Shown here: positions 1 through 64,000 of the stretch, one piece after another | How positions within the stretch are numbered: the stretch's first letter is position 1 | How the letters are laid out: every line of letters starts with the position of its first letter | Assembly (NCBI GenBank): GCA_963816685.1 | Contig: CAWFMB010000035.1 | Coordinates: 2,490-66,489 of the forward strand | Source of the DNA: an uncultured Prolixibacteraceae bacterium | GTDB lineage: Bacteria; Bacteroidota; Bacteroidia; Bacteroidales; Prolixibacteraceae | Reading direction: 5' to 3' | DNA: 64,000 bases | Notes under the pieces: generated by a model | What the model was told of the DNA's origin: nothing | Seen by the model: only the letters and a program-made list of their open reading frames with translations | Database searches by the model: none | Translations under genes and position numbers: made by a program

Positions 1-1569
1 TGTGGCATTAAAAAAAATCTGTTTTGCCGACTGGTAGTAGCTATCATTTGGTGAATTGCCCAATAAAAAACCAAGCGCCCAAATGGTGCGGCCAAATGAA
101 TCTTCAGATCCAAGTTCATCGAGAAAATCCCTTTTAAAACTCAGGAAATTTCTAAACGTTCCATTGGGATTCTGCATATAATGAATGTAGCTCAAATAAA
201 CAGTAGACAATTCTAGTGAACGTGGGTCTTTTAGTTGTCTGTAATTCATCGTTATCATAAGCAACGCTCTTGCATTATCATCCATACAATACCCTTCCTT
301 TAAATTAGGTATACCAAATTTAGCATGTTGAATTATACCCGTATCATCAGTCATTCTATTGATATGCTTGAGCGAGAAGGAAGGCAAAACCAAAATATCT
401 ATTTCTTTATGGGCTGTTTCTATCTCTTTGGTCGCAACTTTCACAATTTCTTGAGCAACCTTACAGTATTTATCTCCTGTTTTTGGCCAGGTAATACCTA
501 ATCCATAATCATACGCTTTTTGCTTTATTGCATGTAATTCTTCTGGATTACCGAAAAGGCCTAATAATGTCGATGCTAGATCAGTAGGATCGTTAAAATT
601 AAATAATTTCCCTCGTCCATTTGCTAATAATTCCGCCGCATGCCAATAAGGTGTTGATACAACTCCAGCACCTATTCCTACTGCATACGAAAGCGTTCCA
701 CTGGTTATTTGTGCTTCATGCAAATAAGGTGTTATATATATATCACAGGCATATAGGTATTTGAATAATTCTTGCTCGTCAAGAAATTTGTTGAGAAACA
801 CCACATTTTTTTCCACATTAAGGCTTTTTGCCATACGCATAAGAGAAATACGGTATTCCTCGCCCGATTCGCGCAATACATTAGGATGGGTCTTGCCCAA
901 CACAATATAAAGTACATCAGGATGTTTTTTAACAATTTCTGGCAATGCTTTAATAACTGTTTCAACGCCCTTATTTCGACCCAAAAAACCAAAAGTGAAT
1001 AACACTTTCTTTTTTCCAAGTTTAAACTCATTACGGCAAGTTTCTGGTTCAAAATGAATGTCAGGAACGCCATGTTCAATCAGCGAAATTTTTTCTTTTG
1101 GCACATTGTATTCATCTACCAAAAATTCTATTGCCTTATTACTCATAACCACTACTTTATCTGCTATTTGGCAAATTTTACACAATGTCGTTTTTTGGCT
1201 ATACGATGGCGCTTTAAGTATAGTATGCAAAGTAACTATAAGAGGAATTTGTAATTTATGTAATAACGGAAGTATGTAATCGCCATCTCGTCCGCCAAAA
1301 ATGCCAAATTCGTGTTCAAGTATGCAAATATCGGAACCACTCAAGTTTATATATTCTACCGCCTCTAAATAATCTATTTGATGATCTTGTCGAATCACTA
1401 ATTTTACCTCTTCGGGATATTTATATGAAACATCATGGTCACTTAGAGCAACAATAAAACCCTTGTTCTCTTTATAATCACTATTTAAAATTGATTTGTA
1501 TAAATTGTTGGTAAAGGTGCCAATACCACACTCTCTAGGAGGGTAAGAAGCAATAAAAGTAAATTTCAT
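1..1569 (-). CDS. Glycosyltransferase family 4 (group 1) protein, N-terminal 523 aa; 3' end runs off the window start
   Basis: Absent from the ORF track because it has no stop in the window. Hand translation of the minus strand from the ATG (complement of 1567-1569) reads MKFTFIASYPPRECGIGTFTNNLYKSI... and stays open to base 1. GT-B/GT4-like segments are present (ILEHEFGIFGG, LFTFGFLGRNKGVE, TPYLHEAQITSGTLSYAVG). Confidence 0.8.
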   Translation of the reverse strand, partial: MKFTFIASYPPRECGIGTFTNNLYKSILNSDYKENKGFIVALSDHDVSYKYPEEVKLVIRQDHQIDYLEAVEYINLSGSDICILEHEFGIFGGRDGDYILPLLHKLQIPLIVTLHTILKAPSYSQKTTLCKICQIADKVVVMSNKAIEFLVDEYNVPKEKISLIEHGVPDIHFEPETCRNEFKLGKKKVLFTFGFLGRNKGVETVIKALPEIVKKHPDVLYIVLGKTHPNVLRESGEEYRISLMRMAKSLNVEKNVVFLNKFLDEQELFKYLYACDIYITPYLHEAQITSGTLSYAVGIGAGVVSTPYWHAAELLANGRGKLFNFNDPTDLASTLLGLFGNPEELHAIKQKAYDYGLGITWPKTGDKYCKVAQEIVKVATKEIETAHKEIDILVLPSFSLKHINRMTDDTGIIQHAKFGIPNLKEGYCMDDNARALLMITMNYRQLKDPRSLELSTVYLSYIHYMQNPNGTFRNFLSFKRDFLDELGSEDSFGRTIWALGFLLGNSPNDSYYQSAKQIFFNAT

Positions 1570-1673
1570 AGCTAAGAATTTGTTTTGGTTGATATTGAAG
1601 AAAATGTCCGTGATATTGATTTTTTCATTATCAATTTCAAATCACAGACACTTATTGAGTTAACGCAAAGTTG

Positions 1674-1784
1674 CTATTCTGATTTTTTTTCGCGTTTTAC
1701 AGCTTTAGCAGCTCTTTTTTCTTTTAGCAATTTTGCAGGTGCTTTATTGTCGCTTTTAACTTTTGAATCATTTCCTTTTGACAT
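1674..1784 (-). CDS. Possible 36-aa lysine-rich small protein
   Basis: Hand-read ORF ATG..TAG: MSKGNDSKVKSDNKAPAKLLKEKRAAKAVKREKKSE. It lies 105 bp upstream of the GT4 gene on the same strand. Below the track cutoff; no homology recognised. Confidence 0.3.
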   Translation of the reverse strand: MSKGNDSKVKSDNKAPAKLLKEKRAAKAVKREKKSE

Positions 1785-2059
1785 AGTTTTATATTTTTTT
1801 AAATGTACGACAATATTTACGACTTTCCCTTTTTTATTGATATCTGTGCAATATTATAATTGAGCCATTCGCTTCTTAGCTTTGATGCATATATGCCAGT
1901 TACTACAAAGGAATAGATACGCCTATCTTTCATTGGCATAGTCGATCTCTATATTAAATGTTTTATTAATTCTGTTGATAGCTGACTAAAAAAATAGAAA
2001 GGCCAGTTGCTAATAAATATGACTCTTGGCGGTCTGCAAGACCCAGCGAGGAGTCGGTG

Positions 2060-3503
2060 TTAAACTACACCCGCCGGGCTCAGAGCTATAAATTGCAAAT
2101 TGCATTGCGCGGTTCGTGCGGTGCGTTGTCTCCGCTCCTTTCTTGTAATCACCACGGCAATAACATTGGCTGCAGGAAACGCAATCCACAATCCGGTTTC
2201 TTTAAGTTGTGTATGCATGGAAAGCAGATAGGCTGCCGGAAATCGCAATACCCACAATGAAATTATTGCATGAATCATTGAAACAATTGTATTTCCGGTT
2301 CCGCGAAGTGCTCCGTTCAAAGCCATTTACACACCAATGAATCCAAATGACCAGGCCATTATTTTTACGAAATTACTGCTCAACCGGATAGTTTCAGATT
2401 CCCCGGGAATAAAAACCGCACAAATCTGCTGTGCAAAAACATAAATAATGGCACCGGCAATCGTAAGAAAAACAAAACCTGCAAGGCTGCTTAATTTTAG
2501 TACCTAATCTACTCTGTCCGGTTTTCCTGCGCCCATATTTTGTCCCACGAGCGTTGATGTTGCCATTGACAACCCCATTGCCGGAATGATTACAAAACTT
2601 AAAATTCTGCTGCCAATTCTGTAAGCTGCAGCTGTAAGTGTTCCGAAAGTGGTGACTAAAAAAGTCATAACTGTCATTCCAAGCACCCGGGTTGCCTGTT
2701 CAATTGAAGCAGGAAAATCAAGCTTAAACATCTTTTTAATTAAAAAAACATCGGGTTTTAAATCGGAAAGAAAAAGTTGTATCTGGTATTTACCTTTTAT
2801 CAGCAAGATAACTCCAATAATTGCTGCCAAACCTTGAGTAACAATAGTTGCCATTGCAGCGCCGGCAACACCAAAACCGGGAATATTTCCATATCCGAAA
2901 ATAAAAAGCGGATCTAAAAATCAGGTTCAAAAGAACAGTTCCCAGCACTATATAAACCGGTGTTTTTACATCGCCTACTCCCCGCATTAGCGACTGAAAA
3001 ATCATGTAAGTAAACATGAAAATCATGCCTGTAAATGAAATTTGAATATAGGTAACTGCACTTTCATTAACACCGGGTTCTGCACCCTTTAAACCAATCA
3101 GAAACAGCGACAGGGAAAAACCAATTGCAGCAAGTATCAGCGAAATTGTAAAAACCATCATCATGGTTTGTGCAGTGATATGGTTCACCATTTCCTGATC
3201 GTTTCTTCCTTTAAACTAGGCAACCAAAATTGTTCCGGCCATTGCAAGCCCGCCTCCCAGCGAAATAATCAGAAAAATAACGGGAAAACTAATTGAAACC
3301 GCTGCAATTGCATCAGTAACAACACGGCCAAACCAAAATGTATCAGTAAGCTGGTAAGTCGTTTGCAGAATATTGGCAAAAACAATTGGCACCGACAAAG
3401 ATATCAGTGATTTCAATATCGAACCTTCTGTTAATAAGGTATTGTTCCAATCCTCTGAACAGCATTTCAGCTGCAATGTTTTCAACCAAAATTTTCTTTC
3501 CAT
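2060..3503 (-). pseudogene. MATE family efflux transporter, disrupted (3 in-frame stops + 1 frameshift)
   Basis: Track ORFs 3216-3503, 2790-3191, 2504-2854 and 2060-2326 are consecutive pieces of one MATE protein. Hand reading shows four lesions: in-frame TAG at 3216-3218 (..AGTILVA*FKGRNDQEMVNH..), a frameshift in the A5 run near 2916-2920, in-frame TAG at 2504-2506, and in-frame TAA at 2327-2329 (..GFIGV*MALNGALRGTGNT..). Confidence 0.85.
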
Positions 3504-3646
3504 AAAAAAACAATTAAAATCGATTCATATTCCTGTTTAAAAAACTTTTATCAACAATCAGATTTAAAAAGCATTAATTTCTTACCTGCTTTTTTATTAA
3601 TTTTTAATTTCGGCATCTGTACAGTGGATGCTTAATACTTTTAAAG

Positions 3647-4792
3647 ATGAGAAAAAAACCGTCGTATAAAGAGTTGGAAAATCAATTGCAGGAGCTTCGG
3701 AAAACCGGTGAGGAAAAATTCAAACAACTTCTTAAAAATTCGTTTGACATTCTTGTACTGATTGATTCAAACGGGATTCAACATTACGTAAGCGATTCGT
3801 GTGAAAAAATACTGGGCTACAAACCGGAAGAATTAACAAATATTCCGGTCATCGAAAAAATGGTCCATCCCGATGATCAGGAAAAAACAATAGTTGGTTT
3901 AAAAGGAATTCTTCAGAACCACGAATATGGCGGTACGCAATACAGGCACCGGCATAAAAACGGTGGTTGGGTATATTTGGAAGCATTCGGAACAAATCAG
4001 CTGGATAATCCTGCAATAAAATCGGTAGTATTGAATGTCAGGGATATTACCAAAAGAAAAAATGCAGAACAAGCTTTAAAGGAAAGCGAAACCCGGCTGA
4101 GTGAATTGAATGCCACCAAAGATCGCTTTTTTTCAATTATTGCTCACGACATGAAATCACCTTTTCACAGTATCCTGGGATTAAGCGAGCTTTTATCAGA
4201 ACAAATCAGGGAAAACAACTACAAAGGACTTGAAAAATATGCTTCGCTAATTCAAAAGTCATCGCAGCAGGCGCTAAATCTGCTCACTAATTTACTTGAA
4301 TGGTCGCGTTCACAAACAGGCCGGATTGAATTCAATCCTGAATACCTTGAACTGGTAAAACAAATCAATTCAGGCATTGAATTGTTAAATAATTATGCGC
4401 TGCAAAAATCTATTTCAATCACCAAAAATCTACCTGCTTCCATTCCTGTTTTTGCAGATAAGGCGATGACAGAAACTATTTTACGTAATCTTATTTCAAA
4501 TGCGATTAAGTTTACTTCGCCTGGCGGAAAAATAATAATCGGTGCCAAATCAAATCAGAACGAAGTTATAATTTGGGTAAAAGACAATGGTGTGGGAATT
4601 GCAAAAGAAGATGCCGAAAAGTTGTTCCGCATAGATCACAGTCATTCAACACCGGGTACTCAGCGGGAAACAGGAACAGGATTGGGGTTGTTAATCTGCA
4701 GGGAATTTGTTGATTTACACAGCGGCCGGATTTGGGTAGAATCCGAATGTGGAAAAGGAAGCACGTTTTATTTCACCCTCCCTTCGGAATAA
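3647..4792 (+). CDS. PAS domain sensor histidine kinase
   Basis: 381 aa. N-terminal PAS-like region, H-box FFSIIAHDMKSP, and an HATPase_c region with NLISNAIKFT, DNGVGI and GTGLGL boxes. Confidence 0.9.
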   Translation: MRKKPSYKELENQLQELRKTGEEKFKQLLKNSFDILVLIDSNGIQHYVSDSCEKILGYKPEELTNIPVIEKMVHPDDQEKTIVGLKGILQNHEYGGTQYRHRHKNGGWVYLEAFGTNQLDNPAIKSVVLNVRDITKRKNAEQALKESETRLSELNATKDRFFSIIAHDMKSPFHSILGLSELLSEQIRENNYKGLEKYASLIQKSSQQALNLLTNLLEWSRSQTGRIEFNPEYLELVKQINSGIELLNNYALQKSISITKNLPASIPVFADKAMTETILRNLISNAIKFTSPGGKIIIGAKSNQNEVIIWVKDNGVGIAKEDAEKLFRIDHSHSTPGTQRETGTGLGLLICREFVDLHSGRIWVESECGKGSTFYFTLPSE

Positions 4793-4901
4793 ATTCCATT
4801 TAAAATTGTTTCAGCAGACAAAATGACCACCAATTAAACTTATGATTATTTAAGAAGCAATACTTTCATCAATTCTTCGTTCATGAATAAAAAACAATTT
4901 C

Positions 4902-5294
4902 ATGAAAAGAATTATTATTGTTACCGGAATAAGTCTGGTCATTTTAATCTGCGGTGCAATTTTTACAGTTCATATCCTGAATGGCCGCAAAGTAAAAGAA
5001 AATATTGCAATGGTCAAACAGCAATATCCCGGCACTGCGGAAGATGCTTTAATCGCTTTTCTTTTAGATGAAAATAATCCTTCACGGGAAAGAACGCACA
5101 CTGCCATCTGGACTCTTGGACAAATTAAGTCAGAAAAAGCTTTACCCGTTCTTGAAAAGTTTGACTTAAATGATCCGGAAGGTAAAACCTGTAAAGGCAA
5201 ACATGACTCACTGCTTTGCCAGTACGAAATTCACAAAGCAATCGTACATATCAAAAGGAAATGGTATTTATCGCATACAAAACTAAATGTTTAG
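4902..5294 (+). CDS. Membrane-anchored hypothetical protein with HEAT-like repeat
   Basis: 130 aa. N-terminal TM helix (IIIVTGISLVILICGAIF). The segment RTHTAIWTLGQIKSEKALPVLEKF resembles PBS-lyase HEAT-like repeats. Confidence 0.5.
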   Translation: MKRIIIVTGISLVILICGAIFTVHILNGRKVKENIAMVKQQYPGTAEDALIAFLLDENNPSRERTHTAIWTLGQIKSEKALPVLEKFDLNDPEGKTCKGKHDSLLCQYEIHKAIVHIKRKWYLSHTKLNV

Positions 5295-5473
5295 CAATGT
5301 CAGGCTAATTTTTCTGTTACAAATCCTTAACAATAATCCAGGATAATTACAATTCAACAATAATGATTGCCTGTCGGTAATAAAAAACCGGTAATTTAAT
5401 TCCTTATAAGCCTCGCGCAATTATTTAGATTAGTTGAATTAGGTGCTTTACGCATATTTCTCAAAAAGAAATG

Positions 5474-5590
5474 AACCCTGCGGGTTCAAATGTTTATAGA
5501 AAGAGTTTCAATAACTTGTAATGCGACCCTGGCCAGGGTCGAACGGCTACCTGTCGGATCATTTGTATAAACATACGAGGTCTCCGGCAT
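5474..5590. repeat. Cluster of short GC-rich hairpins flanked by inverted ATGTTTATA / TATAAACAT words (REP/MITE-like)
   Basis: Contains AACCC-TGC-GGGTT (5474-5486) and the perfect palindrome GACCCTGGCCAGGGTC (5525-5540). ATGTTTATAGA (5490-5500) is inverted relative to TTTGTATAAACAT (5562-5574). Confidence 0.45.
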
Positions 5591-5902
5591 CAAAAAACTT
5601 GTGGTTAAAGATTTTGCTGTTATGTACAAAGTGCCTGATTCAATTGATTAAATTTAGTATTTTGATGACGCTAAATAACATGAAACGAACATGTTTGCAG
5701 ATAACACAAACAACCATGAACAAAATACATGTGAGTTCCCTGCCCCATAGTCAGCGGGCACCGGGTGAAAAAATGGATAAAGAGATAAAGTTTAACCAAC
5801 AACTAATGAGTAATACAATAATTTGTACAGATGAAACGAGCATGGTTAATATTTACCATACAGAAATGATTGTATTCCATGCGAGTTACATGAGTTACCA
5901 TT

Positions 5903-5955
5903 GAAAATAATAAATATAAACGAATGAAAATAATAAATATAAACGAATGAAAATA
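5903..5955. repeat. 23-bp tandem duplication (2 full copies + partial)
   Basis: GAAAATAATAAATATAAACGAAT occurs at 5903-5925 and 5926-5948, followed by GAAAATA. Confidence 0.85.
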
Positions 5956-6038
5956 TTGAACAGATCTTTGCAATAAATAAGAATAGTTCCTTAACTTGAA
6001 ACCAACTGTTTATTTCTGAATCAAAAGACTAAAAACTT

Positions 6039-7376
6039 ATGAAGCGAAGAGACATCTTAAGAAGTTCTGCTTTTCTGCCTTTTATTTCTTTTCCAGCAAT
6101 TGCGGGTAATATTTCTGCAAATGATAAAAGTGAAATCCCGGAAAGATTTAACGGCGATTACAGAAATGTTAAAATCAAAAAAGTAAAATCCATTGTCACT
6201 GCCCCAAACGGTATTGAACTGATTGTAGTTAAAGTGGAAACCAATCAGCCAGGTTTATATGGAGTTGGATGTGCCACTTTCCGGCAGCGGGCAAAGGCAG
6301 TTGCGACAGCTATTGATGAATACCTTGATGATTTTTGCAGGGACCGCGATGTGAACAACATCGAAGACATCTGGCAAACGGCTTATGTAAGTTCATACTG
6401 GCGAAATGGTCCGGTGCTGAACAATGCACTTAGCGGTCTGGACCAGGCTCTGTGGGATATAAAAGGCAAAATGGCCGGTATGCCGGTGTACCAGTTGCTG
6501 GGCGGGAAATGCCGCTTTGCAGTTGATACCTATACACATGCAAGCGGCAGAACTCCGGAAGAAACACTTGAAAGTGTTCAAAATTACATGGAACAAGGTT
6601 TCCGGCATGTCAGGATTCAATTGGGCGGTTATGGCGCCACCCACCTTACCAATGAACCCGATTACAAAAAAAACGGCTTCGGGATGCCTGATGATAATAC
6701 AATGAATGAACATGCCTACTCATCGGGTGTGGTGAAAATGTTCGATTTAGTGCGGCAAAAAGCAGGTGAAGATGTTGAGTTGCTTCATGACATTCATGAA
6801 CGGCTGCAACCAATGGATGCCATCAACCTGATAAAAAACCTTGAACAATACAGGCCTTATTTTATTGAAGATCCATTCTCTCCGGAAAATATCGGCTGGT
6901 TTGAACTGCTGCGCAAACAAACCAGCGTTCCGATTGCAATGGGTGAATTGTATAATAATCCGAACGAATGGCTTGAACCAATGAGCAACAGGATGTTTGA
7001 TTTTATCCGGATACACATTTCACAAATTGGCGGAATTACACCAGCCATGAAAGTAGCCCGTCTGGGTGAATGGTTTAACGTGCGAACAGCCTGGCATGGT
7101 CCCGGCGATGTGTCGCCGATTGGTCATGCGGCTAATGCGCATATCGATTTGGCAGTTTGGAATTTCGGTATTCAGGAGGCGCCGCGAATAAATGACAAAT
7201 TGCGCGAAGTTTTTCCCGGTTCACCAACTGTGAAAAATGGTTTTATGCATGTAAACGAAGCGCCGGGACTGGGAATCGATATTGATGAAAAAGAAGCAGC
7301 AAAATATCCGTTACCGGAATTTAATTACAACTGGACACAGGTACGCAAAAATGACGGAACTGCAATCCGCCCTTAA
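6039..7376 (+). CDS. Enolase-superfamily dehydratase, D-mannonate dehydratase (ManD)/RspA-like, with Tat signal
   Basis: 445 aa. N-terminus MKRRDILRSSAFLPF. The core IEDIWQTAYVSSYWRNGPVLNNALSGLDQALWDIKGKMAGMPVYQLLGG closely resembles the RspA/ManD subgroup. Confidence 0.8.
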   Translation: MKRRDILRSSAFLPFISFPAIAGNISANDKSEIPERFNGDYRNVKIKKVKSIVTAPNGIELIVVKVETNQPGLYGVGCATFRQRAKAVATAIDEYLDDFCRDRDVNNIEDIWQTAYVSSYWRNGPVLNNALSGLDQALWDIKGKMAGMPVYQLLGGKCRFAVDTYTHASGRTPEETLESVQNYMEQGFRHVRIQLGGYGATHLTNEPDYKKNGFGMPDDNTMNEHAYSSGVVKMFDLVRQKAGEDVELLHDIHERLQPMDAINLIKNLEQYRPYFIEDPFSPENIGWFELLRKQTSVPIAMGELYNNPNEWLEPMSNRMFDFIRIHISQIGGITPAMKVARLGEWFNVRTAWHGPGDVSPIGHAANAHIDLAVWNFGIQEAPRINDKLREVFPGSPTVKNGFMHVNEAPGLGIDIDEKEAAKYPLPEFNYNWTQVRKNDGTAIRP

Positions 7377-7421
7377 ATGATGCCAACGATACTGAATACT
7401 AATGTCCTAATATTATAAAAG

Positions 7422-8441
7422 ATGGAAACACGTCGGAAATTCATAAAAAAAACAGCAGCTTTTTCAGTGGCAGGAGTGCTTTCAAACTGGGCTTTTAATG
7501 CATTTGGGCAAGATCGCCTTGGTGAAGTTTTGCCACAACGGCAACTTACACGTAATGGTGAAAAAGTAACTTCATTTACTTTGGGCGGTTATCATTCTGC
7601 CAAATCTTTAAATCCGGCACAGTCGGAAGAACTACTTGAACGTGCAATTGAACTTGGTGTACGTTTCTTCGATAATGCCCGTGGTTATCACAGTGGAACT
7701 GCAGAAGAATATTACGGCAGATTTTTGACTCCGAAATACCGCGATGACATTTTTCTGATGACAAAATCGCACGGAAAATCAAAGGAAGAAGTTCAAAATC
7801 ATCTGGGCGAATCTTTGCAGGCAATGAAAACTGACCACCTTGATTTGTGGACTATTCATACCATTTCGTCCATTGAAGATGCGGATCGTCGAATTAATCA
7901 GGGCGTTCTCGATTATTTTCTTGAAGCAAAAGAAAAGGGGAAAACCCGGTATATTGGATTTAGTTGCCATACCAATCCGAAAGTAGCACTTTATTTTCTG
8001 GATTTTCTTGATAAAAGAGGAATTGAACTGGATACATGCCAGTTTCCTGTAAATGTTTGTGATGCAAGTTTTGAATCTTTCCAAAAACAACTGCTACCTG
8101 TTTTACTTGAAAAAAAATATGGTATTGTTGCAATGAAAACAATGGCTGGCGGTGGAATTATCGGCCGCCGGTTCGATCTGACACCCGCTGAATTTAAGGA
8201 TGAAGAAATCAAAAACATTACAAAGGAAAGTGCAGTTACCATGGATCAGTTGCACCAGTATGTATATTCTTATCCGGTTTCAACGCTTGTCAGCGGTTGC
8301 GAAAACGTTCAGGAACTGGAACATAACGTTGATATTTTGAAAGGTCTAAACAAACTGTCAGAAGCAGAAATGGAGAAAATTGCTGAACTTGCACAGCCCT
8401 TTGCCGGCAGATTTGCAGAGCATTACAAACGTATTTTATAA
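7422..8441 (+). CDS. Aldo/keto reductase with Tat signal
   Basis: 339 aa. METRRKFIKKTAAFSVAGVL signal; AKR-like FFDNARGYHSGTAEEYYG and DLWTIH motifs. Confidence 0.85.
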   Translation: METRRKFIKKTAAFSVAGVLSNWAFNAFGQDRLGEVLPQRQLTRNGEKVTSFTLGGYHSAKSLNPAQSEELLERAIELGVRFFDNARGYHSGTAEEYYGRFLTPKYRDDIFLMTKSHGKSKEEVQNHLGESLQAMKTDHLDLWTIHTISSIEDADRRINQGVLDYFLEAKEKGKTRYIGFSCHTNPKVALYFLDFLDKRGIELDTCQFPVNVCDASFESFQKQLLPVLLEKKYGIVAMKTMAGGGIIGRRFDLTPAEFKDEEIKNITKESAVTMDQLHQYVYSYPVSTLVSGCENVQELEHNVDILKGLNKLSEAEMEKIAELAQPFAGRFAEHYKRIL

Positions 8442-8457
8442 ACCGGTATAAAAAAAC

Positions 8458-8479
8458 GGAGGGGGTCAACACCCCCTCC
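8458..8479. terminator. Hairpin between convergent genes (bidirectional terminator candidate)
   Basis: GGAGGGGGT-CAAC-ACCCCCTCC, a perfect 9-bp stem. The A-run on its left gives a U-run for the minus-strand gene 8543-9085. Confidence 0.6.
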
Positions 8480-8542
8480 GCCATTGTCAATCAATCAATT
8501 AAGCAATTTAAAACAAATTCTAAATTACTCGGTTCAATATTT

Positions 8543-9085
8543 TTATAACGAATGCCCTTCATAAACTGCCGATTCTTCAAGCATTACCAAATCACCATCG
8601 AAGGTGAGGTGCCCGGCTCTTAACCCGGTTAAATCAGCAGTTGCCTGTCCGGTTGGTCCAATATTCAGATGTAAATCATATATACCAATTGGTGTCATCA
8701 CACTCATTTTCAGGAAAAAGGTATTTTTCTTTTCATTTTCCTTTAATTCCCAATTGCTAATTTCACCTTTTGCTGTAATTCCGCCAACACCATTGGGACC
8801 GTAACCACTGTTTGAACCAATCTGAATAACTGCTTCAGAAGAATCAACCATTACAAAATTAATGGTTGGATTTACCAAAATCCGGTTTCCATACTTATCC
8901 TGAAGATAATCCGTTTCCAGTACAAAATTTTTATTTTCCAGCATGTTTTTAGTCATCATAAACTTTTGTTCCGCCTCGGCTTTTCGCCTTTCCTTTTTTG
9001 TTAATTTCAATTCATTTTCCTGATTCTGGGCAAAAACAAAATTTGCTGAAATTGCTAATATTAATAGTATAAATAACTTTTTCAT
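8543..9085 (-). CDS. Secreted hypothetical protein (DUF4251-like)
   Basis: 180 aa. Signal peptide MKKLFILLILAISANFVFAQ, Lys/Glu-rich linker, NFVLETDYL...G core and C-terminal ..YEGHSL. Resembles Bacteroidota DUF4251 proteins from memory. Confidence 0.6.
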   Translation of the reverse strand: MKKLFILLILAISANFVFAQNQENELKLTKKERRKAEAEQKFMMTKNMLENKNFVLETDYLQDKYGNRILVNPTINFVMVDSSEAVIQIGSNSGYGPNGVGGITAKGEISNWELKENEKKNTFFLKMSVMTPIGIYDLHLNIGPTGQATADLTGLRAGHLTFDGDLVMLEESAVYEGHSL

Positions 9086-9549
9086 ATTTTTTCTCCTTCG
9101 TTATACATATAACAATCAAGCTTTATTCCATATTATATCCAATTGAAGGAAATTAAGATTCATTAGTATGTTTTAACAAAATTAAACATGTTTCATCTTA
9201 CATAACAGCTTTATCAATTGCTCATTACAAGAAAAAAGAATAAGGAAATTTTCGCTGTTCAGTCCAATTTTAATCATCCATTTTGAAATAAAATCCATCC
9301 AAAAGGAAGGATTCAATCCTGGTGGTTACGAATCACTTTAAATATCCGGTGGGGAAAAGATAAAACTGATAAAGCAATGCATAATCAACTGTTTTTGTAT
9401 GGATGCAAAGAAGCAACCATAATAACCACATATAGAAATGAATTGGAGAAAAAGAACATTGAGCCGACTATTAACTGTATCCTGAACCAAATGCAGTTAT
9501 GACTTCCCACAAGAGAAGGTTCTGAAGCATTTTTCCCGCTATCCGGACT

Positions 9550-9593
9550 ATACCTTCGATATACCATCGATATACCTCCGATATTAAATCGCG
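9550..9593. repeat. 11-bp periodic direct repeat tract
   Basis: ATACCTTCGAT / ATACCATCGAT / ATACCTCCGAT / ATTAAATCGCG, contiguous, inside an 823-bp gene-less gap. Confidence 0.8.
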
Positions 9594-9908
9594 AACCAAC
9601 CCCGTCCAATGTATAGGGAAGGTATGGAGAAAACCGGTAGAAAACTGCTTTAGAAGAAGTACAAATCCTGCAGTTAAAAAAACATTACCTCTTATCCTTT
9701 TAAGACCACTTCTGCACTATTTTTTATTCAAATTTATGCAAAGAAACCTATAACTTCCTGATAAAAACTTTAAAAGCTACAGTAGAGAAGTTTTTAATAC
9801 TCCGTTTATTGTCAGGATGAATGAAGAATGAGGATTAAAATATTTTTATTCCACCTGAAAATTAAAATGTTCCGCAGGTACTTTCAAAGAATGAAGAAAA
9901 AAACAGGA

Positions 9909-11258
9909 TTAAAGCACAATTAAGCTTAACAACCAGACGGTAATAGTTGCACAAATACCAACAACCAACGTTCCAATCGTTTGCAACCGGTACCCCATAT
10001 TAACACTCATCCCTGTCATTTGTGACACTATCCAGAAATAGCTGTCGTTGGCATGGCTGGCAACAATAGAACCAGCACCAATTGCAATAACCACCAATGC
10101 TCTGGCGGTTGGATCATCAAACCCCAGAGAGGATAAAAGTGGTGCCATTAAACCAGCCGTTGTAATTATAGCTACAGTACTTGACCCCTGGGCTATTTTC
10201 AAAGCGGAAGCAATAATTACCGGCAGAAAAATACCCAGCATTTGAGCGCCGGCAAGATTATTTTCCACGACTTCAGCAATACCGGATGCCTGTAATACTT
10301 TTCCGAATGCACCTCCACTTCCGGTTATAATTATAATACCCGCCGCTGCAATTACCCCCTGCCCCAGCCAACCGTTGGTTGACAACATTTCCTTATTTAG
10401 TTTGGCAGGAAGTAAAAATGAAAGGCCAACACCAATCATTAATGCAACCGAAGGTTGCCCGATAAAATTTACTGCCTGCGCCAGATTTCCTGTGCCAAAG
10501 GGTGTAGCAGGAAGTGCAACAATTGATCGTAAAATAATCAGCAAAATCGGAACAAAAACTGGCAGTAACGATTTCAGCAACGATGGCATTTTAACATCTT
10601 TAGTATATTCTTCCGGGTCTTGTTCTGAAAATTCATCCGTTTGTTCAATCTGATATTTCGATGCAATTTTAACAGCAAACAACCAACTTGCCATTAATCC
10701 GATAAAACTAACCGGTAATCCAAGTAAAATAACCATTCCCAAATCGGCATTTAAAATACCTGCAGCTGCAACCGGACCCGGAGTAGGAGGAATAAGTGAA
10801 TGTGATACATATAAACCCAGACTCAAGGCTATTGTAACCATTGCAAGTGAAATTTTCAGCTTACGCGATAATGCTTTTGCCAGTGGAGACAAAACAATAA
10901 ATGCCGAATCACAAAATACAGGAATACTTACGATATAGCCGACTATACTCATTGCCAGCGGAATATTCCTTTTACCCACAACTTTTAATGTTCCGGCAGC
11001 CAGTCTATAAGCGCCACCCGATTTTTCAAGAAATTTTCCAATTATTGAACCTGCCAGAATTACAATCCCAATGTATCCAATTGTACTTCCAAAACCATTG
11101 TTGACAGCATCAACCACTTCAATCATTGTCATTTTTCCCGATAAAATTCCAAATCCAAATGCAACAAGAATTAATGATAAAAACGGGTGCCATTTGAGAA
11201 CAGATGTGGATATGATGATAAAGGCTACAGACAGAAGCAGAAGAAGGATGAGCCACAT
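9909..11258 (-). CDS. GntP family permease (gluconate/sugar-acid:H+ symporter family)
   Basis: 449 aa, polytopic. The N-terminal and C-terminal halves are typical of GntP (..GSTIGYIGIVILAGSIIG.., ..GSSTVAIITTAGL..). Confidence 0.9.
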   Translation of the reverse strand: MWLILLLLLSVAFIIISTSVLKWHPFLSLILVAFGFGILSGKMTMIEVVDAVNNGFGSTIGYIGIVILAGSIIGKFLEKSGGAYRLAAGTLKVVGKRNIPLAMSIVGYIVSIPVFCDSAFIVLSPLAKALSRKLKISLAMVTIALSLGLYVSHSLIPPTPGPVAAAGILNADLGMVILLGLPVSFIGLMASWLFAVKIASKYQIEQTDEFSEQDPEEYTKDVKMPSLLKSLLPVFVPILLIILRSIVALPATPFGTGNLAQAVNFIGQPSVALMIGVGLSFLLPAKLNKEMLSTNGWLGQGVIAAAGIIIITGSGGAFGKVLQASGIAEVVENNLAGAQMLGIFLPVIIASALKIAQGSSTVAIITTAGLMAPLLSSLGFDDPTARALVVIAIGAGSIVASHANDSYFWIVSQMTGMSVNMGYRLQTIGTLVVGICATITVWLLSLIVL

Positions 11259-11344
11259 GATAATTTGGTTTAATTCTATTTCAACAGCAAATGCTCAAAT
11301 ATATTAAACCTGTGAAAATAATGTATTTATTTTTTGGATGATTT

Positions 11345-12688
11345 TTATATCAGCGAACTTCTGTTGTCATAAATTTTTGCTACAGCATTAACAATATCAT
11401 CCATATCTGATTTTGTACCCAGCAGCATGCTCTGGTAAAAAATAACAGCTTCTTTTGCAAGCTGATCATTTCCAGGCAAATGGTTTTCTTCGCGCCACTG
11501 CTCCAGTCTTTTTTCTGAAAAGAGGCGTTTATAACCTCTTGAATTAAATGCTTCTTCGATTAAACCATCATGATTTTGGCGGCCGTAACCACCGGAACAA
11601 GGAATTCCTTCGGCGTTAAGCGCCCCAATAAATTTATCGCGGGATACTCCTCCAAATTTTTCTGAAACAAACCGGAAAGGATACAGGTGATAAGCAGACC
11701 GGGCATTTGCGGTTACCAGTTTGTATGGCACAATACCCGGAATTTCAGCTAATTTTTTATCGAGGTATTTTGCATTTTCAAGGCGAACATCCGCATCTTT
11801 CGATATTCGCTGCATTTGTGAAAGTAAAATCATTGCCTGTATTTGCTGCATCCTTCGATTGCTTCCGCGTATTGGATAATCCGTTGTCCGCAAAACACTT
11901 CCGAAAGGTCTTCCGCAGTTGTGAAAAGAGTAACAGCGATCCATAATTTCATCGTTATTGCCGATAATTGCACCTCCTTCACCGGCCGGCAGATTTTTCG
12001 AATTCTGAAAACTAAAGCACCCCAAATCACCCAACGTTCCAAGTTTTTTCCCTTTATATTCGCCGAGCCATGCCTGGCATGCATCTTCAATTACTTTTAA
12101 ATTGTGTGTTTCTGCCGCCTCATTTACCCGATCCATATCAACCGGAAGACCATAAATATGCACCGGAATAATAGCAGTTGTTCGATCGGTTATTTTCTCT
12201 TCAATTTTTGCAGGATTTATTAAAAAAGTTTCCGGATCGGAATCTACAAACACAGGCAACGCTTTATTCATGAAAATAACATTGTAGGTAGCAATAAATG
12301 TAAAAGGCGATACAAGCACCTCGTCACCTGCATCGATTCCCAATACATGTGTTGCCACCAGCAAGGCTGTTGTTCCGCTTGCAGTAGCCAGACATCGTTT
12401 TGCACCTGTTAATTCGGCATATTCTTTCTCGAATTCAGCAACATGTTCGCCATTACCACGCCACCAACGGCCAGTCCGAAGCATTTCAACAATTTCATTT
12501 TCAGCCGATTCATCCCAAACCGGCCATTGCGGCCAATTGGCAGTGCGTACTTTTTCTCCTCCCAAAACGGCCAGTTTTGCTGATGCAGTAAAACCAAAAG
12601 ATGAAAAGGAAGGTATTGTTAGTGCGCCAACTGTACCTGCAGTTGCTACTGAAATAGCCTGGCGACGGGTAATTTTTCTGTTTTCCAT
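11345..12688 (-). CDS. DegT/DnrJ/EryC1/StrS family PLP aminotransferase with Tat signal
   Basis: 447 aa. MENRKITRRQAISVATAGTVGAL signal. DegT core ..ATASGTTALLVA.., ..IIPVHIYG.., ..FSFQNSKNLPAGEGG.. (PLP lysine). Confidence 0.85.
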   Translation of the reverse strand: MENRKITRRQAISVATAGTVGALTIPSFSSFGFTASAKLAVLGGEKVRTANWPQWPVWDESAENEIVEMLRTGRWWRGNGEHVAEFEKEYAELTGAKRCLATASGTTALLVATHVLGIDAGDEVLVSPFTFIATYNVIFMNKALPVFVDSDPETFLINPAKIEEKITDRTTAIIPVHIYGLPVDMDRVNEAAETHNLKVIEDACQAWLGEYKGKKLGTLGDLGCFSFQNSKNLPAGEGGAIIGNNDEIMDRCYSFHNCGRPFGSVLRTTDYPIRGSNRRMQQIQAMILLSQMQRISKDADVRLENAKYLDKKLAEIPGIVPYKLVTANARSAYHLYPFRFVSEKFGGVSRDKFIGALNAEGIPCSGGYGRQNHDGLIEEAFNSRGYKRLFSEKRLEQWREENHLPGNDQLAKEAVIFYQSMLLGTKSDMDDIVNAVAKIYDNRSSLI

Positions 12689-12768
12689 CTGTAATGCGTT
12701 AATTAAAAATTAGATGATGTTCAATTTACGTAAAAAAAATGAATGTTGTTAAAAAGGCGATTCGGATT

Positions 12769-14421
12769 TCAGTCCTGTTTTTTCCGAAGATGACGGGTGT
12801 ATAAAACTGAGACCGCAATTGAAATTACTGCAAGAAGCAGAAATATTAATATCCTGACGCCGGTATCCATCTTTGAAGTATCGACAACCAAAAGATTGAC
12901 TGCTGATGCAATTACTGCGGCGATGGCAAGCCACCTGTATTTTATGTTGTTCAATAAATAGCCGAAAAAGAAAAAAAGCAACGCGCCGGTAATCCATGAA
13001 ATTGTGACAAGCGATTCCGGTACAGCATGATAAAAAGCAATAAGTGTCATTACAAATCCTGACAGCAGATAAATATTTCGAAGCATTTCTGTTTTCAGGT
13101 TTAAGCGGCTCTTTTTCCAGTTGATAACCCGCGCAGTTACGAAGGCAATCAGCATAAACGAAAAGTTAGCGCTGTTGTAACTAACCGGGTCGTTGATATA
13201 AAAGACCAGTAACATCACGTACAACAATGTATTCATTACCACAATAAATTGCGAACGAAACCATAGTGCCATCGAAACCACAAAAAAACTTTGTATTGCA
13301 AAAAGTGTATATGCTTTCGGGAACAGAAAAATTCCATAAATAGCCACACTCATGGCAATAAATCCATAAACAGCATAAATTGAGGCGCTTATTTTTAAAA
13401 ATGAACGGGTTTGAATAACTACAGAATAAATTAAACTGAAAATCGAAACCAGGCTGAAAATCAAAATGTAACTTTCACTTAAATAAATAAATACAGTTAA
13501 AATTAACAGCGAAGTAAAGCCGAGACCATTCCAGATTAATGTAAAGATGAGGATTTCATCAGATACTTTTTCTTTTTTGGGAAGAATGGCAATCAGCGAA
13601 AAAATAAAACCTGTTGCAATTAAATATACAAAACCGAATCCATAATTTTCGCGAAATTGTGCATGATGAGTAATTAAAGGATTATTCAGCAACCAGATAA
13701 ACTGAACCAGATAAATAAACAAAACGCAAGAAATTATCAGCCGGATCCATCCAAACCTGTAGTAAAGCAAAATGGAAACAACGGCTGTAAATGTTGAAAT
13801 AACTAACAGAAAATGCATGGAGTTACTTATTACCCCCGCTACCAGCATCATTAGTAAAACAATTCCGGTTAGCAACTGCGACTTTTTTCTGTAAGCAACA
13901 AAAAGCAGCATTCCTGAAACAGATACCACCGCCATTAATCCTAAAAAATGGCTCTCAACCACCGGGTTTTGGATGAAATGCAGGCGTAAAGTGAGGTAAA
14001 AAATCAACAAATGACCATTGTATTGAAACAGGTTAGATAAGTACAGAAAAGTTTTTCGGGTGAAAAAAGAGATGGAATAAACAGCGGCAACAGCAGAAAA
14101 ACCAAGTAAAACAGAAAGAAAGGGGCTGCCTGAATTATGCAGATATTGGACGAAAAAAATTACTGCAATCAATAAAACTATATTTCCCAACCATGCCATT
14201 CCATATTCTCCAACTCCAAATTCAATTGAACCTTTCGGTGTAAACGGAAATGAGATTTCAATATCAGAATCTGTATTTTCCTGATCATTTATTGAATTTT
14301 CAATTTTCTGACTCCTTATTTTATTCAAGGATTCTTCGACTGAGGTTAATCTCTGTTCGAGTAAAAGAAGTTGTTCTTTCAAACTGGTAAAATCCGAATG
14401 ATCAGGTTTTTCCTCTCCCAT
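12769..14421 (-). CDS. Polytopic membrane protein (DUF2339-like)
   Basis: 550 aa. N-terminal coiled segment LKEQLLLLEQRLTSVEESLNKI followed by more than 12 hydrophobic helices. Confidence 0.55.
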   Translation of the reverse strand: MGEEKPDHSDFTSLKEQLLLLEQRLTSVEESLNKIRSQKIENSINDQENTDSDIEISFPFTPKGSIEFGVGEYGMAWLGNIVLLIAVIFFVQYLHNSGSPFLSVLLGFSAVAAVYSISFFTRKTFLYLSNLFQYNGHLLIFYLTLRLHFIQNPVVESHFLGLMAVVSVSGMLLFVAYRKKSQLLTGIVLLMMLVAGVISNSMHFLLVISTFTAVVSILLYYRFGWIRLIISCVLFIYLVQFIWLLNNPLITHHAQFRENYGFGFVYLIATGFIFSLIAILPKKEKVSDEILIFTLIWNGLGFTSLLILTVFIYLSESYILIFSLVSIFSLIYSVVIQTRSFLKISASIYAVYGFIAMSVAIYGIFLFPKAYTLFAIQSFFVVSMALWFRSQFIVVMNTLLYVMLLVFYINDPVSYNSANFSFMLIAFVTARVINWKKSRLNLKTEMLRNIYLLSGFVMTLIAFYHAVPESLVTISWITGALLFFFFGYLLNNIKYRWLAIAAVIASAVNLLVVDTSKMDTGVRILIFLLLAVISIAVSVLYTRHLRKKQD

Positions 14422-14521
14422 AATTTACAATTTTAACCTTTACCCTGGCAGATTCGAAAATCTTTCGATTTAAAAAGAACCAGATCATATTTGGCCCGGT
14501 CCTTCCTGAAATTGAAGAACT

Positions 14522-15724
14522 TTAAACTACTGTTTCAGTTGCAATTTCCTCCTCGTGTTTTTTCCATGGAGGCAGCAACCAAAGCAGGAAAGCAAGAATT
14601 GCAAAAGGCAGAATGAGCCAGAATACAGCCATTAAAAATCCTTCTGCTCCAATTAAACCTAATTTAAAACTAGTAAATCCAAGAAAACTTTTAGAGAATA
14701 ACTGACCACCGATAACAACATTCCACCGCATAAAAAATATACCCATTAATACCAGCATGCTTGTCAGCAAATAAATTGGTTTGCGGATTTCGGCCTTTGG
14801 TTTATAAATTCTGAAAAATCCCAGTACCAGCAGCGGAATTATCGTCCCCATTAATCCCTGAAACACAAACAAAGTCAGATTTAATTTACCATTTACCAGC
14901 ATGTGCAGGATTTCGAATGATTCTTCTGCTTCATAAATCCGGTGCACCTGGTCGAGGGCTTCCAGAGTAAAATCGAATACCAACACATAAAAAAGATACT
15001 TTCCAACTTCATCAAGACAAGGCATATCAATTTTAACTTTACGAATCCATGAAACCACCATATACAAAAACATAACCAGTGCAATTCCGGATACCATTGC
15101 TGAAAAGAGGAATATCACCGGCATCAATACAGTAGACCACCAGGGATTTGCCTTTATCGAGCCAAAAATAAATCCGACATATCCGTGCAAAAGAAATGCA
15201 GACGGGATACCTACCACAGTAATAAAATATCCCAGTTTATCGTCCCATCGCACAGTGTTTGGTGATAAATCCACAACGCCCAAAGTGAGAACTTTGTATA
15301 ACCGTCCCAAAAAACCCTTTTTTTCCTGCGACCAAAGAACAAAATCGCGACGATAATCGAACCAGATTTCGAGTAATAAAACCACCATTAAATACCATAA
15401 ATACACAAACCCGAAGATTGCCATGGCAGAATGTGCCTGTGGCGTTGTCATAATTTCATAGGCCCTGAATGGTTTTCCGAGGTGAGTAACCAATGGCAGA
15501 ATAGCAACAATCAAAAAAGCAAGTGCTGTTAACAGTGCCAGCTGGTATGTCGGCTTTAAAACCTTAACATTGAAAACACGTTCAAGGGAGGCCAGAATAA
15601 ATGCACCTGCAACCAAACCTGTGATGTATGGATAAAGTACAATTAAAATCCCCCAGTGCAACTCTATTTCATTGGGATAAATGTAGCCATCTACCCTGCC
15701 AAGCATTTCATATAAATGTTCCAT
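14522..15724 (-). CDS. NrfD/PsrC family quinone-interacting membrane subunit
   Basis: 400 aa integral membrane protein. It lies immediately downstream (2-nt gap) of the FeS subunit gene, and the architecture is typical of the NrfD/PsrC/DsrP family. Confidence 0.8.
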   Translation of the reverse strand: MEHLYEMLGRVDGYIYPNEIELHWGILIVLYPYITGLVAGAFILASLERVFNVKVLKPTYQLALLTALAFLIVAILPLVTHLGKPFRAYEIMTTPQAHSAMAIFGFVYLWYLMVVLLLEIWFDYRRDFVLWSQEKKGFLGRLYKVLTLGVVDLSPNTVRWDDKLGYFITVVGIPSAFLLHGYVGFIFGSIKANPWWSTVLMPVIFLFSAMVSGIALVMFLYMVVSWIRKVKIDMPCLDEVGKYLFYVLVFDFTLEALDQVHRIYEAEESFEILHMLVNGKLNLTLFVFQGLMGTIIPLLVLGFFRIYKPKAEIRKPIYLLTSMLVLMGIFFMRWNVVIGGQLFSKSFLGFTSFKLGLIGAEGFLMAVFWLILPFAILAFLLWLLPPWKKHEEEIATETVV

Positions 15725-15726
15725 AA

Positions 15727-16482
15727 TTACCTTACCTCCGCGCTTAATCCATTATAATATAATTTTGAACCCGTATTTAAATTGGGTTTTAAAACCTGAC
15801 AGTTATGTTCTTTCAGGAACTTATTCAATTCGCCTTCCTTATCATTCAAATCGCCAAAAATTCTTGCGCCGGTAGGGCAAACTTCCACACATGCGGGCAA
15901 CAGTCCTTTTGTAATCCGGTGGTAGCATAAAGTACATTTGTCCACCGTCTTTTTTTCAGGATGCAAATACCTGCATCCGTACGGACAAGCCTGAATACAA
16001 TACCTGCAACCAATACAGTAGGTTTCATCCACAAGCGCAATACCTTCCGGGCTTTCGAAAGTTGCTCCGACCGGGCAAACCTGCGTACACGGAGATTTAG
16101 CACAATGGTTGCACATTTTCGGCACAAAAAAAGTTTTAAAGATTTCCTCTTCCGGTACTGATTGTTTAAACCCGTCAATCCCGCCATTCGGAGATTCAAC
16201 CTTTATTGTACCATCGTTTTTAAGGGTATACTGTTCCACCCAGGATCGGTAATAAAAAGGTTCCTGAGGGACATCATTTTCGAGTTTGCACGATTTGGCA
16301 CACATTCCGCAACCAATACACTTTTCAATATCGATTCCAATTCCATACCATGGTTTTGACGAATCTTCCGGTTCACCGGCGGCAAAAATAATGGCAGAAA
16401 ACGGTTTCAGTGCCGATGTAGCCAGAATTGTCCCAGCCAATGCAGCTGATTTTTTAAGAAAATTACGCCTTGTTGAATTCAT
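15727..16482 (-). CDS. 4Fe-4S dicluster subunit (PsrB/NrfC/DsrO-like) with Tat signal
   Basis: Several CxxCxxCxxxC(P) clusters (CIGCGMCAKSC, CNHCAKSPCTQVCP, CIGCRYCIQACP, CTLC..CVEVCP). Tat motif STRRNFLKK. The track ORF starts at 16497; I prefer the ATG at 16482 (MNSTRRNFLKK), which overlaps the upstream stop as ATGA. Confidence 0.85.
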   Translation of the reverse strand: MNSTRRNFLKKSAALAGTILATSALKPFSAIIFAAGEPEDSSKPWYGIGIDIEKCIGCGMCAKSCKLENDVPQEPFYYRSWVEQYTLKNDGTIKVESPNGGIDGFKQSVPEEEIFKTFFVPKMCNHCAKSPCTQVCPVGATFESPEGIALVDETYCIGCRYCIQACPYGCRYLHPEKKTVDKCTLCYHRITKGLLPACVEVCPTGARIFGDLNDKEGELNKFLKEHNCQVLKPNLNTGSKLYYNGLSAEVR

Positions 16483-16937
16483 TCTTTTAGTTCCCATACA
16501 GCATGTGGATTATGACAATCGATACATTTTTCCTTTTCAGGATGGTGTTCTTTTATATCGATCTGGTTTACAACTTCAATTTTACGCGCAGCATTTAAAC
16601 TGTGGCACCTTCCACAAAAATCGCGGCTTCCGTCTATTACAAGAAATTGTTTGATTTCGTAATCCTCCGCATGTTTGGCATTTGGTCCGTGACAAACTTC
16701 GCAGGATAATGAGGCATGCATATCCGACTCCAGAAGTTCAGCTTCCGTATCGTGACAATCCATACAAACAGCCTTACCGGCATAATTTACCGGAAGTGCT
16801 CCAACTTCATTAATCGCATTTGCGCGGTAATGGCCAATATCTCCAAAAGATTCGGGGATAAGAAAATGGCGCACAACCAAAAAAAGTACGATGAATACAG
16901 CGAAAAGAGGTAGTAATGTTTTTAGTTGAGGTGGCAT
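16479..16937 (-). CDS. Membrane-anchored tetrahaem cytochrome c (c3/NrfB/DsrJ-like)
   Basis: 152 aa. N-terminal TM helix plus four CxxCH motifs (CMDCH, CEVCH, CGRCH, CIDCH). Confidence 0.85.
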   Translation of the reverse strand: MPPQLKTLLPLFAVFIVLFLVVRHFLIPESFGDIGHYRANAINEVGALPVNYAGKAVCMDCHDTEAELLESDMHASLSCEVCHGPNAKHAEDYEIKQFLVIDGSRDFCGRCHSLNAARKIEVVNQIDIKEHHPEKEKCIDCHNPHAVWELKE

Positions 16938-17141
16938 AATGAGATCGTATTAAATTCGGGTTGGAAGTTAAGCAATTATTTTAGTAGGATTACTTTCCGA
17001 TATTGATATAAATCAATAATAAAGAAGACATTACTCTGGTTCGTGAGCTTTCAGCAACTGAATTTCATTAATAGATTTTCGGAACAAATTACAATAATGA
17101 AGCAGAATTTCCGATATTTACTTTTCTGAATTTACATAATT

Positions 17142-18488
17142 ATGCAGCCTGTTATTGTAATAATCATCTATTTTATTCTTATCCTGCTGGTTGGTGTTTT
17201 TTCTTACTTTAAAATAAAAACACCTTCTGATTATTATGTTGCAGGGAAAAAAGCAGGATTGCTGCCTGTTTCAGGAAGTTTACTGGCCACAATTCTGGGG
17301 GGTTCGGCTATTTTAGGAACGATAGAATTGAGTATGAAAATGGGTTGGGCGGCTTTGTGGTTTTTGTTTTGTGCAGCCTTTGGCTTGTTTCTGCTGGTTC
17401 CTTTGGCAAAATATGTGCAACGTTTCGGCCGGTATACACTGCCCGAACTCCTTGGATTCTTTTATGGAAAAAAAGCAGAATTGACAGCTTCAGTAATAAT
17501 CCCGATAGCCTGGCTTGGAATTGTTGCTGCACAAATTATTGCCGCTGCACAAATTCTTTCAGGACTCGAATTAATAAGCTATTCAAATTCAGCAATACTG
17601 GCCGGTACAATTTTTATTTTTTATACACTTGCCGGCGGACAAGTCAGTATTTTAAAAACTGACATGTTGCAATCTGTTTTCATTATTGCCGGGCTCCTGG
17701 CGCTGACGGTTGTTTCGATTGATAAATCAGGTTCAGAGATTATTAATTCGTTCAAACCTGGATTGCTTTTTAATTCTTCATTTACACTGCTCGATTTAAT
17801 AGTTCTTCTTTTAACCTATTCAGTTACATTTGTTGTTGGCCCGGATATTTACTCACGGATTTTTTGTGCAAAAAATGAAATCACTGCAACCCGCAGTATT
17901 CTGATTGTTGCTGTACTATTAATTCCTGTTTCATTTATTCTTACCTACCTTGGGATTGTTTCGGCAGAAAGCAAAGAAACCGGTATAATAACATTTGCGC
18001 AACACCTAATGCCTGGCTGGTTTTATGGTTTATTTTTGGCAGCATTACTTTCGGCAGTTATGTCATCTGCCGATACTACCTTATTAACTTCGGCTTTAAT
18101 ATTGAGTGAATTGATAGCCGGAAATCCTGACAATAAAAAATCAATGTTATTAACCCGGCTATTTATAATTATAACAGGTTTGGCCAGTATTTCAATTGCT
18201 CTTTTTGTTACTTCCATTTTACAGGCATTACTGCTGGCGCTTACCTTTTTTTCGGGGGCTTTTGTAGTACCTGCTTTGGCAGGTTTACTTCGTTTAAAAG
18301 TTGTAAAAACACAGGTATTTCCTGCAATGCTAACCGGAGGGCTTGTTGCTTTAACGGGTAAAATTCTTAACTACTCTTTCGATCCGATTTCCGGAAATCT
18401 CATCATAATCTTCTCATTTGTTCTGAATTCGCTTCTTTTGTTTGTTTCCTTTTCACATCGAAACAGGCAAATTAAACAGGAAGTGTAA
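17142..18488 (+). CDS. Sodium:solute symporter (SSF) family transporter
   Basis: 448 aa, about 12-13 TM. The start IVIIIYFILILLVGVFSY..DYYVAGKK is typical of SSF. Confidence 0.8.
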   Translation: MQPVIVIIIYFILILLVGVFSYFKIKTPSDYYVAGKKAGLLPVSGSLLATILGGSAILGTIELSMKMGWAALWFLFCAAFGLFLLVPLAKYVQRFGRYTLPELLGFFYGKKAELTASVIIPIAWLGIVAAQIIAAAQILSGLELISYSNSAILAGTIFIFYTLAGGQVSILKTDMLQSVFIIAGLLALTVVSIDKSGSEIINSFKPGLLFNSSFTLLDLIVLLLTYSVTFVVGPDIYSRIFCAKNEITATRSILIVAVLLIPVSFILTYLGIVSAESKETGIITFAQHLMPGWFYGLFLAALLSAVMSSADTTLLTSALILSELIAGNPDNKKSMLLTRLFIIITGLASISIALFVTSILQALLLALTFFSGAFVVPALAGLLRLKVVKTQVFPAMLTGGLVALTGKILNYSFDPISGNLIIIFSFVLNSLLLFVSFSHRNRQIKQEV

Positions 18489-20256
18489 GACCTTTTAAAA
18501 ACGGTTGTAATTCATCCGGAAGTAGTGGCGTCAATTCTTCATAAACCTTCAGGTGATAGTTATTCAGCCAGTTTTTTTCATCCGCATTTAATAAATCCAC
18601 TTCAATTAATGAAGTATCAATCGGACAAAGGGTTAAGGTGTTGAAACCTAAAAAGCGTCCAAAGTCAGTTTCGGTTTTATCAACGCAAACAATTAAATTT
18701 TCAATGCGGATTCCATATTCATTTTCGCGGTAAACAGCGGGTTCATTGGAAAAAATCATACCAGATTGCAACGGAAAACCATTAACTTCCTGACGGATGG
18801 AAACCGGGCCTTCGTGAACATTCAAAAAGTGACCGACGCCATGTCCTGTTCCGTGACCATAATTCAGACCGTTTTCCCATAAGGCTTTCCTGGCAAGAAC
18901 ATCCAGATGAAACCCTTTTGTTCCAACAGGAAATACAGCCTTTGACAAGGCAATCATTCCTTTTAACACAAGTGTAAAATCTTTCCTTTGTTGACCGGAT
19001 GTTTTACCTAAAGCCACAGTCCGTGTAATGTCTGTTGTTCCATGCAAATATTGTCCGCCAGAATCAAAAAGCAGGATTCCTTCAGGTTCAACAGGCAGCG
19101 CTAATTCGGGAGTGGCACTGTAATGCACAACTGCACCATGTTCACAGTATCCAACAATAGGGGCAAAACTTTCGCCCATATAATTTTTCTGTTTCGAACG
19201 AAATTCAGCCAGTTTTAACCCAATTGAATATTCATTTAAATGATTTGTTCCAACAGTATTTTTCAGCCAGTAAAGAAATTGAACCAATGCAACACCATCC
19301 TTTCTCATTGCATCTTTAAAACCATTCAATTCTGTTTGATTTTTAACAACTTTCAATGATGAAATTACCGAATGCCCTTCCTTTATCGTATTCTCAGCCT
19401 GAACTGATTGAAATGCAGCGTAATTGGCCGTTGAAGGATCAATATATATATTCCGGTTTCTCAATGATTTCAGCCATGAATAAAATTCATTGTATTCATA
19501 AACTTCCGTTTTCTCTTTTTCAAGCTGCTCAGCCAAAACTGGCGGCACCTTTTTTTTACTGACAAACAACAAGCTTTCATTTTTACCGATTACTCCATAA
19601 CCGTTAAAAACAGGATTGTACTGAATATCGGAACCGCGCAGGTTAAATAACCAGGCCAGTTCGTCGAGTGCAGTAATAATACACAAATCCGCACCGGCTT
19701 TTTTTAGTTCGGCAACAACCAGCTCTCTTTTATCTTTCCTTGAGCTACCGGCAACTTTTAAAGGCAGCTCAAAAATTTCATGTTGTGGAGTCTGGGGACA
19801 ATCTTCCCAAATCTTATCCAGTAAATCGATTGTTTCAGTGAGTTGAACGCCGGATTTATTCAGTGTATTCTTCAAGTTCCTGAAATTATCTGTTGAAAAG
19901 GTTTCAGGATTGCATCCAACTTTGCTTCCGGCTGAAAGTTTGTTTGTCAACAACGTTTCAGGCAATATTGAATGAGGAACACGTAATTTGTACATTTTCA
20001 TACCCGAACCTTTCAGTTGTTCCGTTGCCTGAAGAAAATAACGAGAATCGGTCCAAAGTCCTGCCTCTTCCTGCGTGATCACCACCACACCAAAAGAACC
20101 GGTAAATCCTGAAATAAAAGCCCTTGTTTTCCATCTTTCCGGCAAATATTCATTCATATGCGGGTCGGTTCCCGATATGTAATATGCATCCAGATTATAC
20201 TTTAGCATTTCGAGCCGCAGTGCTTTAATCCGGTTCCTGATTTCATTCATTTTCAA
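18472..20256 (-). CDS. Aminopeptidase P family (M24B Xaa-Pro aminopeptidase)
   Basis: 594 aa. Creatinase-like N-terminal domains and an M24 core (DITRT, HGTGHGVG, SNEPAVY, IRIEN). Confidence 0.9.
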   Translation of the reverse strand: MKMNEIRNRIKALRLEMLKYNLDAYYISGTDPHMNEYLPERWKTRAFISGFTGSFGVVVITQEEAGLWTDSRYFLQATEQLKGSGMKMYKLRVPHSILPETLLTNKLSAGSKVGCNPETFSTDNFRNLKNTLNKSGVQLTETIDLLDKIWEDCPQTPQHEIFELPLKVAGSSRKDKRELVVAELKKAGADLCIITALDELAWLFNLRGSDIQYNPVFNGYGVIGKNESLLFVSKKKVPPVLAEQLEKEKTEVYEYNEFYSWLKSLRNRNIYIDPSTANYAAFQSVQAENTIKEGHSVISSLKVVKNQTELNGFKDAMRKDGVALVQFLYWLKNTVGTNHLNEYSIGLKLAEFRSKQKNYMGESFAPIVGYCEHGAVVHYSATPELALPVEPEGILLFDSGGQYLHGTTDITRTVALGKTSGQQRKDFTLVLKGMIALSKAVFPVGTKGFHLDVLARKALWENGLNYGHGTGHGVGHFLNVHEGPVSIRQEVNGFPLQSGMIFSNEPAVYRENEYGIRIENLIVCVDKTETDFGRFLGFNTLTLCPIDTSLIEVDLLNADEKNWLNNYHLKVYEELTPLLPDELQPFLKGLTLPV

Positions 20257-20770
20257 AAAATTGTTTCACGAAAAGTTTAATTGATGCTGCCGGAATCTGT
20301 TCGTAATCGATTTCATGTTCGGCATAAAATTTATATTCAAGAATGTCATCCATGGGTTTTAATCCTTCAACCGTTTCAGGAACTACTTTAAAAGCCATAT
20401 CGAGAGTAAACACACTGAATCCTGAATAAATGTATTCGTTTGGTGCAGAACCTTTATATTCAAGTGATTTTACCTTTAAACCCAATTCTTCAGAAAGTTC
20501 TCTTTTTACAGCATTTTCAGCAGTTTCGCCTGGATCAATAAAGCCCCCTGGCAAATCAAACTTTCCGTAATGTGGTTCTATGCCACGGGTTACCAGCATG
20601 AGTTTTCCCTCAGTATTACCTACAAGTGCAGCTACTGCAGCCGAAGAATTCATGTAAATATGAAATCCACAATCGCTGCATTTAAAAGAACGGTTTCCTA
20701 AAAGTTTAAAATCTGCAGATCCACATTTGGGACAGAATTTCAATACATTTTGGGGATGTGTATTTTGCAT
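20243..20770 (-). CDS. NUDIX hydrolase with N-terminal zinc ribbon
   Basis: 175 aa. CPKCGS..CSDCG ribbon; Nudix box GGFIDPGETAENAVKRELSEELGL. Confidence 0.85.
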   Translation of the reverse strand: MQNTHPQNVLKFCPKCGSADFKLLGNRSFKCSDCGFHIYMNSSAAVAALVGNTEGKLMLVTRGIEPHYGKFDLPGGFIDPGETAENAVKRELSEELGLKVKSLEYKGSAPNEYIYSGFSVFTLDMAFKVVPETVEGLKPMDDILEYKFYAEHEIDYEQIPAASIKLFVKQFFENE

Positions 20771-21673
20771 TTAATCAACAAGTTTTTGAGCTTTCATCCA
20801 ATTGTAAAAAAGTTCAGGCCATTCATCCACGGGCAGGTTTTTCTTCCAGATTCCAAATCCATGGCCACCTTCCTGAAAAATGTGCATTTCGGCAGGTACC
20901 TCATTTTCTTTAAGTGCCAGATAAAACTCAACCGAATTTCTTGGTGGAACAGCCTTATCATCGTCTGCCAGCACCAAAAAGGTTGGTGGTGTTTCCGGTG
21001 TAACATGCAATTCGTTTGAATATTTTTGAACGAGTTCCCAGTTGTTTCCGTCGCCTATCAAATTTTTGCGCGATCCCATATGTCCAAAAGATTCCCTGAA
21101 CGTAATAACCGGATAAAGAAGCAGCATAAAATCAGGACGGCTGCTCATTCTTTCCACGGGATTACTGCTTGTTGCTTTTCCATAATCGAACCGGGTACCA
21201 ACAGTTGAGGCAAGATGACCACCGGCAGAAGAACCGGCAATACCAATTTTATCCGGATTTATCCCCCACTCTTTTGCATTTGTACGTACAATTTGCATTG
21301 CGCGCCGTGCATCATCAGCAGGAATTTCATCGTGTCCGTAAGGCAGCCTGTATTTCAGAACTATTCCGGAGATACCTTTGGTATTCAACCATTTTGCAAT
21401 TTCATATCCTTCATGATCCATAGCTTCAATCCAGTAACCGCCACCTGGGCAGATAACTACTGCAGCTCCTGTATTTTTTTCTTTTTCAGGAAGATAAACA
21501 TAAATTTCAGCTTCAGAAACATTTCGCACCCTTACGCCTTCAAACTTTTCTTCAGGTTCGGTCATTCCATTATCAGTTGGCGGACCATCGGGCCACACTT
21601 TTAATACTTTATTCTGTGCTTGTAAAATAAATGTCATGAGAACTAAGGCAAAAGCGACAGTTAAAATTTTCAT
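20771..21673 (-). CDS. Secreted alpha/beta hydrolase (esterase)
   Basis: 300 aa. Signal peptide; oxyanion-type CPGGGYW; nucleophile elbow GSSAGGHLA. Confidence 0.85.
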   Translation of the reverse strand: MKILTVAFALVLMTFILQAQNKVLKVWPDGPPTDNGMTEPEEKFEGVRVRNVSEAEIYVYLPEKEKNTGAAVVICPGGGYWIEAMDHEGYEIAKWLNTKGISGIVLKYRLPYGHDEIPADDARRAMQIVRTNAKEWGINPDKIGIAGSSAGGHLASTVGTRFDYGKATSSNPVERMSSRPDFMLLLYPVITFRESFGHMGSRKNLIGDGNNWELVQKYSNELHVTPETPPTFLVLADDDKAVPPRNSVEFYLALKENEVPAEMHIFQEGGHGFGIWKKNLPVDEWPELFYNWMKAQKLVD

Positions 21674-21744
21674 GTTTTCAATTATTTAATTTTATCCAAC
21701 ATAATTGAGGAGACCGTGTCTCAAAATTTACAACCGGATTCTTT

Positions 21745-22278
21745 TTATTTTGATTTCATTCCAACAAAATAATGCTCTTTTTCTGAGAACAAAATATTAA
21801 AAGTGGTAAGTGACCCATAAATCCGGCTAATATACTGCTGTAGGTCAACCTTTTCTTCATCCGTTAGAACTTTATGACTATTAATGTTTTGTTCCAAAAC
21901 ACGCAGCCGGTCACGTAACATTACAATCTTATGAAAGAAAGCTTCAACAGGTATTTCCTTAGGCATTAAACTTTCATTTGCAGGCTGAAGCAGCATTTTT
22001 CCACCTTTCCATTTTTCACCCAGAGGAACTACTTCATTTAGTGCCCCGTATTTATCGAGAACATAGGTTAAAACATCTTCGAATTCTGAAACAGAAATTC
22101 CAGATCGTGGTGCTTCCTTGTTCTTTTCAATAACCGAAATATCCGTATTTCGTTTGGTAATTTCAATTTTACCACCATGTTCAAAAAAGATTTCATATGC
22201 GGTTAACTTGTTTTTACTGATTATCCCTTCACCGTAACGTGGATGATCAACCCGGGTGCCAACTGTTAATTCTTCCAT
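21745..22278 (-). CDS. Hypothetical protein
   Basis: 177-aa ORF with clean boundaries. The N-terminal GTRVDHPRYGEGII motif resembles small SH3/Tudor-like domains. No family recognised. Confidence 0.5.
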   Translation of the reverse strand: MEELTVGTRVDHPRYGEGIISKNKLTAYEIFFEHGGKIEITKRNTDISVIEKNKEAPRSGISVSEFEDVLTYVLDKYGALNEVVPLGEKWKGGKMLLQPANESLMPKEIPVEAFFHKIVMLRDRLRVLEQNINSHKVLTDEEKVDLQQYISRIYGSLTTFNILFSEKEHYFVGMKSK

Positions 22279-22308
22279 TCCTTTTCTTTTTTTAAAATCA
22301 AATGTTAT

Positions 22309-23115
22309 TTATTTCAAAGGTGATTCCGGTTCCTTTGCAAATATTTTATACGACATTTTATCAATAAAATGAGGTAAAAATTTCGATAAAAATACGGTGA
22401 GTTTTCCTTCAACAAAGGTTAGAATTATTTGTCTTTTCCGCTTTGCTACTGCATTGAAAATGTGTGTTGCACATTGCTCTGCCGACATCATATTGTTTTC
22501 ATTACGCGGAGTTTCGCCCTGATGATTTCCATTCCCGTTTAAAGCCATCTTACGAATTTCGGAAGCAGTAAAACCAGGTGCCGAAACCAATACATGCAAT
22601 CCGGTTTTGAGGTTTTCAACCCGTAATGTTTCCAAAAATCCCCGAACAGCAAATTTTGATGCAGAATAACCCGTTCTTCCGGGTAACCCAATATATCCCC
22701 CCACTGAAATTACACCAACCAGTGAACCTTTGATTTTAAGAAGGTGCGGTAAAGCAAATTTAGAACAGTAAACGGTGCCCCAATAATTTACATCCATCAT
22801 TTTATGCATAACTTCCAGGTCAGTTTCACTAAAAAGGGCCCGCATTGAAATTCCTGCATTATTTATCAGCACATCAATCCGGCCAAAATGACCGGCAGCA
22901 GTTTCAATCAGTTTTTTGCAATCATCTTCCCTGGTGACATCAGTTTCAACAGGAAGAATTCCGGAAGAATTCAATTGTTTTTGTAATTCCAGCAGACGGT
23001 CCATACGACGGGCAGCCAAAACAATATTCCAACCTTCCGAGGCATATTTTTCAGCGAGTGCTTTTCCTATACCCGAAGAAGCACCTGTAATTATAACTAC
23101 TTTTTTGTTGAGCAT
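22309..23115 (-). CDS. SDR family oxidoreductase
   Basis: 268 aa. TGASSGIGKA cofactor motif, NNAG, and the YSASKFAV catalytic motif. Confidence 0.9.
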   Translation of the reverse strand: MLNKKVVIITGASSGIGKALAEKYASEGWNIVLAARRMDRLLELQKQLNSSGILPVETDVTREDDCKKLIETAAGHFGRIDVLINNAGISMRALFSETDLEVMHKMMDVNYWGTVYCSKFALPHLLKIKGSLVGVISVGGYIGLPGRTGYSASKFAVRGFLETLRVENLKTGLHVLVSAPGFTASEIRKMALNGNGNHQGETPRNENNMMSAEQCATHIFNAVAKRKRQIILTFVEGKLTVFLSKFLPHFIDKMSYKIFAKEPESPLK

Positions 23116-23609
23116 ATTTATATGCGGTATTTTTGGTAAAAAGCCAAAAATATAATTTTACCGAAAAGTAAAAAAAAAAACATGTATTCTTCCGGTTGTC
23201 GTTTTTTTCGTTAAAATTAAAAAATTAACTTTCTAAATTCCTATGTATACTACACTAAAAAAGTTAGAATTTCTAATTATTTCTTATAAAAATTTAATAA
23301 AACTCAAACAATTTCAGGAATCTTTTTGTTAGAAAGTTAACGACAATCGAAAATGTATACCTCAGTTAATTATAATGAAATAAACAATGACAAAAATTTT
23401 ACCACCTACATCAATTATTATGCTTTCCCTACGTCAAATGGCGGTTATAACACAAGCTTCAATTCATTTTAAGAACTAAAATTTAATGCTGTGAAAATAA
23501 TTTATTCAAATAACTTGATTTATAACACTTTTATTCGGAACTTTTTAGAACGAAATATAAATCGTTCCAATTAACCTTATTCAATATTTTAAATTCAAAA
23601 AAATTCTTT

Positions 23610-26600
23610 ATGAAAAAACTTGACTTATTCTTTAAAACATTAAAACAAAGTATTCTTGTACTATTGTTTATTTTATTTGTCAGCCTTACTGCTTTTTCGC
23701 AAAGTGGCACTGCCAATTTTGACTTTCTGGGATTAGCAGGAGGAGGAACCGATGGAAGTGACGGTGTATCCGTTACGATACTGGATTGTAATTCAGTAAT
23801 TACAGATTTTACAGTTGAGCTAACCAGCAACAACTATTCTCACGATCCATACATTGTGAAAATTGTATCGCCTGATGGTACCACTTTTGCTGTAGATGAT
23901 ACGACGCACAAAACCGGAATTCCTTTTACTGTTACATCCATTACAGAACCCGGGGGCGAATGGGCTGTTTTTGTTTCTGAACCTATTTCTCCGATTAGAC
24001 CTACCGGAAACTCAGCAACTGTTCAAATGGATTATGATTATGTTGCCAGTCCGGGAGTTGTAGCGCGTTGCAAAGACGAAATTACCGTTTACATTGATTC
24101 ATTCGGAGTCGGACGAACAAATCCTTTGTTCGTGGATAACGGCTCAACAGGTTGCAACCTTGTTTTAACTATTGACAATACTTATTACGGGTGTCAGGAT
24201 ATTCCTGACGATGTTGTTCATCTTACAGCAACTGATGCAATTTCAAATGAAACTTCAACCTGTACAACAAATGTCGTTGTTCGAGATACGATAAAACCTT
24301 CCGCCAATTGTAAGGATATTACTGTGCAGTTGGATGCCAGCGGAGTTGCATCAATCACCGCAGCTGAAATTGACAATCTTTCAACAGATGGTTGCGGAAT
24401 TGCTTCCACATCCATTGATGTTACAACTTTTGACTGTACAAACATTGGCGCAAACCCTGTGGTTTTAACAGTAACAGACAATAATGGAAATTCACAAACC
24501 TGTACTGCTTCCGTAACTGTAGAAGATGTTACACCACCAACAGCTGTTTGCCAGGATATAACTGTGCAACTGGATGTAAATGGTGAAGCAACCATTGCCG
24601 CAGCAGATTTGGATAACGGTTCTTCAGATTTATGCGGAACAGTGACATTTACAGCTGATGTTACTCAATTTGATTGTACAAACATTGGTGCTAATACAGT
24701 GACTTTAAATGTTGCCGATGAATCGGATAACACCAGCACCTGTACTTCTACCGTTACCGTTGAAAATAACAATACTCCCACTGCAGTTTGTAAAGACATT
24801 ACTGTTCAGCTGGATGTAAACGGTGATGCAACCATTGCTGCAGCGGATATTGACAATGGCTCTTCGGCTGTGTGTAATACCAATCTGACGATTGATGTTT
24901 CACAGTTTGATTGCTCAAATACAGGTCCAAATACAGTTGAATTAACAGTATCGGATAATGATGGCAATTCAAGTACCTGCTCTTCAACTGTTACAGTTGA
25001 AGATAATGTTGTACCTACAGCAGTTTGCAAAGATATAACTGTTCAACTTGATGCAACTGGAGCAGCTACTATTGCTGCGGCTGATATTGACAATGGTTCA
25101 ATGGATGCCTGTGGAGTTGCATCAATTGCAATTAATCCTTCACTGTTTGATTGTGCAGATGTTGGTTCAAATACAGTTACTCTTACAGTAACCGATAACA
25201 ACAACAATACAGCCACCTGTACTTCTACCGTAATGGTTGAAGACACTACAGCACCAACAGCAGTTTGCCAGGATATTACAATTCAACTGGATACAAATGG
25301 TGAAGCAACGATTACAGCTGCTGATGTTGACAATGGATCAACCGATCTTTGCGGAAATGTTACTCTGGATATTGATGTTACTCAATTCGACTGTGCCAGT
25401 GCCGGCGCCAATACCGTAACATTAACAGTAACCGACGAATCAGAAAATACAAGCACCTGTACTTCTACCGTAATGGTTGAAGACACTACAGCACCAACAG
25501 CAGTTTGCCAGGATATTACAGTTCAACTTGACACAAATGGTGAAGCAACAATTACAGCTTCCGATGTCGATAACGGTTCTTCTGATCTCTGCGGGAATGT
25601 CAATTTGGATGTTGATGTTACTCAATTCGACTGTGCCAGTGCCGGCGCCAACATCGTAACATTAACAGTAACCGACGAATCAACAAATACAAGCACCTGT
25701 ACCTCTACCGTTACTGTGGAAAACAACAACATTCCAATAGCTATTTGTATGGACATAACGGTAGAACTCGACGATAATGGCGAAGCAACCATTGCAATGG
25801 AAGATATTGATGGTGGTTCTTCTGCAGTTTGCGCCGATGCAATAGTAATTGAACCGATGCAGTTTGACTGTACAAATGTTGGCTCAAATACTGTTACCCT
25901 TACAATCAACGATTTGCAGGGAAATTCTTCTCAATGTACATCAAATGTTACTGTCAATGACAACACACCTCCGCAGGTAGTTGCAAAAAACATTGAAGTT
26001 TGCCTTGATGATAACGGAAGCTATTCACTCTCTCCTGATGAAGTTGATGCAGGGACACTTGATAATTGTTCAATTCAGGAAATGACTGTTACTCCTGCAG
26101 AATTCAGTTGTGCCGACATCGGCGAAAATGAAGTTACTCTAATGGCAACCGATGCAAATGGCAACTCAGCTTCAGTAACTGTTAACGTAACGGTTAAGGA
26201 TTGTACAGCACCGGTTATTAATTGTTCACCACTTACTGTTTACCTGTATGAAAATGGCAAATATGTACTGACCAAAAAGAACATTCAGGCGATTTCAAAA
26301 GGTAACGATGAAACAGGACTTACTACCGATAATTGTACACCGTATGCTGAAATGGATATCCAGGTGTTCCCGCGCTCGTTTGAATGTGTGCATGTTGGAA
26401 CTCCGGTATCAGTTACCATCTCGGCAACCGATGCTTCAGGAAATACAGGAACCTGCAAGACCACTGTTACTGTACTCGACACGATTTCGCCAGTGGTACA
26501 CTGTGTTGATACTTTAAATGTGTATCTCGATGAAAATGGAAGTGCACGAATTTTTGCAGGAAATCTTGTGGATAAAACTGCCGAAAATGTGGATGATGCC

Positions 26601-27878
26601 TGCTCCACAAATAATACAACAGCAAGCAAAACACGCTTCGACTGCTCGAATGTTGGAGCAAACGTTGTGACACTTTCAAGAACAGATGTAAGCAACAACA
26701 CTTCAACATGTAATTCAGTGGTAATGGTTTACGACACCATTCGCCCTGTCATAGAACCTGTTGCCGATGTTGAAGTTGAAGTTGAAGCTGGAGTTTGTGA
26801 AACTGCCATAACCTATCCGGCATTTACAGTTACTGATAATTGTATTGTAACTCAGGATTTGATTGAAGGCCTTGGAAAAGATGTGATGTTCCCGGTTGGT
26901 ACAACCACTGAAACCTGGGTATTTACAGATAATGGTGGTAATACTGATACAATTTCGTTTCATGTAATTGTTACAGGTGGCGGAAATGCAGCTCCAACAC
27001 TCGATACAATAGAATCGGTTACTGTAACTGATATGGAAATGCAAACAGTAAATGTTCCGTTAACCGGTATTTCATCAGGTATGGATTGCACTGCACAGGA
27101 TGTTACAGTTACAGCTTCAGCTGACAACACTGATCTTGTTACTTCAGTAGCGGTGAATTATACTGCCGGAGATTCAACCGGATCTCTTGATGTTGCTTTC
27201 GACCCTGAAGTTGGTGGTCAATCAGATATAACTGTAACTGTTGAAGATAGTGAAGGCGCTCTTGTTTCGCAAACATTTACATTATTTGTAAACTCCGAAA
27301 ATCATGCACCTGTGCTGGTAATGCCTGTTCCCGATCTTACAGTAAATGCCCTGGAGGTGGTTAGTGTGCCAATAAGCTCTACATTGGGAATTCTTTTTAA
27401 CGACAGCGACGGAGATACATTAACTTATAACCTGATGCGGGAAAATGGTGATGATTTACCTGCCTGGATGTCTATTGAAAATGATATACTAACTGGAACT
27501 CCGGAAATTGCTGATACAGGTTGTGTAACTCTTGTAATTCAGGCTATGGATCCTGACGGGGCAATGGCATCCGATACGTTTGATGTTTGCGTTGATTATA
27601 CAGTTGGCTTAAATCCAATAGCTAAAAATCAATTCGAGGTAAATCTTTATCCTAATCCATCGGGGGGACATGTCAACATCGATTTGAAATCTTCTATAAT
27701 TCAGGATGTCGATCTTTCTGTAATGGATTTAACAGGAAGAGTGGTGCTGCGTAAACAATTCTCTGCAGCCGAACATATTACTTTTGATATGAGCAATAAT
27801 ATCTCAGGGATGTATTTGATAAAAATTGAATCAGGAGGAAATCGAATCCTCAAAAAATTGATTCTCGATCGCAAATAA
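23610..27878 (+). CDS. Giant T9SS-secreted surface/adhesin-like protein (about 12 Cys-containing 80-aa repeats, HYR-like and cadherin/He_PIG-like domains, Por secretion tail)
   Basis: 1422 aa. Signal peptide. Repeats of pattern C.DITVQLD.NGEATI.A.D.DNGS.D.CG....FDC...G.N.VTLTVTD..(N).S.C.S.V.V.D. An HYR-like FPVGTTTETWVFTDNGGN. An NHAPV..DGDTLTY..LPAWM domain. C-terminal NLYPNPSGGHVNI...GMYLIKIESG...KKLIL sorting domain. Confidence 0.85.
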   Translation: MKKLDLFFKTLKQSILVLLFILFVSLTAFSQSGTANFDFLGLAGGGTDGSDGVSVTILDCNSVITDFTVELTSNNYSHDPYIVKIVSPDGTTFAVDDTTHKTGIPFTVTSITEPGGEWAVFVSEPISPIRPTGNSATVQMDYDYVASPGVVARCKDEITVYIDSFGVGRTNPLFVDNGSTGCNLVLTIDNTYYGCQDIPDDVVHLTATDAISNETSTCTTNVVVRDTIKPSANCKDITVQLDASGVASITAAEIDNLSTDGCGIASTSIDVTTFDCTNIGANPVVLTVTDNNGNSQTCTASVTVEDVTPPTAVCQDITVQLDVNGEATIAAADLDNGSSDLCGTVTFTADVTQFDCTNIGANTVTLNVADESDNTSTCTSTVTVENNNTPTAVCKDITVQLDVNGDATIAAADIDNGSSAVCNTNLTIDVSQFDCSNTGPNTVELTVSDNDGNSSTCSSTVTVEDNVVPTAVCKDITVQLDATGAATIAAADIDNGSMDACGVASIAINPSLFDCADVGSNTVTLTVTDNNNNTATCTSTVMVEDTTAPTAVCQDITIQLDTNGEATITAADVDNGSTDLCGNVTLDIDVTQFDCASAGANTVTLTVTDESENTSTCTSTVMVEDTTAPTAVCQDITVQLDTNGEATITASDVDNGSSDLCGNVNLDVDVTQFDCASAGANIVTLTVTDESTNTSTCTSTVTVENNNIPIAICMDITVELDDNGEATIAMEDIDGGSSAVCADAIVIEPMQFDCTNVGSNTVTLTINDLQGNSSQCTSNVTVNDNTPPQVVAKNIEVCLDDNGSYSLSPDEVDAGTLDNCSIQEMTVTPAEFSCADIGENEVTLMATDANGNSASVTVNVTVKDCTAPVINCSPLTVYLYENGKYVLTKKNIQAISKGNDETGLTTDNCTPYAEMDIQVFPRSFECVHVGTPVSVTISATDASGNTGTCKTTVTVLDTISPVVHCVDTLNVYLDENGSARIFAGNLVDKTAENVDDACSTNNTTASKTRFDCSNVGANVVTLSRTDVSNNTSTCNSVVMVYDTIRPVIEPVADVEVEVEAGVCETAITYPAFTVTDNCIVTQDLIEGLGKDVMFPVGTTTETWVFTDNGGNTDTISFHVIVTGGGNAAPTLDTIESVTVTDMEMQTVNVPLTGISSGMDCTAQDVTVTASADNTDLVTSVAVNYTAGDSTGSLDVAFDPEVGGQSDITVTVEDSEGALVSQTFTLFVNSENHAPVLVMPVPDLTVNALEVVSVPISSTLGILFNDSDGDTLTYNLMRENGDDLPAWMSIENDILTGTPEIADTGCVTLVIQAMDPDGAMASDTFDVCVDYTVGLNPIAKNQFEVNLYPNPSGGHVNIDLKSSIIQDVDLSVMDLTGRVVLRKQFSAAEHITFDMSNNISGMYLIKIESGGNRILKKLILDRK
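24040..26745 (+). repeat. Intragenic tandem array of 240-bp (80-aa) domain repeats
   Basis: Exact 240-bp register (for example 25214-25280 is identical to 25454-25520, a 67-nt perfect match; the next copy is at 25694). The central copies are about 89% identical by eye and the outer copies diverge progressively. Confidence 0.85.
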
Positions 27879-27902
27879 ACTTCATCCTTGTTTGATTGAT
27901 TA

Positions 27903-27933
27903 AGAAAGGCACCATTTTGCATGGTGCCTTTCT
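27903..27933 (+). terminator. Rho-independent terminator after the adhesin gene
   Basis: AGAAAGGCACCAT-TTTGC-ATGGTGCCTTTCT followed by TATTTTA. Confidence 0.8.
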
Positions 27934-28003
27934 TATTTTATAATTTTACGAAATTCTTAAATTGACTGTGTATATTTACGCTGAACTTTACTGATACTTT
28001 CAA

Positions 28004-28753
28004 ATGAGAAAAATCTTTGTTCTGGTTGTATTAACACTGCTGGCCGGCTGCGAAAGTGGTGAATTGTCAGTGGATTTTTCTATATGCAACATGGATATGA
28101 ACAGTTACGATTTTTCTTATGGAATAGATTATTCAGAACCCGACAAATACCTGGTTTCCGGAGATCAATCTGTGTTAAATGATATTTTTTTCAAGGAAAT
28201 AAGAAGCAGTATCGGCAGAGTTCCACATAGTGTTTCCGGTGTACTGAAGATTTGTTCATGGATTAACCGCAACTTCGACAGGGTAAGTGGCAATGACATT
28301 GGTAACAAAACACTGAACCAGTTGTACGCAATCCGCACTATTTACGATTCACATTCTGCAGCATTAATTATTTCCGGCACATTGCGAAAATTTGGATTTC
28401 CTGCGGTAATGATTGAAACTGCTTCAATCCAATGGGCTTACGATTATCGAAACGGCGATAAAAGGAATTTTAAAGTGCATGTAATGTCTGAAATCTATGT
28501 GAATGGGGAATGGATTTTACTGAATAATAACGGGACATATGTTTCAGGATATGAACCTGAAAATCCGTTCATTGACGCTATGAACAAGAATTTATATCCC
28601 CAGGGATTATTTGCTTATGCCAAAGGAAAAGATTCCTGGGGTTACGGAGTAAGAAGGGAATCGGATACAAAATATAAGATTATTGATTTTGCAAACAACA
28701 TCATTTGTTTCGAAAGTTTATTTGATTCAGTAAATTATATCTGGCGTAACTAA
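28004..28753 (+). CDS. Lipoprotein with degenerate transglutaminase-like core
   Basis: 249 aa. Lipobox LLAGC. DSHSAALIISGTLRKFGFPAVMIE and HVMSEIYVNGEWILLNNNG resemble the Cys and His/Asp segments of transglutaminase-like proteases, but without the Cys. Confidence 0.4.
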   Translation: MRKIFVLVVLTLLAGCESGELSVDFSICNMDMNSYDFSYGIDYSEPDKYLVSGDQSVLNDIFFKEIRSSIGRVPHSVSGVLKICSWINRNFDRVSGNDIGNKTLNQLYAIRTIYDSHSAALIISGTLRKFGFPAVMIETASIQWAYDYRNGDKRNFKVHVMSEIYVNGEWILLNNNGTYVSGYEPENPFIDAMNKNLYPQGLFAYAKGKDSWGYGVRRESDTKYKIIDFANNIICFESLFDSVNYIWRN

Positions 28754-28772
28754 AAGGAAATGATTATTACTG

Positions 28773-30782
28773 TCAATGTTTTCTTTTGGTCCGGGTAACA
28801 GTTCTGTTAATTTTATACGAAAATCCAACAGTAATTAATTCTTTAACCTGCAGTTTAGGCTTTTCCCCAACTTTTACCTGTTCTCCGTTTACTTCATCAT
28901 ATATCGGGAATAAAACATCATCGTCATAAATCAGGTGTACCAGCAGCCGAAAATTAATATGATCATTTACTTTCATTTCAAGCTGGTTTTCCCAGTTAAT
29001 ATCAAATTTACTGAATGGCGCCTCATAATTGATAAACATTTTGTATTTCGTTTCATACGAAATATCCGAAGTAAGGTCAGTCCGGTAACGAACATCAGCA
29101 TTCAAACCCGGTTCCCAGAAACTTCTTTTATCTGCATCAATACCAAAGTTGGTTTGATCAATCAATGAAGTATCGCGCACGAAAACATTTTTAATTGTCA
29201 GCGGAGAGAGAAAAAGTGAAAAATCCTTTGTTGGTTTATAATCGAGACCCACCTTAAAAAAAGTTCGTGCCGGAGCCATAAATGCTGAAATAGGTTCAGG
29301 ATTTTCCGATTTTGGATAACGGTAACCTCTAAACAACTGTGTTTCATAATCAAGTTCAGCACTGTAATACCATTTTTTAAAAGCACTAACTCCGAATCGT
29401 GAAATGATTTCAAATTTATCATCATTTTTCTGCAGTTCGGCTTCCTCGCCTCCCTGTCTTATCCAACCGTCCCGAATTTCGCCTGAATTTTCCCATTTTA
29501 TTTTACCGTTGGCATTGGTATAATTGGCAAAACCTTTCATTACAATTAACAATGCAAGTGCACTCTTCCCCCCTTTCTTCCAGTTTTCTAAATAGGTTTG
29601 TGTAAATCCAACATTCCCGTTACCCCCTATCTGCCAGGGCGTATTAACATCATAAAGCTTTCCAACATTGGTTAATCCCAAAACACTGCTGTTCAGTGTC
29701 CTGAAATCGAAGGCTTTTGTTTCTTTTGTCCTGAACCGGTTGAAGGTCACACCATCATCAATAAGCATCTGAATCGTTCTTTTGTCCAGGTTTTTTAACA
29801 ACACGCTTAGCGAATCATTCTGTTCGTTTTTCAGCCAAAATCGTGCATAACGCTGGTTGGCATCGCTTAATACAAATGTTGTTTCATTATTGACTAAATT
29901 TGTTAAATGAATCTTGGTGGTATCTATATAATCAGCATATGCCGAAAGTACCTGTATCACATTTAAAATTGAATCGTTGACAGCATTTATTACCGAATCG
30001 TTATAGTTCCTGAGAACTGTATAATTGTTTACTCGAACAGAATCAATCAATTTCTTTTTTCTCGCCAGATATTCTTTATCAAATAACTGCTGCCGGTAAT
30101 CCAATATAACTGAATCCTGATAAGCTGTCATCAGCGAGTCGTTGTAAGCAAGCCTTTTTTGTTCGATATAAACATCGCGTAAACTATCGAGCCGGTAAAT
30201 CCGCTGGAAATCATCTGCTGTTTTTATCTGGTTATCGGGAACCACATCAGGTACCTGCAAACTGTCCGGAAAAACATATACTGAATCGGTAAAAAGCTGT
30301 ATTCCTTCGCGTGGGCTCAAAAGATTTACTTTTTCATCAGCATTACTTAACAAGGCTACGGGTACCGTAATTTTTTTATTCTGAAATTCAGTTTGCATAT
30401 TTAAACCAAGAATTTCAAGATCATTTTTCACTTCCGAAGCAGAATAATAACCCGGAACATGTAAACTGTCGGATACATTCTCAGGAAGGCGGTATACAAA
30501 TTTAAATGTAGTATCGGCAGCCGATTCTTTTAAATCATACAAAATAGAATCCAGCGGTTCATCTTCAATAAAATGAATCAACCCGGTCACGTTTTCACTC
30601 GTTTCGGGATGAGCTACATGCCACGCATTTTGTTCGGTAAAATAACGTTGAAGAAGCTCAATTCCTTTTTCAAGCGTCTGCTGATTTTGCTCTTCTTTCA
30701 AATCAACTTGTGAAAATCCTTTTACAGAAAAAATTAAACAAAGAAATAATAACGAAATGATTCTTGTTTTTTCCGGAAACAT
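28773..30782 (-). CDS. DUF3078-like outer-membrane protein
   Basis: 669 aa. Signal peptide. Hallmark WQIGGNGNVGFTQTYLENWKKGGKSA segment and a beta-strand-rich C-terminal half. Confidence 0.65.
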   Translation of the reverse strand: MFPEKTRIISLLFLCLIFSVKGFSQVDLKEEQNQQTLEKGIELLQRYFTEQNAWHVAHPETSENVTGLIHFIEDEPLDSILYDLKESAADTTFKFVYRLPENVSDSLHVPGYYSASEVKNDLEILGLNMQTEFQNKKITVPVALLSNADEKVNLLSPREGIQLFTDSVYVFPDSLQVPDVVPDNQIKTADDFQRIYRLDSLRDVYIEQKRLAYNDSLMTAYQDSVILDYRQQLFDKEYLARKKKLIDSVRVNNYTVLRNYNDSVINAVNDSILNVIQVLSAYADYIDTTKIHLTNLVNNETTFVLSDANQRYARFWLKNEQNDSLSVLLKNLDKRTIQMLIDDGVTFNRFRTKETKAFDFRTLNSSVLGLTNVGKLYDVNTPWQIGGNGNVGFTQTYLENWKKGGKSALALLIVMKGFANYTNANGKIKWENSGEIRDGWIRQGGEEAELQKNDDKFEIISRFGVSAFKKWYYSAELDYETQLFRGYRYPKSENPEPISAFMAPARTFFKVGLDYKPTKDFSLFLSPLTIKNVFVRDTSLIDQTNFGIDADKRSFWEPGLNADVRYRTDLTSDISYETKYKMFINYEAPFSKFDINWENQLEMKVNDHINFRLLVHLIYDDDVLFPIYDEVNGEQVKVGEKPKLQVKELITVGFSYKINRTVTRTKRKH

Positions 30783-30876
30783 AGTTTAAGTCTTTTACAG
30801 CTTTTTTTCAAAACGCAAAAATAGTGTTTATGTTATATCCTTTCTGAAAAATAAAAAGAGTTAACATCAACTTAAT

Positions 30877-31335
30877 TTACCAGCTGGTAAAAGGCTTTCC
30901 CGAAAGATTGGAATTGTAAAAACGTCTGTCATGCGATACTTCGTTACCAGCCCAGACAGGTATTTCAAATTCCTGACTTTCGCTTTCCAATTCAATTTCA
31001 GCAAGAAACAAACCTTTATTGCTTCCTTCAAAAATATCGATTTCCCAGATAAAACCACCAATCAGTTCTTTATACCTGGTTTTCTCCACGGGGCTGTTCA
31101 ATACAAGTTTCATTAAAACCTCAGCATCCTGTTTTGGAATTTCATATTCCATTTCTGTTCTTGAAATTCCTTCAACCTTACCTTTAATGGTTATATATGC
31201 TTCATTATCTGCAATACGTATACGTACAATCCGCTCCGGGTCGTCTGATAAATATCCCTGAATAATTTTGGTGCCCTTCCCCGCCGGATGCCACTTTTCC
31301 ATATCCACCAAAAATTTTCGTTCAATCTCTTGCAT
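30877..31335 (-). CDS. CYTH domain protein
   Basis: 152 aa. Starts MQEIERKFLV (the ExExK signature of the CYTH/triphosphate tunnel fold). Confidence 0.85.
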   Translation of the reverse strand: MQEIERKFLVDMEKWHPAGKGTKIIQGYLSDDPERIVRIRIADNEAYITIKGKVEGISRTEMEYEIPKQDAEVLMKLVLNSPVEKTRYKELIGGFIWEIDIFEGSNKGLFLAEIELESESQEFEIPVWAGNEVSHDRRFYNSNLSGKPFTSW

Positions 31336-31412
31336 AAAATTTTTAATTTAGAACTTTAAAACAAAAGTATTGAATTTATTTTCGAAGTTTGTACAAACCA
31401 AAATAAACTAAA

Positions 31413-31967
31413 ATGATTTCCAGAGAAGAAGCAGTTACCTTGCTTAACCAATATGTTAAATCCGAAAACATGCGTAAACACTGTTATGCCTCGGAAGTTG
31501 TGTTACGAGCTTTGGCAATACGTCTGGGGCGAAATGAAGATGAATGGGGAATTGCAGGTTTGCTGCACGATATTGATGTTGAAATAACAAATGCTGATCC
31601 ATACACACACGGACCATATTCTGAAAAAATACTGAAAGGAAAAATTACAGTTGAAATGCTCGATGCAATTGTTATGCACAATGAAGTTGCCTCAGGAAAA
31701 CTACGTTCCACCGAATTTCAGCACGCACTTGCAGCCGGCGAAACCATTACCGGCCTGATAACAGCTACAGCATTGGTTTATCCTGATAAAAAAATTGAAG
31801 GTGTTCAATCAAAATCGGTAACAAAACGAATGAAACAAAAAGCCTTTGCAGCATCTGTGAAGCGCGAAAACATCCTTGAATGCGAAAAAATAGGAATCCC
31901 GTTGAACGAATTCGCAGAACTGGCAGTAAATGCAATGAAAGAAATAGACGATATGCTGGGTTTGTAA
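31413..31967 (+). CDS. HD domain phosphohydrolase
   Basis: 184 aa with H...HD motif (RKHCYASE..., GLLHDID). Confidence 0.8.
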   Translation: MISREEAVTLLNQYVKSENMRKHCYASEVVLRALAIRLGRNEDEWGIAGLLHDIDVEITNADPYTHGPYSEKILKGKITVEMLDAIVMHNEVASGKLRSTEFQHALAAGETITGLITATALVYPDKKIEGVQSKSVTKRMKQKAFAASVKRENILECEKIGIPLNEFAELAVNAMKEIDDMLGL

Positions 31968-32244
31968 GCAACCTTGATTTTCAAGTTTCCTGCAAAATAA
32001 GTGCTCATTTGATGATTTAAATTTTGCATTAATGCAAAACATCTTTATAGTCAGCAAAGGTTTCATTTATAGCGAAGCCCTCACAATTTTAAAAATCCTG
32101 CAAAAACCAGCCCGCAATCTAAACAAACCTCGCATGATTCTGTTTATAAGCACATAACCTAAAACGAAAGAATAAATTAAGTACTGTTAAATGTCTAATT
32201 GAAAATAATTCAGCTGTTATAGTAATAATTTAATTATAATTCTT

Positions 32245-32252
32245 TAAATTTG
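32245..32252 (+). promoter_or_regulatory. Candidate Bacteroidota -7 box upstream of susC-like gene
   Basis: TAAATTTG matches TAnnTTTG. No good -33 TTTG is seen at the expected spacing. Confidence 0.3.
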
Positions 32253-32290
32253 ATTGAAATGACTGATTATCAACTAGATTTTAGTCATTA

Positions 32291-35200
32291 ATGTTATTAT
32301 TGTTTAACTGTCTAACTAATTCATTTATGGAAAAAATTGCAATGAAATTGCTTTTCTGCTCAAGTGGAAAGCGGCAAAAATTTCAGTATGTAACCATCTT
32401 CCTAATGGTACTCATGCTGACAATTACAGCCAATGTTCAGGCATACGAAAGTTCCGAAAATTCAAAAACAGTTTCACCCGAATTTGGCGATCAGCAAAGG
32501 ATTGTATCGGGTGTTGTTGTGGATGAAGGTGCTTCGCCATTGCCCGGAGTTTCAGTGGTTGTAAAAGGAACAACAATTGGAGTAGTAACCGGAATTGACG
32601 GGAATTATACACTTGCTGTTCCTGCGGATGCAGAGACCCTTGTATTCTCCTTTGTGGGAATGAAAACACAGGAAGTTCCCATTGGGAACAAAACAAACAT
32701 TGATGTTACTTTGGAAACAGAAACCATTGGATTGGATGAAGTTGTTGCAATTGGTTACGGTACCGAAAAGAAAGCAACAATCACTGGTTCTGTGACTGCA
32801 GTACAGGGTGAAGAATTGAAAAAATCACCTGCATTAAATGTTAGTAACAATTTGGTTGGTCGTTTACCTGGTTTGGTTGCAGTAAACCGCACCGGCGAAC
32901 CGGGTTATGACGGTTCAACATTGTTAATCCGTGGTTCAAATACATTGAACGACAGCAGCCCTTTAATTGTAGTCGATGGAATTACCGGCCGCAGTATGGA
33001 TCGTATCGATCCTGCAAATATTGAAAGTATTTCTGTATTGAAAGATGCTTCAGCAGCTATTTATGGTGCACAGGCAGCAAACGGCGTTATCCTTATCACC
33101 ACCAAACGCGGTAAAGTAGGAAAACCAACAATTGCAGTTAATCTGAATCAGGGATTTAATCAGCCAACTCGTATTCCGGAAATGGCGGACGCAGCAACTT
33201 ACGCTCAAATGATTAATGAAATCAATACCTATCGCGGCCGGGATATCCGTTACACTGAAGATGACCTTCAAAAATACCGTGACGGATCAGCACCATGGAC
33301 ACATCCAAATACTGATTGGTTTGCCGAAACTTTTAAAGAATGGTCGCCACAGCGTTATGGAAATGTTTCAATAAATGGCGGCACACAGGCTATGCGTTAT
33401 TTTGTATCAATGGGTGCAAATTTCCAGGATGGTATTTACGAGAATTCAGCAACCTATTACAACCAATATGACTTCCGCAGTAACCTGGATGGCCAGGTGA
33501 CCGATAATATCCATTTTGCTATTGATATTGCCGGCCGGCAGGAAGACAGGAATTTCCCAAACAGAAGCGCCGGTGAAATTTTCAGGATGCTGATGCGCGG
33601 AAAACCAAATCTTCCGGCATACTGGCCCGATGGTACACCAGGACCCGATATTGAATACGGCGACAATCCTGTGGTAATTGTAACTGATGAAACCGGATAT
33701 AACCGGGATAAACGTTATGTGTTCGATAGCAACATGAAACTTGAAATCCAGATTCCGTGGGTGGAAGGATTATCAATTACAGGTAATGCAGCCATCGACA
33801 AGCGCATAAGAAATATAAAGCAATTCCAAAAAGGTTGGTACCTCTATTCATGGGATTTCGAAACATACGGCGATGATGGGTTACCTGATCTTATCAAAGG
33901 GAAAAGAGGTTTTGACGATCCCCGCCTACGCCAGGAAATGGAAGATGAACAGAATATCACATTAAATGCCCTTTTAAATTATGAAACGAAAATTGGTGAT
34001 GCTCACGATATTAAAGTCCTGTTTGGAATGGAAAGCTTCCAGGGAGACTTTATGAATTTCTGGGCATTCCGTCGTTATTTTGTTTCAGAAATTGTTGACC
34101 AGCTATTTGCCGGTGGCGACCTTGAAAAAAACAATTCAGGCTCCGCAAGGCAATCTGCCAGGTTAAACTACTTTGGACGCGTAAACTACCGTCTAAAAAA
34201 CAAGTATTTAGCCGAATTTGTATGGCGTTATGACGGTTCTTACATTTTTCCGAAAGACAACCGTTTTGGTTTCTTCCCCGGATTATCACTTGGATGGAGA
34301 ATTTCCGAAGAAAATTTCTGGAAAGAAAATCTTTCCTTCATAGAAAACTTCAAACTTCGGGCTTCCATTGGACAAACCGGTAACGACCGGATTGATCCCT
34401 ACCAGTTTCTGTCATCTTATGCATTTAATTCAAACAACTACACCTATATTTTCAATGAAACAGTTGAAAGTAAAGTGTTAAGCGAAAGCAGAATTCCAAA
34501 TACTGAAGTTACGTGGGAAGTTGCAACCCAGAAAAACATAGGTTTCGATGGTCAGACTCTGAATGGCAAACTTTATTTTGAAGCCGATTTTTTTCATAAT
34601 TTACGGGAAGACATTTTATGGTGGAGAAACGCTTCAGTCCCGTCATCAACAGGTTTATCACTGCCCCGCGAAAACATCGGCGAAGTTGTAAACCGCGGGT
34701 TTGAATTCCTGGTTACTTACCGGAATAATGTGCGTGACTTTAATTATTCTGTATCACTTAACGGCGGGTATCAAAAAAATGAAATCAAATTCTGGGATGA
34801 AACTCCTGGTGTTCCTGTTTACCAACAGTCTACAGGTCATCCGATGAATACTGATCTGTATTATAAAGCAATTGGTATTTTCGAAGATCAGGCAGCAGTT
34901 GATGCTTATCCGCACTGGGAAGGAGCAAGGCCGGGCGATGTCATTTTTGAAGATGTAAATGATGATAAGGTAATTGACGGCCTTGACAGAGTTCGGGAAT
35001 ATAAAAATAATATACCACGGTTCCAGGGAGGATTAAATATTAACCTGGGCTGGAAACAAATCGATTTCACCGTTTTATTTCAGGGAGCTGCAGGCGCCGT
35101 TCAATATGTTGACACTGAATCAGGCGAAATAGGTAACTTCCTGAACTTTTATGCAAAAGATCGCTGGACACCGGATAATCAAACCGGTTCTACACCTCGT

Positions 35201-35479
35201 ACATGGAACAGGGACGAAGAATACTGGGCCAACCAGGCAAATACCTTCTTCCTGCGAAGCACAGATTACATCCGGTTAAAAAACCTTGAATTGGGCTACA
35301 GTATTCCTACTTCGTTGAGCAGCAGGTTGGGAATAGAAGGATTCAGGATCTATGTGAATGGTATGAACCTCGCAGTTATTGACAAGTTTAAGGTTTACGA
35401 CCCGGAAACAGAATCAAATTCCGGGCAGTACTACCCGCAAAACAGAACGATTAATGCTGGTGTAACGTTAACCTTTTAA
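32291..35479 (+). CDS. SusC/RagA family TonB-linked outer membrane protein
   Basis: 1062 aa. Carboxypeptidase-regulatory-like domain (VSGVVVDEGASPLPGVSVVVKGTTIG), plug (IESISVLKDASAAIYGAQAANGVILITTKRG) and a barrel ending ..INAGVTLTF. The true start is probably the ATG at 32327 or 32342. Confidence 0.9.
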   Translation: MLLLFNCLTNSFMEKIAMKLLFCSSGKRQKFQYVTIFLMVLMLTITANVQAYESSENSKTVSPEFGDQQRIVSGVVVDEGASPLPGVSVVVKGTTIGVVTGIDGNYTLAVPADAETLVFSFVGMKTQEVPIGNKTNIDVTLETETIGLDEVVAIGYGTEKKATITGSVTAVQGEELKKSPALNVSNNLVGRLPGLVAVNRTGEPGYDGSTLLIRGSNTLNDSSPLIVVDGITGRSMDRIDPANIESISVLKDASAAIYGAQAANGVILITTKRGKVGKPTIAVNLNQGFNQPTRIPEMADAATYAQMINEINTYRGRDIRYTEDDLQKYRDGSAPWTHPNTDWFAETFKEWSPQRYGNVSINGGTQAMRYFVSMGANFQDGIYENSATYYNQYDFRSNLDGQVTDNIHFAIDIAGRQEDRNFPNRSAGEIFRMLMRGKPNLPAYWPDGTPGPDIEYGDNPVVIVTDETGYNRDKRYVFDSNMKLEIQIPWVEGLSITGNAAIDKRIRNIKQFQKGWYLYSWDFETYGDDGLPDLIKGKRGFDDPRLRQEMEDEQNITLNALLNYETKIGDAHDIKVLFGMESFQGDFMNFWAFRRYFVSEIVDQLFAGGDLEKNNSGSARQSARLNYFGRVNYRLKNKYLAEFVWRYDGSYIFPKDNRFGFFPGLSLGWRISEENFWKENLSFIENFKLRASIGQTGNDRIDPYQFLSSYAFNSNNYTYIFNETVESKVLSESRIPNTEVTWEVATQKNIGFDGQTLNGKLYFEADFFHNLREDILWWRNASVPSSTGLSLPRENIGEVVNRGFEFLVTYRNNVRDFNYSVSLNGGYQKNEIKFWDETPGVPVYQQSTGHPMNTDLYYKAIGIFEDQAAVDAYPHWEGARPGDVIFEDVNDDKVIDGLDRVREYKNNIPRFQGGLNINLGWKQIDFTVLFQGAAGAVQYVDTESGEIGNFLNFYAKDRWTPDNQTGSTPRTWNRDEEYWANQANTFFLRSTDYIRLKNLELGYSIPTSLSSRLGIEGFRIYVNGMNLAVIDKFKVYDPETESNSGQYYPQNRTINAGVTLTF

Positions 35480-35490
35480 AAATTAATAGT

Positions 35491-37299
35491 ATGAAAAAGA
35501 TAAAATATTTATTAGGTTTACTCATATTGACAGGATTAGCAATTTCCTGTTCCGAAGATTTTCTCGATAAAAAACCTCTGGATCAGTTTTCTGAAGTAGA
35601 TGTCTGGAATGATCCGTCTCTTATTGAAACTTTCGTAAACAATTATTACAGGGAACTCGGCCACTCTTTTGACATTGATATGTTATCAAGTTATGTGGAT
35701 GAAACTCATTTCACACCCGACTGGGGAGTAAGCAATTTCGTAAAAAGCCTGTTAACACCTGACCAGATTCCGGGTTGGGAAGTCGATTGGTTTGGTCAGG
35801 GAACTATCCAAAAACTTTGGGGGCCTCTTTATAAAGATATTCGGGCTACAAATATTTTCCTGAATAAAATTGATGAAGCTCAATTCGATGACCAGGAATG
35901 GAAAGACCGTTTAACGGGTGAAACATATTTCTGGCGGGCATTTTACTATCATTATCTTACTGCTTTATATGGTGGTGTTCCTATAATAAAGGATCCATAT
36001 GGATTATCTGATGAATTTACGGTGGCACGTAATTCCTATGAAGATTGCATCAATTTTATTGTTGAAGATTTGGATAAGGCAGCCAGTTTATTGCCCGAAT
36101 CGTACAGCGGAGATGATCTCGGAAGGGCTACAAAAGGAGCCGCTTTAACTTTAAAAGCCCGTGTTCTTCTTTATGCAGCAAGCGATTTGCACAATTCCTA
36201 TAGTGCTTCCGGTTATTCAAATCCTGAATTAATTGGTTATGTTGGTGGCGATCGTGCTGCGCGCTGGCGTGCTGCTAAAGATGCAGCCAAAGCAGTAATC
36301 GATATGGGTATGTACAATTTATACGCACCTGATCCGGCCTCACAGGAAGAGGCAACTCAAAACTATATCGACTATTTCACGTCGAAAGGTGCAGATGAAG
36401 ATATTTTCGTTCGGTATTATCTTCAAAAAACCGATGAAGGCTGGGACAATTATCATCCCGGATTACATAACGGCCCGAATGGCTACCATAACTGGGGAAA
36501 TAATACGCCGCTGGTGAATCTTGTCGAAGATTTTGAAATGGCCGATGGTTCTCCTTTTAGCTGGGATAATCCGGAGCAGAGCAGTGATCCTTACGGATTA
36601 TTTGGCGGTCAAAAACGTGATCCCCGTTTTTATGCAAACATCCTTTACGAAGGTGCGCAGTGGAGAGCCCGTCCTACAGATGCTGCCACCATTGACCCGT
36701 TAGGAATAATCCAGGTCGGAACCTGGCAGTTAAGCGCTGATCCGGAAAATCTCAGGCATGGTCTGGACACACGTTTGGGACCGATTGAAGACTGGAACGG
36801 TGGTTATACCGGTTATTACATGCGTAAATTTATTGTCAGGGATATTGATGCTCAATTTACCCGGCAGGAAGTTCCCTGGCGATACATGCGGCTTGGTGAA
36901 GTATATCTTAATTATGCAGAAGCCTGTATTGAACTTGGCGAGGAAGGGGAAGCACTGAAATACATAAACATGATCCGAAAACGTGCTGCAATGCCTGATA
37001 TAAATGCTTCCGGACAGGCATTAAAAGATGCTTACCGGCACGAACGTCGCATCGAGTTAATGTTTGAAGAACATCGCTTTTTTGACGTCAGACGCTGGTT
37101 AATCGGTGAAACTGGTTATGAAGATGCAGTAAAAGTAGTTGTTTTTTATCCATGGGAAAATGGTCAAACTGCAACGCAGCCAGATTATTCCACTGAAGTT
37201 TTTGAAGATCGCGACTGGAAAGAAAAAGCCTACTTCTTCCCGATCTACAGAGATGAAATGAATAAAAACGAACTCTTAATCCAAAATCCCGGATACTAA
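35491..37299 (+). CDS. SusD/RagB family nutrient-binding lipoprotein
   Basis: 602 aa. Lipobox LAISCSEDFLDKKP, and the C-terminal ..RRIELMFEEHRFFDVRRW.. typical of SusD. Lies 11 nt after susC. Confidence 0.9.
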   Translation: MKKIKYLLGLLILTGLAISCSEDFLDKKPLDQFSEVDVWNDPSLIETFVNNYYRELGHSFDIDMLSSYVDETHFTPDWGVSNFVKSLLTPDQIPGWEVDWFGQGTIQKLWGPLYKDIRATNIFLNKIDEAQFDDQEWKDRLTGETYFWRAFYYHYLTALYGGVPIIKDPYGLSDEFTVARNSYEDCINFIVEDLDKAASLLPESYSGDDLGRATKGAALTLKARVLLYAASDLHNSYSASGYSNPELIGYVGGDRAARWRAAKDAAKAVIDMGMYNLYAPDPASQEEATQNYIDYFTSKGADEDIFVRYYLQKTDEGWDNYHPGLHNGPNGYHNWGNNTPLVNLVEDFEMADGSPFSWDNPEQSSDPYGLFGGQKRDPRFYANILYEGAQWRARPTDAATIDPLGIIQVGTWQLSADPENLRHGLDTRLGPIEDWNGGYTGYYMRKFIVRDIDAQFTRQEVPWRYMRLGEVYLNYAEACIELGEEGEALKYINMIRKRAAMPDINASGQALKDAYRHERRIELMFEEHRFFDVRRWLIGETGYEDAVKVVVFYPWENGQTATQPDYSTEVFEDRDWKEKAYFFPIYRDEMNKNELLIQNPGY

Positions 37300-37321
37300 A
37301 AAGGATAATTCTGAAGTATAT

Positions 37322-37353
37322 AAAAGCTGTCCGGAACTTACCGGACAGCTTTT
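37322..37353 (+). terminator. Rho-independent terminator after susD
   Basis: AAAAGCTGTCCGG-AACTTA-CCGGACAGCTTTT followed by ATATTTT. Confidence 0.75.
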
Positions 37354-37360
37354 ATATTTT

Positions 37361-37382
37361 ATGCTGCGCAATTACGCAGCAT
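37361..37382 (+). terminator. Second hairpin (tandem terminator candidate)
   Basis: ATGCTGCG-CAATTA-CGCAGCAT followed by TTATTTTTTATTT. Confidence 0.45.
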
Positions 37383-37699
37383 TTATTTTTTATTTAAATA
37401 TACAACAGCTCGCTGACTGACTTCAAAATAAATTGATTAATCCTTCCGAATCGCTCCGGTTACACCTGCCTGTTAAAAAGAAAAAATCAGAAAGTAAAAG
37501 CCCCTTTTAAAATTACAACCGGCTTTATTGCAGTGAGAAAAGCACATGCAGGGACTTCAGAAAGGAAAAAGATGCGGTTACTTTAATTCCCTTCAAAAAT
37601 GAAAAATTTGTTCATATCCATTCCTTTCATTCAGGAAAAGGAAGTTCATGTATCCGGATTTTTAAAAATGCTCATCTTCATATCAAGGATAGATTAATG

Positions 37700-37785
37700 C
37701 AAAATCAAACTCGGATTAAACTCGGATTAAAGTCGCATTAAATTCAATTAAAATCGAATTTAAATCAAATTTAATACGTCTTTGG
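37700..37785. repeat. 11-bp periodic degenerate direct repeat tract (about 7 units)
   Basis: AAACTCGGATT (37707-37717), AAACTCGGATT, AAAGTCGCATT, AAATTCAATT.., AAAATCGAATT.., AAATCAAATTT, AATACGTCTTT. Confidence 0.8.
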
Positions 37786-38420
37786 TACAGAGATAGACCA
37801 TTTACAAACAGGAATAAATTTAATTCCAACACGACATTCTGCTATCCAGAGCTGAAATTATTCATCAACACATTAAAGACGTCTTTACTCCGGAAATGAT
37901 ATTATGTCATTATGGGTAGTTTAAATTTCACCTCCCTATCCTGACTTCTGACTCCATGTCACAATTAAAAAATGCAACTATCGGGAATAACACCGGGAGT
38001 GTATTTATGAACCGGAATCCGGTCAGAAACGGAATGTAGTTAAAGAAAAGGCTATCACACTCCTGAGGATTGAATTTAAATTTTGCATTGCGCTTGTGGT
38101 TTAATAAGTTCACAAGGAACCCTAAGATTAATTTATGGGTTCAAGTGCCGGAGAATCACCCGAACTTGCATTAATCCTGTTAAGATTGTTACTCCAAAGA
38201 CAGAAACAGGGTATCTACAAGGTAATACCGGTAGCCAATTCATAAATTTACGTGGCTAAAATATTTGAATTTTAATCTTTAGTGATATGGCAACGAAAAC
38301 AGGAAACAACACCTGTTGATGAAATTACTGTTTTAATGTTTTCACATTCAATTTCAATTCCTTTCGGCAGGTAATAATTTTGCTCAATTCAGCCTTCGAT
38401 TGATATAAAATGCAGTTTTT

Positions 38421-40514
38421 CTATTCTTCAATAATCAAAACTCCCCAAGGTTCAATATCCAGGCTATTATTTTTTGAAACTTTTTTGCCGGAAAGAAGTT
38501 CAACACTGCTTCCAAAAGGATATTCAAAATTCAAGGCATCTGAAGAATAATTGTAATAATAACGGATAGTATTTCCATTTTCATTTACACCTGATTTGAC
38601 AATCAACGGCCAGTGATAATCCTGATCGGGAGTTTTTACTTTGGCTCTTTCAACAGCCTGTTTAATAATTTTTTCCTGAATTGCATCGGAAACCATACAT
38701 CCTTCATACAATAAAGTCCCTTTTCCGAAATTATTGATTGTAACTGCAGGATATTCCTTAAAATAAGGATGTTCGTAAAAAGCCAATGGTTTTGCGGTTT
38801 CAGGAATGATATATTCCGCCCAGGTATTCACTTTATTTTTCTCCTCTCCCACCTGAAAAGGATCATCTTTTAAAGGCAGCTCATCAAAGCTGGTAAATTC
38901 CTGGTAATGGAATCCACACGATTCCCGCAACGGACCGGGTGCCAATACCGGTCGAACCATTGAACTTTCGTCGCAAAAACCGCTTTTAAACTGCATGATT
39001 ACATGGCCTCCATTCTTCACATATTGATTTATTTTTTGGAGTAATTCATTGGAGGCAATGTAAAGGGATGGTATAACAACAAGATGATAATTATCAAATT
39101 CCGGATTGTCAGGAAATATAAAATCGACGCCGATATTGTTCCTGTACAGAATTTTATGAAACTGAGCCACCAGTTGGTTTCGGTAAAAGTCGTTTTCCGA
39201 ACTTCCCCAGGCGCTGCCACTCTTATCAAAAGGCATAAAATTTAACGCATCATTTGAATCATGACTAAATAAAATAGCCACTTTATTATCCTTTTTAAGG
39301 TTCACCAGCTTTTTTCCGATACGTTGTAGTTCATGTGCTGTTTTCGAAACTTCGGCATAGGCACGATTGGGTTGCAAATCATGAGAAAGTACTCCTTTCC
39401 AGTACATTTCCTGTCCGTAATGAATGGAATGCCAGTGCCAGTATTCCACCATATTGGCGCCTGAACCTAAATGGGCATACACATTCTGACGCATCTGACC
39501 CGGATATGGTGGCTGCTGAATACGGGAATTCCAGCCGATGGTTTGCGCATTTGTTTCAGTTATCAGGTAATTCTGGTGTTTCACCGAACGAAAATAGTCG
39601 CCTGCAAACGCAATTTCGTCGCCTGTTAAATCATCCTGCTGGCCATGATAAACATTCACTGCCATTACATCCATCAACCTGGCACTTTCCTTTTGGTCGA
39701 TATCCTGAACGGAGGGCATAAAACAGTGAGTAACAAACTGGTCATCGCGTTTATATTCCCGAACAATTTCCGACTGCCATTTAAGGAAATCAGCCACAGC
39801 TTTCCTGTTAAACCGTTCCCATTCAAGTTTGTATCCGGTGTTTGTAATTCCATCTCGTGGTGCCAGTTCTTCCCATCCGTTAATGGTCATTCCCCAGTAA
39901 TTCAGTCCCCAGACTTTGTTCAGGTTTTCAGGTGATTCGAATTTCTGTTTAAGGTAATTGACAAAACTCACCTGAAAATCGGTATTGTAAACTCCCCTTG
40001 AAGTTGTTTCATTGTCTACCTGAAATCCAATAATTCCGGGATGTCGTGCATAATGCTCCATCATTTTTCGAATGATTCGTTCAGAATAAAAAAGAAAAGC
40101 AGGATTGGTTATATCCATATTCTGCCGGATACCATAATAAGCTTTTTCGCCTTTCTGGTAAGTAAGAAGTACCTCGGGATGTTTGTGCCAAAGCCAGGCA
40201 GGAATAGAATATGTGGGTGTACCCAGGATAATTTTTATTCCAGCCTCGTGCATTTTATCAATAATCCGATCCATCCATGCAAATTCGAATTCACCTTCCC
40301 GCGGTTCAAACAAACTCCAGGTTGACTCTCCCACACGTACAACTGAAATTCCTGCATCTTTCATCAGCCGGATGTCCTCATCGAGCCTTTCCGATGGCAT
40401 ATATTCATGATAGTAGGCAACACCGTACAATATGTTTTCAAACTTTTCGGGTTGACCAAAGCAAACCGAAGAATAAAGGGAAACCAACAGGATGGATAAC
40501 AATTTCATTCTCAT
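38421..40514 (-). CDS. GH42 family beta-galactosidase (secreted)
   Basis: GVAYYHEYMPSERLDEDIRLMKDAGISVVRVGESTWSLFEPREGEFEFAWMDRIIDKMHEAGIKIILGTPT matches the GH42 N-terminal TIM barrel. I use the ATG at 40514 (MRMKLLSILLVSLYSSVCFGQ, a signal peptide) rather than the track start 40607, which overlaps the upstream gene. Confidence 0.85.
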   Translation of the reverse strand: MRMKLLSILLVSLYSSVCFGQPEKFENILYGVAYYHEYMPSERLDEDIRLMKDAGISVVRVGESTWSLFEPREGEFEFAWMDRIIDKMHEAGIKIILGTPTYSIPAWLWHKHPEVLLTYQKGEKAYYGIRQNMDITNPAFLFYSERIIRKMMEHYARHPGIIGFQVDNETTSRGVYNTDFQVSFVNYLKQKFESPENLNKVWGLNYWGMTINGWEELAPRDGITNTGYKLEWERFNRKAVADFLKWQSEIVREYKRDDQFVTHCFMPSVQDIDQKESARLMDVMAVNVYHGQQDDLTGDEIAFAGDYFRSVKHQNYLITETNAQTIGWNSRIQQPPYPGQMRQNVYAHLGSGANMVEYWHWHSIHYGQEMYWKGVLSHDLQPNRAYAEVSKTAHELQRIGKKLVNLKKDNKVAILFSHDSNDALNFMPFDKSGSAWGSSENDFYRNQLVAQFHKILYRNNIGVDFIFPDNPEFDNYHLVVIPSLYIASNELLQKINQYVKNGGHVIMQFKSGFCDESSMVRPVLAPGPLRESCGFHYQEFTSFDELPLKDDPFQVGEEKNKVNTWAEYIIPETAKPLAFYEHPYFKEYPAVTINNFGKGTLLYEGCMVSDAIQEKIIKQAVERAKVKTPDQDYHWPLIVKSGVNENGNTIRYYYNYSSDALNFEYPFGSSVELLSGKKVSKNNSLDIEPWGVLIIEE

Positions 40515-40575
40515 AATTTTGGTATTAGGAAATACAGAAATGGCCTTAGACTTCAGGTTTTCCTGTATAAAAAAT

Positions 40576-41262
40576 TTACTCATTCGATTCGCCGCGTTTT
40601 GTTTCAATCAGAACAACACCATTTGCCCCCTGCGAACCATAAGCAGCAGCAGATGCATCCTTCAGAATTGAAACTGATTCTATATTATAAGGTGCAATTC
40701 CCGCTATTGATGTACCTTTGGCAATTCCATCAATTACAATAAGCGCTGCATTACTTGCGCCAAATGTTTCTGTACCTCTTATGATTACTTCATTGTTTCG
40801 GACCGTCAATCCGGGAAAGCGACCAATTAATGCATCGGATAAAGTGGAATAACGGGAATAATTAAAATCATCATCCGATTGTGTTGACACAGCAAATAAT
40901 TTGTCATTATTCGGCAAATGACCATAGCCGATTGCAAGTTCCCTGTTATAGTCTCCGGGTTTTAATTTCAGATTAATAAACAGAAACCGGTTTTTTTCTT
41001 CAACCTTAACCTTCTGCTTTGAAAACCCTTTTGCATTGACGGTTAGTTTATCTTCATTTTTACAAAAAACCTGGAAAAACCCAAGCGAATCTGTTTGAAC
41101 AACATTTTTAGTACTATTTACTTTAACATCTGCATTTATAACGGGAATACTGTCGAAAGTAGTAACTTTTCCCTGTACCAGATGATCTTGTGCAATTGTC
41201 CTTTCCGGTAAATAACTGAAAAGAAAAAGCAACAACATTTGGATAAACATTATTTTATTCAT
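40576..41262 (-). CDS. Stand-alone CarboxypepD_reg-like + TonB-receptor plug domain protein (no barrel)
   Basis: 228 aa. Signal peptide, VQGKVTTFDSIPVINADVKV..DSLGFF (regulatory-like domain) and IESVSILKDASAAAYGSQGANGVVLIETKRG (plug), then a stop. Confidence 0.75.
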   Translation of the reverse strand: MNKIMFIQMLLLFLFSYLPERTIAQDHLVQGKVTTFDSIPVINADVKVNSTKNVVQTDSLGFFQVFCKNEDKLTVNAKGFSKQKVKVEEKNRFLFINLKLKPGDYNRELAIGYGHLPNNDKLFAVSTQSDDDFNYSRYSTLSDALIGRFPGLTVRNNEVIIRGTETFGASNAALIVIDGIAKGTSIAGIAPYNIESVSILKDASAAAYGSQGANGVVLIETKRGESNE

Positions 41263-41556
41263 GTCAGTAGCAATTTAATTTTAAATGAATTACGCTATTG
41301 GAATATCCTGGTTTTTCACTTTCTTCATTCACAAATTTACAATGTTTCTTGTGAAAGCCAGATTTTTACAGTGAAAATTATATCCATTCTGCCGGAAATA
41401 CCTGTTATTTATCTTAAAGTTATTTCCAAATCAATAAATGTCATGTCAGAGATTTCTGCTGCTGATTTTTGCAGTGTAAAACTTGCACTTCATAAACAAT
41501 TTTTAATCTAAATTTTAATTTTTATGCTAAAAACCTGATTTTACTTTCAAATCGTT

Positions 41557-41585
41557 TTTGTTTTTGAATAGTTTTTTTACATTTG
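41557..41585 (+). promoter_or_regulatory. Candidate promoter of the ilv leader/operon
   Basis: TTTG (41557-41560) - N17 - TACATTTG (41578-41585). The -7 box fits TAnnTTTG; the spacer is shorter than the usual 19-21. Confidence 0.35.
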
Positions 41586-41606
41586 CCTCAACAAACGAAT
41601 TAAAAA

Positions 41607-41675
41607 ATGAAATTATTTTCTGCATATATTCTAGTCATTGGTGTGGTCATCCTAAATTTTACCGGGAAGGGCTAG
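41607..41675 (+). CDS. ilv operon leader peptide (22 aa, Ile/Leu/Val-rich)
   Basis: Hand-read ATG..TAG: MKLFSAYILVIGVVILNFTGKG. 8 of 9 consecutive residues (ILVIGVVIL) are branched-chain. It lies between the candidate promoter and the terminator hairpin upstream of ilvD. Confidence 0.6.
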   Translation: MKLFSAYILVIGVVILNFTGKG

Positions 41676-41704
41676 CTATTATATGTAGGGTTACAAGATA
41701 TAAC

Positions 41705-41737
41705 AAAGCCTTTCCTGAAATCAGGAAAGGCTTTTTT
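41705..41737 (+). terminator. Attenuator (intrinsic terminator) upstream of ilvD
   Basis: AAAGCCTTTCC-TGAAATCA-GGAAAGGCTTT followed by TTT. The upstream segment GGAAGGGCT (41665-41673) can pair with AGCCTTTCC (41707-41715) as an antiterminator. Confidence 0.7.
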
Positions 41738-41768
41738 CATGAGAAAATTAATTAAAAGACATTAAAGT

Positions 41769-43598
41769 ATGCAAATTCCATTACGCAGCGACACCACAAC
41801 ACAAGGCCGGAGAATGGCAGGAGCCAGAAGCCTTTGGCGGGCCAACGGAATGAAAGAAGAACATTTCGGAAAACCGGTTATTGCAATTGTTAATTCGTTT
41901 ACCCAGTTTGTTCCGGGTCATGCCCATTTACACAGCATCGGACAATATATAAAGGGTATGATTGAGGAAAAAGGCTTCTTTGCAGCCGAATTTAATACAA
42001 TTGCAATCGATGATGGAATTGCAATGGGGCACGACGGAATGTTGTATTCCCTCCCCTCGCGCGATGTAATTGCTGACAGTGTTGAATACATGTGCAACGG
42101 CCACAAGGTGGATGCAATGATTTGCATTTCAAATTGCGATAAAATTACGCCAGGAATGCTTATGGGAGCTATGCGATTAAATATCCCTGCAATTTTTGTT
42201 TCCGGCGGGCCAATGGAAGCCGGAGAAATTGACGGAAAACATCTCGACCTGGTGGATGCTATGGTAATGGCTGCCGACCAATCGGTTACTGACCGGCAAC
42301 TTGCGGCTGTTGAACAAAATGCCTGTCCTACCTGCGGTTCCTGTTCAGGAATGTTTACAGCAAATTCAATGAACTGCCTTGCCGAAGCAATTGGCATGGC
42401 GCTTCCGGGAAACGGGACAATTGTTGCCACTCACGCTAACCGAAAAAGGTTGTTTGAAGAAGCAGTTGAAAAAATTATAAATGCAACAAAAAAATATTAT
42501 TTCGAAGGTGATGATTCTGTACTTCCAAGAAACATTGCTACCCGTAATGCATTCTTAAATGCAATGAAACTCGATATTGCAATGGGAGGTTCAACCAATA
42601 CGGTTTTACATCTGCTTGCCATTGCCCATGAGGCAGAAGTCGATTTTACAATGAAAGATATCGATCAGCTTTCGCGGGAAACACCCAACCTATGCAAAGT
42701 AGCGCCTAGTTCGCACTACCACGTTCAGGATGTAAACCGGGCTGGTGGAATTCTTTCCATTATGGGAGAACTCGATCGGGCAGGATTGATTGAAACTTCT
42801 GTAAACCGTGTGGATGGCCGCAGCTTAAAGCAAGCCATCGAAGAATATGATATAACACTTGCAACTGCTTCTGAAGATGCAAGGAAACGTTTTTTATCTT
42901 CTCCCGGAAACGGGCAGCGGAATTTAGTGCTTGGATCACAGGAAAACTATTACAGCGATCTGGATAACGACCGTGAAAAAGGCTGTATCCGTAATTATGA
43001 AAATGCCTACAACAAAGATGGCGGTTTGGCTGTTCTTTACGGAAATATTGCAGAAAGTGGTTGTATTGTAAAAACAGCAGGAGTTGATCCTTCTATATTC
43101 AGGTTTACCGGAAATGCAAAAGTTTTTGATTCACAGGATGATGCAGTGAACGGAATTTTAAGCGATACAGTTCAAAAAGGTGATGTAATTGTAATTCGTT
43201 ACGAAGGACCAAAAGGTGGGCCGGGAATGCAGGAAATGTTGTATCCTACTTCTTACCTGAAATCGTTGCAGCTTGATAAAGATTGTGCACTGATTACGGA
43301 CGGCCGTTTTTCAGGAGGAACATCAGGACTTTCCATCGGACATGTTTCACCCGAAGCTGCTGCAGGTGGTGCAATCGCTTTAATTAAACAAAACGATAAA
43401 ATTGAAATTGATATCGTCAACCGTTCGATAAACCTTTTGATTTCTGATGAAGATCTTGCCCTTCGCAGAAAAGAAGAAGAGGCAGCAGGCGAAAAGGCTT
43501 TTCAGCCTGCCAAACGGCAACGATATGTTTCGAAGGCGTTAAAAGCCTATGCAAGTTTAGTTTCTTCTGCCGACAGAGGAGCGGTCAGGGAAATCTGA
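41769..43598 (+). CDS. ilvD: Dihydroxy-acid dehydratase
   Basis: 609 aa. Canonical IlvD sequence (..RSLWRANG.., ..[13 protein letters not shown].., ..[10 protein letters not shown].., ..[13 protein letters not shown]..). Confidence 0.95.
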
Positions 43599-43692
43599 AA
43601 CTAATATTTAATGAGTAAGGAATTAAACAAAATTAAATAAAAACAACGGCTCGATGCTTCGGCAGGAAGCTCACAGTTAAAAAAGTAAAAGT

Positions 43693-45390
43693 ATGACGAA
43701 GAGAAAAGTTACCGGTTCACAAGCCACCATTCTTTCATTGCTGGAAGAAGGTGTTGATACCATTTTTGGTTATCCGGGCGGTGCTATTATGCCCGTTTAT
43801 GATGCTTTGTACGATTTTGATAAAAATGTTAAACATATACTGACACGGCATGAACAGGGAGCGGTGCACGCTGCCGAAGGTTATGCACGGGTCACCGGGA
43901 AAGCCGGTGTCTGCTTTGCCACTTCCGGACCTGGTGCAACCAACCTCATTACCGGAATTGCAGATGCAATGATTGATTCAACTCCCCTTGTTTGTATCAC
44001 AGGGCAGGTTGCTTCGCCGCTGCTGGGAACCGATGCGTTCCAGGAATCGGATGTGATCAGTATTTCAATGCCAATAACCAAATGGAATTACCAGGTAACT
44101 TCACCGGAAGAAATTCCAGGTGCCATTGCGCAGGCATTTTATATTGCACAATCCGGCAGACCCGGACCTGTGTTAATCGATTTAACGAAAGATGCACAGT
44201 TTGGCGAACTTGATTTTGAATATAAAAAATGCACCCGCATCAGAAGTTATATTCCGGAATCACCAATTGATCCTTTCAAAATTAAAGAAGCTGCAGATTT
44301 AATTAACAAGGCAAAACGCCCGTTGATTTTGTTCGGTCAGGGTGTAATTATTGGAAATGCTGAGGAAGAATTTAAAGCATTCGTAGAAAAAACAGGGATT
44401 CCTGCAGCCTGGACATTGCTTGGTTTATCGGCAATGCCTACTGATCACCCGTTGAATGTGGGTATGCTTGGAATGCACGGAAATTACGGACCAAACCTGC
44501 TCACAAACGAAGCTGATTTGATTATTGCTGTTGGAATGCGTTTCGATGATCGTGTAACCGGTAAAGTAAGCACCTATGTGAAAGACGCAAAAGTCATTCA
44601 CCTTGAAATCGATCAGTCTGAAATTAATAAAATTATAACAGCAGACGTTCCGATTCTAGGAGGTGCAAAAAAATCACTCCAAATGCTTATTGACAATGTA
44701 AAGGAAAATAAACACGAGGAATGGCTGAACCGGTTTCGCGAATGTGATAAAATTGAAAACGAAAAAATTATTCATAACGATTTGTATCCTGAGAAACCGG
44801 GACTTACTATGGGTGAAGTTATCCGGATTACTGCAGACAGAACAAATCACGAGGCTATTTTGGTTTCAGATGTTGGCCAGCACCAAATGATTGCTTCCCG
44901 TTATTTTAAGTTCAAAAAATCGAAAAGCAATGTAACTTCCGGTGGACTCGGAACAATGGGTTTTGCTTTACCGGCCAGTATGGGCGCGCAGCTCGGAGCT
45001 CCCGACCGGACAGTGGTTGCAGTAATTGGCGATGGTGGTTTTCAGATGACCATTCAGGAGTTGGGAACTATTGCTCAAAACAAACTTCCTGTTAAAATAA
45101 TTGTTCTGAATAACAACTTCCTTGGAATGGTGCGACAGTGGCAGCAACTCTTTTTCGAAAAAAGGTATTCATTTACAGAATTGCAAAATCCTGATTTTAT
45201 AGCCATCGGAAAAGGTTTTGGTATTGATGGCCACAAAGTTGAGGTTCGCGATGATTTGGAAAATGGAATTGAAAAAATGCTTCAACACGATGGTCCGTAC
45301 TTACTTGAAGTAGTTATTGAGAAGGAAGACAATGTATTTCCAATGGTACCGACGGGAGCTTCGGTTTCCGACATTATCCTTGAACCGTAA
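43693..45390 (+). CDS. ilvB: Acetolactate synthase large subunit (biosynthetic type)
   Basis: 565 aa. ThDP enzyme with GYPGGAIMPVYDAL, TSGPGATNL and the GDGGFQM..LNN ThDP-binding motif. Confidence 0.95.
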   Translation: MTKRKVTGSQATILSLLEEGVDTIFGYPGGAIMPVYDALYDFDKNVKHILTRHEQGAVHAAEGYARVTGKAGVCFATSGPGATNLITGIADAMIDSTPLVCITGQVASPLLGTDAFQESDVISISMPITKWNYQVTSPEEIPGAIAQAFYIAQSGRPGPVLIDLTKDAQFGELDFEYKKCTRIRSYIPESPIDPFKIKEAADLINKAKRPLILFGQGVIIGNAEEEFKAFVEKTGIPAAWTLLGLSAMPTDHPLNVGMLGMHGNYGPNLLTNEADLIIAVGMRFDDRVTGKVSTYVKDAKVIHLEIDQSEINKIITADVPILGGAKKSLQMLIDNVKENKHEEWLNRFRECDKIENEKIIHNDLYPEKPGLTMGEVIRITADRTNHEAILVSDVGQHQMIASRYFKFKKSKSNVTSGGLGTMGFALPASMGAQLGAPDRTVVAVIGDGGFQMTIQELGTIAQNKLPVKIIVLNNNFLGMVRQWQQLFFEKRYSFTELQNPDFIAIGKGFGIDGHKVEVRDDLENGIEKMLQHDGPYLLEVVIEKEDNVFPMVPTGASVSDIILEP

Positions 45391-45421
45391 ATAATTTCAG
45401 GTAAAATTTAAAATCAATAAA

Positions 45422-45964
45422 ATGAGACAAGAATATATAATTACAGTTTATTCAGAAAACCACATTGGTCTGCTCACCCGGATTACTATCGTTTTTACGC
45501 GCCGGAAAGTAAACATCGAAAGCCTCACCGTTTCAGAATCTGCAATACCAGGTGTGTATAAATTCACTATTGTCATAAAGGCAACAAAAGAATTAACGAC
45601 TAAAATAGCGGGGCAAATCGAAAAACAAATTGATGTGTTGAAAGCATTTTATCACACCAACGAAGAAATGATTTACCAGGAAATTGCATTGTATAAAGTT
45701 CCAACTGAAGCGCTTTATGAAAACGATACAATTGAAAAAGTAGTACGTAATTCAGGTGCACGCATTCTTGAAATTACAAGGGAATATACAGTGATTGAAA
45801 AAACAGGGCATAAAAATGAAACGCAGGCTTTGTTTGAAGAATTGAACAAAGCAAAAGTAATGCAGTTTATACGTTCAGGACGGGTAGCTTTAACACGCGA
45901 TCCAATTGAACGGCTTTCAGAGTTTTTAAAGGAAAGAGATGCGATGCTCGACAGCCTGGATTAA
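45422..45964 (+). CDS. ilvN: Acetolactate synthase small (regulatory) subunit
   Basis: 180 aa. ACT domain start YIITVYSENHIGLLTRITIVFTRRKVNIESL. Position immediately after ilvB. Confidence 0.9.
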   Translation: MRQEYIITVYSENHIGLLTRITIVFTRRKVNIESLTVSESAIPGVYKFTIVIKATKELTTKIAGQIEKQIDVLKAFYHTNEEMIYQEIALYKVPTEALYENDTIEKVVRNSGARILEITREYTVIEKTGHKNETQALFEELNKAKVMQFIRSGRVALTRDPIERLSEFLKERDAMLDSLD

Positions 45965-46079
45965 ATTCTGTTTAAGCATGGGCAGCAATATCAGATGAGA
46001 ATGAAAACTAAGGAAAAAATGATAAATTTGCAGCAGAATCAAAGGAAAATCAAAAATTTATAACATCAACAATAAAATT

Positions 46080-47129
46080 ATGGCACAAATTAATTTTGGC
46101 GGAGAAAGTGAAAACGTAGTACTTCGCGAAGAATTCCCAATTGAAAAAGCAAGGGAAATTTTAAAAAACGAAACAATAGCTATTATCGGTTATGGTGTTC
46201 AGGGACCTGCACAGGCGCTGAACATGAAAGACCAGGGTTTTAACGTGATTATTGGCCAGGCTCCTGAATTTAAGGAAGACTGGGAAAAAGCAATTCGCGA
46301 TGGATTTGTACCCGGAGAAACACTATTCCCGGTGGAAGAAGCAGCAAAAAAAGGCACTGTTATTCAGTACCTGGTTTCTGATGCAGCACAACGTATTCTC
46401 TGGCCAAAACTGAAACCTTGTTTAAACGAAGGCGATGCCCTTTATTTTTCTCATGGTTTCTCGATTACCTATAAAGAACAGACCGGTGTTATTCCTCCGG
46501 AAAATGTTGACGTTATCCTGGTGGCACCAAAAGGTTCGGGAGCAAGTGTCCGCACCAACTTTTTAGCTGGCAACGGAATCAATTCTAGTTATGCTGTATT
46601 TCAGGATTATACAGGAAAAGCTGAAGAACGTGCACTTGCATTGGGAATTGCAATCGGTTCAGGTTATCTGTTCCCTACAACTTTCCAAAATGAAGTTTAC
46701 TCCGACCTGACTGGTGAACGTGGTGTTTTAATGGGTGCACTGGCCGGAATTATTGAAGCTCAGTATAAGGTATTGCGCGACAATGGACACAGTCCATCGG
46801 AAGCATTTAATGAAACAGTAGAAGAACTTACCCAGAGTCTGATTCGCCTGGTTGACCAAAAAGGAATGGACTGGATGTATGCAAACTGCAGTGCCACTGC
46901 GCAACGCGGTGCCCTCGACTGGAGACACAAGTTCCGTGAAGCTACACTTCCTGTATTCAATGATTTGTACGAAAGTGTTAAATCGGGCACCGAAACAAAA
47001 CGTGTACTCGATTCAACAAGCGCCACTGATTACAAAACCAGCCTCAATGCCGAACTTACCGAAATGCGGGAATCGGAATTATGGCAGGCCGGAGCGGCAG
47101 TTCGTAAACTGAGACCCGGGAAACAATAA
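46080..47129 (+). CDS. ilvC: Ketol-acid reductoisomerase (class I)
   Basis: 349 aa. GYGVQGPAQALNMKDQG Rossmann motif and ..DLTGERGVLMG... Confidence 0.95.
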   Translation: MAQINFGGESENVVLREEFPIEKAREILKNETIAIIGYGVQGPAQALNMKDQGFNVIIGQAPEFKEDWEKAIRDGFVPGETLFPVEEAAKKGTVIQYLVSDAAQRILWPKLKPCLNEGDALYFSHGFSITYKEQTGVIPPENVDVILVAPKGSGASVRTNFLAGNGINSSYAVFQDYTGKAEERALALGIAIGSGYLFPTTFQNEVYSDLTGERGVLMGALAGIIEAQYKVLRDNGHSPSEAFNETVEELTQSLIRLVDQKGMDWMYANCSATAQRGALDWRHKFREATLPVFNDLYESVKSGTETKRVLDSTSATDYKTSLNAELTEMRESELWQAGAAVRKLRPGKQ

Positions 47130-47156
47130 AATTTAAATTTAACAGATATAAATATT

Positions 47157-47189
47157 GCCTGTTTGGATAGTACCGGACAGGCTTTTTTT
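47157..47189 (+). terminator. Rho-independent terminator after ilvC
   Basis: GCCTGTTTGG-ATAGTA-CCGGACAGGC (two G-U pairs) followed by TTTTTTT. Confidence 0.7.
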
Positions 47190-47274
47190 ATGATCCTTAT
47201 TAAATCATCAACTGAACCTGTTTCTGTCTTCAGGTTTTAAAATTTCTTTTTACCTTTACTTTGATAAAAATGAA

Positions 47275-48114
47275 ATGCAAATGAATAAACCCGGAGGCAT
47301 ACTTTTAATTTTACTTATATTTAGTTTTACAAATGGACACGCAGGTGATTTTTTCCCAAATAACAATTCAACTTTGCACCTGAATCATACTTTATCCAAT
47401 TCGGCCAGTCATCAGCTTTCAGTTTCCGAAATTAATTTATTTCACAAAGATTCCATTCACAGACTGGATTTCAGATATCCTTACGAAAGAAAGGGTCTGA
47501 AACCATACATTGCTCCTGCCCTGCTGATTACAGCCGGTACAACAATACAATTTTTTCCGGGAATAAAAGAAGGTGTACGGGATTTTGCACAGGAAAATTT
47601 TGCCTATCACGGGCCGGTTGAAGATTATATTCAATATGCGCCACTTGTATCGGTTTATGTTTTAAATGCGTTTGGCATTGAGGGGAAAAATAACTTTGGA
47701 AACCGCACTGCACTGGCATTTAAAAGTTTTTTACTTCGGCAGATTATTGTGACTTCATTAAAATCGATAACAAAAGTAAGGCGACCAAACGGAGATATGC
47801 GCTCATTTCCTTCCGGTCATTCATCATTTGCTTTTGCCATGGCTCATTTCATGCATCACGAATATGAAGACCAAAGTCCGTGGTACAGTGTTGGCGCATA
47901 TTCCTGCGCAACCGCCGTTGCTGTGATGCGCGTGGCAAAAAATGCACACTGGATTTCTGATGTGGTCGCAGGTGCCGGAATCGGAATATTATCAACTGAA
48001 CTTGTTTACCTAACCCACCAATATAAATGGGACAGGGAACATCTGAAAAACTGGGATATTTTCCCTTTTCAGGCAGGAGATCAAAAAGGAGTGACAATGT
48101 TGTACACCTTTTGA
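47275..48114 (+). CDS. PAP2 superfamily phosphatase
   Basis: 279 aa. The three PAP2 motifs: KVRRPNG, PSGHS, and HWISDVVAGAGIG. Confidence 0.85.
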   Translation: MQMNKPGGILLILLIFSFTNGHAGDFFPNNNSTLHLNHTLSNSASHQLSVSEINLFHKDSIHRLDFRYPYERKGLKPYIAPALLITAGTTIQFFPGIKEGVRDFAQENFAYHGPVEDYIQYAPLVSVYVLNAFGIEGKNNFGNRTALAFKSFLLRQIIVTSLKSITKVRRPNGDMRSFPSGHSSFAFAMAHFMHHEYEDQSPWYSVGAYSCATAVAVMRVAKNAHWISDVVAGAGIGILSTELVYLTHQYKWDREHLKNWDIFPFQAGDQKGVTMLYTF

Positions 48115-48115
48115 A

Positions 48116-48451
48116 TTATAAAAAATCTTCCCTTAATGGAGAAAAACTATCAATCAGCCGCACTTTTTCAGTAAGCAGCTTAATGGTGTGCTTTTTATCC
48201 GGAGGAACTGCAAACATATCTCCGGCTTTTAAATGCTGGTCCGGTTCATCCTCACAATAAAAAATAATTTCGCCTGCCGCAACATATGAAGTTTGTACAT
48301 GCGGATGCGAATGGGGTGGCTCCGGCTCTTCCCAGGGGCCGCTGTTAAAATCTATTAAAACAGTCATCAAATTACCTGTATAAATGATCTTTCGATCGAG
48401 TCCTTCTTTTACATGTTCATACTGAACTTCGTCAAATCTTAGTACGGCCAT
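48116..48451 (-). CDS. Cupin domain protein
   Basis: 111 aa. The HSHPHVQTSYVAAGE ... GDMFAVPPDKKH pattern is typical of a small cupin. Confidence 0.8.
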   Translation of the reverse strand: MAVLRFDEVQYEHVKEGLDRKIIYTGNLMTVLIDFNSGPWEEPEPPHSHPHVQTSYVAAGEIIFYCEDEPDQHLKAGDMFAVPPDKKHTIKLLTEKVRLIDSFSPLREDFL

Positions 48452-48565
48452 AATATTTTAACTTTTATAATACTTAAATTTAGTACAAAAATTCAAAACG
48501 AGCATTGAGGGATAAAAAAGTCCTTATTTTATTTGTCGTTTAAATTGTTAATTACCCTGAATGGT

Positions 48566-48597
48566 TTTGCAGCAATACCTGCTTTTTTCTACTTTTG
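48566..48597 (+). promoter_or_regulatory. Bacteroidota sigma-A type promoter of the polysaccharide locus
   Basis: TTTG (48566-48569) - N20 - TACTTTTG (48590-48597), 38 nt upstream of the upxY-like ATG. Fits the TTTG/TAnnTTTG consensus and spacing. Confidence 0.55.
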
Positions 48598-48634
48598 CCA
48601 AAAATTAACTTGTTAGCACCTTTGAAAAGTAAGA

Positions 48635-49159
48635 ATGAGTACGCTGAATCCCAATTGCAAATTGTGGCATGTCATATACACCCGGTCAAGGGCTGAAAAA
48701 AAGGTCCACGTTGATCTAACTGCACAGGGTATTGAATGTTTTTTGCCGCTTCAAAAAAAGCTCCGGCAGTGGAAAGACCGTAAAAAATGGATAGAAACTC
48801 CATTGATTTCCGGCTACTGTTTTGTTAATATCAGCAAAACTGAATTCGATAAAGTATTGCAAACCGATAATGTAGTATGTTATATTACATTTGACGGAAA
48901 GGCAGCCGTGATTCCGGAAAGGCAGATCAATTTTCTCAAACAAATGATGCACCAGTCGGAATTTGAGGTAACCGTATCGCACAAAAATTTTGAACCCGGC
49001 CAGAAGGTTGAAATAATTGCCGGACCATTAATTGGTCTGCGGGGTGAACTTGTAGAAGCCCGCGGCAAACAAAAATTCATTCTGCGTTTCGAACAAATTA
49101 ACCAGATTTTTACAATTGAAGTGTCGGCTAATAATCTTAGTTATTTGCCTTCGGAATAG
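48635..49159 (+). CDS. UpxY family NusG-like transcription antiterminator
   Basis: 174 aa. WHVIYTRSRAEKKV..L..QGIECFLPL (NGN domain) plus a KOW-like GQKVEIIAGPLIGLRGELVE. First gene of the polysaccharide locus. Confidence 0.85.
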   Translation: MSTLNPNCKLWHVIYTRSRAEKKVHVDLTAQGIECFLPLQKKLRQWKDRKKWIETPLISGYCFVNISKTEFDKVLQTDNVVCYITFDGKAAVIPERQINFLKQMMHQSEFEVTVSHKNFEPGQKVEIIAGPLIGLRGELVEARGKQKFILRFEQINQIFTIEVSANNLSYLPSE

Positions 49160-49489
49160 AATAATATAAAATTTTCCAGCTTCATTTAATTGGAATTTCA
49201 ATAAAAGACAATATCATGCTCTTTTCAAATTACCATAATTCAAAGTCATCCAAATATTTATAATTTGTTTAACCCACATTCATTTTGCCTGTAAATTTGG
49301 AACATTAATTTAGAATCAAAAAAGCTTGTTCAAAAGAAATATTTTCTAATTTTGGCCTCCGGATTGAATAATATTTTTACTCAATTTCTTACTTGCTTAC
49401 TTATCCATTAATGTAAGTGAGGAAGCGGAGCCGTCTATAAATCCATGTAATTTTCATTCCGGCTTTTCTTATAAATCCAAAACCAAAGA

Positions 49490-50014
49490 GTGCTTAACAC
49501 ATTAATAACGAATAAAACACGGTTAAAACTGCTGCTGAAATTTTTCCTGAACAGCAACACACGGAGTTACCTGCGCAATCTCGAAACTGAATTTGGTGAA
49601 TCCACCAATGCAATCAGGCTCGAATTGAACCGCTTCGAAAAAGCAGGGCTGTTGGAAGCTTCTCTTTCAGGAAATAAAAAAATGTTTCAGGCCAACACCA
49701 AGCACCCGCTGTTTAACGACATTAACAGCATCCTCCAAAAAATGGTGGGAATCGATCGGATAATCGAAGAAGTTACTTCGCATCTTGGTGATTTAAAAGA
49801 AGCGTATCTGACGGGTGAATTTGCCAAAGGAAACGATTCAGGTGTAATAGACCTGGTACTGGTTGGAACTACATTTGACCGCATGTATATCACCACATTG
49901 GTTGAGAAGACTGAAAAACTGATAAACAGGAAAATTAAGTTTATTACCATTAATGAAAAGGAAAAAGATGAAATTTTAAACCATTCTCCGGCTTTACTCA
50001 TCTGGAAAGCTTAA
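49490..50014 (+). CDS. Winged-helix transcriptional regulator (GTG start)
   Basis: 174 aa. RLKLLLKFFLNSNTRSYLRNLETEFGESTNAIRLELNRFEKAGLL is ArsR/wHTH-like. There is no in-frame ATG before residue 64, so GTG at 49490 is taken. Confidence 0.6.
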   Translation: MLNTLITNKTRLKLLLKFFLNSNTRSYLRNLETEFGESTNAIRLELNRFEKAGLLEASLSGNKKMFQANTKHPLFNDINSILQKMVGIDRIIEEVTSHLGDLKEAYLTGEFAKGNDSGVIDLVLVGTTFDRMYITTLVEKTEKLINRKIKFITINEKEKDEILNHSPALLIWKA

Positions 50015-50052
50015 ATTTGCATTTTTATTAAACCAAAAAATCCATATTCTTA

Positions 50053-52422
50053 ATGATAAGATCAATTCAACTATCTGAAATACGGTTTATATCCGTTAAA
50101 ATTCTCCTTCTGCTTATTATCCTTTCTTCCGGAACGATAATTTCAGCACAGGACACAAAAAACGTTCAGGATGTAAAAAATGTCGACGTTAATAAATTGC
50201 CGGATTCAGAAATTCAACGGGCAAGAAAAGCAATGGATGAGGCCGGGCTAACACTTCAACAAGCCATTGAACTCGCACGCCAAAGGGGAGCCACTGAACA
50301 GCAGATTATGGAAATGCGAAAAAGACTGATGCAGACATCCCAAAGAGGCGACACCATTTGGAATGCTCAGCAACTGGAAGGTATGGGTTTGATGCCGCCG
50401 GATGAGTTACCCGATTCCGTACAGCGGCTTAAACAGGAAAAAACAAGCAGAATATTTGGTGCCGATCTGTTTTCCAATGAGAATCTCACTTTTGAACCCA
50501 GTCTTTACATTCAAACCCCTAAAAATTATGAATTGGGAATTGGCGATCAGATCATTATCAACATTTGGGGAAATTCGCAAAATAGTTACCAGCTCACGGT
50601 AAATACAAGCGGGCAAATCATCATTCCCGATGTGGGGCCGGTTTATGTTGCCGGAATGACATTTAATGCTGCTGAAGAAAAAATCAAACAGCGGTTGACT
50701 TCAATTTATGCAGATATGGGCGGAAACAATCCTCAAACCTTTGCTCAGCTGAACATTGGCCGGTTGCGATCAATAAGGGTGAACCTTGTGGGGGAAGTTT
50801 CCACTCCCGGAACTTATACACTTCCGGTAACAGCTACAGTATTTAATGCTCTTTACCTTTCCGGCGGCCCCGACAGCATTGGCTCTTTCCGCTCCATTAA
50901 AGTTATCCGCAACAATAAAATTGCTCAATCGGTGGATATTTATAAATTTCTTGTCGATGCAGATCCTTCTGACAATGTGCAGTTAATGGACCAGGATATT
51001 GTATTGATTCCGCCTATAGAGAAAAGAGTGGAAGCAGTAGGTGAATTCAAACGCACCGGTTTATTCGAAATGAAAGAAGATGAAACAGTGGCAGATTTAA
51101 TTCGTTTTGCCGGCGGTTTTACCGGTAGCGCCTACCTGGCCAGCATTCAGATTCAGCGAAAAACACAGCGGGGTTTGCAAATAATTGACGTTCCGATGGA
51201 TAAAATTAACTCCACAGCGCTAATGAACGGAGATGTAGTCAGCAACGGAAAAATACAGGAACGTTTTGTGAACAGAGTCACTATCAACGGCGCCGTTAAT
51301 CGCCCCGGTGAATATGAATTTACACCGGGAATGTTACTAACCGATTTAATTTATAAAGCCGATAGTCTGAAAGAAAATGCATTTCTCAACAGGGGCCTCA
51401 TCACCCGCCTAAACCCGGATTCTACAACTACATCCATTGCTTTCGATCTTAGAAAAATAATGTCAGGCAAAAGAAATATCACTTTAAAACGGGAAGATAT
51501 GGTATTGATTAAATCGCGCTATGACTTGCAGGAAGAACCATATATCCTTGTGGCAGGAGAAGTGAATGAACCGGGCCAGTTTGATTATTCACAGGAAATG
51601 ACACTTGGTGATGCAATTTTTCTTGCTGGCGGTTTAACCGAAGCTGCCGACAGCACATTTGTGGAAGTGGCAAGGAGGTTAAGCTACAGCGAAGCTGCAG
51701 AACTCTCCGATGATATGGTGCACATTTTTACCTTTAATCTTTCACGCGGATTAAACGTTAAGGAAGAGGATTCCGGTTTTAAACTGCTTCCCTTCGACAG
51801 GGTTGCTGTTCGCCGGGCTCCGGGATTCCGGGAGCAGGCTACGGCAACAGTCAAGGGCGAAGTAAAATATTCGGGCGATTATGCCATAAGCAACAAAAAC
51901 CAGCGCATTTCCGACCTTGTAAAGATGGCAGGTGGTACAACTCCCCAGGCTTATACTGAAGGCGCTTCATTTACACGTAAAACGGAAGAGCTCGGTTATG
52001 AAAATGTAGCCATCAACCTGAATGTTATCATGAACAATCAGGGAAGTGAAAATGATTTGCTCCTGCGCGACGGCGACGAATTAAATGTTCCTGAGTTCAT
52101 GCAGACGGTAAAAGTTTCAGGCAGTGTGCAAAATCCTTTTTCCATTACGTGGGAAGAGGGAAAAAGTCTTTCATATTACATCAATCGTGCCGGCGGTTAC
52201 AGCGCTGATGCAATGGTTAGAAAAACGTATGTAAAATATGCCAACGGTTCCACAGCGACTACTAAAGGGTTATTAAACAGGAGTTATCCTGAAATCAGGC
52301 CGGGCAGCCAGATTGTGGTTCCGCAAAAGCCAGAAAAGGAAAATGTGGGTGTTGGTCAGTGGCTCTCCATTGCCAGTGCTTTTTCTTCCATCGCTGTTGC
52401 CATTGCCGCTGTATTAAGATAA
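50053..52422 (+). CDS. Polysaccharide export protein (Wza-like, multiple SLBB domains)
   Basis: 789 aa. Poly_export segment YELGIGDQIIINIWGN..GQIIIPDVGPVYVAGMT and repeated SLBB-like modules. Confidence 0.85.
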   Translation: MIRSIQLSEIRFISVKILLLLIILSSGTIISAQDTKNVQDVKNVDVNKLPDSEIQRARKAMDEAGLTLQQAIELARQRGATEQQIMEMRKRLMQTSQRGDTIWNAQQLEGMGLMPPDELPDSVQRLKQEKTSRIFGADLFSNENLTFEPSLYIQTPKNYELGIGDQIIINIWGNSQNSYQLTVNTSGQIIIPDVGPVYVAGMTFNAAEEKIKQRLTSIYADMGGNNPQTFAQLNIGRLRSIRVNLVGEVSTPGTYTLPVTATVFNALYLSGGPDSIGSFRSIKVIRNNKIAQSVDIYKFLVDADPSDNVQLMDQDIVLIPPIEKRVEAVGEFKRTGLFEMKEDETVADLIRFAGGFTGSAYLASIQIQRKTQRGLQIIDVPMDKINSTALMNGDVVSNGKIQERFVNRVTINGAVNRPGEYEFTPGMLLTDLIYKADSLKENAFLNRGLITRLNPDSTTTSIAFDLRKIMSGKRNITLKREDMVLIKSRYDLQEEPYILVAGEVNEPGQFDYSQEMTLGDAIFLAGGLTEAADSTFVEVARRLSYSEAAELSDDMVHIFTFNLSRGLNVKEEDSGFKLLPFDRVAVRRAPGFREQATATVKGEVKYSGDYAISNKNQRISDLVKMAGGTTPQAYTEGASFTRKTEELGYENVAINLNVIMNNQGSENDLLLRDGDELNVPEFMQTVKVSGSVQNPFSITWEEGKSLSYYINRAGGYSADAMVRKTYVKYANGSTATTKGLLNRSYPEIRPGSQIVVPQKPEKENVGVGQWLSIASAFSSIAVAIAAVLR

Positions 52423-52531
52423 CTTTGAAAATTATAATCAGGTTTGCAATTTATTCATTTTACAATTTGACCATTAATCAATTTGACCATTTAACAGTTT
52501 CTCAATTTATCAATTTATCATATCCCAACCG

Positions 52532-53656
52532 ATGACAGAAGAAAATAAAAAGTCTCCACCAAATACTGTTGAAGAAGATGAAATTGACCTGATTGCCCTG
52601 GCAAAAAACATCTGGAACGGAAGGAAGCTTATCTTCAAAATTGTGTTATTGTTTGCCCTGATTGGATTGGCTGTGGCAATGCTGACACCAAAGGAATTTA
52701 CAGCATCCACCACACTGGTGCCGCAAACATCACAGGGAAGTTCAAAACTAGGAGGATTGTCGTCACTGGCATCCATGGCCGGGTTTAACATAAATATGTC
52801 GCAGGGGGTTACTGAATTGTCCCCGCAGGTTTATCCGCAAATTGTGCAAAGCGTTCCATTTCAACTGGAAATCATGAATACTCCGTTCAAAATTGAAGGC
52901 ATCGATAAACGGGTTACGCTCTATGAATATTACACTGAATACTATAATCCCGGTTTTATTTCCGTCCTTAAAAAATATACCATTGGCCTTCCTGGAGTGA
53001 TTCTAAAGGCTATCAGGGGAGAACAAAAATATTCAGCAGAAATTGCAGAAACGGATACAGTTCAAACTATTCAACTTACTCCAAAACAGGATGCTGTTCG
53101 AAAAATTATTGCAGCAAATATTTCTCTTTCATTAAATGATAAGGAAGGAGTAATCCAACTAAGTTCAACTTTTCACGAACCCAGATTAACAGCGCAGGTA
53201 ACGCAAAAAGCAAAGGAACTGCTTCAGAAATACATAACCGAGTTCAAAGTGGAAAAAGCAACTGCACAAATGAACTTCGTGGAAGAACGGTACGAAGAAA
53301 AGAAAACTGAATTTCAAAAGGCACAGGCTGAACTGGCTTCATTCCGTGATCGCAACAAGAATGTAACCAGTGCAGTTGCCTATACAGAAGAGGAACGCCT
53401 GCAAAATGAATACCAGCTTGCATTTAATGTTTATTCGGAACTGGCCCAGCAACTGGAACAGGCCAGGATTAAAGTTAAGGAAGATACCCCTGTTTTCTCC
53501 ATAATTAAACCGGTTACAGTGCCTCTGGAAAAATCGAAACCCAACCGGCCACTGATTCTGATTATCTGGATTTTTCTTGGAGGGATTATCGGATTGGGTT
53601 GGGTTTTCGGAAGACAGTATTTTTCCACAGTCAGAACCCGCTGGGATGAAGTATAA
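52532..53656 (+). CDS. Wzz-type chain length determinant protein
   Basis: 374 aa. N-terminal DEIDLIALAKNIWNGRKLIFKIVLLFALIGLAVA, a central coiled coil and a C-terminal TM helix. Confidence 0.85.
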   Translation: MTEENKKSPPNTVEEDEIDLIALAKNIWNGRKLIFKIVLLFALIGLAVAMLTPKEFTASTTLVPQTSQGSSKLGGLSSLASMAGFNINMSQGVTELSPQVYPQIVQSVPFQLEIMNTPFKIEGIDKRVTLYEYYTEYYNPGFISVLKKYTIGLPGVILKAIRGEQKYSAEIAETDTVQTIQLTPKQDAVRKIIAANISLSLNDKEGVIQLSSTFHEPRLTAQVTQKAKELLQKYITEFKVEKATAQMNFVEERYEEKKTEFQKAQAELASFRDRNKNVTSAVAYTEEERLQNEYQLAFNVYSELAQQLEQARIKVKEDTPVFSIIKPVTVPLEKSKPNRPLILIIWIFLGGIIGLGWVFGRQYFSTVRTRWDEV

Positions 53657-53716
53657 TCTTTTACCTGAATTTTCTTATTTCTGCATCATCGCATATACAC
53701 ATTAAAGCAATAATAT

Positions 53717-55027
53717 ATGAATCCTACTAAAAACTTTCTTGAAAAAATAGAACAGAATACTGAGGTTGTCGGAGTTATCGGGCTCGGATATGTCGGGCTT
53801 CCGCTGGCAGTTAATTTTGCCGAAGCGAAAGTAAAAGTTATCGGTTTCGATAAAAATCAGGACAAAGTAGACCGGATTAACCGGGGCGACAATTATATCG
53901 GCGACATTCGCGATGCGGTTCTTAAAGAAGTGGTCGATAATGTATCCCTTTCTGCCACTACCGATTTCTCAAGAATGAATGAATGTGATGCACTGCTCAT
54001 TTGCGTCCCCACTCCTCTCGATCGTTTCCGTAAACCGGATATGAGTTACATCGAAAGCGCATGCACCGATATTGGAAGGCACATGAAAACCGGAACATTC
54101 ATCAGTCTCGAAAGCACAACTTATCCAACCACTACCGAAGATTTAATGCTTCCGATAATTGAAAAAGAGAGTGGCCTCAAACACGGTGTTGATTTCTGGC
54201 TGGCTTACTCACCAGAACGTGTCGATCCTGGAAACAAGTCGTTTCACACCCGCAATACACCAAAAGTACTGGGAGCGATGACTGAAGAAGGAAAACAGAT
54301 TGGAGAAGCACTGTATAAAAAGGCAATTGACAACATTCACACCGTCAGCTCACCACGTGTTGCCGAAATGGTAAAAATCCTTGAAAATACTTACCGGCTC
54401 ATCAACATCAGTTTGATTAACGAACTGGCGCTGCTTTCCGGAAAAATGGATATCAACATCTGGGAAGTGATTGAAGCGGCCAAAACAAAACCCTTCGGCT
54501 TCCAGGCATTTTACCCCGGACCGGGAATTGGCGGCCACTGCATCCCCCTCGATCCATTTTACCTGGAGCATATTGCCAAACGGTTCGATTTTGACCTGAG
54601 CATGATTCACGCTGCAGGACATATTAACATGCGGATGCCCCATTACATGTACATAAAAATTGCCACTGCCCTTAACCGGCACAAAAAAGCAGTAAACGGC
54701 AGCAACATCCTGTTCCTCGGTGTTGCCTACAAACCCAATATCAACGACGAGCGCGAATCACCAGCCCTTGAAATTATTGATATAACCCTTCACAAAGGCG
54801 GACTTGCAAAATACCACGACCCGTTCATTCCCCGGATTAAAACACACGAAGGAAATATTCTGAATTCAATCGAGCTGAATGAAGAAACTTTGCAACAGGC
54901 AGATTGTGTGGTGTTAACGACCAATCATGACGCTTTTGATGTGGAATTTATACAACAGCATGCAAAAATGATTGTGGATATGCGGAATATGATTAAGGAA
55001 GGAAACGAAAAGGTATATAAATTGTAG
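53717..55027 (+). CDS. Nucleotide-sugar dehydrogenase (UDP-N-acetyl-hexosamine dehydrogenase type)
   Basis: 436 aa. VIGLGYVGLPLA Rossmann motif and the catalytic-Cys region GPGIGGHCIPLDP. Confidence 0.9.
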   Translation: MNPTKNFLEKIEQNTEVVGVIGLGYVGLPLAVNFAEAKVKVIGFDKNQDKVDRINRGDNYIGDIRDAVLKEVVDNVSLSATTDFSRMNECDALLICVPTPLDRFRKPDMSYIESACTDIGRHMKTGTFISLESTTYPTTTEDLMLPIIEKESGLKHGVDFWLAYSPERVDPGNKSFHTRNTPKVLGAMTEEGKQIGEALYKKAIDNIHTVSSPRVAEMVKILENTYRLINISLINELALLSGKMDINIWEVIEAAKTKPFGFQAFYPGPGIGGHCIPLDPFYLEHIAKRFDFDLSMIHAAGHINMRMPHYMYIKIATALNRHKKAVNGSNILFLGVAYKPNINDERESPALEIIDITLHKGGLAKYHDPFIPRIKTHEGNILNSIELNEETLQQADCVVLTTNHDAFDVEFIQQHAKMIVDMRNMIKEGNEKVYKL

Positions 55028-56131
55028 TTCCTGCTGTACTGGCTTAAGATGACTAACGGCTCGGTAAACTTTTGAATGCTTTTCCCTATATTAGCAGTAT
55101 CAAACTCCCCTTGGAGGCTTGGGGGTAAAAAACGATGGAAAAGGATCATCATAACTCCTCCGCTGCCCCTGACCCCCAAAGGGTGAGGCTAACGCACAAA
55201 AAGCCGATGTATAAATAAAGAAATACATAATATCATAATTCAAAAACGTTTGAATGCTGTTCTCTATATCAGCAGAGTCAAACTCCCCCCTGGGGGCTTG
55301 GGGGTAAAAAAGGAGGAAAATCATCATACCTCCTTCGCTACCCCTGTCCCCCAAGGGGTGAAGCCAACGCACAAAAAGCCGATGTATAAATAAAGAAATA
55401 CATAATATCATAATTCAAAAACGTTTGAATGCTGTTCTCTATATCAGCAGAGTCAAACTCCCCCTTGGGGGCTTGGGGGTAAAAAAAGGAGGAAAATCAT
55501 CATACCTCCTTCGCTACCCCTGTCCCCCAAGGGGTGAAGCCAACGCACAAAAAGCCGATGTATAAATAAAGAAATACATAATATCATAATTCAAAAACGT
55601 TTGAATGCTGTTCTCTATATCAGCAGAGTCAAACTCCCCCTTGGGGGCTTGGGGGTAAAAAAAGGAGAAAAATCATCATACCTCCTTCGCTACCCCTGTC
55701 CCCCAAGGGGTGAAGCCAACACACAAAAAGCCGATGTATAAATAAAAAATACATAATATCATAATTCAAAAACGTTTGAATGCTGTTCTCTATATCAGTA
55801 GTGTCAAACTCCCCCTTGGGGGCTTGGGGGTAAAAAACGATGGAAAAGGATCATCATAACTCCTCCGCTACCCCTGACCCCCAAGGGGTGAAGCCAACGC
55901 ACAAAAGTCCGATGTTGTAAATAAAGAAATACATAATATCGTAATTCAAAAAAATTTGAATGCTGTTCTCTATATCAGCAGAGTCAAACTCCCCCTTGGG
56001 GGCTTGGGGGTAAAAAGAAGGAGAATCATCATCATACCTCTTTCGCTACCCCTGTCCCCCAAGGGGTGAAGCCAACGCACAAAAAGCCGATGTATAAATA
56101 AAGAAATACATAATATCATAATTCAAAAACG

Positions 56132-56777
56132 TTTGAATGCTTTTCCCTATATCAGCAGAGTCAAACTCCCCCTTGGGGGCTGGGGGTAAAAAGAAGGAGA
56201 ATCATCATAATACCTCCTTCGCTACCCCTGTCCCCCAAGGGGTGAAGCTAACGCACAAAAAATAGTAAATAAACCAGGTATTGCAAATTCAACCGCTTTC
56301 CCCTGAAATCTGGTGCAAAATTTCTGCATATGAATGATGAATTAGCCAAATCAATGTATTACGGAGCCACACCTTCAACATTAAAAAAAGCATGGCAACT
56401 TCGTAATAAAATGACATCGGCTGAAGAATTACTCTGGGAAAAATTAAAGGGAAAGCAAATTTGTAACGTAAGGTTCCGCAGACAGCATCCTATATATTTA
56501 TATATTGTTGACTTTTATTGTCATCCTGCAAAATTAGTTATTGAATTGGACGGCAAATATCATTTAAGAACAAAAAAAGAAGATAGGGAAAGAACTGAAC
56601 AATTAAAGTCTCTTAACCTTGATGTAATTCGTTTTACAAACGATAAAGTTGAAACCAATATAAATAAAGTACTTGAAGAAATTACTTTAAAAGTCAAACA
56701 TCGTTTGGAAATCAATTCTTAAGATTTCAAGTGAGTAAGAATAAAGAGTAATCACATAATATCATAATTCAAAAACG
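56132..56777 (+). mobile_element. Long repeat unit carrying DUF559 gene (candidate selfish cassette), copy 1
   Basis: It shares about 130 nt at the 5' end and about 35 nt at the 3' end with the short units. An insert of about 470 bp holds the ORF. The insert is bounded by AAATAAA (56267-56273) and AATAAAG (56740-56746). Unit ends are TTTGAAT ... ATTCAAA. Confidence 0.4.
56330..56722 (+). CDS. DUF559 (Vsr/PD-(D/E)xK-fold) endonuclease-like protein
   Basis: 130 aa. LRNKMTSAEELLWEKLK...FRRQHPIYLYIVDFYCHPAKLVIELDGKYH....D..R...L...LDVIRFTNDKV is the DUF559 signature. Confidence 0.85.
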   Translation: MNDELAKSMYYGATPSTLKKAWQLRNKMTSAEELLWEKLKGKQICNVRFRRQHPIYLYIVDFYCHPAKLVIELDGKYHLRTKKEDRERTEQLKSLNLDVIRFTNDKVETNINKVLEEITLKVKHRLEINS

Positions 56778-57130
56778 TTTGAATGCTTTTCTCTATATCA
56801 GCAGTGTCAAACTCCCCCTGGGGGCTGGGGGTAAAAGAAGGAGAATCATCATAATACCTCCTTCGCTACCCCTGTCCCCCAAGGGGTGAGGCCAACGCAC
56901 AAAAAGCCGATGTTATAAATAAAGAAATACATAATATCATAATTCAAAAACGTTTGAATGCTGTTCTCTATATCAGCAGAGTCAAACTCCCCCTTGGGGG
57001 CTTGGGGGTAAAAAGAAGGAGAATCATCATCATACCTCCTTCGCTACCCCTGTCCCCCAAGGGGTGAAGCCAACGCACAAAAGTCCGATGTTGTAAATAA
57101 AGAAATACATAATATCATAATTCAAAAACG

Positions 57131-57803
57131 TTTGAATGCTTTTCCCTATATCAGCAGAGTCAAACTCCCCCTTGGGGGCTGGGGGTAAAAAGAAGGAGAA
57201 TCATCATAATACCTCCTTCGCTACCCCTGTCCCCCAAGGGGTGAAGCCAACGCACAAAAAATAGTAAATAAACCAGGTATTGCAAATTCAACCGCTTTCC
57301 CCTGAAATCTGGTGCAAAATTTCTGCATATGAATGATGAATTAGCCAAATCAATGTATTACGGAGCCACACCTTCAACATTAAAAAAAGCATGGCAACTT
57401 CGTAATAAAATGACATCGGCTGAAGAATTACTCTGGGAAAAATTAAAGGGAAAGCAAATTTGTAACGTAAGGTTCCGCAGACAGCATCCTATATATTTAT
57501 ATATTGTTGACTTTTATTGTCATCCTGCAAAATTAGTTATTGAATTGGACGGCAAATATCATTTAAGAACAAAAAAAGAAGATAGGGAAAGAATTGAACA
57601 ATTAAAGTCTCTTAACCTTGATGTAATTCGTTTTACAAACGATAAAGTTGAAACCAATATAAATAAAGTACTTGAAGAAATTACTTTAAAAGTCAAACAT
57701 CGTTTGGAAATCAATTCTTAAGATTTCAAAGTGAAGGTAATCACATAAAAAATTAAAGTATAAATAAAAAAGCACATAATATCGTAAATCAAATTCAAAA
57801 AAA
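57131..57803 (+). mobile_element. Long repeat unit carrying DUF559 gene, copy 2
   Basis: Offset by exactly 999 bp from copy 1 through the ORF (57329 versus 56330). The 3' flank is more diverged. Confidence 0.4.
57329..57721 (+). CDS. DUF559 endonuclease-like protein, second copy
   Basis: 130 aa. Differs from the 56330 copy at a single residue (T89I). Confidence 0.85.
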   Translation: MNDELAKSMYYGATPSTLKKAWQLRNKMTSAEELLWEKLKGKQICNVRFRRQHPIYLYIVDFYCHPAKLVIELDGKYHLRTKKEDRERIEQLKSLNLDVIRFTNDKVETNINKVLEEITLKVKHRLEINS

Positions 57804-58230
57804 TCTGAATGCTTTTCCCTATATCAGCAGTGTCAAACTCCCCCTTGGGGGCTGGGGGTAAAAAGAAGGAGAATCATCATCATACTTCCTTCGCTACCCC
57901 TGTCCCCCAAGGGGTGAAGCCAACGCACAAAAGTCCGATGTTGTAAATAAAGAAATACATAATATCGTAATTCAAAAAAATTTGAATGCTGTTCTCTATA
58001 TCAGCAGAGTCAAACTCCCCCTTGGGGGCTTGGGGGTAAAAAAAGGAGGAAAATCATCATACCTCCTTCGCTACCCCTGTCCACCAAGGGGTGAAGCCAA
58101 CGCACAGGGATTTTGGGGTAATCGCTAAAAGATACATAAAGAGAAAAATACAAAAACAAATTCATCATTTTGAAATACTATTCCCAATATAAGGGATTTC
58201 AAACTCCCCCTCCGGGGGTTGGGGGGCTAT

Positions 58231-60036
58231 ATGACCATTGAAGCCTGGCTTACACTCGCCATCCTGCTTTACATTGTAGTAGCATTTCTTACTGAAATGC
58301 TGCGTCCCGGATTGATTCTTTTCAGTGCGGCAGTTATATTTATGGCTACAGGAATCATTACAGCAGAGGAATTGATTGCAGGATTCTCCAACAACGGAGT
58401 AGTTACTATCGTCGTGTTGTTTCTTGTTAATGAAGGGATAAAGCAATCGGGCCTCATTACCCGGCTGGCACAGGCATGGCTTCCCCGTAAGAAAAACCCA
58501 ATGCCCTTTCTGCTTCCCCGGATTATGATTCCGGTGGCTTTTCTTTCAGCATTTCTGAATAACCTGCCGATGGTAGTGAACATCACCCCACTGCTCATTA
58601 AATGGGCCGACCTGATGAAACTTTCTTACAAGAAGTTCCTCATTCCCCTCTCCTATGCCGCTATCTTTGGAGGAATGTGTACACTTATTGGCACATCATC
58701 CAACCTTGTGGTGCATGGATTGATGCTTGAAAACGGATTTCGCGGTTTACACCTGTTCGAACTGGCAAAAGTGGGCGGCTTCATTTCTCTTATCGGCTTT
58801 ATTTATATTGCTGTTTTTGGCAACCTGTTACTTCCCGGTAAAAAGATAAAAATAAGCCAGCAAAATGCAGATGTAAAAGATTATTACTACAACCTTATAC
58901 TTACTTCTGACAGTAAATTTACCGGCCAATCTATTTCAGGAAAACGAATCCCCGGACTAAACGGATTAACAATACAATCCATCGAACGAAACGGAAAGTT
59001 AATTCGACCAGGCAAATTAAATGATTTGAAGTTGCGTGCAGATGACCACATCCTTGTGGCAGGCAGCGCTGACCGCATGAATTATATCCTCGCGCACAAG
59101 GATGTAAGACTAGCAGGAATCGAGTATCTTGAAAACGCTGATCCCGCCAAATTAAAACAATATGAAGCAGTACTCTCGCCCCGTTTTGCCGGTCTTGGAC
59201 AAACAATCAAGGAATACAACTTTTTCGAACATTTTAATGCTGTAGTGCTTGCAGTGCATCGAAATGGCGAACGCATATCTGCCAATCTGAACAACCTGAA
59301 ACTAAAGGTGGGTGACAATGTGGTTTTACTGGCAACAGAAAAGTTTGAAGAGATTTGGAGTACGTCCCGTATTTTTTACCTTGTCAACTATGTGCGCGAT
59401 TACCGGCAGGAAAAAAGCACCCGTAAAAAATGGCTGGCCCTTTTTATTTTACTGGCAATGGTGGCAGGCATTGTTATCAATGAAATTGTCTCCTACGGAT
59501 ACGGCATGCGGCTCAACATCTTCTATTTTGTAGCCTTTGCTGCCATTTTGCTTGTATGGCTGAAAATCCTCCCACACCAGAATTATACAAAGGCGGTGAG
59601 CTGGGATTTCATCGTCAGCATTGCATCGGCTTTTGCTGTAAGCCGCGCCATTCAAAATGCAGGAATGGCAGAAATCCTTGCCAAAGATGCAATCGGAATT
59701 GTGAAGTCACTGGGGCCGGCGGGCGTTTTGGCTATCATTTATCTTTTAACAGCCATACTTACAGAAATAATTACAAACAATGCAGCCGTTGCCCTTGTAT
59801 TTCCCATTGCAGTAGTAGCCGCGCAAATACTGGGTGCCGATGCAAAACCATTTTTTGTAGCCATTGCCATTGCAGGCGCTTCAAGCTTTATGACTGCCAG
59901 GGGATATCGTGCCAACCTCATTATAAAATCCATCGGAAAATATTCCCATCGCGATTTTCTGCTTATTGGTGCCCCAATGCAGGTCATCGCATTTATAATC
60001 AGTGTCTGGCTTATTCCATATTTCTGGAACTTTTAA
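58231..60036 (+). CDS. SLC13/DASS family anion permease with two central TrkA-C domains (candidate sulfate transporter)
   Basis: Transmembrane halves flank two TrkA-C-like segments (..LTIQSIERNGKLIRPG..DHILVAG.. and ..AVVLAVHRNGERI..GDNVVLLAT..). I use the ATG at 58231 (MTIEAWLTL) rather than the track's TTG at 58219. Confidence 0.8.
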   Translation: MTIEAWLTLAILLYIVVAFLTEMLRPGLILFSAAVIFMATGIITAEELIAGFSNNGVVTIVVLFLVNEGIKQSGLITRLAQAWLPRKKNPMPFLLPRIMIPVAFLSAFLNNLPMVVNITPLLIKWADLMKLSYKKFLIPLSYAAIFGGMCTLIGTSSNLVVHGLMLENGFRGLHLFELAKVGGFISLIGFIYIAVFGNLLLPGKKIKISQQNADVKDYYYNLILTSDSKFTGQSISGKRIPGLNGLTIQSIERNGKLIRPGKLNDLKLRADDHILVAGSADRMNYILAHKDVRLAGIEYLENADPAKLKQYEAVLSPRFAGLGQTIKEYNFFEHFNAVVLAVHRNGERISANLNNLKLKVGDNVVLLATEKFEEIWSTSRIFYLVNYVRDYRQEKSTRKKWLALFILLAMVAGIVINEIVSYGYGMRLNIFYFVAFAAILLVWLKILPHQNYTKAVSWDFIVSIASAFAVSRAIQNAGMAEILAKDAIGIVKSLGPAGVLAIIYLLTAILTEIITNNAAVALVFPIAVVAAQILGADAKPFFVAIAIAGASSFMTARGYRANLIIKSIGKYSHRDFLLIGAPMQVIAFIISVWLIPYFWNF

Positions 60037-60296
60037 CATCTCCGGACTTTACTAACCTGTCACCAAGGAATAAAAACAAAATTTTACCAGTACAGATACA
60101 GTCAATGTAAAAAGCAGTTTTCTGTCATTCCAAATTTTCTTATATTTAAGTGAGTTTAGAAAAAGAGAAAAATGCTAAAAAATGAATAAAACATAATTGG
60201 CGGATGTTAAAAAACATCCTGTTAAAGTCTGCAATTTCTCTCTTAAGGATGCAAAAGTAAGTTACAGGAAGCTGCCGGTTAAATAAATATTTTGTT

Positions 60297-60536
60297 ATGC
60301 TTATCACACCATTTTCTAAACATATATTTTGGTCATATAAAAAGGATGCAGATTTGCCCGATAATATTATTATAAAACAGGTAATTGCATTTGGGGAAAT
60401 TCCTGATCTCCTGCTGATAAAGGATTTATTTTCAAAAGAAAAGATTTATTCTGTACTGGAAAACTGGACAAACAAAGATCAATATAAAAAAAGGATCAAT
60501 TTTATTGAAAAAGTTATCCTCCATGACCAACAATAA
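60297..60536 (+). CDS. Small protein upstream of AbiEii gene (possible cognate partner)
   Basis: 79 aa. The IFWSYKKDADLPDN..IIKQVIAFGEIPDLLLIKDLF pattern resembles the small domain often found beside Bacteroidota AbiEii genes (possibly DUF6922, unverified). Overlaps the next gene. Confidence 0.45.
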   Translation: MLITPFSKHIFWSYKKDADLPDNIIIKQVIAFGEIPDLLLIKDLFSKEKIYSVLENWTNKDQYKKRINFIEKVILHDQQ

Positions 60537-61185
60537 CATAAATACAGACTTTATATCTGAAGGGACACGCAACATTTTTGCAATGCTTGAAAACCAGAAT
60601 TTTATTAAAAAATATACATTGGTGGGAGGCACAGCACTTGCACTTCAAATTGGGCACCGGATGTCTGAAGATTTGGATTTTATTTATGATGGAGATAAAT
60701 TAAATACAACAACAATAAAGAGAAATATGGCGAAAGTCTTCCCTGGGTATAAAATCATTCGCCAGGAAGACGACTGGCATATTGATTTTATAGTTCAAAA
60801 CATTAAAGTAACCTTCTTTTCTTCAGGCGCAATAGTAGTACCTTTTAATATAATTGAACATTCCTTTCAGCATCAAAACATTAATATTTGTCCTGCCAAA
60901 ATAATAGCATCATTAAAAATGGCAGCGATTGCACAAAGAAACACCATTCGCGATTATTACGATCTCTATTTTATAGCCCGTTACAATTTTCCGCTTAAAG
61001 AAATAATTGAACAAACACAACAGCTTATTCCCGGATTATCACCGGTTACCTACACCGAAACACTTGTTTATACCGATGATATTGATGAAAACTCAATCCG
61101 TGAGCATTTAAACCCCAAAGAACAGATTACTAAAACTGAAATTGCACACTGGTTTGTTGAAGAACTAAAACGAATTATAACATAA
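60523..61185 (+). CDS. Nucleotidyltransferase AbiEii/AbiGii toxin family protein
   Basis: LVGGTALALQIGHRMSEDLDF is the characteristic motif. The track ORF begins at a TTG at 60505; the first ATG is at 60523. Confidence 0.75.
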   Translation: MTNNNINTDFISEGTRNIFAMLENQNFIKKYTLVGGTALALQIGHRMSEDLDFIYDGDKLNTTTIKRNMAKVFPGYKIIRQEDDWHIDFIVQNIKVTFFSSGAIVVPFNIIEHSFQHQNINICPAKIIASLKMAAIAQRNTIRDYYDLYFIARYNFPLKEIIEQTQQLIPGLSPVTYTETLVYTDDIDENSIREHLNPKEQITKTEIAHWFVEELKRIIT

Positions 61186-61268
61186 TCATATTCCTCAACC
61201 TGACTGCATCTGCAAGACCTGTCTGAGCATACCAGCCAATAAAACCAGATAATTACCACGAGCGTCTT

Positions 61269-61306
61269 GCTCTCCCCATCAAGAGGGGGAGCCGGAGGGG
61301 GTAAAA
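61269..61306. repeat. Solo GC-rich hairpin related to the 5' arm of the 177-bp unit
   Basis: GCTCTCCCCATCAAGAGGGGGAGCCGGAGGGGGTAAAAA compared with the unit's CTCCCCCTTGGGGGCTTGGGGGTAAAAA. Confidence 0.5.
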
Positions 61307-61322
61307 ATTCAAAATAAAATCA

Positions 61323-62186
61323 ATGGAAAAAAACAATAATCTTAATAATTGCACATTCCCTTCTTCTCCCGTTTCCCGGAAGTCTGGGGAAAGCTTACCT
61401 CTTATTAATACTGCAATTCAAGCCGCCATCAAAGCCGGAAAAGAAATTTTATCCATCTACAATGATCCGCAGTCCGATTTTTCCATCGAGCGAAAAGCAG
61501 ACAATTCACCGCTGACAATTGCCGATAAAGCCAGTCACCGGATAATCAATGAATTGTTGATGGCAACAAGCCTTCCGGTTCTAAGTGAAGAAGGAAAGGA
61601 AATCCCCTATGCCGAACGTAAAAAATGGGAATCCTTTTGGCTGGTCGATCCACTGGATGGCACAAAGGAATTTATTAAACGAAATGACGAATTTACAGTT
61701 AACATTGCCTTGATAACCAACGGGAAACCGGAGATGGGTGTAATTTACGTACCGGTTACCGGCGCATTGTATGTTGGAATCACCGGAACCGGAGCCTGGA
61801 AGCTTGAAAATGCAACTGACAATTCAGTTTTTGACACCCTGCAGCAATCAGGTGAAAAATTAACAGGAAACGTCCCGCATGATAAATATACAGTAATCGG
61901 AAGCCGGTCGCACAGGAATGAAGAAACAAACCAATACATCGACAAGCTTCGGGAAAAACATCCGCAACTTGAAATCATTTCAAGGGGAAGTTCACTTAAA
62001 ATCTGCCAGGTTGCGGAAGGTCTTGCCGACGAATACCCCCGCTTTGGTCCCACCATGGAATGGGATACAGCCGCCGGCCATGCCATCGCCAACGCCGCAG
62101 GAAAACACCTTTGGTTAACAGATTATTCACAGGAATTAAATTATAATAAAGAAAACCTGCTCAATCCATTCTTCATCGTGAAGTAA
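61323..62186 (+). CDS. cysQ: 3'(2'),5'-bisphosphate nucleotidase
   Basis: 287 aa. Inositol monophosphatase fold motifs LSEE, WLVDPLDGTKEF and WDTAAGHAI. Confidence 0.85.
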   Translation: MEKNNNLNNCTFPSSPVSRKSGESLPLINTAIQAAIKAGKEILSIYNDPQSDFSIERKADNSPLTIADKASHRIINELLMATSLPVLSEEGKEIPYAERKKWESFWLVDPLDGTKEFIKRNDEFTVNIALITNGKPEMGVIYVPVTGALYVGITGTGAWKLENATDNSVFDTLQQSGEKLTGNVPHDKYTVIGSRSHRNEETNQYIDKLREKHPQLEIISRGSSLKICQVAEGLADEYPRFGPTMEWDTAAGHAIANAAGKHLWLTDYSQELNYNKENLLNPFFIVK

Positions 62187-62242
62187 AATCATCAACTTAG
62201 CAGATATTGAACCCGAAACTTCGAACTCGAAACCCGGTACTC

Positions 62243-62277
62243 TTTAAACCTTAAACTTTAAACTTTAAACTCTTAAC
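62243..62277. repeat. Heptanucleotide microsatellite (TTTAAAC-like x5)
   Basis: TTTAAAC CTTAAAC TTTAAAC TTTAAAC TCTTAAC, ending 1 nt before the cysC ATG. Confidence 0.8.
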
Positions 62278-62278
62278 T

Positions 62279-62884
62279 ATGAACATCTACCCCACCTTCG
62301 ACAAAATAAAAGATCGCCAGGCAAAGGAAATCTACCTGAAGCAACGGGCAAAAGTCATCTGGTTCACTGGATTAAGTGGTTCCGGAAAAACCACCCTGGC
62401 CAGCCTGCTGGAAAAACGGTTGTTCGAACTCAACTATTTCTGCCAGATACTCGATGGCGACAATGTTCGCTCAGGAATTAACAAAAACCTGAAATTTACA
62501 GAAGAGGACCGCATGGAAAACATCCGGCGCATTGCCGAAGTCTCGAAGCTTTTTATGAACTGCGGCATCATTCTCATCTGTGCATTTATCAGCCCCACCC
62601 GTAAAATGCGAAGGATGGCCCGCGAAATCATTGGGGAAAAAGATTTCCTGGAGATTTACGTAAATACACCGCTGGAAGTCTGCGAACAACGCGATCCAAA
62701 AGGACTATATAAAAAAGCACGGACAGGAGAATTAAAACATTTTACCGGAATCTCCTCCCCTTTTGAAGCGCCGGAACATCCTTTTGTGGAAATAGACAAC
62801 ACAAAACCCGATCTTGATAATACAGTTACCGGCTTACTACGAAAAATCATTCCTGAAATAAAGTTTGAACCAGCTATAAATTAA
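62279..62884 (+). CDS. cysC: Adenylyl-sulfate (APS) kinase
   Basis: 201 aa. P-loop GLSGSGKTT, LDGDNVR, and FISP motifs. Confidence 0.95.
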   Translation: MNIYPTFDKIKDRQAKEIYLKQRAKVIWFTGLSGSGKTTLASLLEKRLFELNYFCQILDGDNVRSGINKNLKFTEEDRMENIRRIAEVSKLFMNCGIILICAFISPTRKMRRMAREIIGEKDFLEIYVNTPLEVCEQRDPKGLYKKARTGELKHFTGISSPFEAPEHPFVEIDNTKPDLDNTVTGLLRKIIPEIKFEPAIN

Positions 62885-62997
62885 ACCTGTTAAACTTTAA
62901 AATAATAGAAGTTAGAACCTGAAATATGCTACAGCAAACAGTATCTGCCTTTTTGATTATACCAGCCATTTTAATACAATTGATAAAAAGTTAGGCA

Positions 62998-63222
62998 ATG
63001 GAAATAACAATAAAAATAAATACAGATTCAATTCCTCCCGATTTTGTTGAAGGAATAAAAAAACTATTCCCACACAAAGTAGTTGAAATTAGCATACAAA
63101 CCGCTGATGCAACAGATTGTATTCTAAGTAATCCGGAATACGCCCGGGTTTTAAAGGAGAGAATAGAAAAATATGAAGCTAAAAAGCAAGTGATTTCATT
63201 GAAAGCCGATGAATTAATATGA
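62998..63222 (+). CDS. YefM-like antitoxin (C-terminal toxin-binding motif)
   Basis: 74 aa. ATDCILSNPEYARVLKERIEK parallels E. coli YefM [20 protein letters not shown]. The stop overlaps the next ATG (ATGA). Confidence 0.55.
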   Translation: MEITIKINTDSIPPDFVEGIKKLFPHKVVEISIQTADATDCILSNPEYARVLKERIEKYEAKKQVISLKADELI

Positions 63223-63311
63223 AAAGTATTGAATTTGTCCCCGATGCTTTTAATGAATACCGGCAATGGATTGAAACCGATATACTACAAACCGAATATC
63301 AATTGATATAA
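63219..63311 (+). pseudogene. Truncated YoeB/Txe toxin gene (N-terminal about 21 codons retained)
   Basis: MKSIEFVPDAFNEYRQWIETD matches the YoeB start (..W.E.SWDDYLYWQETD..). It then diverges and stops after 30 codons. Confidence 0.5.
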
Positions 63312-63358
63312 ATCTTATATCGAAATAAAATAATAATTTATTGCAATTTCTTATCCCT

Positions 63359-63481
63359 CCCCTTGCTTGTCCGGCGTTTATTGAAGTGGATAATACGAAC
63401 CCGGATCTAGAAAAAACAATAAGAGAAATGTTAATGCGAATTATCCCTGAGATTAAGTTTGATCCTACCCATATACTTTAA
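63359..63481 (+). pseudogene. Relic 3' end of a second, diverged cysC
   Basis: Translation ..PAFIEVDNTNPDLEKTIREMLMRIIPEIKFDPTHIL* aligns with the intact CysC C-terminus ..HPFVEIDNTKPDLDNTVTGLLRKIIPEIKFEPAIN*. No upstream coding part remains. Confidence 0.6.
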
Positions 63482-63530
63482 TTTCCTTATTAACTGTAAA
63501 TAACCAGACCCAATATAAAATTACTAAATA

Positions 63531-64000
63531 GTGGTCCGAAAACTTATTAAATACGGTCGTTCCCGATTTGCATTTTTGGATGAGCATACGCTGGAGGTGA
63601 TAAAAAAATCCTCGGCTTCCACTATTGTAAAAGTTATAGGAATGTTTGTTGGTTTGGGAGTTAGTGTTTTTTTGGGCAGAACAATTGGTGCAGATGGATT
63701 AGGTATAATTAATTTATCACATCGAATAGTAAACTTGTTAATTGTTATTGGTTTATTTGGTATGCAACAAGTTATTATAAAAGAAGTTGCAATTGCTAGA
63801 GATAAAAAAGAATATAAACATATAGGAAATGTAATGTACTCAGCATATTTAATAAATGGAGGAATTACTTTATTCCTATCTGTTATTTTTATTTTACTTA
63901 CTCCATTTATTGCTAACAATATATTTAATGAAGAAAATTTAATAATACCTTTAATTATTGGTCTATTGGTAATGACCCCCATGGTATTTTCTCGTATATT
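63531..64000 (+). CDS. Wzx-like oligosaccharide flippase (MOP superfamily), N-terminal part; runs off the window end
   Basis: Absent from the track (no stop in the window). The frame is open from 63528 and reads ..LEVIKKSSASTIVKVIGMFVGLGVSVFLGRTIGADGLGIINLSHRIVNLLIVIGLFGMQQVIIKEVA.., typical of polysaccharide-biosynthesis flippases. The start is uncertain (GTG 63531 or TTG 63576). Confidence 0.6.
   Translation, partial: MVRKLIKYGRSRFAFLDEHTLEVIKKSSASTIVKVIGMFVGLGVSVFLGRTIGADGLGIINLSHRIVNLLIVIGLFGMQQVIIKEVAIARDKKEYKHIGNVMYSAYLINGGITLFLSVIFILLTPFIANNIFNEENLIIPLIIGLLVMTPMVFSRI

Follow-up and report, generated by a model that had tools for sequence, protein, structure and literature searches.

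Introduction

The REP sequences and BIMEs of Proteobacteria, whose REPINs are mobilised by RAYT Y1 transposases, consist of a short G+C-rich imperfect palindrome repeated across genomes. They frequently occur as inverted doublets forming long hairpins and as clusters of alternating orientation with short and long linkers, and copies of the repeat also flank a dedicated gene of nuclease type. Tandem reiteration of REP clusters, with flanking DNA included, is known as well (PMC3733652). Rickettsia palindromic elements (RPEs), 100-150 bp in length, devoid of an associated ORF and confined to Rickettsia, are palindromic selfish repeats inserted in frame in coding genes and translated as tolerated surface or linker peptides. 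The MITEs (Correia/NEMIS, RUP, ERIC) are ORF-less internal-deletion derivatives of gene-bearing elements, with inverted ends and a length of 100-200 bp, and can alter the transcription of neighbouring genes. Homing endonuclease genes such as that of the Vsr-fold EDxHD enzyme I-Bth0305I are small nuclease genes with presence/absence polymorphism at a fixed site, able to nest in essential genes without destroying them; the Vsr/DUF559 clade includes this group I intron homing endonuclease (PMC3424549).

The array described here, from a polysaccharide locus of an uncultured Prolixibacteraceae bacterium, shares traits with each of these systems and coincides with none. It has the palindrome, the inverted doublets, the alternating clusters, the tandem reiteration and the repeat-flanked nuclease gene of REP/BIME. 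However, its motif begins with CAAACT... and ends with ...GGGGGGC, lacking the GTAG or CGTC tag, its partner gene encodes a Vsr-fold DUF559 nuclease instead of a Y1 transposase, motif members are not strictly extragenic, the 177-bp unit is much longer than that of BIME-2, and the family is restricted to Bacteroidota. As with RPEs, motif copies lie in frame in genes of other genomes, but the solo motif is only ~28 nt long, whole nuclease cassettes can nest in frame, and the copies in the window (the entire 64,000-nt stretch of DNA analysed) are intergenic. The short units resemble MITEs in being ORF-less deletion derivatives with inverted ends, but a head-to-tail array of 12 is not typical of MITEs, and the gene of the autonomous partner is not a known transposase gene. 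By inspection, target-site duplications could be recognised neither at the array ends nor at the insertions in MetRS and MetH described below. Finally, the array nuclease belongs to the same structural clade as I-Bth0305I, its site is likewise polymorphic, and DUF559 cassettes of other genomes also nest in essential genes without destroying them, but it has neither an intron carrier in Rfam nor a visible intein carrier, the ORF is read through in frame with the host protein where nested, and a conserved palindromic motif delimits the cassette.

Organization of the array

Between two polysaccharide-locus genes lies a 3.2-kb stretch composed of 12 head-to-tail units of 175-180 bp, all in the same orientation. 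The gene on the left encodes a nucleotide-sugar dehydrogenase (TIGR03026; 53717..55027, + strand) and ends 43 nt before unit 1. The gene on the right, coding for an SLC13/CitMHS permease with TrkA_C domains (58231..60036, + strand), heads a CysQ/CysC sulfate-activation set. The flanking genes are all on the + strand, in a locus headed by a UpxY-family antiterminator gene (48635..49159, + strand; NF033644, 164 bits) with a consensus TTTG..TAnnTTTG promoter at 48566-48597. The 43-nt distance, the + strand orientation of the flanking genes and the link of the locus to UpxY agree with the initial annotation of this DNA, which had been made by reading the sequence.

On the + strand, the array comprises seven units, a DUF559 gene, three units, a second DUF559 gene, two units, a unique linker of 61 nt and a half-unit. 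Block 1 (u01-u07, 55071..56259) has unit starts at 55071, 55249, 55424, 55600, 55775, 55955 and 56132. It is followed by the first DUF559-bearing linker (56260..56777), whose ORF at 56330-56722 encodes 130 aa (PF04480, E = 8e-35) and which occupies the linker slot between the reverse motif at 56225-56242 and the next forward motif at 56814-56831. Block 2 (u08-u10, 56778..57258; starts 56778, 56953 and 57131) precedes the second DUF559-bearing linker (57259..57803), with an ORF at 57329-57721 differing by 1 aa from the first. Block 3 (57804..58106) contains u11 and u12, the latter truncated after ...GAAGCCAACGCACA. The A-rich unique linker (58107..58167) then leads to the half-unit (58168..58228), made of a linker 3' end and a forward motif, immediately 5' of the SLC13 gene.

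The 12 unit starts and their spacing were proposed in the initial annotation and were recovered here: the sequence T[TC]TGAATGC is present in the window only at these starts, and TRF reports arrays of period 176-178 at 55066-56261 (6.8 copies, 92% matches) and 56740-57260 (2.9 copies, 94% matches), with an additional super-period of 351 bp. A 52-nt repeat family has 13 copies in the window, including a diverged one at 58174-58225, and the core motif occurs 11 times, always within the array (0 in 100 shuffles). As the annotation stated, there are no unique spacers; the units are contiguous and homologous over their full length, and no cas gene is present, so that a CRISPR array was rejected. 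It was also right that no cas, transposase, integrase or reverse-transcriptase gene lies nearby, but the relevant partner is the nuclease gene inside the array. Its estimate of more than 90% identity does not hold throughout, as measured unit-to-unit identities range from 82 to 99%, with unit 1 as the outlier. Indels in A runs, to which it mostly ascribed the differences, are not the only changes: the units also differ by substitutions and by four variants of the inner stem-loop in non-periodic order, and they fall into the similarity groups {2,3,4,12}, {6,9}, {7,10} and {1,5}. At a larger scale, the segment 56095..56730 (+ strand) is repeated at 57094-57729 with an offset of 999 bp. The two copies match at 634 of 636 positions (99.7% identity), and these mere 2 differences indicate a recent higher-order duplication.

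Unit anatomy and hairpin motif

Each unit consists of a long hairpin and an A/T-rich linker, in the order 5' segment (TTTGAATGC...CAGAGT), forward motif, inner stem-loop, reverse motif, linker. Both hairpin arms are formed by a single ~28-nt motif, CAAACTCCCCC-loop-GGGGG-NN-GGGGG, present in two inverted copies; this motif is itself a short imperfect palindrome with a 5-bp G:C stem. In the example hairpin module H (55453..55544, + strand), the forward motif TCAAACTCCCCCTTGGGGGCTTGGGGGTA and the reverse motif TACCCCTGTCCCCCAAGGGGTGAAGCC enclose a 35-nt inner stem-loop. With forward and reverse motifs written as > and <, the window shows the arrangement > inner (36-40 nt) < linker (~100 nt) 12 times over, every linker and every inner segment in the array being flanked by inverted repeats. 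The unit folds with -60.7 kcal/mol (z = -6.5 on the + strand and -5.5 on the - strand). On the - strand, a run of T5-T7 follows the inner stem-loop. Both the inner stem-loop and the T-run are specific to this genome; the inner segment in two related loci (L121 and L122) is unrelated and unstructured.

Across lineages, the unit arms are conserved, and the loop, 9-60 nt long, is non-homologous. Only one of the 18 consensus pairs shows a compensatory change, with a covariation term of +0.5. Two minor readings of the unit were dropped. A small - strand ORF, AAGGAGGT-ATGATG...TGA (~16 aa), was rejected by inspection because its frame and stop shift between unit variants through indels. A Vsr-type T:G mismatch at the hairpin internal loop was abandoned since L121 and L122 have C·T or T·T instead, T·G being confined to this genome.

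The DUF559 nuclease and its deletion derivatives

The two ORFs of the array match Pfam DUF559 (PF04480) with 119.4 and 116.5 bits, for a gathering threshold of 20.6 bits. Among solved structures, 3HRL is the closest (E = 1e-17), and residues D61, E72, D74, H78, R88, R101 and N104, which include the catalytic D, ExD and H, are invariant across 12 homologues of 35-67% identity. Judged from its sequence, the array nuclease looks functional. DUF559 is not known as a transposase, nor as a homing enzyme acting on this motif.

The 177-bp short units are internal-deletion derivatives of the DUF559 cassette, from which the gene has been removed. When short units are aligned with DUF559-bearing units, the left 37 nt and the right ~85 nt match, on either side of an internal gap of ~480 nt.

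Relatives at the same site

The interval between the dehydrogenase and SLC13 genes was compared in relatives, as the initial annotation had advised. In the closest relative (L120; SLC13 95% identical, same synteny), the site is a 165-bp spacer holding only a relic half-unit at 9940-10000, the ortholog of the window half-unit. In L121 (SLC13 78%), the site is occupied by a 181-bp x 4.5 array, a DUF559 gene and 1.3 more units, with homologous arms. The site is polymorphic between species, occupied in some relatives and empty in others. The partial copy that the annotation placed at 58168, ending 2 nt before the SLC13 ATG, is indeed at that position, but it is an older relic common to relatives and not a decayed end of the array. 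L120 also carries the only Y1_Tnp gene encountered (20683-21213), which has no flanking motif.

Outside the array, the motif is absent from the remaining ~61 kb of the window, and one copy each was found in L120 and L121. Given this rarity, a proliferation of the family in this genome is not obvious. When metagenomes were scanned with the reverse arm specific to this lineage, the result was 0 matches and then 3 weak, unrelated-looking ones.

The motif and its link to DUF559 across Bacteroidota

Genomes were scanned with the pattern CAAACTCCCCCN{2,4}GGGGGN{1,4}GGGGG, which matched more than 119 genome stretches. Among the matches listed, 79 of the 80 titled loci belong to Bacteroidota, spanning many classes, and some MAGs have several copies per genome. 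No match was found among 2.9 million viral contigs, and the matches of DUF559 to PHROG and PADLOC were weak; a phage origin was rejected on these grounds.

A DUF559 gene is present in 7 of the 119 motif-selected loci listed, each time with a reverse motif on one side of the ORF and a forward motif on the other. The same bracketing is observed in loci picked by protein homology alone (L122-L124, L128-L134), so that the motif brackets DUF559 in every Bacteroidota DUF559 locus inspected (~17). The direction of the arms relative to the ORF varies, mostly '< ORF >', with '> ORF <' or '> ORF >' in L124, L122 and L128. PDDEXK_3 genes in L124 have no flanking motif, which supports the specificity of the DUF559 linkage. 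The closest DUF559 subfamily is found in polysaccharide loci in all cases (8 loci), and this could point to a host-related role instead of pure selfishness.

Relative to genes, the motif is found in either orientation. It also lies within coding sequences, where solo copies are in frame in protein linkers of other genomes. Entire DUF559 cassettes are likewise nested in frame: the host gene is MetRS in L112, where one ORF of 923 aa results, and in L051, which has the cassette at the same site, and it is MetH in L117. Neither an intron nor an intein appears to carry the nested genes: no group I or group II intron model matched in 10 loci, intein-like junctions are not visible by eye, and the ORFs read through in frame. 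In other genomes, '< spacer >' elements of 11-140 bp were also observed. A literature search covering DUF559 in combination with repeats, hairpins or mobility, the literal motifs, and palindromic elements lying in frame in Bacteroidetes yielded no description of the present element.

Origin of the array and alternative explanations

With a probability of about 0.7, we consider that the array arose when a selfish palindromic DNA element, of a kind associated with DUF559 nuclease genes, was amplified locally in tandem. The element is best read as REP/BIME- or MITE-like and linked to a Vsr-fold PD-(D/E)XK nuclease. A DUF559-associated selfish element multiplying in tandem was one of the options of the initial annotation, and it fits because the short units are deletion derivatives, DUF559 is bracketed by the motif elsewhere, and the site is occupied or empty in relatives. 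The full element would comprise the DUF559 ORF with a short leader and trailer, bracketed by copies of the ~28-nt G5/C5 motif, which in this lineage would be organised as long hairpin modules; the 177-bp units would represent its gene-deleted, non-autonomous, MITE/REPIN-like form. The family may spread at the DNA level with the aid of the DUF559 nuclease, possibly through homing-like break repair or structure-specific nicking at the hairpin. Copy number probably grew, and may still change, by unequal homologous recombination or replication slippage between units rather than by 12 separate insertions. RNA hairpins within the 3.2-kb untranslated gap may affect the operon, but any such effect would be a by-product.

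It is unlikely, in our estimate, that the array is instead a host-serving cis element, comparable to the BIMEs of E. coli, whose stacked hairpins affect either the polycistronic RNA or the topology of the DNA. Such an element could keep the expression of the sulfate-activation genes apart from that of the export genes (wza, wzz, dehydrogenase), shield the upstream mRNA from 3' exonucleases, or bind nucleoid proteins or gyrase. Its position where two functional blocks meet in a locus headed by UpxY and encoded on one strand, the high stability of the hairpins, the - strand T-run, the presence of an array at the same junction in two species and the constant polysaccharide setting of the closest DUF559 subfamily are all consistent with this role. 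However, the array is missing at this site from the closest relative, the inner stem-loop and T-run are restricted to this genome, and copy number varies from 0 to 12, as is typical of neutral or selfish repeats. Neither terminators nor promoters could be assigned: the array has no + strand terminator-like site, the - strand stem and T-run are not conserved in relatives, and the units lack TAnnTTTG and TTTG..TAnnTTTG on either strand. The only TAnnTTTG-type matches in the array region are antisense inside the DUF559 ORFs, at chance frequency, and sigma-70-type matches were regarded as A/T-rich noise, that consensus not being applicable to Bacteroidota. The transcription-insulating module suggested initially is therefore not supported as a selected function, given the array-free relative and the missing + strand terminator and TAnnTTTG promoter. 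An array of structured non-coding RNAs, with each unit encoding or releasing a functional hairpin RNA, was also among the initial suggestions and appears very unlikely. The fold z-scores and the conservation of the arms across lineages would agree with it, but compensatory changes are all but absent from the invariant arms, loops of different lineages are not homologous, and a promoter consensus is lacking in the units. In addition, Rfam 15 gave no gathering-score match for the array in searches of the window and 28 related loci, in line with the initial annotation, which did not recognise the unit as any described repeat or ncRNA family but missed the phylum-wide arm motif. At a permissive threshold, the window yielded only sub-threshold miRNA-hairpin noise. 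The Rfam results also contained one unrelated SAM-II riboswitch. The presence of the motif in both orientations and in coding sequences points to recognition of the sequence at the DNA level or by a protein.

A near-perfect 636-bp duplicate is the kind of feature that assemblers can make, yet an assembly origin of the copy number or of the 999-bp duplication seems highly improbable to us. The units carry individual substitutions, indels and inner-loop variants in non-periodic order, an independent contig of another species has a homologous array at the same junction, and short chains exist at other loci. Least credible is an invertible, phase-variable switch in which inverted motif pairs serve as recombination sites flipping linker or DUF559 segments, a possibility we give almost no weight. 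Inverted repeats do flank every linker and inner segment, and the 'DUF559 domain-containing protein' is ~14-fold enriched among predicted programmed-inversion targets (PMC9881135), an enrichment to be expected for genes flanked by inverted repeats. However, the window has no invertase or recombinase gene near the array, the units offer no canonical promoter for inversion to toggle, and all 12 of them are oriented alike.

Wider implications

Beyond the proposed amplification of a selfish element at this locus, we tentatively advance a broader proposal, which we hold to be possible but more doubtful. Bacteroidota DUF559 proteins may be the mobility nucleases of an unrecognised class of hairpin-ended cassettes, similar to REP/RAYT with a Vsr-fold PD-(D/E)XK enzyme replacing the Y1 transposase. 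Such cassettes would have spread phylum-wide, nesting in frame in essential genes such as MetRS and MetH by using the Pro/Gly-coding motif as a linker and shedding solo motifs of 28 nt into the linkers of coding sequences and into 5' regions. Those of Marinilabiliales would home into polysaccharide loci and seed arrays by insertion beside their own hairpins.

If this proposal is correct, DUF559, a large family of unknown function, would gain a role as the partner of a phylum-wide palindromic repeat, and a Bacteroidota counterpart with a different enzyme would join the REP/RAYT and RPE paradigms. The elements and the toxin-antitoxin genes around them mark recombination-prone junctions of polysaccharide loci and may matter for capsule diversification. 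There are also consequences for annotation and assembly. Many predicted proteins contain QTPPLGGWGA-like peptides contributed by solo motifs, and whole nuclease domains appear inside housekeeping enzymes. Short-read assemblies are broken by such arrays, and many of the DUF559 contigs in the protein database are shorter than 3 kb.

Structure and setting of the array

Tandem-repeat analysis with TRF identified arrays of period 176/178 at 55066-56261 and 56740-57260, and the pattern T[TC]TGAATGC matched the 64-kb window 12 times, exactly at the unit starts listed in the initial annotation and nowhere else. Together with a 52-nt repeat family of 13 members, including a diverged copy at 58174-58225, these results bear out the array placed at 55071-58228. 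The core motif of the unit occurs 11 times in the window, always inside the array, versus 0 in 100 shuffles. The array is genuine and of unusual size. Its borders also lie where they had been drawn: the nucleotide-sugar dehydrogenase gene stops at 55027, which leaves 43 nt up to unit 1, and the ATG of the SLC13/CitMHS permease gene (58231) follows 2 nt after a diverged half-unit. Every flanking gene is on the + strand, as claimed, including the upstream Wza-like, Wzz-like and UpxY antiterminator genes and the downstream AbiEii, CysQ and CysC genes.

The array is not uniform. Two DUF559 ORFs of 130 aa each (PF04480, E about 1e-34) split the 12 units into groups of 7, 3 and 2, and the final two are followed by a 61-nt unique linker and the half-unit. 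The tandem repetition of similar units holds, but not their uniform identity above 90%, the range being 82-99%. By sequence, units group as {2,3,4,12}, {6,9}, {7,10} and {1,5}, with four variants of the inner stem-loop. There is a 351-bp super-period, and 57094-57729 repeats 56095-56730 with 2 differences in 636 bp, a near-perfect duplicate at a 999-bp offset. This higher-order structure, the mosaic of unit variants and the diverged edge unit indicate that copy number at the site probably changes by unequal recombination or slippage.

Elsewhere in the window, a 240-bp (80-aa) repeat in six copies of about 70% identity (24416-25831) is probably a repeated domain in a large coding sequence. An AbiEii-type toxin gene (PF08843) with a small ORF upstream of it lies at 60297-61185, between SLC13 and CysQ.

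Anatomy of the unit and its gene-less form

Each unit consists of a 5' segment (TTTGAATGC...CAGAGT), a forward motif ('>', CAAACTCCCCCTTGGGGGCTTGGGGGTA), a 35-nt inner segment with its own small stem-loop in the window genome, a reverse motif ('<', TACCCCTGTCCCCCAAGGGGTGAAGCC) and an A/T-rich linker. Pairing of the two motifs gives a long hairpin (about 75 nt), and the whole unit folds at -60.7 kcal/mol (z = -6.5). The hairpin arms are not exact reverse complements, either in the window (55453-55544) or in three comparison loci from other genomes (L121 8705-8806, L122 3941-4030, L128 5765-5877): the G runs of the forward arm are separated by CTT, CC, TC or TT, and the C runs of the reverse arm always by T[GT]T or TGG. 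This internal mismatch is conserved, as though the ends differed in function.

When the stretch running from one reverse motif to the following forward motif was aligned with and without DUF559, the short form equalled the long form minus about 480 nt, retaining an 18-nt leader (GAAGCCAACGCACAAAAA) and a trailer of ~85 nt (...TATAAATAAAGAAATACATAATATCATAATTCAAAAACGTTTGAATGC...CAGAGT). In the L121 array, DUF559 occupies the equivalent place, immediately after ...GAAGCCCGCACAC. Judged from this alignment, the short units are gene-less derivatives of the DUF559-bearing form.

The site in relatives

By its SLC13 homologues, the window falls in Marinilabiliales, close to Mariniphaga, Maribellus and Draconibacterium. 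Comparison of the dehydrogenase-SLC13 interval, as the initial annotation had proposed, revealed an array-free site in L120 (SLC13 95% identical, synteny shared from UpxY to CysC), where the 165-bp spacer holds only the half-unit beside the ATG. The supposed degenerate partial copy is thus an older relic common to both genomes. The AbiEii gene is missing in L120, leaving a SLC13-CysQ gap of 115 bp.

In L121 (SLC13 78%), an array of 181 bp x 4.5 is followed by DUF559 and 1.3 more units up to the ATG; the arms are homologous to those of the window, whereas the inner and linker sequences differ. Other relatives carry chains of 1-2.5 units and duplicated DUF559 genes, for instance L122, where the period is 625 bp. 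The closest DUF559 subfamily (57-69% identity) is always found within polysaccharide loci, mostly directly after wzz, and a subfamily at 52-53% identity lies between tandem MacB/FtsX paralogues.

A motif tied to DUF559 across Bacteroidota

Scanning 185,579 species genomes with the pattern CAAACTCCCCCN{2,4}GGGGGN{1,4}GGGGG matched at least 119 stretches. Among the matches listed with titles, 79 of 80 loci belong to Bacteroidota (Bacteroidales, Flavobacteriales, Sphingobacteriales, Cytophagales, Chitinophagales and Saprospirales); the exception, in Opitutae, is shorter and chance-like. The consensus in the matched genomes is (C)AAACTCCCCC-TTYA-GGGGG-YY-GGGGGGC. No match was found in 2.9 million viral contigs, and metagenome scans with a lineage-specific arm gave almost none. 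The motif occurs solo, as '< spacer >' doublets (about 75 among the matches listed, spacer 11-140 bp), immediately upstream of start codons, and inside coding regions, read in frame as Pro/Gly-rich peptides such as QTPPLGGWGA and SPLTPKGG. Among the at least 119 loci listed, the only motif-containing tandem repeat in other classes measures 68 bp x 2.3; large arrays are therefore a trait of the window lineage.

A tblastn search of these loci with the window DUF559 protein retrieved seven DUF559 genes (35-45% identity), all seven with '<' upstream and '>' downstream. Bracketing by the motif also appears in a second set chosen by protein similarity alone (52-69% identity; L122-L124, L128-L134), and nearby genes for other small nucleases have no motif flanks (PDDEXK_3, L124). 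In the window, as in other classes, '<' precedes the DUF559 ORF and '>' follows it; in L124 (6025-6471), L122 (5320-5830) and L128 (5945-6400) the ORF is enclosed by '>' and '<' or by two '>', so the cassette architecture is not fixed.

In five of the seven motif-selected cases, the whole cassette sits in frame within a host gene. A single 923-aa MetRS ORF (L112 1352-4123) carries it at about 2097-2642, between ...DLDWGIKVP and GKVLYVWFDAPIGY, and L051 has it at the identical site (about 7251-7723). In MetH (L117 17-2032) it immediately precedes the B12-binding domain, and two further host ORFs are found in L087 and L094. The host ORFs run on without interruption, so MetRS or MetH is apparently translated with the nuclease domain included. 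Residues D61, E72, D74, H78, R88, R101 and N104 are invariant in 12 DUF559 homologues, nested copies included, and the closest solved structure is the Neisseria endonuclease-like protein 3HRL; the DUF559 proteins look functional. This Bacteroidota-wide, DUF559-tied motif, with in-frame nesting in essential genes, is the wider pattern behind the array and merits follow-up.

Solo 28-nt motifs also occur in frame, in either orientation, within flexible linkers of E2 acyltransferases and a MeaB-like GTPase (L058 7357-7702, L021 3973-4120, L116 3182-3335), adding peptides such as SPLTPEGG and QTPPSGAGG.

Nature of the element

The initial annotation had considered a structured-RNA array, a transcription-insulating module and a DUF559-associated selfish element multiplying in tandem. 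The RNAalifold consensus for 12 hairpin modules, drawn from six lineages, has 18 almost invariant pairs and a single compensatory change (covariation term +0.5). The loops, of 9-60 nt, are non-homologous between lineages, and the motif is present in both orientations and within coding regions, all of which points to conservation of sequence, for recognition at the DNA level or by a protein, and not of an RNA fold. No Rfam family matched in the window and 28 related loci, and the units contain neither a Bacteroidota-type promoter box nor a + strand terminator. DUF559 linkage, the gene-less derivatives and the site in relatives instead back the selfish option, and the best-supported reading is a palindromic selfish element that has a Vsr-fold nuclease as its partner. 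The window array would then be a head-to-tail chain of two gene-bearing and ten gene-less copies. We infer that the DUF559 enzyme may drive the spread of the family, because the physical linkage is invariable, a Vsr-fold homing endonuclease offers a precedent (PMC3424549), and DUF559 genes are enriched among inversion-prone genes flanked by inverted repeats (PMC9881135).

Like REP/BIME clusters (PMC3733652), the element is reiterated in tandem along with flanking DNA, but it has neither the GTAG/CGTC tag nor the RAYT partner that define REPs. The in-frame insertions of motif or cassette in other Bacteroidota resemble Rickettsia RPEs. We rate the element among palindromic selfish repeats with a dedicated nuclease. 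The DUF559 papers searched contain no description of it; one may exist elsewhere.

Other repeats and small genes in relatives

Each unit of a 174-bp x 6 array in L121 (13337-14382) comprises the final ~130 bp of the coding sequence of an epimerase, the stop codon of that gene and a variant of the motif (CCACTCCCCTCCTTTGGAGGGGCTGGGGGAGGT), so a motif can be tandemly reiterated along with flanking gene sequence. Three unit sequences of L121 and the window, unrelated to one another, have a period of 174-181 bp in common. Further intergenic arrays are found at L121 1-908, L120 16739-17678 and L130 10698-12157 (143-178 bp, where AATAAGA heptamers accompany an 11-bp inverted repeat; 384 bp x 2.5; 486 bp x 3). 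Small genes abound in the polysaccharide loci of relatives, among them NTP_transf_2/HEPN, PIN, PemK, YoeB, PDDEXK_3 and 23S_rRNA_IVP.

Follow-up and report, generated by a model that had tools for sequence, protein, structure and literature searches.

A tandem array of hairpin repeats with embedded DUF559 genes in a Prolixibacteraceae polysaccharide operon suggests a selfish pairing of a predicted nuclease with palindromic inverted repeats

What maintains a tandem array of GC-rich hairpins inside a bacterial polysaccharide operon, and what are two near-identical DUF559 genes doing within it? This question is raised by a locus of an uncultured Prolixibacteraceae bacterium, contained in a 64-kb stretch of genomic DNA that was analysed as a whole (hereafter, the window). 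The DUF559 family comprises a very large number of small nucleases, and hardly any biology has been assigned to it; a first-pass annotation of the window had proposed that the DUF559 protein may be the mobility or maintenance factor of the repeats that surround it.

Splitting the array at TTTGAATGC delimited 12 hairpin-bearing units (positions 55071..58169, plus strand; unit alignment, TRF and repeat families), which start at 55071, 55249, 55424, 55600, 55775, 55955, 56132, 56778, 56953, 57131, 57804 and 57981. Ten of the 12 are short (175–189 nt) and two are long (56132-56777, 646 nt, and 57131-57803, 673 nt; both plus strand), arranged as six short units, a long one, two short, a long one, two short and a trailing partial unit, with which the array spans 55071-58235 (~3 kb). 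TRF described it with a period of 176, 6.8 copies and 92% matches, and identity among the units of one genome is 88–99%. The arm motif of the hairpin occurs 12 times in the 64-kb window, each time at the array locus, where none was expected from 100 shuffles. Unit 57804 is an exception in starting with TCTGAAT rather than TTTGAAT, and the tail of the last unit (57981) has diverged. The degenerate partial unit (58170..58235, plus strand, 66 nt) abuts the start of the downstream transporter gene and consists of a head and 5′ arm (CCCCCTCCGGGGGTTGGGGGG); 4 nt separate its end from the ATG at 58231.

A representative hairpin (55460..55534, plus strand, ~75 nt, identified by folding) consists of a 5′ arm reading CCCCCTTGGGGG-CTT-GGGGGT, a loop of ~35 nt with its own tip stem (AGGAGG/CCTCCT) and a 3′ arm reading ACCCC-TGT-CCCCCAAGGGG; at its base, CAAACT runs into CCCCC on the 5′ side and GGGG into TGAAGC on the 3′ side. 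It folds with −60.7 kcal/mol as RNA (z −6.5) and with −30.5 kcal/mol as DNA (z −5.7). The further hairpins lie at 55107-55183, 55285-55358, 55636-55710, 55811-55888, 55991-56066, 56168-56242, 56814-56886, 56989-57064, 57167-57241, 57840-57914 and 58017-58091. A search of positions 54800-58400 against Rfam (E-value mode) returned no RNA family, only sub-threshold miRNA-like hairpin matches, and no intrinsic-terminator-like sites were found. Sigma-70 scanning gave weak minus-strand matches in every unit, which are uninformative for Bacteroidota promoters.

The array occupies the gap between conserved export and precursor genes and the next gene of the polysaccharide operon. Upstream, a Wza-like gene (50053-52422) and a Wzz-like gene (52532-53656) precede a nucleotide-sugar (UDP-N-acetyl-hexosamine) dehydrogenase gene (53717..55027, plus strand; Pfam, NCBIfam). 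The downstream flank is formed by a CitMHS/DASS-family anion transporter with TrkA_C domains (58231..60036, plus strand), followed by DUF6922 and AbiEii (60297-61185) and by two ORFs that, read by eye, are CysQ-like (287 aa, 61323-62186) and APS-kinase-like (201 aa, 62279-62884).

Each long unit carries one DUF559 gene of 130 aa, copy 1 at 56330..56722 and copy 2 at 57329..57721 (both plus strand; Pfam PF04480, E = 8e-35), as the first-pass annotation had described. Its further observation that the two ORFs lie 999 bp apart and differ in one codon also holds, the single base difference being C266T (T89I in copy 2). Long and short units have their first ~131 nt in common, in agreement with the ~130 nt given initially, but the shared tail is ~24–28 nt rather than ~35 nt, and the 3′ junctions differ between the two long units. 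The higher-order repeat of one long and two short units was correctly recognised as occurring twice: this 999-bp block (56132..58129, plus strand) is present in two copies, 56132-57130 and 57131-58129, which are identical at 943/999 positions. When the block is instead taken as short, short, long, 55775-56777 and 56778-57803 agree at 971/1026 positions. Both copies of DUF559 trace to a single recent event in which unequal crossover duplicated the 999-bp block.

On its left side, the ORF-bearing insert is bounded by the post-hairpin segment GTGAAGCTAACGCACAAAAAATAGTAAATAAA (56242..56273, plus strand), which the second long unit has again at 57241-57272. This left boundary of the ORF is shared by the orthologous locus described below. 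In the second long unit, a ~20–38-nt direct repeat of the post-hairpin segment, GTGAAGC.AACGCACAAAAA...TAAATAAA, surrounds the insert (p = 0.004 versus shuffles), with the diverged second copy (GTGAAGGTAATCACATAAAAAATTAAAGTATAAATAAA; 57731..57768, plus strand) located downstream of ORF copy 2. The first long unit holds a shorter, rearranged version of this copy at 56730-56759. The words AAATAAA (56267-56273) and AATAAAG (56740-56746), which had been offered as a possible target-site duplication, are indeed found at these positions, but AAATAAA is a low-complexity A/T word, and what is in fact repeated around the insert in the second long unit is the post-hairpin segment. A separate proposal, that decayed hairpin arms flank the ORF in the window and that a long unit is therefore a short unit joined to a decayed hairpin with the gene in it, was dropped because the 5′ side scored no better than shuffles (p 0.39–0.94) and only the 3′ segment copy holds.

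The DUF559 protein matched Pfam DUF559 (PF04480) with 119.4 bits against a cut-off of 20.6 and over profile positions 5–107 of 109, and NCBIfam PRK09767 with E = 1.5e-21, below the equivalog cut-off. It is a single 130-aa domain in which the motif region reads I-E72-L-D74-G-K-Y-H78; residues D61, E72, D74 and H78 do not vary across sets of 26 and 40 homologues. Judged from its sequence, the protein retains all catalytic residues and is a predicted nuclease. PDB entry 3HRL, an uncharacterised DUF559 structure, was matched by sequence (E = 1.4e-17), and an AlphaFold2 model of the protein (pLDDT 87) aligned with it in Foldseek (E = 1e-7, TM 0.90). With 3HRL set aside, the solved fold closest to the model is that of the dimeric homing endonuclease I-Bth0305I, the catalytic domain of which (3R3P, chains A/B) was matched with E = 4e-4 to 9e-4, probability 1.0 and TM 0.75–0.79. 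Vsr itself (1VSR) reached only E = 0.43, and the weaker fold matches included Vsr-like RAP-domain proteins of mitoribosomes. As a homodimer, I-Bth0305I has a pseudopalindromic target of 14 bp (PMC3239194).

Among the defence-system families of PADLOC, no DUF559 match beyond noise was obtained. The full-text literature retrieved by the name DUF559 contained no mobility role, only a statistical hint involving inverted repeats and one repair-type example. The former is an analysis of predicted inversions based on inverted repeats, where 'DUF559 domain-containing protein' is enriched among the genes hit (odds ratio 14.3), as is 'endonuclease domain-containing protein' (odds ratio 9.6; PMC9881135, Table 1); the authors offered no interpretation of this (PMC9881135). 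The latter is VsrA of Caulobacter, a DUF559-containing protein with a predicted T:G mismatch nuclease function, whose gene is not linked to that of its methyltransferase (PMC12907096).

The closest usable relative, with the orthologous locus L228, was reached through the dehydrogenase gene. Nucleotide identity between the window and L228 is 78% for the dehydrogenase, 73% for the transporter and 72% for DUF559; for the repeat unit it is 67% overall, with the arms and their flanks at ~90% and the loop and spacer unalignable. A compensatory change is seen at the palindrome centre, which is TT/AA in the window and T/A in the orthologous locus. Conservation and selection in the unit fall on the two hairpin arms with ~10 nt of flank; the loop, the A/T spacer and the TTTGAAT ends show no conservation. 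The internal loop of the hairpin also differs between genomes (CTT/TGT, CC/TTT, CT/TAA), and the idea that it presents a Vsr-type T:G mismatch was dropped because of this variation.

L228 contains ~4.5 units, the DUF559 gene and 1.5 units and, like the window, closes with a 5′ arm followed by 20 nt and the transporter ATG. Within a genome the array evolves in concert, and its copy number changes from one genome to another. The DUF559 gene, which is present in the one orthologous locus found for the window's lineage, is an old resident, since it is orthologous in L228 and has diverged much as its neighbours have (72% versus 73–78%); the sequences give no sign of recent mobility in this lineage. 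Recent transposition is not supported, the two genes being one segmental duplication with an orthologue in L228. The initial reading had treated TTTGAAT and ATTCAAA as 7-bp terminal inverted repeats of each unit. We reject this because unit boundaries in a tandem array are arbitrary and because these words are absent from the units of L228 and of other genera (L001, L002, L221); ATTCAAAAACGTTTGAAT is the junction palindrome of this genome's array.

Within the Prolixibacteraceae clade, nine DUF559 loci were available (the window, L228, L001, L002/L003, L032, L041, L112, L217 and L221). All nine have these arms within ~100 nt of the gene, sit in Wza/Wzc/dehydrogenase/epimerase (polysaccharide) clusters and carry DUF559 in the orientation of the operon, while two loci reached via the dehydrogenase alone (L229 and L230) are without DUF559 and also without arms. 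The expectation that DUF559 genes elsewhere would share these flanks was therefore borne out for the hairpin arms, but not for the TTTGAAT/ATTCAAA termini. The gene may lie inside a hairpin, directly after an arm or between complete hairpins: L001 and L041 show the order 5′ arm, ORF, 3′ arm, and in the window and L228 complete hairpins stand on either side of the ORF, which is not itself enclosed by one. Gene-less hairpins occur in the window, L228, L042 and L158, and solitary arm copies were seen elsewhere in a Draconibacterium chromosome (L116). A scan of the genome collection with CCCCTTGGGGGNNNGGGGTA returned at least 117 stretches, and many of these are chance matches from GC-rich phyla; viral contigs scanned with the arm pattern gave 16 single matches, presumably by chance, and no phage link. 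The same arm family also flanks a nucleotidyltransferase/HEPN cassette in L002 and a ParE pair in L109, and the arms are therefore not specific to DUF559.

Beyond the clade, the link between DUF559 and inverted repeats recurs. A flanking inverted-repeat score of at least 26 was reached by 25/71 (35%) distant DUF559 genes, compared with 2/248 (0.8%) shifted controls and 3/117 (2.6%) other ORFs of the same loci (p = 1.8e-12, Mann–Whitney test), and about 65% of distant DUF559 genes have no clear flanking repeat. Perfect palindrome stems of at least 8 bp were present in 57% of upstream and 33% of downstream DUF559 flanks, compared with 3.4% of controls. The arm sequences of these distant cassettes differ from those of the clade, and the cassettes are wedged into unrelated operons, namely between etfA and an acyl-CoA dehydrogenase gene, fixH and dsbD_2, nrfH and nrfA, argG and argC, and an ABC ATPase and a permease.

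The site between argG and argC provides both a filled and an empty allele. In Prevotella L168 and L205, DUF559 lies there with a 21-bp inverted repeat, AGCCTACCCCCAGCCCCTCCC...GGGAGGGGCTGGGGGTAGGCT. In L222–L226, whose ArgG is 93% identical to that of L168, a 64-nt spacer without arms takes its place (24 contigs read). When the site is filled, the entire spacer and the first codons of argC are replaced and no target-site duplication is found; argC then has a new N-terminus, encoded in frame by the right arm. G/P-rich peptide extensions appear where arms read into neighbouring genes. At this site, the inverted repeats arrive with DUF559 and nothing else. Presence and absence are seen here among related Prevotella, the empty and filled alleles belonging to different species.

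With regard to the question posed at the outset, we see roughly even chances that the hairpin array and its embedded DUF559 genes constitute a long-resident selfish cassette system, the gene-less hairpins of which were amplified by unequal crossover. We infer an action of DUF559 on the arms only tentatively. The array consists of tandem copies of a REP-like, GC-rich interrupted palindrome, and a DUF559 dimer would recognise, and nick or cut, the palindromic arm core (CCCCCTTGGGGG here), either as a duplex or as an extruded hairpin. Recombinational repair between units would lead to homogenisation and to expansion or contraction of the array, and a gene-bearing unit might occasionally be copied into a new site, in a homing-like manner; the short units, as copies of that palindrome without the gene, would be comparable with REPINs or MITEs. 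More speculative, and at present rather doubtful, is the generalisation that a DUF559 subfamily supplies the cognate enzymes of REPIN-like GC-rich interrupted palindromes in Bacteroidota and beyond. Here, the repeats flanking the gene would be recognised at their pseudopalindromic core by the Vsr-fold nuclease that it encodes, and break-induced recombination would maintain, homogenise and occasionally spread the gene-bearing cassette and the gene-less hairpins, which would insert 'politely' into operons.

Such a system resembles REPIN-RAYT, in which REP doublets are paired with a REP-associated tyrosine transposase (PMC3116915, PMC3337134). In both, one small nuclease-type gene goes together with short, inversely oriented GC-rich palindromes, hairpins are formed by palindrome doublets that lack the gene, the system is inherited vertically and resides for long (here, the position is kept in L228), and the repeats evolve as a population within the genome. 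Unlike in REPIN-RAYT, the enzyme here has a Vsr/PD-(D/E)XK fold and is not a Y1 HUH transposase, the copies stand in tandem at one locus of the 64-kb window instead of being dispersed in their hundreds, and the arms also flank toxin–antitoxin cassettes. The Vsr-like EDxHD homing endonucleases, as represented by I-Bth0305I (PDB 3R3P), offer a second parallel: a Vsr-like catalytic domain, which is the best structural match after 3HRL, in a dimeric nuclease that cuts a pseudopalindromic site (PMC3239194). As with homing endonuclease genes, a small nuclease ORF has been inserted without breaking host genes; its sporadic presence at a conserved site, between argG and argC in distant relatives, may be a further likeness. 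In contrast to these genes, the DUF559 ORF is free-standing and intergenic, with no group I intron or intein and no Rfam intron match, and carries its own flanking inverted repeats; its motif is E-x-D-x3-H instead of EDxHD, and its single 130-aa domain lacks the extra DNA-binding region of multidomain EDxHD proteins. MITEs and small insertion sequences, examples of which are the Correia elements and Chunjie, inserted within an operon, likewise exist as short hairpin-forming units in intergenic regions of operons that remain intact, and in gene-bearing and gene-less versions. They differ from the present array in that the latter has no DDE, HUH or serine/tyrosine transposase, with DUF559 as the sole ORF of the element, shows no convincing target-site duplication, conserves the internal hairpin arms and not the 7-bp ends, and runs head-to-tail in tandem.

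An alternative that we regard as unlikely is that the hairpins serve these polysaccharide loci generally, as junctions between cassettes or as hot spots of recombination, used by a recombinase encoded elsewhere, in an integron-like manner, or by homologous exchange, with DUF559 as one passenger among toxin–antitoxin, AbiE and GIY-YIG cassettes. The arms around the nucleotidyltransferase/HEPN cassette and the ParE pair fit this, as does the gathering of PIN, PemK, YoeB, AbiEii, GIY-YIG and HicA cassettes at the same position in relatives. L002 and L003, strains of one sample, differ in cassette order with breakpoints at arms, and copies of the dehydrogenase 3′ end flank cassettes in L217 and L230. 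Outside the clade, however, inverted repeats mostly accompany DUF559 (35%, against 2.6% for other ORFs), and those of Prevotella come with DUF559 alone. The likeness to integron cassette arrays, including integrase-less ones, lies in co-oriented, apparently promoterless small cassettes, many of them toxin–antitoxin pairs, separated as by attC sites by 60–140-nt imperfect palindromes with an internal bulge; the segment from 3′ arm through spacer to 5′ arm (105–120 nt) also folds and has the size of an integron attC. We nevertheless rejected the integron reading: no integrase or recombinase was present in the ten large ORFs scanned in the window (3.6–48 kb) or among annotated array neighbours, and the hairpin base is without the GTTRRRY/RYYYAAC (R/L) boxes of attC. 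Unlike in integrons, the gene lies inside the hairpin in several genomes, and ten units of the window enclose nothing.

Improbable, in our assessment, is a role at the RNA level, with the hairpins acting as elements of mRNA processing or stability (RNase III sites, 3′-exonuclease blocks) or as the repeat-RNA partner of a nuclease, as in type III toxin–antitoxin systems, and with DUF559 possibly binding or cutting RNA. In ToxIN, tandem repeats lie upstream of a small nuclease gene, and the layout here, with repeats 5′ of DUF559, is similar; but the protein is not an RNase of the ToxN/AbiQ type, the units measure 176 nt, and the terminator-like site is missing. In 9/9 clade loci, the array and the ORFs run in the direction of the operon, and the RNA hairpin is very stable, as given above, although it corresponds to no Rfam family. 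Across 31 DUF559 genes, the sense strand showed no surplus of G.T (50) relative to A.C (61) among mismatches in the flanking inverted repeats (p = 0.34), and a recurrent C.A mismatch at the palindrome centre (CCTGG versus CCAAGG) disrupts the sense RNA. The weaker fold matches to mitoribosomal Vsr-like RAP-domain proteins point the other way, as one such protein is reported to act on RNA (PMC11879112).

We consider it distinctly improbable that DUF559 is an ordinary host mismatch-repair nuclease of the Vsr kind, with unrelated REP-like hairpins that are its neighbours only through a shared dispensable intergenic zone, and that the array is a plain tandem duplication. Caulobacter VsrA is a precedent, with the same domain family, the same catalytic residues and a solitary gene unlinked to a methyltransferase (PMC12907096), but no palindrome or repeat-array association has been reported for Vsr or VsrA genes, and E. 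coli Vsr is a weak structural match to the model. The vertical inheritance of the gene with its neighbours would agree with a host function, and duplication of the 999-bp block requires no mobility. This is outweighed by the association in all nine clade loci and in one third of the distant homologues, the latter with different arms and in unrelated operons, by the filled and empty alleles between argG and argC, which carry gene and arms jointly, and by arms that are more conserved than the adjacent genes. It is highly improbable that the inverted repeats delimit an invertible segment for phase variation of the polysaccharide operon or of DUF559: Bacteroidota polysaccharide loci are classic targets of DNA inversion and DUF559 is enriched among the predicted programmed inversions mentioned above, but in 9/9 clade loci it points the same way as the operon, no inversion separates the co-occurring strains L002 and L003, no invertase or other recombinase was found among the window ORFs scanned, and most hairpins are unfit as a switch because they enclose only ~35 nt.

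Taken together, these results suggest that a DUF559 gene with its palindromic inverted repeats forms a so far undescribed kind of selfish element. The recurrent palindromic repeats, their stronger constraint relative to neighbouring genes and their joint insertion with DUF559 into conserved operons make this a testable system. If the generalisation to cognate enzymes of REPIN-like palindromes is true, it would represent a hairpin-repeat mobility system without an HUH or DDE enzyme and would give DUF559 a function. Action of the nuclease on its own flanks, if it occurs, would open a new route to the creation and upkeep of hairpin repeats in bacterial genomes, would explain the G/P-rich peptide extensions as read-through of arms, and could account for part of the hot-spot plasticity downstream of polysaccharide export genes.

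The window carries a head-to-tail array of 12 repeat units at positions 55071–58169, 10 of them short (175–189 nt) and 2 long (646 and 673 nt), and a partial unit of 66 nt directly after the array ends 4 nt ahead of the ATG of the next gene. Each long unit contains one 130-aa open reading frame (ORF) with a Pfam match to DUF559 (E = 8e-35); the two ORFs are spaced 999 bp apart and differ by a single base (C266T, resulting in T89I), and the two 999-bp blocks are identical at 943/999 positions. The first-pass annotation, which reported two 130-aa DUF559 ORFs spaced 999 bp apart and differing by one codon (T89I), had therefore described the array accurately. The second DUF559 copy arose by unequal crossover.

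The hairpin of each unit is built in three tiers, with an outer stem (CCCCCTTGGGGG with CCCCCAAGGGG), a 3 × 3 internal loop (CTT/TGT), an inner stem (GGGGGT with ACCCC), and a loop of ~35 nt containing its own tip stem, AGGAGG/CCTCCT. When folded, it was far more stable than shuffled sequences on either strand (RNA, −60.7 kcal/mol, z = −6.5; DNA, −30.5 kcal/mol, z = −5.7). Within the 64-kb window, the motif of the arms (the conserved 5′ and 3′ halves of each hairpin) was confined to the array, the chance expectation being 0 matches. At the hairpin tip (55485–55520, and the same part of every unit), a perfect Shine–Dalgarno-like AAGGAGG pairs with ACCTCCTT, an exact match to the 8-mer anti-SD sequence of 16S rRNA. 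The AAGGAGG has no start codon after it, and this tip is particular to the window genome, the loop being different in the orthologous locus L228. The centre of the 5′-arm palindrome reads CTTGG or CCTGG, while the 3′ arm constantly reads CCAAGG (55285–55296 and 56814–56824 in the window; loci L221, L228 and L032). CCTGG fits the CCWGG consensus of Dcm-type sites, and its deamination yields CTTGG, a curious alternation beside a Vsr-fold gene, yet the palindromes of other lineages are unrelated.

The closest relative retrieved, L228, has a dehydrogenase with 88% amino acid identity to that of the window and keeps the same layout: the dehydrogenase gene is followed by a partial unit, four complete units of 181 nt, DUF559, another 1.5 units and the same transporter, which begins 20 nt past a 5′ arm. 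In both loci the DUF559 ORF starts just past a conserved block (GAAGCC.CGCAC) after the 3′ arm. Nucleotide identity between the loci was 78% for the dehydrogenase gene, 73% for the transporter gene, 72% for DUF559, 67% for the whole repeat unit, and ~90% for the arms plus ~10 nt of flank; the loop and A/T spacer could not be aligned, and units inside one genome were 88–99% identical to each other. At the centre of the palindrome the window has TT/AA where L228 has T/A, and both arms have therefore changed together. The shared layout, the identities and the paired change of centre indicate that DUF559 and the array have long resided at the locus and been inherited with it, that the array undergoes concerted evolution and copy-number change, and that the arms are under constraint. 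The TTTGAAT ends are not: TTTGAAT/ATTCAAA, likened in the first-pass annotation to 7-bp terminal inverted repeats, were absent from the units of L228 and of other genera. The MITE reading was rejected: its 7-bp ends are not conserved, and as for its 7-bp duplication, the sole significant repeat around the insert was a further copy, 20–38 nt long, of the post-hairpin segment, located in the second long unit (p = 0.004). For the window ORF, a decayed 5′ arm on the upstream side was unsupported (p about 0.4).

The genes surrounding the array all lie on the + strand and make up a polysaccharide locus, with Wza-like, Wzz-like and nucleotide-sugar dehydrogenase genes upstream and a CitMHS/DASS anion transporter gene immediately downstream. 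Just 3′ of the transporter, in the same operon, lies a + strand pair of DUF6922 (79 aa, weak match) and AbiEii (226 aa) genes (60297–61185), followed by + strand ORFs that, by eye, resemble CysQ and APS kinase. Mariniphaga sediminis (L229, 7666–8594) has the DUF6922/AbiEii pair too, 3′ of its dehydrogenase gene, and an AbiEii gene comes next after the DUF559 cassette (the gene plus its flanking palindromic arms) in Maribellus (L041, 4136–4810); the pair looks like a recurring passenger cassette of the hot spot. Elsewhere in the window, 240-nt tandem repeats at 25013–25793 (2.5–2.9 copies, 81–84% matches), within a 1422-aa ORF (23610–27878), are probably repeated protein domains.

The dehydrogenase and DUF559 had their closest homologues in Prolixibacteraceae (Mariniphaga, Tangfeifania, Draconibacterium, Sunxiuqinia and Prolixibacter). 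That DUF559 might be flanked by the same arms elsewhere, as initially suggested, was borne out in all listed clade loci: Tangfeifania (L001), two Draconibacterium strains (L002 and L003), Maribellus (L041), a Prolixibacteraceae metagenome-assembled genome (L032), and L112, L217 and L221. Arms and gene always lay in Wza/Wzc/dehydrogenase/epimerase clusters, in the orientation of the cluster. Neither arms nor DUF559 occurred in Mariniphaga sediminis (L229) and Prolixibacter (L230), which were reached via the dehydrogenase alone. Placement of the ORF relative to the arms was variable: within the hairpin (5′ arm–ORF–3′ arm) in L001, where the stop codon falls in the 3′ arm, and in L041; straight after the 5′ arm and followed by a second 5′ arm–loop–3′ arm in L002, L003 and L221, the last with the ORF bracketed by a ~40-nt direct duplication; and with a whole hairpin on either side in the window, L228 and L112. 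At a contig end in another locus, L042, five units without a gene lie beside Wzi/Wza.

Fragments of the dehydrogenase-gene 3′ end are duplicated around cassettes, lying either side of DUF559 in L217 (3210–3668 and about 4500–4660) and upstream of the full gene in L230 (one fragment, 5539–5925), which suggests that cassettes may be gained by recombination with this 3′ end as a homology arm. L230 (Prolixibacter sp. SD074), lacking arms and DUF559, also has, a short way upstream of the dehydrogenase gene and amid HicA, DUF433/DUF5615 and MarR cassettes, a 168-aa ORF (4354–4860) that weakly matches Y1_Tnp (IS200/RAYT-like). In the equivalent hot spot 3′ of the L229 dehydrogenase, a 94-aa GIY-YIG nuclease ORF (8671–8955) is another small selfish-type nuclease taking the place of DUF559. 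Tangfeifania L001 has a second, unrelated repeat family of CACAGTG/CACTGTG palindromes (4813–4844, 5294–5345, 5730–5775 and 6347–6414), bracketing a 146-aa ORF and a PDDEXK_3 (GxxExxY-type) ORF inserted amid polysaccharide synthesis genes. A GC-rich structured segment (TCTCCCCWTTTAGGGGGAGATGCC...GGCAGAGGGGG) is conserved in two different genomes, inside an enlarged hairpin loop in L003 (2140–2235) and at the DUF559 3′ end in L217 (4405–4500).

A protein-based scan of metagenome contigs yielded 80 loci with DUF559 relatives at 37–52% identity. Each gene was scored by the best inverted repeat between its 140 nt of upstream sequence and a segment around the stop codon, reaching from 40 nt ahead of this codon to 110 nt beyond. 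Scores of 26 or more were obtained for 25 of 71 DUF559 genes (35%), versus 2 of 248 shifted positions (0.8%) and 3 of 117 other ORFs in the same loci (2.6%), an excess with p = 1.8e-12 (Mann–Whitney test); two thirds of the distant DUF559 genes had no clear flanking repeat. Arm sequences vary among lineages yet follow one design, in which a short GC-rich palindrome is accompanied by a run of C or G; perfect palindrome stems of 8 bp or more were present in 57% of upstream flanks, 33% of downstream flanks and 3.4% of controls. The arms lie close against the ORFs, the downstream arm often overlapping the stop codon, and the cassettes sit between neighbouring genes of unrelated conserved operons (etfA/acyl-CoA dehydrogenase, fixH/dsbD_2, nrfH/nrfA, argG/argC, ABC ATPase/permease). 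In another repeat, the same GC core, CCCCTTGGGGGTCAGGGGTA, forms the loop of a hairpin whose arms are TTCTGAATTTCAGTGTTT/AAACACTGAAATTCAGAA; this repeat occurs in Bacteroidales metagenome genomes (L021, L039, L043, L064, L082, L085 and L130) and Salinivirgaceae (L072), with several loci from one genome, and in L072 an opposite-strand DUF559 gene lies between two direct copies spaced 922 bp apart.

Two Prevotella-like contigs (L168 and L205) carry a cassette between argG and argC, bounded by a 21-bp inverted repeat (AGCCTACCCCCAGCCCCTCCC...GGGAGGGGCTGGGGGTAGGCT) that starts 2–4 nt past the argG stop codon. Empty-site relatives (24 contigs; filled and empty alleles belong to different species) have a 64-nt argG–argC gap without such arms, and an ArgG 93% identical to that of L168. 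The filled allele has a new argC N-terminus, encoded in frame by the right arm: MNEYSKTDTHSPLLLGGAGGRLSV+GILGAAGYTGG, versus MIKI+GILGAAGYTGG in the empty one. No target-site duplication was visible between filled and empty alleles, the native spacer being replaced. On this allele comparison, the arms clearly arrive together with the DUF559 gene, and the insertion spares the downstream gene.

Homologue comparison identified D61, E72, D74 and H78 as invariant in the DUF559 protein, together with R25, T29, E32, W36, R51, Q52, R88 and N104. Its AlphaFold2 model (pLDDT 87) matched the DUF559 structure 3HRL (E = 1e-7), then the catalytic domain of the homing endonuclease I-Bth0305I (3R3P; E = 4e-4, TM 0.75–0.79), and weakly E. 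coli Vsr (E = 0.43); the protein matched no defence-system families. I-Bth0305I is a homodimer cutting a 14-bp pseudopalindrome (PMC3239194), and a PD-(D/E)XK survey places Vsr, DUF559 and I-Bth0305I in one group (PMC3424549). Caulobacter VsrA carries DUF559 and behaves like a Vsr nuclease (PMC12907096). Full-text literature matching 'DUF559' contained no mobility role for it.

We give roughly even chances to the reading of the array and DUF559 as a cassette. Its strongest rival, which we consider distinctly unlikely, takes the arms as generic cassette junctions of a hot spot and DUF559 as a passenger. Arms are not exclusive to DUF559: a nucleotidyltransferase/HEPN pair lies between arms in L002 and a ParE pair between arm-containing direct repeats in L109, and in L002 and L003, two strains from one sample, cassette order differs with breakpoints at arms. 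On the reading of the hairpins as RNA structures, they matched no Rfam family and had no terminator-like sites, and the inverted repeats flanking DUF559 genes showed no sense-strand excess of G·T over A·C mismatches (50 vs 61). Predicted inverted-repeat-based inversions have targets enriched for DUF559 (odds ratio 14.3) and 'endonuclease domain-containing protein' (9.6), which the authors left without interpretation (PMC9881135) and which fits the flanking repeats found around DUF559 genes; against an inversion switch, a single orientation was seen across 9/9 clade loci, and L002 and L003, the strains that co-occur, showed no inversion. An integron is opposed by hairpins without attC boxes and by scanned ORFs that included no integrase; ten large ORFs scanned in another part of the window (3.6–48 kb) were all housekeeping genes, with no recombinase among them.

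The hairpin repeat is under selection and evolves in concert, with an intact Vsr-fold nuclease gene embedded in it, and the association of gene and palindrome is recurrent and elsewhere acts as an insertion. Under the cassette reading, DUF559 is predicted to act on the arm palindromes, an enzyme–substrate claim that we make tentatively and regard as somewhat doubtful. The nuclease would recognise the palindromic core of the arms (candidate duplex targets CAAACTCCCCCTTGGGGGCTTGGGGGTAAAA and CGCTACCCCTGTCCCCCAAGGGGTGAAGCC), and repair of breaks among the units would homogenise and resize the array and, now and then, copy the cassette into a new site. The short units of the window array would then be gene-less copies, comparable to REPINs.
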